Shown: positions 1 through 21,697 of the stretch, in pieces | Layout of the letters: each line of letters begins with the position of its first letter | How positions within the stretch are numbered: the stretch's first letter is position 1 | Assembly (NCBI GenBank): GCA_049315825.1 | Contig: JBMOJK010000017.1 | Coordinates: 1 to 21,697 of the forward strand | Source of the DNA: Patescibacteria group bacterium | GTDB lineage: Bacteria; Patescibacteriota; Gracilibacteria; BD1-5; UBA2023 | Length of the DNA stretch: 21,697 nucleotides | Reading direction: 5' to 3' | Notes under the pieces: generated by a model | The model's database searches: none | What the model saw: the letters and a program-made list of their open reading frames with translations, nothing else | Told to the model about the DNA's origin: nothing | Translations under genes and position numbers: made by a program

Positions 1-9
1 TTTAGTCAC

Positions 10-37
10 AATCCGCCGCTTTTTCGAGTGGCGGATT
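10..37. repeat. Inverted-repeat hairpin; possible terminator for a gene left of the window
   Basis: AATCCGCC (10-17) is the exact reverse complement of GGCGGATT (30-37). Two further pairs are possible (18/29 G-U, 19/28 C-G). No clean T-run follows on either strand. Confidence 0.3.
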
Positions 38-127
38 CGTGCAATATACTCGTTTATTCGATCTTTCATGAGTTATTATCTCAGTCTGTATATCTTCTCA
101 ACGTTGTTTGCGTTGTATGGATGAGGG

Positions 128-2167
128 ATGGTATTTCGTAAATACCAAAACATTTCAGGCTTTATGTTTCTCCTGTTTACGGTATTTGCATGTGTGTGGT
201 TTATGCTGTATTTCCTGTTTTTTTCAGGAGTACCCGAGGTGAGTTCACTCCTTACGATCACACGAACCAATTTCGTAGCTGGGATCTTCGGCGTATACAG
301 CCTGCTTGGATTTATCTATTTCTTCAATACGAAGCCTACAAAGATCTTCACGCGAGAGGTCTGATATATTGCTATCGCATTTTGTCTGCTGGGGAGTCTG
401 TATATCGGGACGGATTGGATTATTGCAGGGCTTTTTTATGAAGAGTCGAGTCGTGTCTTCCGTGAAATTCCAGGGAAGTTCTTCGTATTGCATATTGGAT
501 TGCATCTGTTGTGCCTGTTTCTGTTTTTCTATTTCTACTTTCGACAACTCACGAAACAAACCTATCTCAATCGGATACGACTCAGAAACATCTTGATGGC
601 TGCGTTCTTCTTGATTGTATTCCTGGTGGTATTCCAGCTTATTCTGCCAGCATTTGGGATATGGATACTGGAGAAAGAAGTGGTGTTTTCACTCACACTC
701 TTTGTCTTGTATATCAACTTCACGATCAATCGATATTACTTCTCTCGAGGATACAACTTGGGTCGTGTGACGATCGCAATCCTTTCTATCGCAATCAGTC
801 TTTTGATCTTCAATCTCATCAAGACCGGATATTTGCCAAAATATAGCAACATACTCACGAGTTATTGGAATATAGCAGATAATTATTCACTGCTTGATCC
901 TGCGCTCGGGATGGTGATATTCTCGGCAGTGAATTTTGTCATGCGCAAACTTTTGCTAGGAAGCGCCTACAAGAAAGAGCTCAAAAATAAAATCCAAGAA
1001 CTCTACAAAAGTATCTCGCATGCTACGACATTTGTTCGACTTAATATGTATACGAGCCGAGGGATTCGCAGACTTTTTAAGACAAATTTTGCTGAAATTA
1101 TCCTATTTCCAGAAGTTGGACAGACGGAACTGCAGCAATTCTTTGAGAATAATCTTCGTGAGAAGATGTTTATCAATGATCTCGTATTTCTTGAGGAGAA
1201 CAAAACAAAGTTCGATACACAGAAAATTCTCGAAGAAATCCCAGAAGAGGCATTTCTCATACTTCCGATCTACAATCGTGAGGAAGATAAATGCCGCGGT
1301 GTGTTGATCCTTGGAATCAAGAAATTTGGAGATTTCTACGATACACAAGAGATCGAGATGCTACAGGATTTCGTGTTTGGACTTGGTTTGTACATCAAAT
1401 ACATCAAAACCTATGCGCAAATCCGCGATCTCTCGATCAATCTCGACAAGCGTGTTGATGAAAAAACGATGGAATACAATCACCTCATCAATCGACAAAA
1501 AGAATTCATTAGCATTATTTCTCACGAGATAAAGTCACCACTTTCTACCGCCATTTTCCAGGCAGATAGCATGCTCGATGATCTAGAAAATGACGAACTT
1601 CCACCCTCTGTCCTCAAGTCTGAGCTCACCCTACTCAATAATCAGCTCATCAAAACAGGAGAGCTCATTTCGACGCTTTTCTCGGTGCAGTATTTCGAAA
1701 CACATTCGGTCTCACTTTTTCGAGAAAATGTGCAAATTAGCTATTTATTACAGACAGAATTTGATATATACTGTCGCGTGCATGAACACATTACGTTCAT
1801 AAACAAGATCAGTAATCAGATTGGATTCGCTTCTATCGACCGTATCCAGCTCCAACAAGTGATCACAAATATCCTAGGAAATGCTGTAAAATTCCTAGAC
1901 AAACAAAAACCCATGATCATGATGGAAGCTCAGAAGATAGACGGATTTCTTCATATTGCGATCGAGGACAACGGGAAGGGTTTTGAGTGAATCGACGCAA
2001 AAAGCCTGTTTGAAAAATACACCACATTCGGTGGCGAATCTTCTGGACTTGGTATGTGACTCTATCTCTGCAAAAAGATTGTAGAAATGCACGACGGAGA
2101 AATCACTGCAGGTGTTTGACAGACACTCGGCTGAGCTCGTTTCACCATTCGTATTCCTGTGCAATAG
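128..2167 (+). CDS. Membrane-bound sensor histidine kinase (multi-TM N-terminus, GAF-like segment, HisKA, HATPase_c)
   Basis: Track ORFs 128..364 and 488..1990 and the tail 1991..2167 share one frame. They are separated only by TGA (362, 1988, 2057, 2117, 2132), and the first real stop is TAG 2165-2167. The N-terminal ~240 aa are hydrophobic. Motifs seen: H-box SHEIKSPL, N-box NILGNAVKF, G1 DNGKGFE[TGA], G2 GLGM[TGA]LYLCKKIVEMHDGEI. The start is uncertain: ATG 128 was chosen, and ATG 68 and ATG 596 are in-frame alternatives. Confidence 0.88.
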
Positions 2168-2183
2168 CACTAAATACCGTGAC

Positions 2184-2912
2184 ATGAATATCCTCATTGT
2201 CGAGGATGATGCATTCCTTGCCGGAAAAATCTGAAAAATATTCGAGTCAAAGGTCATTTCCAATCGAGTACGAGTAATTAACTCGTTTGCGCAATTCATG
2301 CGAGAATCAACAACGCTCGCATCCTATGATATCGTTTTGACAGATCTCAAATTACTCGATGCATCAAAGGAATTGTGTGGCTACAAAGTGATCCGTACCA
2401 TACGAGCACAAAAGCTTACTATCCCCATAGTAGTGATCAGTGGCATGAGCGATATAGATCGACTTCGTGAGGCATTTGACTATGGTGCGAGCGATTATCT
2501 CGTGAAGCCCGTCAGACTCAAAGAGCTTGAGTTGCGAGTTTCAAATTGGTACAAAAACTATCAGCTCTCTAAGCTCACTTCTGCCTGAAAAGGAAATATC
2601 TATCACTACAAAGATCTCAGCTATCATCTCGACAAGAACGAATTCTACTTCAAAGAAACCCACATCCCACTCACAAAAAACAACAAATACATCCTCTCGC
2701 TCTTCTTTACATCTCCCGAAAGTCTTCTCAAAGAATCTTTTCTCATAGAAAAGATCTGGTGAGACCTGTGTGTAAGTGTAGATCGAAACCTGCGCGTGAA
2801 TATTTTGAGATTAAAAAATTCCCTCACCCCATTCGGAATCGATGGATGGATCAGGAATGTTCGTGGCGAAGGATATGTATTTTCTGAGCGGGATGGGACT
2901 CGATTATTCTAG
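2184..2912 (+). CDS. OmpR-family response regulator (receiver plus winged-helix)
   Basis: ATG 2184 lies 16 nt after the kinase stop. In-frame TGA at 2232, 2586 and 2760; stop TAG 2910-2912. The receiver segment reads MNILIVEDD...DIVLTDLKL...VVISG...DYLVKP. The C-terminus LRVNILRLKNSL...VRGEGYVF is the typical OmpR winged-helix tail. Confidence 0.9.
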
Positions 2913-3566
2913 GATGTACCCCTGACCGTAGAGTGTTTTGGGTGAGAATTCTTTGCCGAGTTTTTTGCGCAGTTTTGAGAGGGTGACATTGATGGTATTG
3001 TCACTGATCATCTCGCTGTTCTGTCACCAAGCCTGTGTGATCATCTTTTCTCGACTAATGATACTCCCACGATTCATAAGAAATGTCTCGAACAAAAGAC
3101 TCTCTGTCTTCGTAAGATAGACTTCATGCTCGCCGATGCGAGCTTTTTTTGTGAGCTGATCGAAGATGATATCACCACACTTGATTTCTTTGCTTTCAAC
3201 AAAATTGTTCGGACGTCGGAACATCGCCTTGATGCGAGCAATCAACTCCTCTGGAATGAGGGGTTTGATGATATAGTCGTCTGCTCCGATATCCAGTCCA
3301 TAGATGATATTCTCGCTGTCGCCGTATCCTGACACCATGATGATGGGAACTTGAGACTGGTTATTCTTGCGAAGCCATTTGATGATATCAAATCCACTTC
3401 CGTCGCCGAGCGAGACGTCTACGATATAGAGCTGTGATTCTGCGTTTCCGTTACGCATGAAGTCCTCGTAGCCATAATACGCACTCGCGACGTACCCATT
3501 GCTCTCAAGCTTCTTAATAATTTTGCTTACAAGGAGTTTTTCGTCGTCGATGATTGATATATGCAT
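2904..3566 (-). CDS. OmpR-family response regulator; last gene of the long minus-strand operon
   Basis: Track ORF 3024..3566 continues through TGA (3024-3026) to TAA at 2904-2906. Receiver: MHISIIDDE...YIVDVSLGDGSG...IIMVSG...DYIIKP. Tail: INVTLSKLRKKLGKEF...LYGQGYILE. It overlaps the convergent gene 2184..2912 by 9 nt. Confidence 0.9.
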
Positions 3567-3630
3567 ACGTTAGACAGGCAATAAATTCGACTCAATTATA
3601 GTGAAATTTGAGATTTTACCAGCTCTGCTC

Positions 3631-6003
3631 TTATGATTCATCGGGAAGAACCATGGGGAGCGAGAACGAGAAATTCGATCATTTTCAAGGCGTACTGGTT
3701 ACAACTATTTTCCCTCACATCTGTGTAACAATTTCTTGAGAAATGGCGAGTCAGAGTCCTGTTCCGGTGTGTGATCGAGTAAATACATTGTCGAGTTGGG
3801 AGAATTTTGAGAATATCTTCTTCATACCATCCTCCGATATCCCTATTCCGGTATCGATGACTTCGATCTTGAGTCGATGTGTGCGCGGTATGTGGGATGT
3901 TCGAATCGTAATCGTTCCGCCTGCTTGGGTGAATTTAAAGGCATTTCCGATGAGATTTACGAGCACTTGCTTGAGGAGATTGCGATCTGTGTGGACTATT
4001 CCATCCGTCTCGGCCTCCAGTATCAAATCAAGGCCGTGTGATTTTGATACATTCTCGTACTCGTATTGGAGTTCTGCGAGGAAGACTTGTATTGGTATGT
4101 CCACAGTATCGAACTCCATGCTACGGGATTCGAGTTTTGCGATGTTGAGCATGTCGTTGATGAGTTTGATGAGCCTGTTGCTCGAGTTCAGCATGACGCT
4201 GAGTGGCTTTTGCATCTTGGGTGTAATGCTTCCAAAATCTCCATCGAGTAGCATGGAAGTATACCCCTTGATAGAGGTCAATGGCGTGCGCAGTTCATGG
4301 GATGCAATGTTGATGAAGTCATCCTTGAGAGCATTGAGATCTTCGAGGTGCTTGCGTTCTTTTTCGAGGGAATGATATTCTCGCATATCCATCATCATCC
4401 CAACGCTTCCAGCGCTTCCGAGTGGTATTCCGGTCAGTCGCACGGGGATGATCTCACCGTTCTTAGCAAGGAGTTCTACTTCGTATTCAGATCGTTCTCA
4501 CTGTTGGCGAAGTGTGACGTGATGCTGTATTGCATTCCAGCTTTCTGGTGTAAAGAATTCAAATGATTTCTTCCCAATTGCTTCTTCTGGAGTGTATTGT
4601 GACAGCTCGGTGAACAGACGATTGACTGACATGGTCGTCTCATTGATGTCACCCATCCATATAGCAACCGTCGAATTATCAATGATATCCTTGTATGATT
4701 CGCTGTAGAGTTGGTGAGTAGTGCTGATTTCTTTGTCTTTGTTTTCGATATCGTACTGCAGTGCATGGTTTGCATCCTCGAGTTCTGTCGAGGTGACATT
4801 GACGAGATGGAGAAGTGCTTGGATTGTGTCGATGTATCGACGGTTTTTAGTAGATACAAAGGGTGTTTCAGACTGTGGAGTTTGCCTAATGTAACCAGGA
4901 TGCTCAGTAAGAGTAAGGACAGTCATGGTTTGGTTGAGAAATTCATTCCCGCAATTGCTATGAAAAAATTCCCCATATGTAAAAAAACCACTCGTTGGAG
5001 CAATGCTCTCCAGCGGCTGCATTTCTCGGGCGATGTGTTCTTGTAGAAATCTACGACGCGCCATACAAGAATACACAAAAAATGTCTCTACAGAACAACC
5101 CAGAAATCGTTCATAGATTTTGTGTGATGTATCGAGGATGAGTCTCGCATCTCCGAGTCCGAATTGAACAGTCTCTCACTCACGAATATTTCCTCCAAAA
5201 GTGAGCGATCCATCATCGTGTTTACTTAGCGGACCACGTGCGATCTTTTGGCCATTCTTGAGGATGATGAGTGGGAATTCGTTGCCGATAGCAGGAAGTC
5301 GCTCGGCTGTGTTATTGCCGAGGTATTTTCGATAGATATCTACCGTTGGGATTCCATCTATCTCGTATACGCGGTTACGCACGGATTTTGTGATGGTGAG
5401 TTTCTTTCCGATGCTCATCCAATCAAATGCATAATCTGTTATTGCGGTGATTTCTTTTCCATAAAGCCCCGCAGCCACTATCCCATTTTCGAGAAAAACT
5501 TCTTCAGTAAATACATAGGTTCCTGTAAATGTTCCGTTGTCTCCAGCGAGTCCTCAGGAAACTGTTACATCAGGAAGAATGCTTTCAAATCCTTGTAAAA
5601 GTTCCTCGCCATTTGTGAGAAGTCCCTCTGCAAATATGATCGCAACTTTGAGATCTTTTGCACTCAACGATCGAGCTATACGAGACCCATCTTGTGAGCT
5701 TTGGTCATGAGTGGATTTCGTGTATGTAGTACGTATGTGTGTATGTTCAAATACGCTAAATGTTATCAAAATGCTCGAGCTTTCAACATCCCCCCTTAGG
5801 ATTTCTCAGTCTGTTGTTGTTCCGAGTATTTTTGCGTTGGGAAGGGAAGTGATGAGGTGGGATCGAACGTCTTGGAGTATCGCTGGATCGAGTACACCAG
5901 AAAAAACCTGCACGAGTACATGTTTCTCGTTTTTGAGTCCGTGCTGTTCCTCGAATGCACTGAGTGCATCATGCGAAGAAAATACGTGAGAAATGGTATG
6001 CAT
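3631..6003 (-). CDS. FIST-PAS-HisKA-HATPase sensor histidine kinase (790 aa)
   Basis: Five track ORFs (5806..6003, 5554..5769, 5176..5478, 4498..5076, 3751..4443) share one frame, and every break between them is TGA (5806, 5554, 5176, 4498, 3751). Three more TGAs (3715, 3685, 3679) fall in the tail before TAA 3631-3633. FIST-type motifs: S[TGA]GLAGDNG, FSC..ARR-like YSCMARRRF, GFFTYGEFF. After a PAS-like segment come H-box ASHELRTPL, N-box LIGNAFKF, G1 DTGIGI and G2 GTGL[TGA]LAISQEIVTQM[TGA]GKI...P[TGA]K[TGA]SNFSF. Confidence 0.9.
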
Positions 6004-6011
6004 AAAACAAT

Positions 6012-6521
6012 CTAATGCTCAGGAGTTCCACGGCTGAGGTCTACTGTCACACGGATATTGTGCTGGCAGTTTGGACAATGAGATTCCACTACAAAACAGG
6101 TATTGTTCTGTGGATTTGGAAGAATGGCACAGTGCTCTGCGGTTTCATTGAGGCCAAGGAGCTCGCTGATGAGATCGAGTGCTTGTTTTGGGGTAGTATC
6201 AGCCTTTGTAAGGTAGGAATCTGCTCACATTTTCATGCATTCATCGATCTCAGCTTTGCTGTTGAGGTTAGAGAACATGATGATCTTGGTTTTGAGGGTA
6301 GGCGCAAGTCGGCGTATAGTAGAGAGCGTTTCAATTCCATCCATCGAAGGCATCATGATATCCATCAAGATTACATCAGGTGTAAACTCGGTAATATCTG
6401 TGATTGCTGTGATTCCGTTTGTACAGATTTCTACTTCAAATCCTGCGGCTTCGAACTTTGTTCTGTACATTGCTGAGAGTGCTTCGTCGTCCTCGACGAG
6501 CATGATCCTTTTCTTGTTCAT
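6012..6521 (-). CDS. Single-domain response regulator (receiver) with a Cys-containing C-terminal tail
   Basis: ATG 6521; TGA at 6225 falls in the canonical M[G]ADSYLTKA; stop TAG 6012-6014. Phospho-acceptor context VILMDIMMP. The tail reads HCAILPNPQNNTCFVVESHCPNCQHNIRVTV. The stop lies 8 nt before the FIST kinase start. Confidence 0.88.
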
Positions 6522-6548
6522 GATACAAAAGAAATGAATGCGTTCGTA

Positions 6549-7040
6549 TTAGGAGGTGACTGATTCGATGTGTATTGTGGAAGCAAATTGTGTGCCGCAA
6601 CAGGGGCAGGTTATATTGCTATGTGGTTCTTTGATGGGCTTGTATTCAGTATTTGATTCACTCATAGTTATGAGATCATGCACGCGGGCGAATATTTTTC
6701 CTGGAGTGTTTTCAGCTTTGATGATATATCCGTCAGCTCAGAGACTCATGCACCGCTCTACATGCTCAGTTCCGCTGAGATTGCTAAATACAAGAATTTT
6801 AGTCTGTACCGATGGTGCAAGTTTTCGCATGACCCGAAGCGTTTCGAAGCCGTCCATCTGCGGCATCATGATATCCAGCAAGATAACACTCGGATGAAAA
6901 CCATCAAGCATCGTCACTGCTTCGAGTCCATTCGTGCAGGTGAGAACCTCGTATCCTTCACGGACAAATTTCTCACTATAGAGATCTAAGAGTACCTGCT
7001 GATCTTCTACGATCATAATCTTGTATTTTTGATCTGTCAT
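6549..7040 (-). CDS. Single-domain response regulator (receiver) with a CPCC tail; paralog of 6012..6521
   Basis: ATG 7040 (the track's TTG at 7052 is an alternative). TGA at 6738 falls in L[G]ADGYIIKA; stop TAA 6549-6551. Phospho-acceptor context VILLDIMMP. The tail NITCPCCGTQFASTIHIE aligns with the CPNC tail of the neighbouring gene. Confidence 0.88.
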
Positions 7041-7098
7041 GCAAGGAGGCAAAAGTGTATATATTGCATATTACTCTTCTTTTTTTCGACATGCAAGG

Positions 7099-9822
7099 TT
7101 AGCATTTTTTCCGGATTGCATCGGTATTTACCCAAGATGGTCGAATGTATGGACTATTGATGATATCTCTGATGGAAGTGCCGTCCATTTCGCGATAATC
7201 GAGGAGTGCCTTGGCATCAATGTGGCGGTATTTGATTAATTCATTAGGATTTTTTCCTAATTCGAGCATTTTTTCTTGAAAATCATTGATCATTGAATTT
7301 ATAGATGTTTCAAAGAAACCTTCAAAAAGTCATTCTAATTGACTTCCGGATTCGCCTGAAAGTATCTTGTCTCCAATCTGTAAGAATGTCAGTATTTCAG
7401 TTACATTCCACTCAAATACATCGTGATTTCGGAAGCTTGCTGCGATGAATCTACGCAAGAATGCTTCGTATTGGAAAAATGTAGTTGCTGCAGCTTCTTC
7501 GATTGGTACTACTACCATGCCATCCTGAACGTGCTCATGGAGTACATCTTCGGACATAAAAGGCGCGATCTCTATGAATGCTGATAGGAAAGTATTGGTC
7601 TTTGGATTATAAATCAATCGAGTACGAACCTTGTCAGGGAACTGCTTTGTGAGCTTGTGGAGTTCTTTGACGCGCGGTATGCCGGTGTATGATGCATGGA
7701 CTCATTCTTCGAGAAATGCTGCCCCTGGTGACGAAAAATTCGCAACAAAAGAGTGAAGATTGTTGTAGAAATCTTCCGATGAAAGATGCGAAGTCGACCG
7801 GATACCCAGCTGAAAATCTGCAAATCTTAAAAGCGGACTCGACGGATTGAATGAAGAAAAATCCGACACATAAATTCGCCCAAAGAACTTGTGAAAAAAT
7901 TTATGAAAGTCTCGTTTAATGAGATCGGTGAGAAGTTTTACGATCTCTCATGCGTGCAGGGTGATGTACTCTTGTGCTGCAGGATGAATATTCTCCATAT
8001 TCTCGTTTGAGAACATGAGTGTGTGGTCGAGGAACATCGAAGACTTTGCAACTGCCTTTGTTGGATCGAGAACCAGATGTTCAAGTGCGTACAGGAGTCG
8101 ACTATATACCGTCGGTATATTTATATTCTTGTAGATGAGAATCGTCTCTTGTACAAAAAGCATGAGTGCTTCGTCCGGAATGTGCTCCGTTTCTGGGAGT
8201 GTCTTGAGCGTATGATAAAGATCAAAATATACCGCATTTCCTACTCCGTATATAATCGTATCAGTGTGGTGCAATGCTTCATAGAGCTCACCCATGAGAG
8301 CTCCAATGCCAGGGCCAAGCTCACGAACAATATGGAGTCGATTTCCTTCTCGTGCACGCATATGAATACCATGTGTTCGGATGAGTTCGGCAATATTCTT
8401 AACGCCTGCAAGCTTCGATGACTCTAGATTTCATCGATCTACTTTCCAGTCGGGATAGATATTGAGTGCAAGGTTTCCGGAGTGATCGTATGCTTTGAGA
8501 ATATCAGGCGACTGATTATTGGGAAAGCTTTGCACGTGATTTCTTCTTTGTGCTTTATCGAGCAGGATGGCAGCCTGTTCTCATACGGATGCTTGAAGGT
8601 CTTGTATGGCAAAATTATACGCATCTGCCTTTTGTATATCAGTATTGCGTTCTTTGAGTCGATGAGCAAGTCTTACTTCGGATTCTGCTGATTCACGTAA
8701 ACTTCGTGCAAATGCGAGAAGTGCAAACGTAAAAAACTCCCGCCCGAGCCCCTTTGGATGATCTTCGCGCGGATCAAAGTGACGCAAAATATTGATGATA
8801 TCCTCGCTGTATCCAGCTACGAGTTTGAGCGTGAGGGGAGAGAGTTTTTCTTGGATTTCTGCTGCGTCTTTTTGGAGATCAAGCTCGAAATGTGGCTGTA
8901 TCGCGAGTATGCGACCGTTGCGTATTCCAGATGCAACAATCCCACCCGTGATGTCATCGGTCATCAGTGGGATGATCGATGGATGCGGACGCTTGTTGGT
9001 CGAAAGATCGATCGTTACAATATGACGTGTACGTGTTTGTGGAACTGAGAGTTTCACTGCTTCTCCTGGTCGACTATTTCCGCTAATTCCGCGGAAAATA
9101 TCCTGATAGATCTTTGGTGCAGTGGTGTCGATTTTGAGAGTAGTTGGAAAATACCCATACTGTGCAGGTCACTGAATTGCCATTGCGATGCGGGGGTCTT
9201 CAGCATTGGCCATTCCAATCAGATTCACTCAAACTTGTTGACTGAAACATATGAACATGTGTCTCACATTTCCTCCTTCGCCCGGTGCAGTTGCTGCGGC
9301 GCGTACACTCTGAGCAAAAGCTCCACGATAGTAGCTCGTTGGCACTTTGTCAGGATCTGATAAGCTTCCCCCAGATATGATGATCCCTTTATCTGGATAA
9401 TCATTCATCTCAGGAGTGGGATCTTCGTAGTTCACTCGCGTAACAGAGACATATTCCTCATATGTTTTTTGATCTCAGAATACGTCTATGAGCGCGCGCT
9501 CCAGCAGATCATTCGTAAAACAGCCGTCTCGTTGAAGTGAAATCGGCAATACACCGTTGTAGAGCTTCTTGAGATGTTCGAGTTCTTGGATGAGATCATG
9601 ACGCGCGAACTCTAGATTGAGATCTGTGCAGTGTCAGAGATTGTCAGGAAGGGGAGTGCCAATAAGTTCTACTTTTCAACTCATTCGTGAGCTTTTTTCC
9701 ACTGCTGCTGATACTGCGCCTTGGATAATAGGCGTCACTAAACCAAGCGTCCCTGCGTATTCCGGATCTGATGAGGGATTGCTTTTTCCGACAAAGGGAA
9801 ATATAGGAGGAACGGTCAGCAT
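7099..9822 (-). CDS. Large (907 aa) multidomain protein of unknown function. The N-terminal region has class-I glutamine-amidotransferase-like motifs, and there is a central GxGxG Rossmann/MTase-like motif.
   Basis: Track ORFs 9229..9435, 8581..9057, 7948..8361, 7330..7617 and 7099..7293 are all in one frame. I walked every gap codon by codon, and the only interruptions are TGA (9676, 9634, 9475, 9229, 9169, 8581, 8431, 7948, 7702, 7330). ATG 9820-9822 directly abuts the TAG (9823-9825) of the upstream kinase; stop TAA 7099-7101. GATase1-like motifs: GIIISGGSLSDPD, HMFICFSQQVGVNLIG (putative nucleophile Cys), AIQPHFE (His-Glu). Later comes HIVRELGPGIGALMGEL. The functional assignment is tentative. 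Confidence 0.8.
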
Positions 9823-10950
9823 CTATATTTTTCGTAAAGTATCGAGTGTAAATGAGAACTCACTTCCTTCGCCTACAGTGGATTTCACGTCTAACTTTCC
9901 TCCAGTTCGGGCTATAATGATGCTTGAAATATAGAGTCCAAGTCCCGTGCCTGCTGTGCTTTTTTGGAGATAATTATCTACCTGACCAAACTTTTCGAAG
10001 ATACTTTCGAGGTTCTTTTCTGGTATCCCGATCCCCGTGTCTCGAACGAATATGCGGACTCTATTTTGGGCTTCAACGGTTGCTCCGAGTGTGATTGTTC
10101 CACCCTTTGGAGTGAATTTGAATGCATTTCCAAGAAGATTGATGATCACTTGTTTGAGCTTCCCAGGGTCAGCGATGATGCGTGTATCGGCCGAAGGAGG
10201 GTCTATTTGGAAGACGAGTCATCTTCCTTCGGGGATTGGCTTCATAGTTTCTGCTATTTCGCAGAGCAGTTCTGAAACGCTGATGTCTTGTGGATTAAAT
10301 CGCATAGCTTCTGCATCGAGCTTCGCAACATCGAGCATGTCGCCAACGAGCGCGATAAGTCGCTCGGCTTCGTTGTAGGCAATCGTGATGTATCGCTGCG
10401 CGGTTGGAGTGAGTTCACCAACATCTCCATCGAGTACCATAGAGAGATACCCCTTGATACTCGTGAGCGGAGTTCGAAGTTCATGACCCATTACAGAGAC
10501 GAAGTCATCCTTCATACGATTGAGTCGATCGAGCTTTTCGGCATGTTCTCGGATCGCCTTAATCTCGCGAAGGTCGGTGATGATCCCGGCGGTTCCGCCA
10601 TTGCCAAGAGGAGTTCCACTGAGAAATACTGGGATAAGTTCGCCAGTCTTGCTCTTGAGCATTCATTTATACTTCGAAGATTCGCCTGCATTGCGAAGCT
10701 TGTTGTTATTGCGAACGGTATTTGCACTTTCCTCATCCCAGAAAATATACGACTCCAAACCTATGATCTCATCGAGTTCATAGCCCACCATTCTGCAGAA
10801 ATTCGGATTTGCATAAACGGTTCGTTCGTGCTCATCTCCGATCCAAATACTCTCCGACATCGCATCGAGTATTGGGCGATATCAGATCTTCTCAAGGAAT
10901 GCTTTGGATTCTCGATGATAATCGGCAAGGTTTTCAGCTGGACTCGACAT
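9823..10950 (-). CDS. Cytoplasmic PAS-HisKA-HATPase histidine kinase (375 aa); first gene of the operon
   Basis: Track ORFs 10663..10860, 10219..10662 and 9823..10149 share one frame and are joined by TGA (10882, 10663, 10219). ATG 10948-10950 is preceded by an in-frame TAA (10960-10962); stop TAG 9823-9825. No hydrophobic N-terminus. Motifs: H-box MGHELRTPL, N-box LLGNAFKF, G1 DTGIGI, G2 GTGLGLYIS. Confidence 0.9.
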
Positions 10951-11329
10951 GTACGCTAGTTACGTTCTATCTACGCCAGTATATAGAACATACAGGGAGA
11001 TACAATGGGAAGGGGAAAATCGCGAAACCCGCTTAGTGGAAGGAATTGATTGCTGGATATGCAAATACAATAAATGCAGTCCAAAGTGTGTACACTGGGA
11101 AATATCGGCTGATCCACTGCATAGTATTTGTGAGCGGAGATTGGTGAATGAGAGTCTTTGTGTGCTGATGAAGAATGCCCACAATGTGTACAAATACGAG
11201 TATATTCATCCCGAGAACTGCTGCATGCAACTTTGAGAGTACAGAAGATAATTGCATTCCACAAAGAAGTAAGCATGTGCTATTTTGCTCCAGACCCACA
11301 AGCTTCTTTTGTAAATACTGCGTATGTAA

Positions 11330-11352
11330 GGATAATAAATATCTTATTATCC
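11330..11352. promoter_or_regulatory. Perfect 9-bp palindrome immediately upstream of the esterase start codon; possible operator or attenuator hairpin
   Basis: GGATAATAA (11330-11338), loop ATATC, TTATTATCC (11344-11352), then TTCTTTTT and ATG at 11361. Confidence 0.3.
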
Positions 11353-11360
11353 TTCTTTTT

Positions 11361-12677
11361 ATGAAGATATTTTCTCGATTGATCGCTGTGTTTTTGATGT
11401 GAGCAATGCTGACTCAATCAGTCTGAGCGACATTTCCAGATGTTGAGCACTCATGGTATAAATCCTCGATCAATCATCTTGCAGACGCGGGAATTATTCG
11501 TGGGTATGACGATGGAAATTTTGGACCCGAATCACTCGTGACGCGTGCTGAAGTACTCAAGATGGTGATGAATATAGCAAAGATCGAAATCTCTCAGGGA
11601 TCATCGGCTCAGTGCTTCCCAGATGTGGATGTGACAGCATGGTACAGTCCGTATATCTGTACAGCAAATTCTCTCGGGATCGCGAAGGGTTTTAGCTCTG
11701 GGAAATTCTGACCAAACGAGACAGTAACCACTCTCGAAGCACTTACTTTTGGATTGCGAGCATTCAGACTTGCACCAGAGCAGAGTGGGGTTCATTGGTA
11801 CGATGCATATCAAAAGCTCGCGGACGACTTCAATATCATCAAGACACACGAATACACACTTTCTACCAAGATTTCTCGCGGGAAAACCGCAGAGCTCATC
11901 GAACGTATCGCAGCGTACAATGCTTCGAAAGCAAAGCTGGATTTCAAAAGCGCCGGATGCCGCACACCCGGTTCGCTTCTGAAACAAAATCTCATCAAGA
12001 TAAATGGAATCAACCGCGAATACAACCTCGCAGTTCCGAGTTCGTATTCCAAAACACAAACCTATCGACTCATCGTTGCTATCCATGGCCGAACCAATAC
12101 CAATGATATGGTTCAGGGTTATATGGGCTTGGACAGTTCTCGTCGAGGCATGCAAACCGACTCTATCGTCGCGTATCCTGCCGGGATATCTGTGAAGGGT
12201 GGATTTTCGTGGAGCGAATATTCCAATGTTCAATTCTTCGATGCGATGATCGATCAAATCGCGAGTAACTACTGTATCGACCGCAATCAAATAGATATCG
12301 TCGGACACTCGCTCGGTGGCTGGTTCGCTAACAAACTTGCCTGTTTGCGTGGTGATGTTATCCGAGGGGCGGTTGTAGTAGGTGGACCTTCGTACTCTGG
12401 AGAATGCACCGGACCAGTTGCTACCTTACTCATGCACAAAGCGGATGATGCACTTGTCCCGTATTCATGAGGGAAAGCTGCAGAAGTATTTCACAAATCA
12501 GTAAATCAATGCTCGGATAAATCTCACGATATCACCGTTGCATGATATGCAGGACGACAATGGGATGGCTGCACACCAGGCAATCCAGTTCTGTGGTTCG
12601 AGAAATACACCACCTTCCAAAACGATCCCCACAGCTGGCCGAAGTCAGGTGGAGCTGCGGTGTTGGAGTTTTTTAGG
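11361..12677 (+). CDS. Secreted esterase with two SLH domains (PHB-depolymerase / LpqC-type alpha/beta hydrolase)
   Basis: ATG 11361. In-frame TGA at 11400, 11424, 11709, 12468 and 12543; stop TAG 12675-12677. It absorbs track ORF 11754..12470. Signal-peptide-like MKIFSRLIAVFLMGAMLTQSVGA. Two SLH repeats: FPDVEHSWYKSSINHLADAGIIRGYDDGNFGPESLVTRAE and FPDVDVTAWYSPYICTANSLGIAKGFSSGKF. Esterase core: REYNLAVPSSY...RLIVAIHG and nucleophile elbow GHSLGG. Confidence 0.88.
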
Positions 12678-12829
12678 GGGTTGTAGAGGGGTAACTAAGA
12701 AACTACAAAGAGTGAAGTTCGGATAAGGAAGTAGTGGGGATAGCTCGGTATACTAGGATTCTCTATGTATTATCGTAAGTAACGCATAGAAGTTGTCGAC
12801 CAACTTTTCAATTATCAAGATGGTAATCA

Positions 12830-13552
12830 TTACTTTGTAAAGTATTGCATGACAAGGGGGATTCATATTGAACATAACAAAACACTGCCAAGAAAAAAAT
12901 TTCTTGTAGACCGTCTAAGAGAAACCATTCTCTTATACCCTCCAATATCTATGTCCAAATTGGAGAGGAATAATTTGCGTATGGGTATAAGCAAGACAAG
13001 AATGAGTATAACCCATGCAAAAACTTTTATGAACGGCTCAGGAATGCTACTATTAAGAACAATCAACGGTATTGCTGCTAATATTGGAATGAAAAGATGG
13101 TATCAGCAATGAAGAAGCATGCTCTCTAATACGTCGGCTTTCATTTTTCCAAGCTCGGTTTTCAATTCACTTTCCAGAACTTTCGTTTCCTTTGTACTGC
13201 TGGACTTGATTACATACTTTCCAGAAACTGGATGAAATGAAAACCATAGTGAATCTATAAATCCACTATCAAAAATTACTGTAAGAACCTCATCACGCAG
13301 ATAATCTCAATTTTTCTGAAAGCAACTTATCTTGAGTGCTACTATTCGTTCATCTCATTCGTTATCATATTCAGATAGTTCTCTGAAATCTTCAAATATT
13401 ATCGAATCGTTGTTTTTCAGTGTTGCAATTAGCTGAATACTTGGAAACTTTTTTGAGAGATAATTTGCAAAACTCTTACTTTTGCTTGGATCTATGCTCT
13501 CTTCTGTGATACAAATCGCCATTTTTATCCATTTTGTTGCCTCGTATTGCAT
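12830..13552 (-). CDS. Hypothetical protein with C-terminal transmembrane helices (240 aa)
   Basis: Track ORFs 13355..13552 and 12863..13066 share a frame. They are joined through TGA at 13355, 13307, 13103 and 12863; stop TAA 12830-12832; ATG 13550-13552. The C-terminal third is hydrophobic (HLFIPILAAIPLIVL, FAWVILILVLLIPI). No recognisable domain. Confidence 0.6.
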
Positions 13553-13602
13553 ATTTTAGATGATTTGTTATCTGATGATTAGTGCGGTATTATCTCGTAA
13601 GC

Positions 13603-13932
13603 TTATTGCTTACTTTTGTTGAGGTAAAAATCACTTGTGGTTTCTTTCGCAATAGAGATGAAGGATTGATTTATTTTTCCATAATTTGCCAAAATCTGTG
13701 AACCACCGATTAGTATCGCCACAACAATGAAAACCCAGATCGTAATTTGAACCCAAAATCGCTCCTGTATCCAATAGACATTCTTGGTCAAATAGTTGCC
13801 GATCGCGAGCATGCAGAATACTGAAAGACATACACAGAACCAAAATAGAACCGTAAAAATAGCCCATACTGCAAGTCCTAGAAGTATCATGCCTCAAATT
13901 ACTTTATCTTGCTTACTAAATCGTTTTGCCAT
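13603..13932 (-). CDS. Small integral membrane protein (109 aa)
   Basis: Track ORF 13603..13890 extends upstream through TGA (13894-13896) to ATG 13930-13932, giving MAKRFSKQDKVI[G]GMILLGLAVW.... It has three hydrophobic stretches. Stop TAA 13603-13605. Confidence 0.6.
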
Positions 13933-14079
13933 AGGTTGGTAAAATAAGACTTCTTTTAAGAAGAGTAGTCGCTGTTGTTGAATTGTCCAATACCATGCAC
14001 AAAAAATCCTCGTAGTTTTCGGGGATTTTCGTTTAAAAAGGTCTGAGTAAGCTGTAAAGAAGTGCTCAGTGAATATTCG

Positions 14080-14105
14080 AATAAACGATATTGAGATCGT
14101 TTATT
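14080..14105 (+). terminator. Hairpin with T-rich tail (terminator-like)
   Basis: AATAAACGAT (14080-14089), loop ATTGAG, ATCGTTTATT (14096-14105), followed by TTAGC. The stem is a perfect 10 bp. No clear upstream plus-strand gene, so it may end a small RNA. Confidence 0.35.
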
Positions 14106-14157
14106 TTAGCGAGTTTGAGATATATCATTATGATAATCTGTGCATTTCTGAGTGTAC

Positions 14158-14352
14158 ATGGAGTACTTTAATGTAGCTTCTGTTTACATTACTGAAGTAA
14201 GTAATTCGGAACCAGTGATCCAATATGTATATACTGGAGTTGTTAACGAGTCTGTAGTACTTGATGTCAATTCGTGTTCGACTGGAGATTCGAACCGCGA
14301 GGTAGTCGGTTTTTTGTCTTTGTATTGAGGAAAACAACAAAAAACGACCTAA
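14158..14352 (+). CDS. Possible small ORF (64 aa), function unknown
   Basis: Runs from ATG 14158 to TAA 14350-14352 with one in-frame TGA. It is absent from the track because the TGA shortens it below the cutoff. It ends inside the 14341-14377 hairpin. Composition looks beta-rich and protein-like (VIQYVYTGVVNESVVLDV). No homology recognised. Confidence 0.25.
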
Positions 14353-14377
14353 AGAAATTTAATTCATAGGTCGTTTT
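14341..14377. terminator. Perfect 11-bp inverted repeat with A-run and T-run arms (bidirectional terminator-like)
   Basis: AAAACGACCTA (14341-14351), 15-nt loop, TAGGTCGTTTT (14367-14377). Confidence 0.45.
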
Positions 14378-14612
14378 GGAAAGATTTTCGGGATTTTTTA
14401 TAGCGACTTTGTCGCTTTGGGATCAATTGAATGGTGGTGTTCGTCGGGAGTATTTTGAACACTTGATTTCCACGGTTCAAGAACTCGATTTTGGCTTAAT
14501 GAAGCAATTTGTACGGTATGCCTGGTTTGATCTTGGAGGTTCTGAGAATTTCAAGATCGCACTAACAAAGAAGGAAAGGGTGTGGTATGGGATTGAGGAA
14601 TTAATATGATAA
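14376..14612 (+). CDS. Possible small ORF or gene fragment (78 aa), function unknown
   Basis: Track ORF 14376..14609 (TTG start) reads through TGA 14607 to TAA 14610-14612. It has no ATG near its 5' end and no recognisable domain. It is bracketed by two strong hairpins. Confidence 0.2.
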
Positions 14613-14626
14613 GCACATATCAATAA

Positions 14627-14668
14627 GTTAAAAAATACAAGGAATTACTGATCCTTGTATTTTTTAAC
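14627..14668. terminator. Bidirectional rho-independent terminator (perfect 17-bp stem)
   Basis: GTTAAAAAATACAAGGA (14627-14643), 8-nt loop, TCCTTGTATTTTTTAAC (14652-14668). The A-run and T-run give a U-tail on both strands. It lies 16 nt beyond the TAG (14684) that closes the extended Gre-like frame. Confidence 0.75.
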
Positions 14669-14683
14669 TGTTAGTTTCTGTCT

Positions 14684-15154
14684 CTAGAAAGTTAATCCCA
14701 TCTCAATTGAGATTATTTCCACTTCCACCTCTTTTCAATTTAAATTCATATGAACAATCTCGCCTTCTTCTTTTTATAGTAGGGGGCGTATTAATGGTGC
14801 ATTGTACGATACACGTCATTCAATTGGCGACTGATATCATCCAATGATATATGTTGTATCTTCTCATCCATCAATGGAGATGGTAACCTTTTTTCACATA
14901 CTTACTATCGATTCATCGGAAACAACCCGAACAATTTGAGTTCCGTTCAAGATATCCTGTACTTCTTTTAATTTCTTTGAAGCAAGTTCTCAGGAAAGTC
15001 TTGCTGCATCAAGTGGTGCATTATCGTGCCAAGTTTCTGAAGACTGCTTCAAGGCCTCTCAGGCATCTTTTCCAGCCTCCTTAAATTGCTCTCATAACAA
15101 GGCTTGTTTTTCTTGAAAAGCACTAAATTCATCGGGAAATAGTCGGTATTTCAT
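14684..15154 (-). pseudogene. GreA/GreB/Rnk-family factor interrupted by an in-frame TAA (126-aa product as written; 156 aa if the TAA is read through)
   Basis: ATG 15152-15154. Eight in-frame TGAs in total. The sequence SSETWHDNAPLDAA resembles the Gre GDxSENAEYxAA motif. The C-terminal domain reads VSMGKKVTISIDGGEDTTYIIGGYQSPIEGRVSYNAPLIRPLL, then TAA (14774-14776). The same frame continues as KEEGEIVHMNLNGKEVEVEIISIE, which matches the canonical Gre tail (compare E. coli GreA ...[28 protein letters not shown]), ending at TAG 14684-14686. Confidence 0.7.
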
Positions 15155-15235
15155 AAGTATGTTTATGATAAAGAGATAAAAAAGTTTCCAATGGAAGAAC
15201 AGATTGTGTATTCTGATTTTGAATGCACAAAACTA

Positions 15236-16084
15236 CTATAAACTGACCTGTTTTTTGTTCTTTTTGTACACGAATGTTATAAAACCTTCGATACAGGATC
15301 AATTACCAAAATGACTACAGCTCTCACATAATCACGGAAGATAAACCTGTTCTATATGCTTAACCGTAAATTCTTTATTTGAGGGCGTTTCATAAATAAA
15401 TCGAGTACTGGATGTTCAGGGGGTGTGTATAGTGCTTTTTAATCTAGCATTATAAATTGATAGCAATCTTCTAATAGCTTCCGCTGAATTTGTTTTGTTT
15501 AATAGGTCATCCAATATACGAGTTTCAACTCATTTTGATAAAGCCCAATCAAGGACCTCTTGAACACGTCCTATATCTTCAGTATCGGATAATACACAGT
15601 TTACTCTCACCTTAACGCCCGCTTGTTGCAATGAGGATATATTTTCTTTGGCTTGTATGATTTGTTCAGATGCCCATTCGCGTGACTTTCTTTTTGCCAT
15701 CATTCCTTGTAGGAATTCAGGATTTACGGATTGTAATGAAAAGTTGATAGCATCTACTCAAGCATCAATCAAATTTGAACGAATATCCCCATTAAACTGT
15801 CCATTACTTGTAACTTTTACAACCATCCCCAATTTTTTGGATCATTCTACAATTGAAGAGATGTGTTTATTTAAAGTAGGTTCTCATCCAGTAAGATGTA
15901 ATTCGGTTACGCCAAGTTCATCTCGAAGTCTTGATAATGCAGATTTCAACTCGGAATCCCATTTTAAAATTCCAGCGTCAATATCTCATTCATTGTGACA
16001 AAACTTACAAGACCAATTACAGGACTCTGTAATTTTTAGACGTACTGTTCATACATCTTCTATTTTTGAGAACTTGCTTGTCAT
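15236..16084 (-). CDS. Radical SAM enzyme, MoaA-like (282 aa)
   Basis: This gene is invisible in the standard-code track because it contains nine in-frame TGAs. It runs from ATG 16082-16084 to TAG 15236-15238. Motifs: CxxxCxxC as ITESCNWSCKFCHNEG (15998-16021); LHLTG[TGA]EPTL (TGA at 15884-15886); VTSNG; INFSLQSVNPEF; VKVRVNCVLSD; C-terminal Cys cluster LCESCSHFGNGSC. The order and wording of motifs resemble MoaA (GTP 3',8-cyclase) more than viperin. Confidence 0.82.
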
Positions 16085-16641
16085 TGAGGCGGTTCTTTAA
16101 AACTAATGATAGGCATTTTAATTAAAACAATTGCTGGAATGCCTAATTCCTTTTCATAAACTACTTCGGATCAACCAAATAATCCATCGTCAAAATTGAA
16201 TCCAAGTTTTTCAGTGTAGTTTTTAACGATCTCTGGATCCTGTCCTTCGATTTCTATGTATGGATTGAGTCCAGGCCAGGTGTCGATACATACTTCAATG
16301 TCAGCATTTTTCCAAACTTCACGATAATTCTCCTGTGTTGAAGTATTTCTCAATCCAGTTTTCATTAAGATATCAGAAGCTTCATTAAAATCCGATATCT
16401 CCGTTTCGTGTTCTTCAACTCCATCAATGTTTGAACTATGGATACACTTATAGGTCATAGTGGTTCGTTTAGCCTCCTTTCTCACTCGAAAAAATTCATT
16501 CTTACTGGTTTCTATCGGATGGAATGTTTTTCTTTGTATTAAAAATTCTTCTTGAACACAGGAAAGTCCGATAGAAGCGAGTTTCTCCCGTATAATGTCT
16601 TTGTTCACAGAAGTGAACTTTATTTCAAATTCTTTCGCCAT
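16060..16641 (-). CDS. CYTH-domain protein (CyaB-type class IV adenylate cyclase / triphosphate tunnel metalloenzyme family)
   Basis: Track ORF 16171..16641 begins MAKEFEIKF, which carries the CYTH ExExK signature. Later come RVRKE, TYK and IDTWPGLNPYIEIEG. It reads through TGA at 16171 and 16081 to TAG 16060-16062. The extension (GSEVVYEKELGI) supplies the usual C-terminal sY.ell strand. It overlaps the radical SAM start by 25 nt in a different frame. Confidence 0.8.
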
Positions 16642-16654
16642 AGTCTTTTAATTA

Positions 16655-17206
16655 TTAAGCATATAAAAAAGAGCTTGCCGCCCGCAAAGCTTGCTCAACA
16701 TTGCATTCATCTGTTGAAATAATCAAGTCGTTTCTTCTTAAAAGAAACCTATTCTGTGTTTTCACAAAAAGATTGGCATCTTGTTCAAATCTAGAAAGAT
16801 TTCCTCTTTGCGAGAGTCGTGTAATGATTGTATTTCTGGTGGCTTTAAGAAGAATTTGAACTTTTGGTATCTCCTTATCGAGAGCTTCTGCTTCTGATAC
16901 ATCCAATTGTTCATCCATTGATTGATGATGAACACTTGTTGATGTAACAAGTCGATCACAAATGACATCTGTTCCATTTTTTGCAATTTCTAATATTTGA
17001 GCTATATCTTCACGACAAGCTTCTAGATAAAAATGAAATCTTTCAGTCACTGATACTCAAACCTGATCAAATTTTCTTCTTTGCTCTGGAGTTTTAGTTC
17101 CTGGAGTTTTGTAGTAAATAGCCTTATGATTTTGGGGTAACCCCTTTGCAAGAGTGGTTTTTCAGGCGGCATCGACTCACTCGATCGCTATAATACGTCG
17201 TTGCAT
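16655..17206 (-). CDS. P-loop nucleotide kinase, thymidylate-kinase-like (183 aa)
   Basis: Track ORF 16655..17050 extends upstream through TGA 17057, 17162 and 17177 to ATG 17204-17206. Both Walker A glycines are TGA codons: IIAIE[TGA]VDAA[TGA]KTT. TMK-like motifs FYLEACRED and VICDRLVTSTSVHH are present. Stop TAA 16655-16657. Confidence 0.82.
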
Positions 17207-17396
17207 TTTTTTTTAACAGTGTTAGTTGATAGACTGAACTCAGTTTCTTATTAAATATTGAAGGCATTTCGTCGAGAATCTTGTTTAACTCTCCTTTAAG
17301 TGAGCCTTGAAGGGATTGAATTCTATTTTGTTCTGCCTCAATTTTTAATAACCTATCACGTTGAGCCTTCTAACTCATAGCATTACCAGTCCCCAT
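17207..17396 (-). pseudogene. Coiled-coil gene remnant with an in-frame TAG
   Basis: The frame reads ATG 17396, MGTGNAMS, TAG (17370-17372), then KAQRDRLLKIEAEQNRIQSLQGSLKGELNKILDEMPSIFNKK. No start codon follows the TAG until an internal Met. The frame then runs into the kinase gene out of phase. The 3' boundary is arbitrary. Confidence 0.25.
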
Positions 17397-17494
17397 AGTT
17401 TCTGGCTTTATGAAATAAAAACTATTATCAATAATATATTTTCTATAAAATGTCAAATTATTTTTCTTGGAAGTTTGTTTCAAATGGTTGGCAA

Positions 17495-17539
17495 ATATAA
17501 ATGACAAGCCTAAGAGTTACCCAGACTTGTCATTTATAT
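17495..17539. terminator. Perfect 14-bp inverted repeat hairpin downstream of the ATPase fragment
   Basis: ATATAAATGACAAG (17495-17508), 17-nt loop, CTTGTCATTTATAT (17526-17539). It lies 26 nt beyond the fragment's stop (17565). No clean U-tail. Confidence 0.4.
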
Positions 17540-17564
17540 AATGTAAATTTTTCTCTTAAGATTA

Positions 17565-18104
17565 CTATTTAAGCTCAATCGCATATAAGTAATCCATCAT
17601 TTCCGAAGCAAAATTGATTACATCCTCATTATTGCTTAGAGTAAATGTATGGGATTCTGGATTGAGTGTTTCTCTAAAAGAGTGCATCCTTTGTTTAACA
17701 GCATCTTCGTCAAATATCACATCTATTTTCTCTGATAATTTCAATGTGGAAAGACTTATTCATTTATCTCGAATACGCTTCGCGAAAATAGTTGGTAAGT
17801 ATAAATCTTCAAAAAATTTTCTTAATTCATTCCTGATGTCATCAGTGTGCTCTCTTTGTATAAATCAGTAAATTTTTTCAAAAATTTCCTCATACTGAGA
17901 AGTTGTAAAATCTCTCTCACTTGCATTCAATAGATGGCTTCAATCAGATCTTTTTTCAATCTTAATGAATTTAATTGGAGTAGTTTTTACGATTTCAGAA
18001 AATCTTCGAACAAACAGGGGGTAATGAGTTAAAATTATAGTCTGTTCCACGTCAGGAAGACTTCCACGAAAACAGTTAATGGTATTAGTTATTCTGTTAT
18101 CATC
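17565..18104 (-). pseudogene. C-terminal fragment of an AAA_13/PrrC-RloC-like ABC-type ATPase (N-terminally truncated)
   Basis: The 180-codon frame ends at TAG 17565-17567 and contains three TGAs. It has no plausible start and no Walker A. It reads ...LPDVEQTIILTHYPLFVRRF... (the H-loop TH motif typical of this family), then ...MHSFRETLNPESHTF...DYLYAIELK. Coding character is lost upstream of about 18104. Confidence 0.55.
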
Positions 18105-18736
18105 AAAACTGGTAACTTCAGAAAAAAGCTTGAAGAATTGAAAAAGACCAAGTCGGATGCGGTTCTTTCAGACGTTATTGAGTCAAAGAATATCATCTAT
18201 CGTATTACTTCGAAAGAAAGTAAAAACTACAATCTTTCGATGAGGTTTGATGAGGTTGAAAAAGCAATCGTGAAAAAACTCCAAACTTTCAAGATAGGCG
18301 ATGAAATTTATGAGCAATTCTCCGAGGTTATAATGAAAGAAACAAAAAGAAAAGATACTGAAATCGCTACTGAAAGAAGCGTATTCAGTTATATCTGAAT
18401 AAGCTCAATAGCGATTTAAAGAAGCATATTGATAAATTCGCCGGAGGTATAGGGTTGGATGAAAAAGAAAAGAAGGTTTACTTGGATGGAAAAATGGACA
18501 TTGAGTTTAAAATCGAAGGTGCTGAGAAAGAAATTAAGAATCTGAGACAGACAGAAAGGAATGTGATTTTAGAAGCCCACAGTTTCGCGTATGCCCTTCG
18601 TAATGCGGATAAATACTATAAGAAGGCGACATTTGTTCAAAAGCGAAAAATTGCCTGATTACTCTTCTTGAACATAAAAATAAACCGCGAGAAACGCCTT
18701 CATATAGCGGTTCGTCGCGGTTTAGAATGGACTTAG
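18090..18736 (+). pseudogene. C-terminal half of a large serine recombinase (no catalytic domain; frameshifted)
   Basis: The first frame (track ORF 18138..18398, open from 18090) reads ...IIYRITSKESKNYNLSMRFDEVEKAIVKKLQTF.... Around 18370-18395 the sense switches to another frame (track ORF 18455..18658, extended through TGA to TAG 18734-18736). That frame reads LNKLNSDLKKHIDKFAGGIGLDEKEKKVY...ALRNADKYYKKATFVQKRKIA[G]LLFLNIKINREKRLHI. This matches the coiled-coil and tail pattern of large serine recombinases. There is no resolvase N-terminal domain upstream. Confidence 0.55.
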
Positions 18737-18986
18737 TAATTGATTCCGTCGAAAAATGATCTCAAAACGCCAGAGTCATTGGACAGCAGCTTCTCGATGA
18801 ATTAAAGGACAAGATGGGCATACTTTCATACGGAAAGGAATTTAGAAAATAAATTCTTCAGTGAGGGTAGTGTTTCTGAGCATGCCGCTATGATTATAAT
18901 GGTTCCTCTTGTTTTAACAGTATAAAACTTGTACTCACTCTACATTTTTTTATACTGCACTAGAAGTAATTTTTGATATAGATATC

Positions 18987-20027
18987 ATGGTACTTTCGTT
19001 GCCTGAAAATAATTTTGATGTTGTCATTGATCCACTAATTCGCAAGGCATCTATCACTAGGAAAAGCCTCTATGACTCAGCAAGAAAGCTAAGGATCTGA
19101 GAAAAAGAACTTCTGGACATCCTGAAGATGAGAGCGGAGTGTGTGCTGGAGATTTTGCGCCAGGATTCGTCTCCCAATGCACAGACTCGACTGTCTATTG
19201 GAAAATGACTCCATTGATCCATTGAAGCGCTTCAAAAGGAAATCGCTTCCGATCCTCAACAGACAATCACTATCCGTCCGGATATTATATACAAGTGAAT
19301 GTTTAATGACCTGAGAAGGGTTTGTTCGCTGTGGAATATGGAAGACAAGCATGCTGCTTTGATGTACGAATTTTTGCTCTTTATGGGGCAAATTGGAATG
19401 GTTAGCAGGAGCTCTGCCCAGGTAATGATGGAGGTGCTTGCCAACTCCATCATTAAAAATGGTGTGGTTACACTATTCGTGGCAAATAGCAAATCCATAG
19501 ATCCTGACTCTAGTGTATTAAGGAATAAGCCACAGTATTTTACGAATGAATACTTGAGAAATAAGGTAGAGTCCTTTGTACAATCTCATGATCTTTCGGT
19601 CGAGTATATTTGCCTGCTGCCAGATCTCGATCCGAAATTCCCAATTGAAAGATGCGATGAACTGTGGCAAATGAATCTGGAACAGATCCGGTCCTATACC
19701 TCAGCAAAGTGTGTTCGACTGAGCATGCTTTCAGCATCTGTAGAAGTGGACAGAAAATTTGTCTTACGCACTCTAGAGAAAGAAATTGCCGATTTCACCG
19801 AAAGGCAGTCTACACTTATCGAATTTCATGCTGATGCGGATTTTGCTGCCCATCAAATCGTTAACTATGCTACTGCTGGAATCATTTTCGAGGAGATTTT
19901 TCCTAATGGGATATTGCTCGATATACAGAAACGCTCTTATCCGTTCGAGCAGCCTTACTATTCTCGACTAAGAAAAAATGAGCTTCCCATCGTCTATTGT
20001 GGCCAGAAGGATGGAAATCCGCTATAA
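18987..20027 (+). CDS. Hypothetical protein (346 aa), no domain recognised
   Basis: ATG 18987 is in frame with track ORF 19299..20027 through four TGAs (19095, 19206, 19215, 19296). Stop TAA 20025-20027. The next gene starts 15 nt later. Confidence 0.7.
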
Positions 20028-20041
20028 GTGATAATACTACT

Positions 20042-21007
20042 ATGCATAAATACCCCTTGAGTATAGCCCCATGAGACAAAGTTGGTATTGCATTTGTTTC
20101 TCAATCAGTTGCTCTAGAAGAAAGATCCCGATTATTCTCTCAAGTAGAGTCCTTTTGCTTAGAATTAGGTGTTGTGCCGGTTTTTGGAAAAGGAGCAATA
20201 GCCAATTATTCGGAATCGGGCGCACGGACAAGAGCTGGGGATATCAATGATTTCTTTTCCGATTCAGATGTAAAGTGTATCCTGATGGCTGATGGTGGTG
20301 GACTTTCAATCAAGACTCTTCCATACTTGAATTATGATCTGATAAAAAGTAATCCGAAATTGCTATGTGCATTCTCGGATAGTAGCACCCTGGCCAACGC
20401 CATATACGCAAATACCGGATTACCTGCAATTCTTATCCCAAGCATTGCCAGTGCGCTGCGTGATCCATCGGGCGACATCCATTCGCTATATGAAAAAGCT
20501 CTCTTTTGATCATGAATAAATCGATTCTCCTTTACTTTTGGGAGTATTGGAAGGGACAAGTCCGCCCCTGCTTCGATACTACTCAATGAGCCTCAGGATT
20601 GCATGGTTCCATGAATAGCGGAGTGAATTTTGATTTGAGGCAATCTTAGTAGCTTTTCGCTCTTGTTTGGAACAAGCTGTTGCCCAATGCCGATGGATGC
20701 CATACTAATTCTTGAAGAGTCCTCGCAAACTCCGATGGTGGTTATCGAGCGAGAATTGGAGAGGCTGAAGCAGAGCGCGCTTTTCAAGCATATACGTGGC
20801 ATAGTATTCGGTAGATTCCAATATGGATGTGGGTACTCGTTTTGAGACAGGAGACTTTCAGACATAGTTTATGACGCATTTGGGCACCTTAATATTCCCA
20901 TTGTTATGAACGGGGATTTCGGACACGTAAGGCCGACGATGCCCGTTCCCCTAGGATGTTTGGCTCTGCTCAGATCCGAATCCAGCCCACTACTTAATTT
21001 TTTATAG
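20042..21007 (+). CDS. Peptidase S66 family protein (LD-carboxypeptidase LdcA / microcin C7 immunity MccF-like)
   Basis: ATG 20042. Track ORFs 20174..20509 and 20663..20845 are in the same frame, and there are seven TGAs in total. Stop TAG 21005-21007. Motifs: LSIAP[TGA]DKVGIAF (the usual GD), nucleophile context CAFSDSSTL, GIAE[TGA]ILI[TGA]GNL (TGA at 20624 and 20636), ILILEES, GDFGH. Confidence 0.88.
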
Positions 21008-21010
21008 CTT

Positions 21011-21697
21011 ATGTTTTTCGATACTTCAGAGCATCAGAAGCTTATGTGAAGGACTTCAGTCAAAGAGAAGACGTTGATAATAGAAAAGGAATACAAATCC
21101 ATGCCAGCCTTCATTATAAGTTGTGGAAAGCAGGGCGGATTGCCTTTCGATTACCTCATGACTGATATATACAGTGGATGTTTGCCCGTTAGAAATATTT
21201 GTTACGGGAACTGCTCTGCTGCGACATATTGGATAGACCAGGGCTACGATTTTTGAAAAAGGGTCGAAAATTCATTCGAACCGGAATTATTTGAGGCGGC
21301 TCTAAAAAAATTGCCATCTGACCAGAGATGGTTGCGCCAAGGCTGGGCTTCCGATTTTTCTTACTCTGAACATGCATGGGAGGTTTTGCTGGAAGTCGCA
21401 AAAATGCTCAAAAAGCACGATATACATCTCCTTGTTATCACGAAGCTATTCTATTTGACCAAGCAACGTGAAATACTTGAAGAACTTGCTGAGTTGGGCG
21501 TTGAAATACGTGTATCGCTGGCAGCATCTGATACGCGTATACATCTAAGTAAAAAACTTGCATTTCTAGAAAAATACCGATCGCTCGGAGGTGTTTCGGT
21601 ACCCTATCTCATGACGGCCAAGTATTCGATTCCAGAATTGTCCGCGAATCAGCAGGCGATAGTTGATTGGGTAGTTCAAGGTGATTATATTGCCTGA
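21011..21697 (+). CDS. Hypothetical protein with a CX6CX3C motif, possible Fe-S / TIM-barrel enzyme; 3' partial
   Basis: ATG 21011 lies 4 nt after the peptidase stop (ATG 21101 is an alternative). Track ORFs 21074..21256 and 21311..21697 share the frame and are joined by TGA 21254. The terminal TGA (21695) is also sense, so the gene continues past the window. Cys motif: SGCLPVRNICYGNCSAATYW (21179-21214). Alternating strand/helix-like segments follow (HLLVITK, IRVSLAA). Confidence 0.65.

What the first reader, a model, noticed from the sequence alone, without database searches (positions are those of the whole stretch)
2904..10950. Eight-kb operon packing two kinases, three regulators and a 907-aa enzyme-like protein
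All six genes are on the minus strand. The intergenic gaps are 0, 58, 27, 8 and 64 nt, in this order: PAS kinase, 907-aa protein, REC, REC, FIST-PAS kinase, OmpR regulator. Neither kinase has an obvious membrane anchor.

CPR bacteria have small genomes with sparse regulation. Devoting about 8 kb to a branched cytoplasmic phosphorelay built around an unknown enzyme is therefore unusual, and a further kinase/regulator pair sits at 128-2912. The ATG of the 907-aa gene (9820-9822) abuts the TAG of the PAS kinase (9823-9825), which suggests translational coupling and stoichiometric co-production.

The architecture suggests a signalling module in which the large protein is either the regulated output or the generator of the ligand sensed by the FIST domain.
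Basis: partly seen in the sequence, partly recalled or inferred. Interest (0 to 1): 0.7.

Follow-up and report, generated by a model that had tools for sequence, protein, structure and literature searches.

The report
Kinase-partnered enzyme in a sensor-gene cluster
The six genes are real, but they form two separately inherited sensing modules placed side by side, and the unknown 907-aa protein belongs to a rare, undescribed enzyme family that repeatedly sits next to one type of sensor kinase in Gracilibacteria.

Summary
Six minus-strand genes, with gaps of 0/58/27/8/64 nt, encode a PAS kinase, a 907-aa protein, two stand-alone receivers, a FIST-PAS kinase and an OmpR regulator.

The reading as one branched relay built around the enzyme is only partly supported. 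The closest relative found keeps receiver-FIST kinase-OmpR at the same place. In place of PAS kinase-907aa-receiver it has a membrane-protein gene, of which this window keeps only a relic (11036-11281).

The 907-aa protein is not an orphan. An exhaustive search found 35 representative clusters, apparently all from TGA-recoded lineages. A confident AlphaFold model of a 31%-identical member shows a class-I glutamine amidotransferase domain whose Cys-His-Glu triad is conserved, followed by a Rossmann domain that looks like a methyltransferase. The methyltransferase call is weak.

Family members lie next to a PAS kinase of this subtype in eight loci, usually with a stand-alone receiver, and three of those pairs have touching or overlapping start and stop codons.

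My best reading is a kinase/receiver/enzyme signalling trio, inserted beside a NosP-like FIST kinase module. Which way the signal flows, and what the enzyme acts on, are unknown.

The parts
9823..10950 (-). PAS sensor histidine kinase (PASHK, 375 aa): PAS, HisKA, HATPase_c. Soluble; phospho-His at residue 156.
   Evidence: Pfam. No membrane segment. Orthologues at 48-55% identity in other Gracilibacteria. Paralogue of the C-terminal half of FISTHK (44% identity).
7099..9822 (-). P907 (907 aa, 10 in-frame TGA=Gly). Member of an undescribed family: class-I glutamine amidotransferase domain plus a Rossmann/methyltransferase-like domain.
   Evidence: No Pfam, NCBIfam, PDB or PADLOC hit on its own. 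Full-length homologues at 27-31% identity, E 1e-91 to 1e-123. 35 representative clusters found.
8800..9552 (-). P907 residues about 91-341: class-I glutamine amidotransferase-like domain. Predicted triad Cys192 (9247-9249), His311 (8890-8892), Glu313 (8884-8886).
   Evidence: Family member P0132 passes the Pfam PF00117 cut-off (36.2 bits against 22.8). Foldseek top PDB hits are PabA, TrpG, CarA and CTP-synthase glutaminase domains, E 1.5e-6, TM up to 0.71 normalised to the target. Cys in 20 of 21, His in 20 of 21 and Glu in 21 of 21 aligned members. Coordinates mapped.
7486..8430 (-). P907 residues about 465-779: Rossmann, methyltransferase-like domain. Motif I ExGxGxG (G503-G507 = 8302-8316), a helical insert (about 532-649), and near-invariant RSTSH (675-679) and GVHxSYxxxPRxxE (707-720).
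   Evidence: Strand/helix order in the AlphaFold model of P0132 follows the order known for class-I methyltransferases (my reading). At least 12 of the top 50 BFVD Foldseek hits are methyltransferases, all weak (E 1e-3 to 0.5, probability up to 0.92). hhalign aligns only motif I, probability 6%. Conservation. The fold call is tentative.
6549..7040 (-). REC1 (163 aa): stand-alone receiver with a short Cys/His-containing tail (CPCC).
   Evidence: Pfam Response_reg, E 1e-22. 40% identical to REC2. 35-47% identical to the receivers next to PASHK orthologues. Acceptor Asp, Ser and Lys present.
6012..6521 (-). REC2 (169 aa): stand-alone receiver with a four-Cys tail (C-x11-C-x6-CPNC).
   Evidence: Pfam Response_reg, E 2e-23, and a weak Cys_rich_CPXG hit. 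Orthologue at 64% identity, with the same Cys pattern, in L001 directly upstream of the FIST kinase.
3631..6003 (-). FIST_N-FIST_C-PAS-HisKA-HATPase_c kinase (FISTHK, 790 aa), soluble.
   Evidence: Pfam. No membrane segment. 67% identical orthologue in L001.
2904..3566 (-). OmpR/PhoB-type response regulator (220 aa): REC plus winged-helix Trans_reg_C.
   Evidence: Pfam. 65% identical orthologue at the same position in L001.
128..2912 (+). Convergent membrane histidine kinase (128-2167) and OmpR-type regulator (2184-2912). The regulator's 3' end overlaps the 3' end of the OmpR gene by 9 nt.
   Evidence: Pfam. Several hydrophobic segments. Orthologues at 67% and 79% identity in L001.
11036..11281 (-). 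Relic of the last 90 or so codons of a 421-aa multi-pass membrane protein gene. The gene is intact in L001, where it occupies the place of PASHK-P907-REC1.
   Evidence: tblastn 48% identity, E 9e-23. The frame is still open. Intact L001 gene at 8149-9411.

Best explanation
The 8-kb string is two paralogous two-component modules lying head to tail, probably transcribed together.

Module A is REC2, the FIST-PAS kinase and OmpR (2904-6521). It is the conserved core. It is a NosP-type sensor fused to its kinase, with a DNA-binding regulator as output.

Module B is the PAS kinase, P907 and REC1 (6549-10950). It is a three-gene cassette that is present or absent between close relatives. It recurs, with shuffled gene order, in other Gracilibacteria.

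Shown: P907 belongs to a rare family of roughly 850-1150-aa proteins. The family has a class-I glutamine amidotransferase domain with a conserved Cys-His-Glu triad, followed by a second Rossmann domain.

Tentative: the second domain has the glycine-rich motif and strand order of SAM-dependent methyltransferases.

Inferred mechanism: the soluble PAS kinase senses an intracellular cue and phosphorylates the stand-alone receiver REC1. REC1 has no output domain, so the kinase/receiver pair acts on the one conserved non-signalling partner, the P907 enzyme. P907 is probably held in a stoichiometric complex with the kinase, as the abutting or overlapping genes suggest. The output would be a switch in an amide-hydrolysing, and possibly methyl-transferring, activity rather than transcription.

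The two kinases share an almost identical first DHp helix, so cross-talk between modules A and B is possible but untested.
For: Gene structure, genetic code and domains.

Module boundary:
- L001 keeps HK0-RR0 / OmpR-FISTHK-REC2 / SLH-esterase in order, at 64-84% identity.
- In place of module B it has a 421-aa membrane-protein gene.
- The window retains that gene's 3' relic.

Paralogy: PASHK and the FISTHK C-terminal half are 44% identical; REC1 and REC2 are 40% identical.

P907 family: full-length homologues and 35 clusters in an exhaustive search.

Linkage with the kinase:
- Starting from PASHK orthologues, a P907 homologue lies within 10 kb in 5 of 6 distinct contexts. It is directly adjacent in four (L005, L007, L008, L009) and 7 kb away in L003/L004.
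- Starting from P907 relatives, which is an unbiased direction, 3 of 5 loci have a PAS kinase as immediate neighbour: L011, L012 and L015. The background kinase frequency in Gracilibacteria is about 0.4 per 100 genes (PMC10805038).
- A stand-alone receiver is adjacent to the pair in the window, L005, L007, L008 and L011, and lies 1.4 kb from the P907 homologue in L009.
- Start and stop codons abut or overlap in the window (0-nt gap), L012 (17-nt overlap) and L007 (20-nt overlap).

Fold:
- AlphaFold model of P0132: pLDDT 86.8, pTM 0.86.
- PDB Foldseek hits are all class-I amidotransferases.
- Pfam GATase is above its cut-off for P0132.
- The triad is conserved.

DHp helix 1: identical at the phospho-His and the next 12 residues (20 of its first 22) between the two kinases.

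No terminator-like site or hairpin lies in the intergenic gaps.
Against: - The direction of information flow is not shown.
- P907 is adjacent to the kinase more often than to the receiver, and L012 has kinase plus P907 with no receiver within 8 kb. Both fit an upstream accessory role at least as well as an output role.
- L014 has a family member with no two-component gene nearby.
- L006 and L010 have the kinase and receiver without P907.
- The methyltransferase assignment is weak. There is no Pfam, NCBIfam or PDB sequence hit, hhalign gives 6%, and only low-probability viral Foldseek hits were found.
- P907 itself departs from the family consensus at the nucleophile elbow (FICFS instead of GICFG), at QPHFE (QFHPE) and at the end of beta-2 (Asn for Asp). 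It may have altered or reduced activity.
- Co-transcription was not measured.
- Only 22 kb of the L001 genome was seen, so module B could lie elsewhere in that genome.
Confidence: 0.5

Rival explanations
1. P907 acts upstream of the kinase. It would be an accessory sensor or modifying enzyme bound to the PAS kinase, in the way NosP or H-NOX proteins control partner kinases. Alternatively it would work as CheD and CheR do when they deamidate and methylate chemoreceptors. It would set kinase activity according to glutamine or SAM supply, or by covalently modifying the kinase or receiver. REC1 would then be the real output or a phosphate sink.
For: - P907-family genes are adjacent to the kinase gene in all eight linked loci, but adjacent to the receiver in only two (the window and L011).
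- Start and stop codons touch or overlap with the kinase gene in three loci.
- L012 and L015 show a kinase plus P907 with no receiver in view.
- Accessory sensor proteins encoded beside their kinase are an established pattern for NosP (PMC12570481).
- A hydrolase for glutamine amides fused to a methyltransferase-like domain parallels the CheD/CheB and CheR chemistry (established knowledge of chemotaxis adaptation).
Against: - There is no sequence or profile similarity to CheR, CheD or NosP.
- Class-I amidotransferase domains normally act on free glutamine or gamma-glutamyl compounds, not on protein side chains.
- The kinase already has its own PAS sensor.
- The methyltransferase fold is not firmly established.
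Confidence: 0.27
2. All six genes form one integrated, branched cytoplasmic phosphorelay built around P907. P907 is either the common regulated output or the producer of the ligand sensed by the FIST domain.
For: - Same strand, short gaps, and no terminator-like sites or hairpins in the gaps.
- The two kinases have nearly identical DHp helix 1 and the two receivers are paralogues, so phosphotransfer could cross between them.
Against: - The closest relative has the FIST module intact without PASHK, P907 or REC1 at that site.
- P907 relatives are never seen with a FIST protein in the eleven other loci examined.
- There is no Hpt domain.
- Characterised FIST (NosP) domains sense NO through haem, which a glutamine amidohydrolase would not supply.
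Confidence: 0.13
3. The adjacency has no functional meaning. P907 is a metabolic enzyme that happens to lie among signalling genes.
For: - L014 has a family member with no signalling neighbour.
- L006 and L010 have the kinase and receiver alone.
Against: - The kinase/P907 neighbourhood recurs in genomes ranging from 25% to 60% GC. P907 identity among them is only 24-32%, and gene order and orientation are rearranged.
- With kinases at about 0.4 per 100 genes, three of five unbiased loci having a kinase as immediate neighbour is far beyond chance. This is my own estimate from the figure in PMC10805038.
Confidence: 0.07

Closest known systems
NosP-NahK/NosK-NosR signalling (FIST-domain nitric oxide sensor, partner histidine kinase, response regulator)
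   Same: Module A has complete FIST_N and FIST_C domains (E 4e-39 and 8e-27), a soluble kinase with no membrane anchor, and adjacent response regulators. This matches NosP operons as described in PMC12570481.
   Different: Here FIST is fused to the kinase through a PAS domain instead of being a separate protein. The regulators are a stand-alone receiver with a Cys-rich tail and an OmpR-type DNA binder, not c-di-GMP enzymes. Haem binding and NO sensing were not tested. No solved FIST structure matched by sequence.
Class-I (triad) glutamine amidotransferases: TrpG/PabA, GuaA N-terminal domain, CarA, CTP synthase glutaminase domain; also gamma-glutamyl peptidase GGP1
   Same: The N-terminal domain of the P907 family has the same fold (Foldseek E 1.5e-6, TM 0.70-0.71 to TrpG). 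It also has the GGS...GxCxGxQ...HxE signature, a conserved Cys-His-Glu triad and a TrpG-like DxCFTN motif at strand 1.
   Different: It is fused to a non-canonical partner domain, not to any known ammonia-accepting synthase. P907 itself does not reach any Pfam or NCBIfam model and has FICFS / QPHFE variants. The genomic partners are signalling proteins, not a biosynthetic pathway.
Chemotaxis adaptation enzymes CheR (glutamate methyltransferase), CheD and CheB (glutamine deamidase / methylesterase) encoded with CheA and CheY
   Same: The gene set is analogous: a histidine kinase, a stand-alone CheY-like receiver, and a protein predicted to combine amide hydrolysis with a methyltransferase-like domain.
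   Different: There is no homology to CheR, CheD or CheB (no Pfam hits). No CheA, CheW or MCP genes are in view. The hydrolase fold differs from CheD and CheB. This is a functional analogy only.
Two-component systems with single-domain response regulators that act by protein-protein contact (CheY-FliM, DivK-DivL)
   Same: REC1 and its orthologues have no output domain, so they must act on another protein. P907 is the only conserved candidate encoded nearby.
   Different: No interaction has been shown, and the putative target is a large enzyme of unknown activity.

Membership tests
Two-component histidine kinase (HisKA family) | HisKA dimerisation/phosphoacceptor domain with the H-box His, plus an HATPase_c catalytic domain with its G boxes | tested here: met
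   PASHK: HisKA 1.9e-18, HATPase_c 1.2e-26. FISTHK: 2.2e-17 and 3.2e-29. H-box HELRTP is present. The G2 box is intact once TGA is read as Gly.
Response regulator receiver | REC fold with acidic pocket, phospho-acceptor Asp, and conserved Ser/Thr and Lys | tested here: met
   Pfam Response_reg, E 1e-19 to 2e-23, for REC1, REC2 and OmpR. The residues are visible in the alignment.
His-Asp-His-Asp phosphorelay | An Hpt (or Spo0B-like) phosphotransfer protein or domain between two receivers | tested here: not met
   No Hpt hit in any of the eight proteins at E<=0.01. The C-terminal helical bundle of P907 has no conserved His.
NosP-type FIST sensor | FIST_N plus FIST_C domains | tested here: met
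   PF08495 4.1e-39, PF10442 8.4e-27.
NosP-type FIST sensor | Haem binding and an NO-dependent effect on the kinase | not testable with these tools
   This is a biochemical property (PMC12570481).
Class-I glutamine amidotransferase (PF00117) | Profile match above the curated cut-off | tested here: inconclusive
   P907 itself has no hit even at E<=10. Its 31%-identical full-length homologue P0132 scores 36.2 bits against a cut-off of 22.8. Pfam GATase was hit by 4 of 22 database members and by 2 of the 4 sequences in the first alignment (P907 plus three homologues).
Class-I glutamine amidotransferase (PF00117) | Flavodoxin-like fold with the nucleophile elbow Cys and a His-x-Glu dyad | tested here: met
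   Foldseek against PDB returns only class-I amidotransferases (and homoserine O-acyltransferases) at the top. Cys192, His311 and Glu313 are conserved in 20-21 of 21 members, P907 included. The model is of a homologue, not of P907.
Class-I glutamine amidotransferase (PF00117) | Glutamine hydrolysis coupled to an ammonia-accepting synthase domain | not testable with these tools
   No known acceptor domain was recognised. Enzymology is needed.
Class-I SAM-dependent methyltransferase | Motif I (D/E)xGxGxG and an acidic residue at the end of strand 2 | tested here: met
   The acidic-xGxGxG motif is present in all aligned members, reading W as a mistranslated Gly in entries translated with code 4. 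Asp at the end of strand 2 occurs in 23 of 26 members; P907 has Asn.
Class-I SAM-dependent methyltransferase | Seven-stranded Rossmann-like fold recognised by profile or structure comparison | tested here: inconclusive
   There are no Pfam, NCBIfam or PDB sequence hits. hhalign to two local methyltransferases aligns motif I only, probability 6%. BFVD Foldseek gives many methyltransferase hits, but weak ones (E 1e-3 to 0.5, probability <=0.92). The strand order in the model is compatible. The domain could not be searched on its own.
CheR / CheD / CheB adaptation enzymes | Homology to PF01739/PF03705 (CheR), PF03975 (CheD) or PF01339 (CheB) | tested here: not met
   No such hits for P907 or 25 relatives.
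Anti-phage defence systems (PADLOC) | Match to a defence-system protein model | tested here: not met
   No hit for P907, P0132 or P0147.

The most novel reading that the evidence does not exclude
The PAS kinase, the stand-alone receiver and the P907-family protein form a minimal, receptor-free analogue of a chemosensory adaptation circuit. P907 would deamidate glutamine side chains with its triad domain and methylate the resulting carboxylates with its Rossmann domain. The target would be the soluble kinase or the receiver, giving a two-component system covalent memory. Alternatively, P907 is an amidotransferase with a methyltransferase-fold acceptor domain that makes a new small signalling molecule under kinase control. 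Either would be a signalling enzyme class not described before, apparently confined to bacteria that read TGA as glycine.
Probability: 0.12. Interest if true: 0.85.

Novelty: new variant of a known kind. Interest (0 to 1): 0.55.

Why it matters
Gracilibacteria have tiny genomes and few sensor kinases, so whatever they keep wired to a kinase is likely to matter for their host-dependent life.

This analysis turns an apparent orphan into a definable family. There are 35 database clusters, a confident structural model and a short list of near-invariant residues. The family has a reproducible genomic partner, a PAS kinase with a stand-alone receiver.

That gives a concrete and cheap set of experiments: glutaminase assays, SAM binding, phosphotransfer, and pull-downs. 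These could uncover a non-transcriptional output or a feedback enzyme for a two-component system.

It also exposes a practical trap. Most database copies of this family are translated with the wrong code or are split into fragments, and word-indexed searches miss the family entirely.

Tried and rejected
- Table-11 ORF calling gives only fragments.
- TAG or TAA as sense codons give no gain in ORF length. TGA=Trp is rejected because the TGAs sit at invariant Gly positions.
- P907 alone has no hit against Pfam, NCBIfam, PDB sequences or PADLOC.
- The word-indexed search of 5.8 billion clusters found nothing, either with P907 or with a four-member alignment. That would wrongly have suggested an orphan.
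- Pattern scans for P907 relatives found none in GTDB genomes or in JGI metagenomes.
- A TGA-free fragment (residues 465-624) folded alone gave pLDDT 44 and was discarded.
- hhalign of the C-terminal domain against methyltransferases from fetched loci aligned motif I only.
- The PDB fold search of the whole model was saturated by amidotransferase hits, so the second domain could not be assessed there.
- Promoter and terminator scans and hairpin folding of the gaps were at background.
- Rfam and tRNA scans of the window found nothing.
- I considered that L011 shows the family in a standard-code organism. I rejected this because none of its eight genes uses TGA as a stop either.
- Literature searches found no description of this family.

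Full report
**1. The observation**

Read with the standard bacterial code, the region is a mosaic of short ORFs. Allowing TGA as a sense codon produces six long minus-strand ORFs between 2904 and 10959. Allowing TAG or TAA does not help.

The eight two-component genes of the window contain 32 in-frame TGAs. All sit at positions where these families have conserved glycine: the HATPase G2 box GTGL[G]L, the G3 box, the receiver [G]AD.Y..K motif and the OmpR W[G] motif.

Taking the first ATG supported by homologue alignments, the genes are:
- PASHK 9823-10950
- P907 7099-9822
- REC1 6549-7040
- REC2 6012-6521
- FISTHK 3631-6003
- OmpR 2904-3566

The gaps are 0/58/27/8/64 nt, and the P907 ATG touches the kinase TAG. 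Neither minus-strand kinase has a hydrophobic segment, whereas the plus-strand kinase at 128-2167 has several.

**2. One operon?**

No minus-strand terminator-like site lies in any of the intergenic gaps. Terminator-like and promoter-like matches in the region are at the level of shuffled sequence, and the gaps contain no hairpin that beats shuffles. This is compatible with co-transcription but does not prove it.

**3. Synteny splits the string in two**

A scan of GTDB representative genomes with FISTHK found one close relative: L001, a 1.27-Mb chromosome of an uncultured bacterium. Its proteins are 64-84% identical to those of the window.

It keeps the following in the same order and orientation: the membrane kinase, its regulator, OmpR, FISTHK, REC2 and the SLH-domain esterase. 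Between REC2 and the esterase gene, however, it has a single 421-aa multi-pass membrane protein gene instead of REC1, P907 and PASHK.

The window still carries the last 90 or so codons of that membrane-protein gene at 11036-11281, immediately upstream of PASHK (48% identity, E 9e-23). So REC1-P907-PASHK (6549-10950) is a discrete cassette that differs between close relatives, while REC2-FISTHK-OmpR is the conserved core.

Only 22 kb of L001 was available. The cassette could exist elsewhere in that genome.

**4. The two modules are paralogous**

- PASHK is 44% identical to the PAS-HisKA-HATPase half of FISTHK, and REC1 is 40% identical to REC2.
- The phospho-His and the next 12 residues of DHp helix 1 are identical in the two kinases. 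Cross-phosphorylation is therefore conceivable.
- PASHK has closer relatives elsewhere, at 48-55% identity. These are roughly 365-395-aa proteins, one of them labelled Candidatus Gracilibacteria.

**5. P907 is not an orphan**

On its own, P907 matched nothing:
- Pfam and NCBIfam, even at E<=10
- PDB sequences
- PADLOC
- the word-indexed search of 5.8 billion clusters
- GTDB and JGI pattern scans

The break came from looking at the neighbourhoods of PASHK orthologues and translating them with code 25. Full-length P907 homologues (27-31% identity, E 1e-91 to 1e-123) lie:
- directly upstream of the kinase in L005, L007 and L009
- convergent and adjacent in L008
- 7 kb downstream in L003/L004

Only the L006/L010 type lacks one within 10 kb.

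An exhaustive HMMER search with the best-conserved TGA-free fragment (residues 708-830) then found 35 representative clusters among 1.84 billion. About 15 of them are full length, at 844-1142 aa. Many are translated with code 4 and carry W where the family has Gly, which marks them as coming from TGA-recoded organisms.

**6. Linkage, tested from the P907 side**

I looked up five of these relatives, chosen without regard to kinases:
- L012: a PAS-PAS kinase overlaps the start of the P907 homologue by 17 nt, in the same order as in the window.
- L011: a multi-PAS kinase is divergent from the homologue, and a stand-alone receiver converges on its end.
- L015: a PAS kinase is divergent from it.
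- L014: no signalling neighbour.
- L013: too short to judge.

The PAS domain of the L011 kinase is visibly of the same subtype as those of PASHK and FISTHK.

Gracilibacteria carry about 0.4 kinases per 100 genes (PMC10805038). By my estimate, a kinase as immediate neighbour in three of five loci is far beyond chance.

The neighbourhood persists across genomes of 25-60% GC, with rearranged order and orientation. That is the classic signature of functional coupling.

L011 shows neither sense nor stop TGAs in eight genes, so its code is undetermined.

**7. What P907 is**

An alignment of 22 database members gave a confident AlphaFold model of P0132 (pLDDT 86.8, pTM 0.86). P0132 is 31% identical to P907 over 795 residues (E 8e-89).

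*N-terminal domain.* Every top Foldseek hit against the PDB is a class-I glutamine amidotransferase domain (PabA, TrpG, CarA, GuaA, CTP synthase) or the related homoserine O-acyltransferase fold. The best E-value is 1.5e-6, and TM reaches 0.71 normalised to TrpG. P0132 passes the Pfam GATase cut-off, and PF00117 was hit by 4 of those 22 members and by 2 of the 4 sequences in the first alignment. A family profile finds gamma-glutamyl peptidase 1, GuaA and HisH in the PDB at marginal E-values. Cys192, His311 and Glu313 of P907 are conserved in 20-21 of 21 aligned members. So are the GGS and DxCFTN motifs.

*C-terminal half.* It has no sequence-level match anywhere. In the model it runs strand-helix-strand, then a helical insert, then strand-helix-strand-helix and a terminal hairpin. 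This is the order known for class-I methyltransferases. That reading is mine and was not checked by superposition. The domain carries an acidic-xGxGxG motif and usually an Asp at the end of strand 2.

In the viral structure library, at least a dozen of the top 50 hits are methyltransferases from different families: FtsJ-like, FkbM, macrocin O-MT, VP39 and the methyltransferase domains of L proteins. All are weak, with E 1e-3 to 0.5 and probability up to 0.92. hhalign against two genuine methyltransferases from fetched loci aligned motif I only (probability 6%).

I therefore call the second domain 'Rossmann, methyltransferase-like' and treat SAM use as a hypothesis. Near-invariant RSTSH, GVHxSYxxxPRxxE and a C-terminal WxNxxxxR mark the family.

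P907 itself is a divergent member: FICFS for GICFG, QPHFE for QFHPE, and Asn for Asp at strand 2.

**8. Mechanism**

Shown:
- two modules
- a conserved kinase/P907/receiver neighbourhood
- an amidotransferase-type catalytic triad
- no Hpt domain
- no membrane anchor

Inferred: the stand-alone receiver needs a protein target, and P907 is the only conserved non-signalling gene in the neighbourhood. The abutting or overlapping genes suggest a stoichiometric kinase-P907 complex. I therefore favour a trio in which the PAS kinase, through REC1, switches the enzyme.

The alternative is that P907 works upstream, as a metabolite-sensing or kinase-modifying accessory protein. It is nearly as likely, because P907 tracks the kinase gene more closely than the receiver gene, and L012 lacks a nearby receiver.

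The combination of 'glutamine-amide hydrolase plus methyltransferase-like domain next to a kinase and a CheY-like receiver' recalls CheD/CheB and CheR. This is an analogy only, as no homology was found.

**9. The FIST module**

FIST domains characterised so far are NosP proteins. They bind haem, sense nitric oxide and control an adjacent kinase (PMC12570481). FISTHK is a fused version, with an OmpR-type regulator as its probable transcriptional output.

Nothing links P907 to FIST. The FIST module stands alone in L001, and no P907-family locus examined has a FIST protein.

**10. Assessment**

The individual signalling proteins are ordinary members of known families. Three things are new:
- P907 is recognised as a member of an unmodelled, lineage-restricted family that fuses an amidotransferase to a Rossmann domain.
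- The family has a reproducible partnership with one PAS-kinase subfamily and a stand-alone receiver.

No description of the family was found in the paper library. I rate it a new variant of a known kind, of moderate interest, with a low-probability but high-value reading as a new type of two-component adaptation or output enzyme.

Noticed in passing
window 11036-11281 (- strand): Relic of the C-terminal 90 or so codons of a 421-aa multi-pass membrane protein. The gene is intact in the relative L001 (8149-9411). The frame is still open and could encode a two-helix mini-protein or be a decaying pseudogene. The intact L001 protein has no Pfam hit.
   Followed up: partly
window 12500-18500: GC drops from 0.44-0.47 to 0.32-0.36, and synteny with L001 ends at the SLH gene. 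The stretch carries a tight minus-strand trio of radical-SAM (15236-16084), CYTH (16060-16641) and thymidylate-kinase-like (16655-17206) genes, plus several ORFs without any Pfam hit. It may be an acquired island or a nucleotide-modifying system.
   Followed up: no
window 6012-6140 and 6549-6640 (C-terminal tails of REC2 and REC1): Both stand-alone receivers end in Cys-rich tails. REC2 has C-x11-C-x6-CPNC, conserved in its L001 orthologue, and gives a weak Cys_rich_CPXG hit. REC1 has CPCC. This suggests a small zinc-binding module on a receiver. The tail is absent from the 121-127-aa receivers in L003, L005 and L011.
   Followed up: partly
window 2904-2912: The convergent regulator genes RR0 (+) and OmpR (-) overlap by 9 nt at their 3' ends. 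No terminator-like hairpin lies between them.
   Followed up: partly
window 11361-12686 (+): A secreted protein with two SLH domains plus an alpha/beta-hydrolase (esterase-like) domain. It is 84% identical in L001 and is the most conserved gene of the shared block. SLH anchoring is noteworthy in a CPR-type cell envelope.
   Followed up: no
database proteins P0124, P0125, P0134, P0137, P0150-P0155 and others: Most public copies of the P907 family are translated with code 4, giving W at conserved Gly positions (for example ILWWSL, WICFWQQ, RDWWAWDWT), or are split into fragments by table-11 gene calling (L007, L009). The word-indexed homology search missed the family completely, although the exhaustive search found 35 clusters.
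   Followed up: yes
L011 1-11563: A 60%-GC contig in which eight genes have no in-frame TGA and also never use TGA as a stop; all stops are TAA or TAG. The genetic code cannot be assigned. A tyrosine recombinase gene lies next to the kinase/P907/receiver trio.
   Followed up: partly
L003 11203-13146 and 16172-17923; L004 8145-10088 and 10641-14708; L008 2015-6346: In one subgroup of loci the receiver-PAS kinase pair is flanked by a large LRR protein and a giant PKD/LTD/SNase-domain protein. This hints at a link between this kinase subfamily and surface or nuclease functions.
   Followed up: no
P0134 (1129 aa), alignment: One family member has lost the catalytic Cys and His (AIWAWSQ, LNFNPE) but keeps the C-terminal motifs. 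The C-terminal domain can therefore be retained without an active amidotransferase site.
   Followed up: no

What the first reader, a model, noticed from the sequence alone, without database searches (positions are those of the whole stretch)
7099..9822. 907-aa orphan protein: GATase1-like N-terminal motifs fused to about 550 aa with no recognisable family
Ten TGAs hid this gene, and the track shows only five fragments.

Residues about 140-340 carry the three class-I glutamine amidotransferase hallmarks in the correct order and spacing:
- GIIISGGSLSDPD;
- FICFSQQVG, the nucleophile-elbow position, degenerate relative to GxCxGxQ;
- QPHFE, the His-Glu of the triad.

A GxGxG motif (VRELGPGIG) follows about 230 residues later. 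The remaining C-terminal part matches nothing I recognise. A GATase-like domain embedded in a two-component operon, next to a FIST sensor (a domain proposed to bind small ligands such as amino acids), could tie glutamine or ammonia chemistry to signalling.
Basis: inference. Interest (0 to 1): 0.65.

Follow-up and report, generated by a model that had tools for sequence, protein, structure and literature searches.

The report
Amidotransferase-fusion enzyme beside sensor kinases
The hidden 907-residue gene is real. It encodes a glutamine-amidotransferase-type catalytic domain fused to a probable methyltransferase-like domain, and belongs to an unstudied protein family of bacteria that read TGA as glycine, where it usually sits next to sensor kinase genes.

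Summary
Window 7099-9822 (minus strand) is one uninterrupted 907-codon ORF with ten in-frame TGAs. TGA means glycine here (code 25).

The protein is not an orphan. An exhaustive search found a family of 844-910 aa proteins that align end to end at 26-32% identity. Every member examined comes from a TGA-recoded genome (Gracilibacteria or Absconditabacteria), and NCBI calls them "hypothetical protein".

The window protein alone matches no Pfam, NCBIfam or PDB entry. The family does:
- 6 of 10 members hit Pfam GATase (PF00117), best E 6e-9.
- Profile-profile comparison with solved GATases gives 94.5% probability.
- An AlphaFold model of a homolog (pLDDT 82) hits only class-I GATase folds.
C192, H311 and E313 are invariant.

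The C-terminal half folds confidently. It resembles class-I SAM methyltransferases only weakly: a motif-I-like RDxGAGxG, and all top 50 Foldseek hits are methyltransferase-fold proteins, but with E ≥ 0.1.

dN/dS is 0.07. In 4 of 7 lineages the gene lies beside related PAS or FIST histidine kinases.

The substrate, and whether the protein works with, on or for the kinases, remain unknown. I rate it a new domain architecture built from known folds, of moderate interest.

The parts
7099..9822 (-). Whole coding sequence: 907 codons plus TAA, read with TGA = Gly.
   Evidence: dN/dS is 0.068 against the 82%-identical ortholog in L002 and 0.071 against the 96% ortholog in L001, with no indels.
9553..9822 (-). 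N-terminal, mostly helical extension (aa 1-90). Conserved NPS and LP.N motifs. Function unknown.
   Evidence: Secondary structure of the homolog model, mapped to the window protein. Alignments.
8773..9549 (-). Class-I glutamine-amidotransferase-type domain (aa 92-350).
   Evidence: PF00117 in 6 of 10 family members. hhalign 94.5%, E 8e-8. Foldseek top 50 are all GATase1 folds.
9364..9372 (-). G151-G152-S153, invariant in the family. Aligns with the GGP loop of solved GATases; I infer it forms the oxyanion-hole loop.
9235..9255 (-). Nucleophile elbow FICFSQQ (aa 190-196). C192 and Q196 are invariant. The flanking glycines of the family consensus G-[IV]-C-F-G-x-Q are replaced by F190 and S194.
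   Evidence: The L002 ortholog still has G at position 190, encoded by TGA.
8884..8898 (-). QPHFE (aa 309-313). Q309, H311 and E313 are invariant and align with QFHxE of solved GATases.
8482..8748 (-). Long helical linker (aa 359-447). It is the least constrained segment (dN/dS 0.13) and partly low-confidence in the model.
7504..8430 (-). Rossmann-type domain resembling class-I SAM methyltransferases (aa 465-773), with a helical insertion at aa 535-641.
   Evidence: Model of the C-terminal half: pLDDT 87, pTM 0.87. Foldseek top 50 are all methyltransferase-fold proteins, but with E ≥ 0.097. Sub-threshold Pfam methyltransferase hits at the motif-I position.
8302..8334 (-). HIVRELGPGIG (aa 497-507): a strand followed by a glycine loop. 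Family consensus is Y.FRD.GAG.G, like methyltransferase motif I. G503, G505 and G507 are invariant.
7786..7818 (-). DFQLGIRSTSH (aa 669-679), the most conserved C-terminal motif. Q671, R675, T677 and H679 are invariant. It lies on the strand and loop where class-I methyltransferases hold catalytic residues (inference).
7102..7503 (-). C-terminal helical bundle (aa 774-907). F783, E786, F788 and R790 are invariant.
9823..10950 (-). Upstream partner gene: PAS-HisKA-HATPase histidine kinase. Its TAG stop directly abuts the ATG of the 907-aa gene.
   Evidence: A related kinase sits directly upstream of the homolog in L004; the PAS domains are 58% identical.
6549..7040 (-). Downstream receiver-only response regulator, 58 nt after the 907-aa gene.
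6012..6521 (-). Second receiver-only response regulator.
3631..6003 (-). FIST-FIST_C-PAS-HisKA-HATPase histidine kinase. Its start overlaps the stop of the preceding gene.
   Evidence: It is 40% identical over 787 aa to the FIST kinase that follows the homolog in L008.
2904..3566 (-). OmpR-type response regulator, the last gene of the same-strand cluster.

Best explanation
Window 7099-9822 (minus strand) is a single functional gene of a bacterium that reads TGA as glycine. Its product belongs to an uncharacterised family of 844-910 aa proteins, found so far only in TGA-recoded candidate-phylum bacteria (Gracilibacteria and Absconditabacteria).

Architecture:
- a helical N-terminal extension;
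- a class-I glutamine-amidotransferase-type domain with an intact Cys192-His311-Glu313 triad, Gln196 and the Gly-Gly loop;
- a long helical linker;
- a divergent Rossmann domain resembling class-I SAM methyltransferases, with its own invariant polar cluster (Q671, R675, T677, H679, S711, R717, E786, R790);
- a C-terminal helical bundle.

Most likely mechanism (inferred, not shown): Cys192 attacks the amide of glutamine, or of a gamma-glutamyl or other amide compound, forming a thioester and releasing ammonia or an amine. The C-terminal domain binds a nucleotide-type cofactor, most likely SAM, and performs a second step on the same substrate or receives the ammonia. The high whole-chain pTM (0.83) suggests the domains pack as one unit.

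The gene is co-transcribed with PAS and FIST histidine kinases, and related kinases flank its homologs. The enzyme therefore most likely makes, destroys or modifies the small molecule that these kinases sense, or is their dedicated output.

Shown: the gene, the genetic code, the family, the GATase fold with its conserved triad, purifying selection, and the kinase neighbourhood. Inferred: catalysis, the cofactor, the substrate, and the direction of the link to the kinases.
For: - One ORF with TGA = Gly.
- Full-length family at 26-32% identity, with C192, Q196, G151-G152-S153, Q309, H311 and E313 invariant.
- PF00117 in 6 of 10 members, best E 6.1e-9.
- A local HMM built from five solved GATases hits 9 of 11 members at E 2e-10 to 2e-6.
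- hhalign 94.5%, E 8e-8, aligning all three catalytic motifs; controls give ≤ 0.8%.
- Family profile against PDB: 20 of the 22 matches at E ≤ 5, including the six best, are class-I GATases.
- AlphaFold model of homolog P0011: pLDDT 82.4, pTM 0.83.
- Foldseek top 50 are all GATase1 folds, E down to 8.7e-7, TM to target up to 0.69.
- C-terminal model pLDDT 87.3. Its top 50 hits are all class-I methyltransferase-fold proteins.
- Three methyltransferase Pfam families give weak hits at the same motif-I position in different members.
- dN/dS is 0.03-0.13 in every segment.
- Kinase adjacency occurs in the window clade, L004, L008 and L011. Those kinases are 40-58% identical to each other but only 24-29% identical to an unrelated kinase in the window.
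Against: - The window protein itself, and its clade, give no significant GATase match (hhalign 0.8%).
- Both glycines of the nucleophile elbow are replaced (F190, S194), so activity could be reduced.
- The methyltransferase assignment is weak: Foldseek E ≥ 0.097 and TM ≤ 0.43; Pfam hits are below threshold; hhalign against a small Methyltransf_11-type profile gives 10.9%, out of register; the D of the family's YGVGD is N529 in the window clade.
- Three of seven lineages show no adjacent kinase. Two have a TrmB-like regulator gene instead, one has neither, and another locus ends at the gene.
- No known amidotransferase uses a methyltransferase-fold acceptor domain (my knowledge).
Confidence: 0.6

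Rival explanations
1. Kinase-modifying adaptation enzyme. The Cys-His-Glu domain deamidates glutamine side chains, and the methyltransferase-like domain methylates the resulting glutamates, or other residues, on the neighbouring PAS or FIST kinases or response regulators. One polypeptide would then do what CheD or CheB deamidation and CheR methylation do in chemotaxis.
For: Tight, conserved coupling to related kinases: stop and start abut in the window, and the genes overlap in L004. It combines an amidohydrolase-type triad with a methyltransferase-like fold. Two CheY-like receiver-only regulators lie in the operon. A review abstract lists glutamine amidotransferases acting as protein deamidases (PMC7605207, seen).
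Against: There is no sequence or fold similarity to CheR, CheD or CheB in any search. Some family members have no kinase nearby. The kinases show no known methylation helices, though I did not examine this. The closest sequence relatives of the N-domain are small-molecule enzymes: gamma-glutamyl peptidase and the GMP synthase subunit.
Confidence: 0.1
2. Ligand sensor rather than enzyme. The GATase-like domain only binds glutamine or a related amino acid, and the protein regulates the kinases allosterically, as DJ-1/GATase1-like domains do in some AraC-type regulators.
For: The window clade has a degraded nucleophile elbow (F190, S194) and falls below detection by GATase profiles. The neighbouring FIST and PAS sensors suggest a signalling role.
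Against: Cys, His, Glu, the substrate-binding Gln and the Gly-Gly loop are invariant across roughly 28%-identical lineages. dN/dS in this domain is 0.057. A mere binding domain would not need the whole triad. The C-terminal half has its own invariant polar cluster.
Confidence: 0.12
3. Housekeeping biosynthetic or RNA-modifying amidotransferase-methyltransferase specific to TGA-recoded lineages, for example one acting on a tRNA nucleoside or a cell-envelope precursor. The kinase neighbourhood would then be incidental.
For: The family was found only in genomes with in-frame TGA. The protein is large and strongly constrained in small genomes. tRNA and rRNA methyltransferases are among the weak structural hits: MnmM, TrmR, AviRa, METTL6. 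Three lineages lack an adjacent kinase.
Against: Related kinases recur beside the gene in four lineages despite rearranged gene order. The lineage restriction may simply reflect that Gracilibacteria and Absconditabacteria are sister groups. No RNA-binding domain was detected.
Confidence: 0.12
4. The motifs are chance matches and the region is not a GATase homolog, or it is several genes joined by misreading stops.
For: No database hit for the window protein alone. The three motifs in the window copy are each degenerate.
Against: Full-length colinear family. Canonical motifs in homologs, with significant Pfam, hhalign and Foldseek support. TGA = Gly is proven. No TAA or TAG in 907 codons and no indels against orthologs.
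Confidence: 0.02

Closest known systems
Stand-alone COG0518-type class-I glutamine amidotransferases and gamma-glutamyl peptidases: PDB 9xfs, 1o1y (TM1158), 3l7n, 3m3p, and GGP1 (9k7i). Also the GuaA glutaminase subunit (1wl8, 2d7j).
   Same: They are the best sequence-profile matches. They share the order of GG loop, G-x-C-x-G-x-Q elbow and Q-F-H-x-E, and the same fold.
   Different: Those proteins are about 190-260 aa single-domain proteins or subunits. Here the domain sits inside a roughly 900-aa chain with an N-terminal extension and about 550 further residues. Family-specific invariant motifs (DxCFTN, FTRTGH, IPLxxD) are present. The window copy has lost both elbow glycines.
TrpG/PabA-type glutaminase domains (anthranilate synthase and aminodeoxychorismate synthase; PDB 1qdl_B, 1i1q_B, 8hx8).
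   Same: They are the best structural matches: E 8.7e-7, TM to target 0.68-0.69. The family's strand-1 motif D-x-C-F-T-N recalls the D-S-F-T-x-N of TrpG/PabA (from memory, not tested).
   Different: No chorismate-utilising partner domain is present. Sequence identity is only 12-17%.
Fused amidotransferases such as GMP synthase, CTP synthase and FGAM synthase.
   Same: A glutaminase domain is covalently joined to a second catalytic domain. Whole-chain pTM of 0.83 suggests a fixed domain arrangement.
   Different: Their acceptor domains are ATP-using synthetases. Here the second domain looks like a methyltransferase fold, and no ATP-grasp, PP-loop or P-loop signature was detected.
Class-I SAM-dependent methyltransferases (Pfam PF07757, PF23525, PF13847; structural neighbours include spermidine synthase, KijD1, precorrin-6Y methyltransferase, AviRa).
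   Same: A strand followed by a D/E-x-G-x-G-x-G loop, and the alternating strand-helix order in the model. All top 50 Foldseek hits have this fold.
   Different: No significant sequence or structure score. There is a helical insertion of about 105 residues after strand 2. An unusual invariant motif DFQxxIRSTSH is present. The window clade has N in place of the family's D after strand 2.
CheR, CheD and CheB, the receptor-modification enzymes of chemotaxis.
   Same: Only the concept is shared: amide hydrolysis plus methylation chemistry encoded next to histidine kinases and CheY-like regulators.
   Different: No detectable homology. The targets here are unknown, and no chemoreceptor gene lies in the window.

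Membership tests
Class-I glutamine amidotransferase (GATase1, Pfam PF00117) | Significant match of the protein itself to a GATase profile. | tested here: not met
   The window protein has no Pfam hit even at E ≤ 10. A local HMM of five solved GATases with filters off gives no hit. Single-sequence hhalign gives 0.2%, and the window clade alone 0.8%.
Class-I glutamine amidotransferase (GATase1, Pfam PF00117) | Homology shown transitively through full-length relatives. | tested here: met
   The family aligns over all 907 residues. 6 of 10 members hit PF00117, best E 6.1e-9. 9 of 11 hit the local HMM. Family profile against solved GATases gives 94.5%, E 8e-8, with negative controls ≤ 0.3%.
Class-I glutamine amidotransferase (GATase1, Pfam PF00117) | GATase1 alpha/beta fold. 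| tested here: met
   Tested on a 28%-identical homolog only. The P0011 model has pLDDT 82.4. The Foldseek top 50 are all GATase1 or GATase1-like folds. The window protein itself could not be modelled.
Class-I glutamine amidotransferase (GATase1, Pfam PF00117) | Catalytic Cys at a strand-turn-helix nucleophile elbow (G-x-C-x-G-x-Q). | tested here: met
   C192 and Q196 are invariant and align with the catalytic Cys and Gln of 9xfs. Caveat: the flanking glycines are F190 and S194 in the window. L002 keeps G190.
Class-I glutamine amidotransferase (GATase1, Pfam PF00117) | His and Glu of the triad in a Q-x-H-x-E motif near the end of the domain. | tested here: met
   Q309, H311 and E313 are invariant. 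They align with QFHLE of 9xfs and QFHPE of 1wl8.
Class-I glutamine amidotransferase (GATase1, Pfam PF00117) | Triad geometry in three dimensions, and glutaminase activity. | not testable with these tools
Enzymology is needed.
Glutamine-dependent amidotransferase holoenzyme (glutaminase coupled to a synthase through an ammonia channel) | An acceptor domain that activates a substrate, and a channel between the two sites. | not testable with these tools
   A second conserved domain exists and pTM is 0.83. No known synthase family was detected.
Class-I SAM-dependent methyltransferase | Significant profile or structural match. | tested here: inconclusive
   Pfam hits are PF07757 at E 9e-4 and 0.18, PF23525 at 0.011 and PF13847 at 0.31. 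All lie at the motif-I position and all are below gathering score. The Foldseek top 50 are all methyltransferase-fold proteins, but the best E is 0.097 and TM ≤ 0.43. hhalign against a five-sequence methyltransferase profile gives 10.9%, out of register. The PDB profile search finds none.
Class-I SAM-dependent methyltransferase | Motif I (D/E-x-G-x-G-x-G) after strand 1. | tested here: met
   The window has RELGPGIG at aa 500-507; the family has RD.GAG.G. G503, G505 and G507 are invariant, and a strand precedes the motif in the model.
Class-I SAM-dependent methyltransferase | Acidic residue at the end of strand 2 that binds the ribose hydroxyls. | tested here: inconclusive
   The family has YGVGD; the window and L002 have YGVGN (N529). 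Whether this position contacts the cofactor is inferred from the strand order only.
Class-I SAM-dependent methyltransferase | SAM binding and methyl transfer. | not testable with these tools
   Biochemistry is needed.
Accessory component of a two-component signalling module | Conserved co-location and co-orientation with histidine kinase genes across lineages. | tested here: met
   In the window, L001 and L002 the order is PAS-HK > X > RR > RR > FIST-HK. In L004 a PAS-PAS-HK overlaps the start. In L008 a FIST-HK follows 5 bp downstream. In L011 a kinase follows about 160 bp downstream. The kinases are mutually 40-58% identical. It is absent in L005, L006 and L009.
CheR/CheD-type receptor-modifying enzymes | Homology to CheR, CheD or CheB. 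| tested here: not met
   None of these families appears in the Pfam, PDB-sequence or Foldseek results.

The most novel reading that the evidence does not exclude
This family would be a new kind of dedicated enzymatic partner of PAS and FIST histidine kinases in TGA-recoded candidate-phylum bacteria. A single chain would join a glutaminase-type triad to a SAM-fold domain. It would either synthesise or destroy the amide-bearing signal that the kinases sense (a synthase-sensor pair, as in quorum sensing), or covalently tune the kinases by deamidation and methylation. That would give the enigmatic FIST domain a defined ligand pathway.
Probability: 0.2. Interest if true: 0.8.

Novelty: new variant of a known kind. 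Interest (0 to 1): 0.55.

Why it matters
- It shows that genes of TGA-recoded bacteria are lost to standard annotation. This one was split into fragments, and half of its homologs in public databases are mistranslated with Trp in place of Gly. That mistranslation masks their canonical GATase motifs: only 3 of 11 members hit Pfam before correction, against 6 of 10 after.
- It defines a conserved protein family of about 900 aa under strong purifying selection in small-genome, host-dependent bacteria, built on a domain combination (glutaminase triad plus methyltransferase-like fold) that I know of in no characterised enzyme.
- Its recurrent pairing with PAS and FIST kinases offers a concrete, testable handle on what FIST sensors respond to, and on how these little-understood bacteria sense nitrogen or amino-acid status.

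Tried and rejected
- Direct searches with the recoded 907-aa protein found nothing: Pfam, NCBIfam, PDB phmmer, PADLOC and the word-indexed 5.8-billion-protein search.
- Peptide-pattern scans of GTDB genomes and JGI metagenomes found no relative.
I therefore searched with the longest TGA-free fragment, aa 219-413, and modelled a homolog instead.
- Exact look-up of two table-11 fragments found no contig.
- Word-indexed searches with the family profiles returned only near-identical fragments.
- A local GATase HMM and single-sequence hhalign on the window protein alone were negative. Taken alone, this would wrongly have refuted the finding.
- hhalign of the C-terminal profile against a small Methyltransf_11-type profile was uninformative.
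- The PDB profile search with the C-terminal alignment found nothing.
- Promoter and terminator scans gave counts no different from shuffled sequence. No tRNA gene is in the window.
- Three literature searches found no paper describing this architecture.
- Rejected readings: frameshift or several genes; code 4 (TGA = Trp); PP-loop ATPase for 'SGGSLSD', because that stretch aligns with the GATase GG loop.
Full report
**Observation.** The feature is on the minus strand. Translating window 9822 to 7099 gives 907 codons from ATG to TAA, interrupted only by ten TGAs at residues 49, 63, 116, 198, 218, 414, 464, 625, 707 and 831. Under table 11 the region breaks into ORFs of at most 158 aa. Every long ORF in the window needs TGA read as sense.

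**Genetic code.** TGA is glycine, not tryptophan. It occupies:
- both P-loop glycines of a thymidylate-kinase-like protein (IAIE[TGA]VDAA[TGA]KTT);
- the G2-box glycines of two histidine kinases;
- the glycine of the receiver motif G-A-D-x-Y in two response regulators;
- the glycine of GGEP in a radical-SAM protein.

Between orthologs TGA exchanges with GGA at residues 198 and 248. This is code 25, used by Gracilibacteria and Absconditabacteria.

**A real gene.**
- Two related contigs from public read assemblies carry colinear orthologs without a single indel: L001 at 96% and L002 at 82% amino-acid identity.
- dN/dS is 0.068 against L002 (dS 1.6) and 0.071 against L001. It lies between 0.03 and 0.13 in each of five segments.
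- The whole length is therefore one coding unit under purifying selection, and the frameshift alternative is excluded.

**Not an orphan.**
- The full recoded protein hit nothing in Pfam, NCBIfam, PDB sequences or the word-indexed protein search.
- Pattern scans of GTDB genomes and JGI metagenomes were also empty.
- The exhaustive HMMER search accepts only sequence found exactly in the window, so I submitted the longest TGA-free fragment, aa 219-413.
- It returned 11 proteins among 1.84 billion cluster representatives. Seven are 844-910 aa long and match at the same relative position.
- They align with the window protein over its whole length at 26-32% identity.
- NCBI names two of them 'hypothetical protein', from Candidatus Absconditabacteria (MEF2175002.1) and Candidatus Gracilibacteria (MFA5917895.1).
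- All loci examined have 16-44 in-frame TGAs and no TAA or TAG. Their GC is 19-28%, against 43% in the window clade.
- Several database entries were translated with code 4, so Trp replaces Gly (for example 'ILWWS' and 'WVCFWQQ'). I re-translated four from their DNA and converted W to G in the others.

**N-terminal domain.**
- With corrected sequences the family consensus reads D.CFTN, IILGGS..D, N.r.lG[IV]CFGQQ, FTRTGH, IPL..D and NG.iLGvQFHPE.
- Six of ten members hit Pfam GATase PF00117, best E 6.1e-9.
- I built an HMM from five solved COG0518-type GATases whose sequences I took from PDB alignments. It hits 9 of 11 members at E 2e-10 to 2e-6.
- Profile-profile comparison gives 94.5% probability, E 8e-8. 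The reversed, linker and C-terminal profiles give at most 0.3%.
- The extended alignment places window GIIISGG on LVVLGGP, FICFSQQ on GICLGAQ, YGYFP on EIGFSP, and AIQPHFE on GLQFHLE.
- C192, Q196, G151-G152-S153, Q309, H311 and E313 are invariant in the family.
- The family profile searched against PDB returns class-I GATases for 20 of its 22 matches at E ≤ 5, including the six best.
- An AlphaFold model of homolog P0011, built on a 20-row alignment that included window fragments, reached pLDDT 82.4 and pTM 0.83.
- Its 50 best Foldseek matches in PDB are all GATase1 or GATase1-like folds: aminodeoxychorismate synthase, MetA, TrpG, and the CTP, GMP, carbamoyl-phosphate and FGAM synthase glutaminase domains. 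E values go down to 8.7e-7 and TM to target up to 0.69.
- The window clade itself is too diverged to score: 0.8% by hhalign, with no HMM hit. It has replaced the two elbow glycines with F190 and S194, although L002 keeps G190.

**C-terminal half.**
- It is conserved family-wide. Invariant residues include R463, G503/G505/G507, Y525-G526, Q671, R675, T677, H679, S711, P716-R717, E786 and R790.
- A separate model of the homolog's residues 445-910 gave pLDDT 87.3 and pTM 0.87.
- Foldseek found no significant match (best E 0.097, TM at most 0.43). Even so, all 50 top hits are class-I SAM-methyltransferase-fold proteins.
- In the model a strand precedes the RD.GAG.G loop. The strand-helix order then follows the methyltransferase pattern, with a helical insertion of about 105 residues after strand 2.
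- Three methyltransferase Pfam families give sub-threshold hits in three members, all at that loop.
- hhalign against a small methyltransferase profile and a PDB profile search were uninformative.
- I therefore call this a probable, very divergent methyltransferase-like Rossmann domain. Cofactor binding is untested.

**Genomic context.**
- The window gene order on the minus strand is:
  1. PAS-HisKA-HATPase kinase (10950-9823; its stop abuts the ATG);
  2. the 907-aa gene;
  3. a receiver-only regulator (7040-6549);
  4. a second receiver-only regulator (6521-6012);
  5. a FIST-PAS kinase (6003-3631, overlapping the previous stop);
  6. an OmpR-type regulator (3566-2904).
- L001 and L002 keep this order.
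- Among distant homologs:
  - L004 has a PAS-PAS kinase overlapping the gene start.
  - L008 has a FIST kinase 5 bp downstream.
  - L011 has a kinase about 160 bp downstream.
  - L005 and L006/L007 have a TrmB-like regulator gene downstream.
  - L009 has neither.
  - L010 ends at the gene.
- The neighbouring kinases are related to each other. The FIST kinases are 40% identical over 787 aa, the PAS domains 58%, and L011 against the window PAS kinase 45%. They are only 24-29% identical to the unrelated membrane kinase at window 68-2167.
- This supports a co-inherited enzyme-kinase module.

**Mechanism.**
- Shown: the fold, the conserved triad, the selection and the neighbourhood.
- Inferred: Cys192 forms a thioester with glutamine or another gamma-glutamyl or amide substrate. 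The C-terminal domain carries out a cofactor-dependent second step or accepts the ammonia. The product or substrate is tied to what the PAS and FIST kinases sense.
- Alternatives are a kinase-modifying deamidase and methyltransferase, a non-catalytic ligand sensor, or a housekeeping modification enzyme whose kinase neighbours are incidental.
- None can be separated with sequence data alone.

**Novelty and score.**
- The glutaminase domain is a divergent member of a well-known superfamily.
- The whole architecture, its restriction to TGA-recoded lineages and its kinase linkage are undescribed in the searches I could make.
- I rate it a new variant of a known kind, with interest 0.55.

Noticed in passing
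window 15236-17206 (minus strand), within the low-GC stretch at about 12.7-18.5 kb: Three adjacent genes look like a prokaryotic viperin plus kinase anti-phage cluster with an extra CYTH gene. They are a radical-SAM protein (15236-16084; PADLOC pVip models 5.9e-22 and 2.6e-19, covering only the first ~150 of 257 profile positions), a CYTH-domain protein (16060-16641) and a thymidylate-kinase-like protein (16655-17206; PADLOC VakA 7.6e-11 and PDC-M51B 2.2e-18). They sit in a GC-poor island (0.32-0.38 against 0.40-0.47 elsewhere) of a TGA = Gly genome.
   Followed up: partly
public database entries P0005-P0010, P0015-P0019 (homologs): Many database copies of this family were translated with code 4, so Trp replaces Gly at 20-45 positions per protein, including the catalytic-motif glycines. 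Correcting this raised Pfam GATase hits from 3 of 11 to 6 of 10 members.
   Followed up: yes
window 6549-7040 and 6012-6521 (minus strand): The two receiver-only response regulators each carry a C-terminal tail of about 50 residues with clustered cysteines (…TCPCCGTQF… and …CFVVESHCPNCQH…). This may be a small metal-binding output module. No Pfam domain was detected beyond the receiver.
   Followed up: no
window 3631-6003 and 9823-10950 (minus strand): The FIST-PAS kinase and the PAS kinase of the same operon are paralogs, 44% identical over the PAS, HisKA and HATPase regions. The operon therefore holds two related kinases that differ mainly by the FIST sensor.
   Followed up: partly
window 11361-12686 (plus strand): A secreted-looking protein with two S-layer-homology repeats followed by an alpha/beta-hydrolase (esterase-like) domain, read with five TGA = Gly codons.
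   Followed up: no
L005 5405-6142; L006 8656-9402; L007 2892-3638: In the lineages where the family gene has no neighbouring kinase, it is followed on the same strand by a TrmB-like transcription regulator gene. This suggests an alternative regulatory partner.
   Followed up: no

What the first reader, a model, noticed from the sequence alone, without database searches (positions are those of the whole stretch)
14684..17206. Candidate undescribed nucleotide-modifying cassette: TMK-like kinase, CYTH, MoaA-like radical SAM, Gre/Rnk-like factor
Four co-directional genes are tightly packed. The gaps are 13 nt, a 25-nt overlap, and 81 nt. A 17-bp bidirectional terminator closes the unit.

Each of the three enzymes belongs to a family that acts on nucleoside phosphates:
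- P-loop (d)NMP kinases make higher phosphates.
- MoaA-type radical SAM enzymes rearrange an NTP (GTP 3',8-cyclisation in Moco synthesis).
- CYTH triphosphate-tunnel enzymes cyclise or hydrolyse triphosphates.

No other Moco gene (moaB/C/D/E, mogA, moeA) is in the window, and CPR genomes are not expected to make molybdopterin. A Moco role therefore seems unlikely.

The logic resembles prokaryotic viperin loci, where a radical SAM paired with a nucleotide kinase makes chain-terminating nucleotides. Here, though, the radical SAM is MoaA-like and a CYTH enzyme is added. The cassette also sits directly beside decayed mobile and defence debris (a PrrC-like ATPase fragment and a serine recombinase fragment). 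The fourth gene is a Gre-fold protein. The E. coli Gre-fold protein Rnk is linked to nucleoside diphosphate kinase regulation, and Gre factors reach into the RNAP secondary channel, where NTP analogues act.

My hypothesis is that the cassette makes a modified or cyclic nucleotide used for antiviral defence or signalling.
Basis: inference. Interest (0 to 1): 0.85.

Follow-up and report, generated by a model that had tools for sequence, protein, structure and literature searches.

The report
Decayed radical-SAM/CYTH/kinase/Gre-factor gene module
This is a broken copy of a rare, undescribed but widely conserved gene module that pairs a MoaA-like radical SAM enzyme and a triphosphate-tunnel enzyme with a nucleotide kinase and a dedicated Gre-type RNA-polymerase factor, which in some bacteria is fused to the radical SAM enzyme.

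Summary
The four genes exist on the minus strand under genetic code 25 (TGA=Gly), with the stated spacings and a perfect 18-bp terminator hairpin.

- The radical SAM (rSAM) gene has a 1-nt deletion in a T-run, putting invariant C-terminal residues out of frame.
- The Gre-like gene has an internal TAA.
- A conserved upstream small gene is a remnant.

The association is real. Among 27 non-redundant, well-flanked homologous loci, 22 carry CYTH, 14 a Gre-like gene and 11 a thymidylate-kinase-like (TMK-like) kinase. These occur in about ten gene orders across Patescibacteria, Gammaproteobacteria and actinobacteria-like lineages. Independent rSAM–Gre fusion proteins exist, as does a phosphosugar-binding-domain–rSAM fusion.

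The rSAM resembles MoaA most closely in sequence and fold. It fails MoaA's defining tests (no Mob_synth_C, R266/R268 or GG motif; an extra invariant Cys) and also fails viperin thresholds. No Moco genes co-occur.

Best reading: an NTP-modifying pathway physically coupled to the RNA polymerase secondary channel. An antiviral role is unsupported, because flanking genes are mostly housekeeping. No description was found in the literature searched. The module is interesting; this copy is probably inactive.

The parts
17495..17539 (.). Upstream hairpin (17-nt arms, 94% complementary, 11-nt loop) between the PDC-S06-like fragment and the cassette. It is the likely terminator of the preceding gene and marks the 5' boundary of the unit.
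   Evidence: I5
17253..17396 (-). Remnant of a small upstream gene (128 aa in L001). It starts MGTGNAMS, then has an in-frame TAG. Only residues 1-48 are still recognisable. This gene is conserved only in the code-25 clade and its function is unknown.
   Evidence: no Pfam hit for the intact L001 homologue
16655..17206 (-). TMK-family P-loop NMP kinase, 183 aa, intact, with 3 in-frame TGA=Gly. The P-loop, the (C)DR motif and the lid arginines are invariant in the family.
   Evidence: Pfam PF02223 43.4 bits (cut-off 27); TIGR00041 52.5 bits, below its 83.25 cut-off; PADLOC PDC-M51B 2e-18 and VakA 8e-11; family profile vs PDB thymidylate kinases 3.6e-14; 61% identical to L001
16060..16641 (-). 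CYTH / triphosphate-tunnel metalloenzyme, 193 aa, intact. The full catalytic set is invariant in the family: ExExK, R52/R54, R107, D120, ExE.
   Evidence: Pfam PF01928 46.7 bits (cut-off 23.2); TIGR00318 cyaB 55.0 bits, just below 57.95; family profile vs PDB: Saci_0718 TTM 2e-22, CyaB 1e-8; 67% identical to L001
15236..16084 (-). Radical SAM gene as it now reads (282 aa). It has CX3CX2C, GGEP, and the C-terminal C253-x2-C256-x7-C264, then terminates prematurely. It overlaps the CYTH stop by 25 nt.
   Evidence: Pfam PF04055 75.3 bits; nearest NCBIfam moaA_archaeal 104.5 bits (cut-off 325); 60% identical to L001
15279..15286 (-). Frameshift site. The window has GGTTTT|AT where homologues encode G-F-Y, so one T is missing from the run.
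15123..15284 (-). Out-of-frame C-terminal tail of the rSAM (~52 codons, 71% identical to L001). It carries the family-invariant Y269, R272, C287 and F302 and overlaps the Gre-like start by ~32 nt.
14684..15154 (-). Gre-family factor (type 2, tip motif SSETWHDNAP). It is 156 codons long if read through, but is interrupted by TAA at 14774-14776 (Gly in L001 and L013). The 27 downstream codons are still conserved.
   Evidence: Pfam PF01272 45.8 bits (cut-off 26.9) on the read-through sequence; family profile vs GreA 1e-9, GreB and Gfh1; 69% identical to L001
14626..14669 (.). Perfect 18-bp hairpin with an 8-nt loop, with A6/T6 runs inside the stem ends. It is a bidirectional intrinsic-terminator-like element that closes the unit.
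   Evidence: I2

Best explanation
The region is a decaying copy of a rare, conserved, so far undescribed gene module.

Shown:
- The core is a radical SAM enzyme that is the sister of MoaA in sequence and fold but is not MoaA, together with a catalytically complete CYTH triphosphate-tunnel enzyme.
- Recurrent partners are a TMK-family nucleotide kinase, a dedicated Gre-family factor with a non-canonical but strongly conserved coiled-coil tip, and often a SAM methyltransferase.
- In several lineages the Gre-like factor is fused to the C-terminus of the rSAM.
- In another lineage a SorC-type phosphosugar-binding domain is fused to the rSAM N-terminus.

Inferred mechanism:
- The kinase raises a nucleoside monophosphate towards the triphosphate.
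- The rSAM performs a radical modification of that nucleoside triphosphate, with MoaA, viperin and AbmM as precedents.
- The CYTH enzyme then processes the triphosphate, by hydrolysis or cyclisation.
- The Gre-like module docks the enzyme or its product at the RNA polymerase secondary channel, which is the NTP entry route.
- The output is therefore control of transcription, through inhibition, rescue or altered substrate supply.
- Whether the physiological role is regulation or conflict is open.

In this window the module is most likely inactive. The rSAM is frameshifted before invariant residues, the Gre-like gene has a premature TAA, and the upstream small gene is a remnant.
For: Conservation:
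- The rSAM's close homologues sit next to kinase, CYTH and Gre genes in code-25 relatives with the same order.
- In standard-code organisms with only 33-38% rSAM identity the same genes occur in different orders and orientations.
- Of 27 non-redundant loci with at least 2.5 kb on both flanks, 22 have CYTH, 14 Gre, 11 kinase, 9 all three, and 25 at least one.

Fusions:
- P0044, P0109 and P0164 are rSAM-Gre fusions and P0070 is a Sugar-bind-rSAM fusion.
- P0044 is a genuine standard-code ORF flanked by a kinase and a CYTH gene. P0109 is followed by a TMK-like kinase.
- Both halves of P0044 are homologous to the window proteins, at 1e-37 and 3e-14.

Fold and sequence:
- The AF2 model of the rSAM (pLDDT 88.7) best matches MoaA, with TM 0.63-0.65 and E=8e-14. 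Most other top hits act on nucleotides or nucleotide-linked substrates (viperins, AbmM, BlsE, DesII).
- The family profile matches MoaA at 6e-23.
- The CYTH catalytic residues are invariant.
- The kinase P-loop, DR motif and lid are invariant.
- The Gre profile aligns over both domains to GreA, GreB and Gfh1.
- The two tip motifs are conserved across distant rSAM clades.

Accessory genes are nucleotide-centred: methyltransferases, HD, NT5C, NUDIX and a SorC sugar-phosphate domain.

Lesions.
Against: - No biochemical datum exists. The substrate, the product and RNAP binding are all inferred.
- The largest clade has only rSAM plus CYTH, with no Gre or kinase nearby (11 of 27 loci). Coupling to RNAP therefore cannot be universal, unless the partner is encoded elsewhere in those genomes.
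- The MoaA guanine-binding pair R266/R268 and the open-site three-Cys AUX arrangement are not conserved. This weakens the inference of a GTP, or even an NTP, substrate.
- The second-best structural neighbour, SuiB, is a peptide-modifying enzyme.
- In HMM alignment the type-1 Gre tips lack equivalents of the catalytic D41/E44 of GreA. A classical transcript-cleavage role is doubtful.
- The lesions could in principle include a homopolymer sequencing error. A -1 slip on the T-run could restore some full-length rSAM.
- Partner detection used small in-house HMMs, and loci were retrieved by motif patterns, so the percentages are approximate.
Confidence: 0.5

Rival explanations
1. Protein-modification system. 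The rSAM, helped by CYTH, the kinase and the methyltransferase, post-translationally modifies a residue in the conserved tip of the Gre-like factor (M-x-S-R-Y-D or S-E-T-W-H-D-N). This would parallel how diphthamide (Dph2 rSAM plus methyltransferase plus ATP-dependent step) or EF-P beta-lysylation (EpmB rSAM) decorates the tip of a factor that reaches into a catalytic centre.
For: - rSAM-Gre fusions, and the tight overlap of the rSAM 3' end with the Gre start, fit an enzyme-substrate pair.
- The tip motifs are the most conserved part of the Gre-like proteins and contain Tyr/Trp/His/Arg.
- The rSAM has four invariant C-terminal Cys, like fully ligated twitch/SPASM auxiliary clusters typical of peptide-modifying rSAMs. 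SuiB is the second-best fold match.
- The analogy to diphthamide and EF-P rests on established knowledge, not on a test made here.
Against: - The rSAM-CYTH pair occurs without any Gre gene in the largest clade.
- The fusion of a SorC phosphosugar-binding domain to the rSAM, and the CYTH, kinase, HD, NT5C and NUDIX partners, point to a small phosphorylated ligand.
- MoaA, a small-molecule enzyme, is by far the best sequence and fold match.
Confidence: 0.15
2. Viperin-like antiviral defence. The rSAM plus kinase make a chain-terminating or toxic nucleotide analogue during infection. The Gre-like factor is a self-immunity device that lets host RNAP excise the analogue, or it acts as a sensor guarding RNAP.
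For: - The kinase matches PADLOC candidate-defence PDC-M51B (down to 2.5e-24) and the viperin-associated kinase VakA.
- rSAM plus TMK-family kinase is the viperin/CMPK2 arrangement (established knowledge).
- The distribution is rare and phyletically patchy: about 196 clusters at 50% identity among 1.84 billion representatives.
- The window copy lies in a low-GC island next to a PDC-S06-like fragment.
Against: - The rSAM scores far below viperin thresholds (67.5 vs 180 bits), and its PADLOC pVip matches cover only the generic N-terminal half.
- CYTH and Gre match no PADLOC model.
- Flanks of homologous modules are mostly housekeeping: LysRS, PNPase, asparaginase, DnaK.
- The Saccharibacteria loci are syntenic across genomes.
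- Fusing an immunity factor to the toxin-producing enzyme is not an obvious design.
- No paper in the library links Gre factors with ddhCTP.
Confidence: 0.15
3. Ordinary small-molecule or cofactor biosynthesis unrelated to RNA polymerase. The Gre-fold protein has been recruited as a structural or chaperone subunit of the rSAM enzyme.
For: - There is stable, syntenic housekeeping context in Saccharibacteria, and methyltransferase partners typical of biosynthetic pathways.
- The Gre-like tips do not keep the canonical catalytic acidic pair.
Against: - Both domains of the Gre fold are retained, and the profile matches GreA, GreB and Gfh1 over full length.
- Two different Gre tip types have been kept with the rSAM in distant clades and fused independently. 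This is hard to explain without the family's one known function, docking in the secondary channel.
Confidence: 0.12
4. Bona fide MoaA, catalysing the first step of molybdenum cofactor synthesis.
For: MoaA is the best NCBIfam, PDB-sequence and Foldseek match. The R17-equivalent arginine is invariant.
Against: - The score is 104.5 bits against a cut-off of 325.
- There is no Mob_synth_C domain, whereas true MoaA hits have it.
- There is no R266-x-R268 after the CxxC, an extra invariant Cys is present, and there is no C-terminal GG.
- No Moco gene appears among the recurrent neighbours in 80 locus clusters.
- The family forms a branch separate from MoaA.
Confidence: 0.02

Closest known systems
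MoaA (GTP 3',8-cyclase, Moco biosynthesis)
   Same: - It is the best match by NCBIfam, PDB sequence profile (6e-23) and predicted fold (TM 0.63-0.65) over the whole length.
- It has the CX3CX2C radical SAM cluster and a C-terminal Cys-rich auxiliary-cluster region beginning with CxxC.
- The R17-equivalent arginine, TxNG, NxS and the (K/R)xN and R192-equivalent positions are conserved.
   Different: - It scores far below the family cut-offs and has no Mob_synth_C domain.
- An 8-11 residue insert with an extra invariant Cys follows the CxxC, replacing the R266-x-R268 guanine-binding pair.
- It has four rather than three invariant C-terminal Cys and no GG tail.
- It is never found next to moaC/D/E. 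It pairs with CYTH, Gre and a kinase instead.
Prokaryotic viperins with associated kinases (pVip/VakA; vertebrate RSAD2-CMPK2) and PADLOC candidate PDC-M51
   Same: - An rSAM acting (by inference) on an NTP is paired with a TMK-family kinase.
- The kinase matches VakA and, better, PDC-M51B.
- Viperins are among the fold neighbours.
   Different: - The rSAM is not a viperin (67.5 vs 180 bits) and only grazes PDC-M51A (E=6e-4).
- It has an auxiliary-cluster domain, which viperins lack.
- The CYTH and Gre-family partners and the rSAM-Gre fusions have no counterpart in those systems.
Secondary-channel factors GreA/GreB, Gfh1, Rnk, DksA
   Same: The partner protein has the Gre architecture, with an N-terminal coiled coil and a GreA_GreB C-terminal domain, and aligns over full length to GreA and Gfh1. 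By analogy with DksA-ppGpp, from established knowledge, it could couple a nucleotide to RNAP.
   Different: - It is far below the greA family cut-off (30.8 vs 139 bits).
- The tip motif GDLxENAEY is replaced by M(Q/E)SRYD(T/S) or SSETWHDNAP.
- It can be fused to a radical SAM enzyme.
CYTH/TTM enzymes (archaeal Saci_0718 triphosphatase; CyaB class IV adenylate cyclase)
   Same: It passes the Pfam CYTH threshold, all tunnel catalytic residues are invariant, and the best solved relative is Saci_0718 (2e-22).
   Different: - It is just below the cyaB equivalog cut-off (55.0 vs 57.95), and the CyaB structures match more weakly (1e-8).
- Whether it hydrolyses or cyclises cannot be told from sequence.
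- Obligate pairing with an rSAM was not found described in the literature searched.
OxsA/OxsB (oxetanocin A): an rSAM plus a phosphohydrolase acting on deoxyadenosine phosphates
   Same: Same logic from established knowledge: a radical SAM enzyme remodels a phosphorylated nucleoside while a phosphohydrolase trims the phosphates. HD, NT5C and NUDIX genes occur beside some modules.
   Different: The families differ (OxsB is B12-dependent and OxsA is an HD protein), and there is no Gre or CYTH component. The resemblance is recalled from knowledge and was not tested here.

Membership tests
MoaA (GTP 3',8-cyclase) | Score at or above the curated family cut-off (TIGR02668, TIGR02666, NF001199) | tested here: not met
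   104.5 vs 325, 86.7 vs 284, and 89.8 vs 231 bits
MoaA (GTP 3',8-cyclase) | C-terminal Mob_synth_C domain (PF06463) | tested here: not met
   Absent in the window protein and in P0001-P0031. Present in the true MoaA hits P0033-P0040.
MoaA (GTP 3',8-cyclase) | N-terminal CX3CX2C radical SAM cluster and the R17-equivalent arginine | tested here: met
   C22/C26/C29 and R15 are invariant. R15 aligns to R17 of 1tv7.
MoaA (GTP 3',8-cyclase) | AUX cluster held by exactly three Cys (CX2CX13C) with an open site for guanine N1, and strictly conserved R266 and R268 directly after the CxxC (PMC9026282) | tested here: not met
   The family has C-x2-C-x7-C...C, four invariant Cys, with an insert in place of T-R-A-R. 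Only one later invariant Arg (R272) could correspond.
MoaA (GTP 3',8-cyclase) | C-terminal GG motif (bacterial and eukaryotic MoaA) | tested here: not met
   C-termini are variable and lack GG. The motif is also absent in archaeal MoaA, so this carries less weight.
MoaA (GTP 3',8-cyclase) | Genomic association with moaC/moaD/moaE/moaB | tested here: not met
   None in the window. Recurrent neighbours in 80 locus clusters are CYTH, Gre, kinase, methyltransferase and regulators, not Moco genes. Whole-genome co-occurrence was not tested.
Prokaryotic viperin (pVip) | Score at or above NF038283 cut-off, with full-length match including the NTP-binding C-terminal domain | tested here: not met
   67.5 vs 180 bits. 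The NCBIfam and PADLOC pVip matches cover only residues ~14-168, the generic rSAM core.
PADLOC PDC-M51 (candidate defence, two genes) | Both the A and B components match | tested here: not met
   B (the kinase) matches at 2e-18 to 2.5e-24. A matches only one standard-code rSAM, at E=6e-4 over ~90 residues, and the window rSAM not at all.
CYTH / triphosphate tunnel metalloenzyme | Pfam PF01928 above cut-off, with the ExExK motif and the tunnel Arg/Glu residues | tested here: met
   46.7 vs 23.2 bits. E4, E6, R52, R54, R107, D120, E130 and E132 are invariant.
CyaB class IV adenylate cyclase | TIGR00318 equivalog cut-off | tested here: not met
   55.0 vs 57.95 bits, a marginal miss. Solved CyaB structures match less well than archaeal TTM triphosphatases. 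Cyclase versus hydrolase activity is not decidable by sequence.
Thymidylate kinase family (fold) | Pfam PF02223 above cut-off, with P-loop, DR motif and lid arginines | tested here: met
   43.4 vs 27 bits. Invariant G10/K16, C83-D-R85, R130 and R134. TMK structures match at 3.6e-14.
Housekeeping dTMP kinase (Tmk equivalog) | TIGR00041 cut-off | tested here: not met
   52.5 vs 83.25 bits
GreA/GreB family (fold) | GreA_GreB C-terminal domain (PF01272) plus an N-terminal coiled coil | tested here: met
   45.8 vs 26.9 bits on the read-through sequence, and 6 of 7 family members match. The profile aligns to GreA residues 43-155 and to Gfh1 residues 16-154.
GreA (transcript-cleavage factor proper) | TIGR01462 cut-off, and the catalytic acidic pair D41/E44 at the coiled-coil tip | tested here: not met
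   30.8 vs 139 bits. The tips read M(Q/E)SRYD or SSETWHDNAP instead of GDLxENAEY. The type-2 tip keeps an Asp at the E44-equivalent position only.
GreA/GreB family (function) | Binding in the RNAP secondary channel | not testable with these tools
   Requires pull-down, cryo-EM or complex modelling.

The most novel reading that the evidence does not exclude
A radical SAM enzyme that works at the mouth of the RNA polymerase secondary channel. It would be tethered there by a dedicated Gre-family module, either as an operon partner or as a covalent fusion. From that position it would do one of three things: feed a radical-modified nucleotide straight into the polymerase active site, chemically modify the tip of the factor, or modify the extruded 3' end of the nascent RNA. 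This would be a new class of transcription-control or conflict system with no described precedent.
Probability: 0.3. Interest if true: 0.9.

Novelty: new variant of a known kind. Interest (0 to 1): 0.72.

Why it matters
If the module works as inferred, it would extend radical-SAM nucleotide chemistry, so far known from MoaA, viperin and nucleoside antibiotics, to a new enzyme family. It would also link that chemistry physically to RNA polymerase through a specialised Gre-type factor. No link between radical SAM enzymes and secondary-channel factors was found in the literature searched.

It gives an immediately testable set of intact, standard-code orthologues for biochemistry. It also assigns a context to about 200 orphan 'radical SAM protein / MoaA-like' clusters that are currently mis-annotated or unannotated. 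These include members in Saccharibacteria and Gracilibacteria, which are not expected to make Moco.

For this particular window the practical message is narrower. The cassette is a pseudogenised remnant in a low-GC island of a code-25 genome.

Tried and rejected
- **Table-11 ORF calling** fragments every gene. I replaced it with code-25 calling.
- **Code 4 (TGA=Trp)** was rejected because TGA falls on invariant Gly positions.
- **Moco role** was rejected; see the membership tests.
- **Phage origin:** tblastn of a family rSAM against 50,697 phage records gave only generic N-terminal rSAM hits below 28% identity.
- **tRNA or att-site boundaries of the island:** none found.
- **Rfam elements in 12-19.5 kb:** none.
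- **'Serine recombinase fragment':** no Pfam or NCBIfam support for any ORF in 17.5-19 kb on either strand.
- **Apparent duplicated TruD+CYTH pairs flanking the L025 module:** there is no DNA similarity, so this is not a repeat.
- **Look-up of the Actinomadura homologue P0011:** not on record.
- **Literature searches** found nothing relevant for rSAM+CYTH+GreA+TMK, PDC-M51, MoaA-like with anti-phage, ddhCTP with Gre, GreA_GreB with radical SAM fusion, or PDB entry 8WM2.
- **Batch PADLOC scan of all 161 flanking ORFs** was abandoned. The set exceeded the size limit and was contaminated by spurious antisense ORFs from high-GC loci. I replaced it with Pfam on eight immediate neighbours.
- **Programmed -1 frameshifting at the T-run** was considered. 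tRNA-Phe could re-pair, but homologues need no shift, so mutation or homopolymer error is the simpler reading.

Full report
**1. What is in the sequence**

Under table 11 the region is a field of short ORFs. Reading TGA as sense gives long ORFs across the whole window, including proteins of 869 and 907 aa. In the region of interest TGA falls on invariant glycines: the P-loop IE-G-VDAA-G-KT and the radical SAM LT-G-G-EP. The code is therefore 25, not 4.

All four genes are on the minus strand:
- kinase, 17206..16655 (183 aa)
- CYTH, 16641..16060 (193 aa)
- radical SAM (rSAM), 16084..15236 (282 aa as it reads)
- Gre-like, 15154..14684

A perfect 18-bp hairpin sits at 14626-14669, and a second hairpin (17495-17539) lies upstream of the unit.

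**2. This copy is damaged**

The closest homologous loci (L001-L006, L013) are also code-25 organisms, with 14-26 in-frame TGAs per gene. Their rSAM is 334 aa, and its last ~50 residues match a different frame in the window.

- **rSAM frameshift.** DNA alignment shows one T missing from a T-run at 15279-15286. The family alignment places invariant Y269, R272, C287 and F302 after this point, so the truncated product lacks conserved residues of the auxiliary-cluster region.
- **Gre nonsense codon.** The Gre-like ORF has TAA at 14774-14776 where L001 and L013 have Gly.
- **Upstream remnant.** A small upstream gene (128 aa in L001) is reduced to a remnant with a TAG after codon 8.

The large housekeeping ORFs elsewhere in the window are intact. 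Three lesions within 2.7 kb therefore argue for real decay rather than poor sequence. A homopolymer error at the T-run cannot be excluded.

The cassette lies in a low-GC stretch (0.32-0.36 against about 0.44). This stretch sits between two-component, SLH-esterase and LD-carboxypeptidase genes and next to a C-terminal fragment of a PADLOC PDC-S06-like protein.

**3. Family assignments**

*Kinase.* Pfam Thymidylate_kin is above threshold, but the protein is below the dTMP-kinase equivalog cut-off. The family profile hits TMK structures at 3.6e-14, and the P-loop, (C)DR motif and lid arginines are invariant.

*CYTH.* Pfam is above threshold, the cyaB model misses marginally (55.0 vs 57.95 bits), and all tunnel residues are invariant. 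The best solved relative is the archaeal triphosphatase Saci_0718 at 2e-22, ahead of CyaB cyclases at 1e-8.

*rSAM.* The nearest curated model is archaeal MoaA, at 104.5 bits against a cut-off of 325; viperin scores 67.5 against 180.
- The family profile hits MoaA 1tv7 at 6e-23.
- An AF2 model of the standard-code member P0005 (pLDDT 88.7) matches MoaA best, with TM 0.63-0.65 and E=8e-14. This is about five orders of magnitude ahead of SuiB, BlsE, viperins, DesII and AbmM.
- The family nevertheless fails MoaA's defining features as listed in PMC9026282. It has no Mob_synth_C domain, no R266-x-R268 after the CxxC, an insert with an extra invariant Cys giving four C-terminal Cys, and no GG tail.

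*Gre-like.* With the TAA read through, it passes Pfam GreA_GreB C-terminal (45.8 vs 26.9 bits). The family profile aligns over both domains to GreA (1e-9), GreB and Gfh1. It is a full-length Gre-type factor, not the short Rnk type.

**4. The association is conserved**

Homologues of the rSAM with only 33-38% identity, in standard-code organisms, sit beside the same three partners in rearranged orders:
- L010: kinase and Gre on one strand, rSAM and CYTH divergent on the other.
- L014: the same four genes plus a methyltransferase.

Scans of the genome and metagenome collections gave 130 further loci. In-house HMMs applied to these and the earlier loci recognised 109 family loci, which fall into 80 clusters at 90% identity. 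Of the 27 clusters with at least 2.5 kb on both flanks:
- 22 carry CYTH, 14 a Gre-like gene and 11 the kinase.
- 9 carry all three and only 2 carry none.
- About ten different architectures occur.

A rough NJ tree separates the family from true MoaA. It shows a large 'rSAM then CYTH' clade (Saccharibacteria, actinobacteria such as Actinomadura and Phytohabitans, and soil metagenomes) and several clades with Gre and kinase, with or without CYTH. The window's code-25 clade is one of these.

Other recurrent partners are:
- a class I methyltransferase (8 loci) and a TylF-type methyltransferase
- HD, NT5C and NUDIX hydrolases
- in CYTH-less loci, a SorC-type phosphosugar-binding protein

No Moco gene recurs.

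An exhaustive profile search found only about 196 clusters at 50% identity with E<=1e-30 among 1.84 billion representatives. The family is rare.

**5. Fusions**

Among those representatives:
- P0044, P0109 and P0164 are rSAM-Gre fusion proteins.
- P0070 is a Sugar-bind-rSAM fusion.
- P0181 is an rSAM-TPR fusion.

P0044 is a genuine standard-code ORF. Its contig was seen in four samples, and it is flanked by a P-loop kinase and a CYTH gene. A Crp-like cNMP-binding regulator, NUDIX, ASCH and further kinases lie nearby. P0109 is followed by a TMK-like kinase. Both halves of P0044 are homologous to the window's rSAM (1e-37) and Gre-like protein (3e-14).

In the code-25 clade the Gre start overlaps the rSAM 3' end by about 70 nt in another frame.

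**6. Gre tips**

The cassette-linked Gre factors fall into two types with strongly conserved, non-canonical tips:
- Type 1: M(Q/E)SRYD(T/S).
- Type 2: SSETWHDNAP, found in the window, L001, L013, L090, L132 and the P0044 fusion.

Housekeeping GreA copies in the same loci keep GDLxENAEY. Both types occur fused to the rSAM. The catalytic D41/E44 pair of GreA is not retained in type 1 and only partly in type 2.

**7. Defence context**

- The kinases match the PADLOC candidate PDC-M51B and VakA.
- The rSAMs only graze PDC-M51A.
- CYTH and Gre match nothing.
- Known phages carry no family member.
- Immediate flanks of homologous modules are mostly housekeeping (LysRS, PNPase, asparaginase).
- One locus has a CARF-sigma54 activator directly upstream and one has a Crp-like regulator.

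The defence hypothesis is therefore weakly supported. A signalling or regulatory role is equally compatible with the data.

**8. Mechanism (inference)**

The nearest fold relatives, the kinase, the triphosphate-tunnel enzyme, the phosphosugar-binding fusion and the phosphohydrolase neighbours together point to a phosphorylated ribose-containing small molecule as substrate, most simply an NTP. The independent fusions to two Gre types point to physical coupling with the one known target of that fold, the RNAP secondary channel.

I therefore propose this pathway: kinase, then rSAM modification of an NTP, then CYTH processing of the triphosphate, with the Gre-like module docking enzyme or product at RNAP.

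The main rival is that the Gre tip itself is the rSAM substrate, by analogy with diphthamide and EF-P. That rival is weakened by the Gre-less rSAM-CYTH clade and by the phosphosugar-domain fusion.

**9. Novelty and caveats**

Eight text searches of the paper library found no description of this association.

Caveats:
- Partner detection relied on small in-house HMMs.
- Loci were retrieved through two conserved peptide patterns and capped at 80 per scan.
- Some 'Gre' hits within 3 kb are housekeeping GreA (for example in L117).
- The tree is distance-based.
- Nothing about substrate, product or RNAP binding has been tested.

Noticed in passing
window 1-21697: The whole window uses genetic code 25 (TGA=Gly). 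Large ORFs (721, 869, 907 and 375 aa) appear only when TGA is read through. This is typical of Gracilibacteria and Absconditabacteria.
   Followed up: yes
window 17565-18140 (-): A C-terminal fragment (about 190 aa) of a protein matches PADLOC candidate single-gene defence system PDC-S06, at model positions 598-778 of 784 with E=1e-39. The N-terminal three quarters are missing. No Pfam or NCBIfam family matches it.
   Followed up: partly
window ~12700-19000: A low-GC stretch (0.32-0.36 vs ~0.44) contains the cassette, two small membrane-protein ORFs (12830-13552 and 13603-13932) and gene fragments. It is flanked by housekeeping genes. No tRNA gene or att-like repeats mark its ends.
   Followed up: partly
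window 7099-9822 (-): A 907-aa ORF has no Pfam match at all. It is embedded among histidine-kinase and response-regulator genes (assigned by inspection of their sequences).
   Followed up: no
window 21011-21697 (+): An ORF that runs off the window end shows weak similarity to PA0069-family and TatD-associated radical SAM proteins (E=3e-4). It is a possible second, unrelated rSAM-like gene.
   Followed up: no
L001 8932-9005; L013 ~2993-3066; window 15123-15154: In the code-25 clade the Gre-like start codon lies ~30-75 nt inside the 3' end of the rSAM ORF, in another frame. In other lineages the two are fused in one ORF. This raises the possibility of translational coupling or frameshift-generated fusion protein.
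   Followed up: no
L001 8932-9390 (also L002-L006): The Gre-like gene was not called by the source annotation in any of these loci, leaving a 570-nt 'empty' gap after the rSAM. Annotation pipelines miss it, probably because of the overlap and the recoding.
   Followed up: yes
L108 1151-3007: A CARF (Cas_NE0113) plus sigma54-interaction AAA+ regulator lies directly upstream of a kinase-rSAM-Gre module. This is a nucleotide-sensing transcription activator next to the module.
   Followed up: no
L145 199-8131: The rSAM-Gre fusion locus is surrounded by a response regulator, a Crp-like cNMP-binding regulator, NUDIX, ASCH and at least three further small P-loop kinases. This is a dense nucleotide-metabolism neighbourhood.
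   Followed up: no
L018-L022, L028 (Saccharibacteria): The rSAM-CYTH pair is syntenic across several Saccharibacteria genomes, preceded by a DUF2238 membrane protein and a TylF-type O-methyltransferase. An ADP-ribosylglycohydrolase lies nearby in L018, and a gene recognisable by inspection as DnaK in L022. The context looks stable and housekeeping, not like a mobile island.
   Followed up: partly
L001 9577-14403: Downstream of the module in the closest relatives lie a 997-aa protein that was never scanned against Pfam and a 602-aa beta-CASP/metallo-beta-lactamase protein. Both are absent from the window.
   Followed up: no
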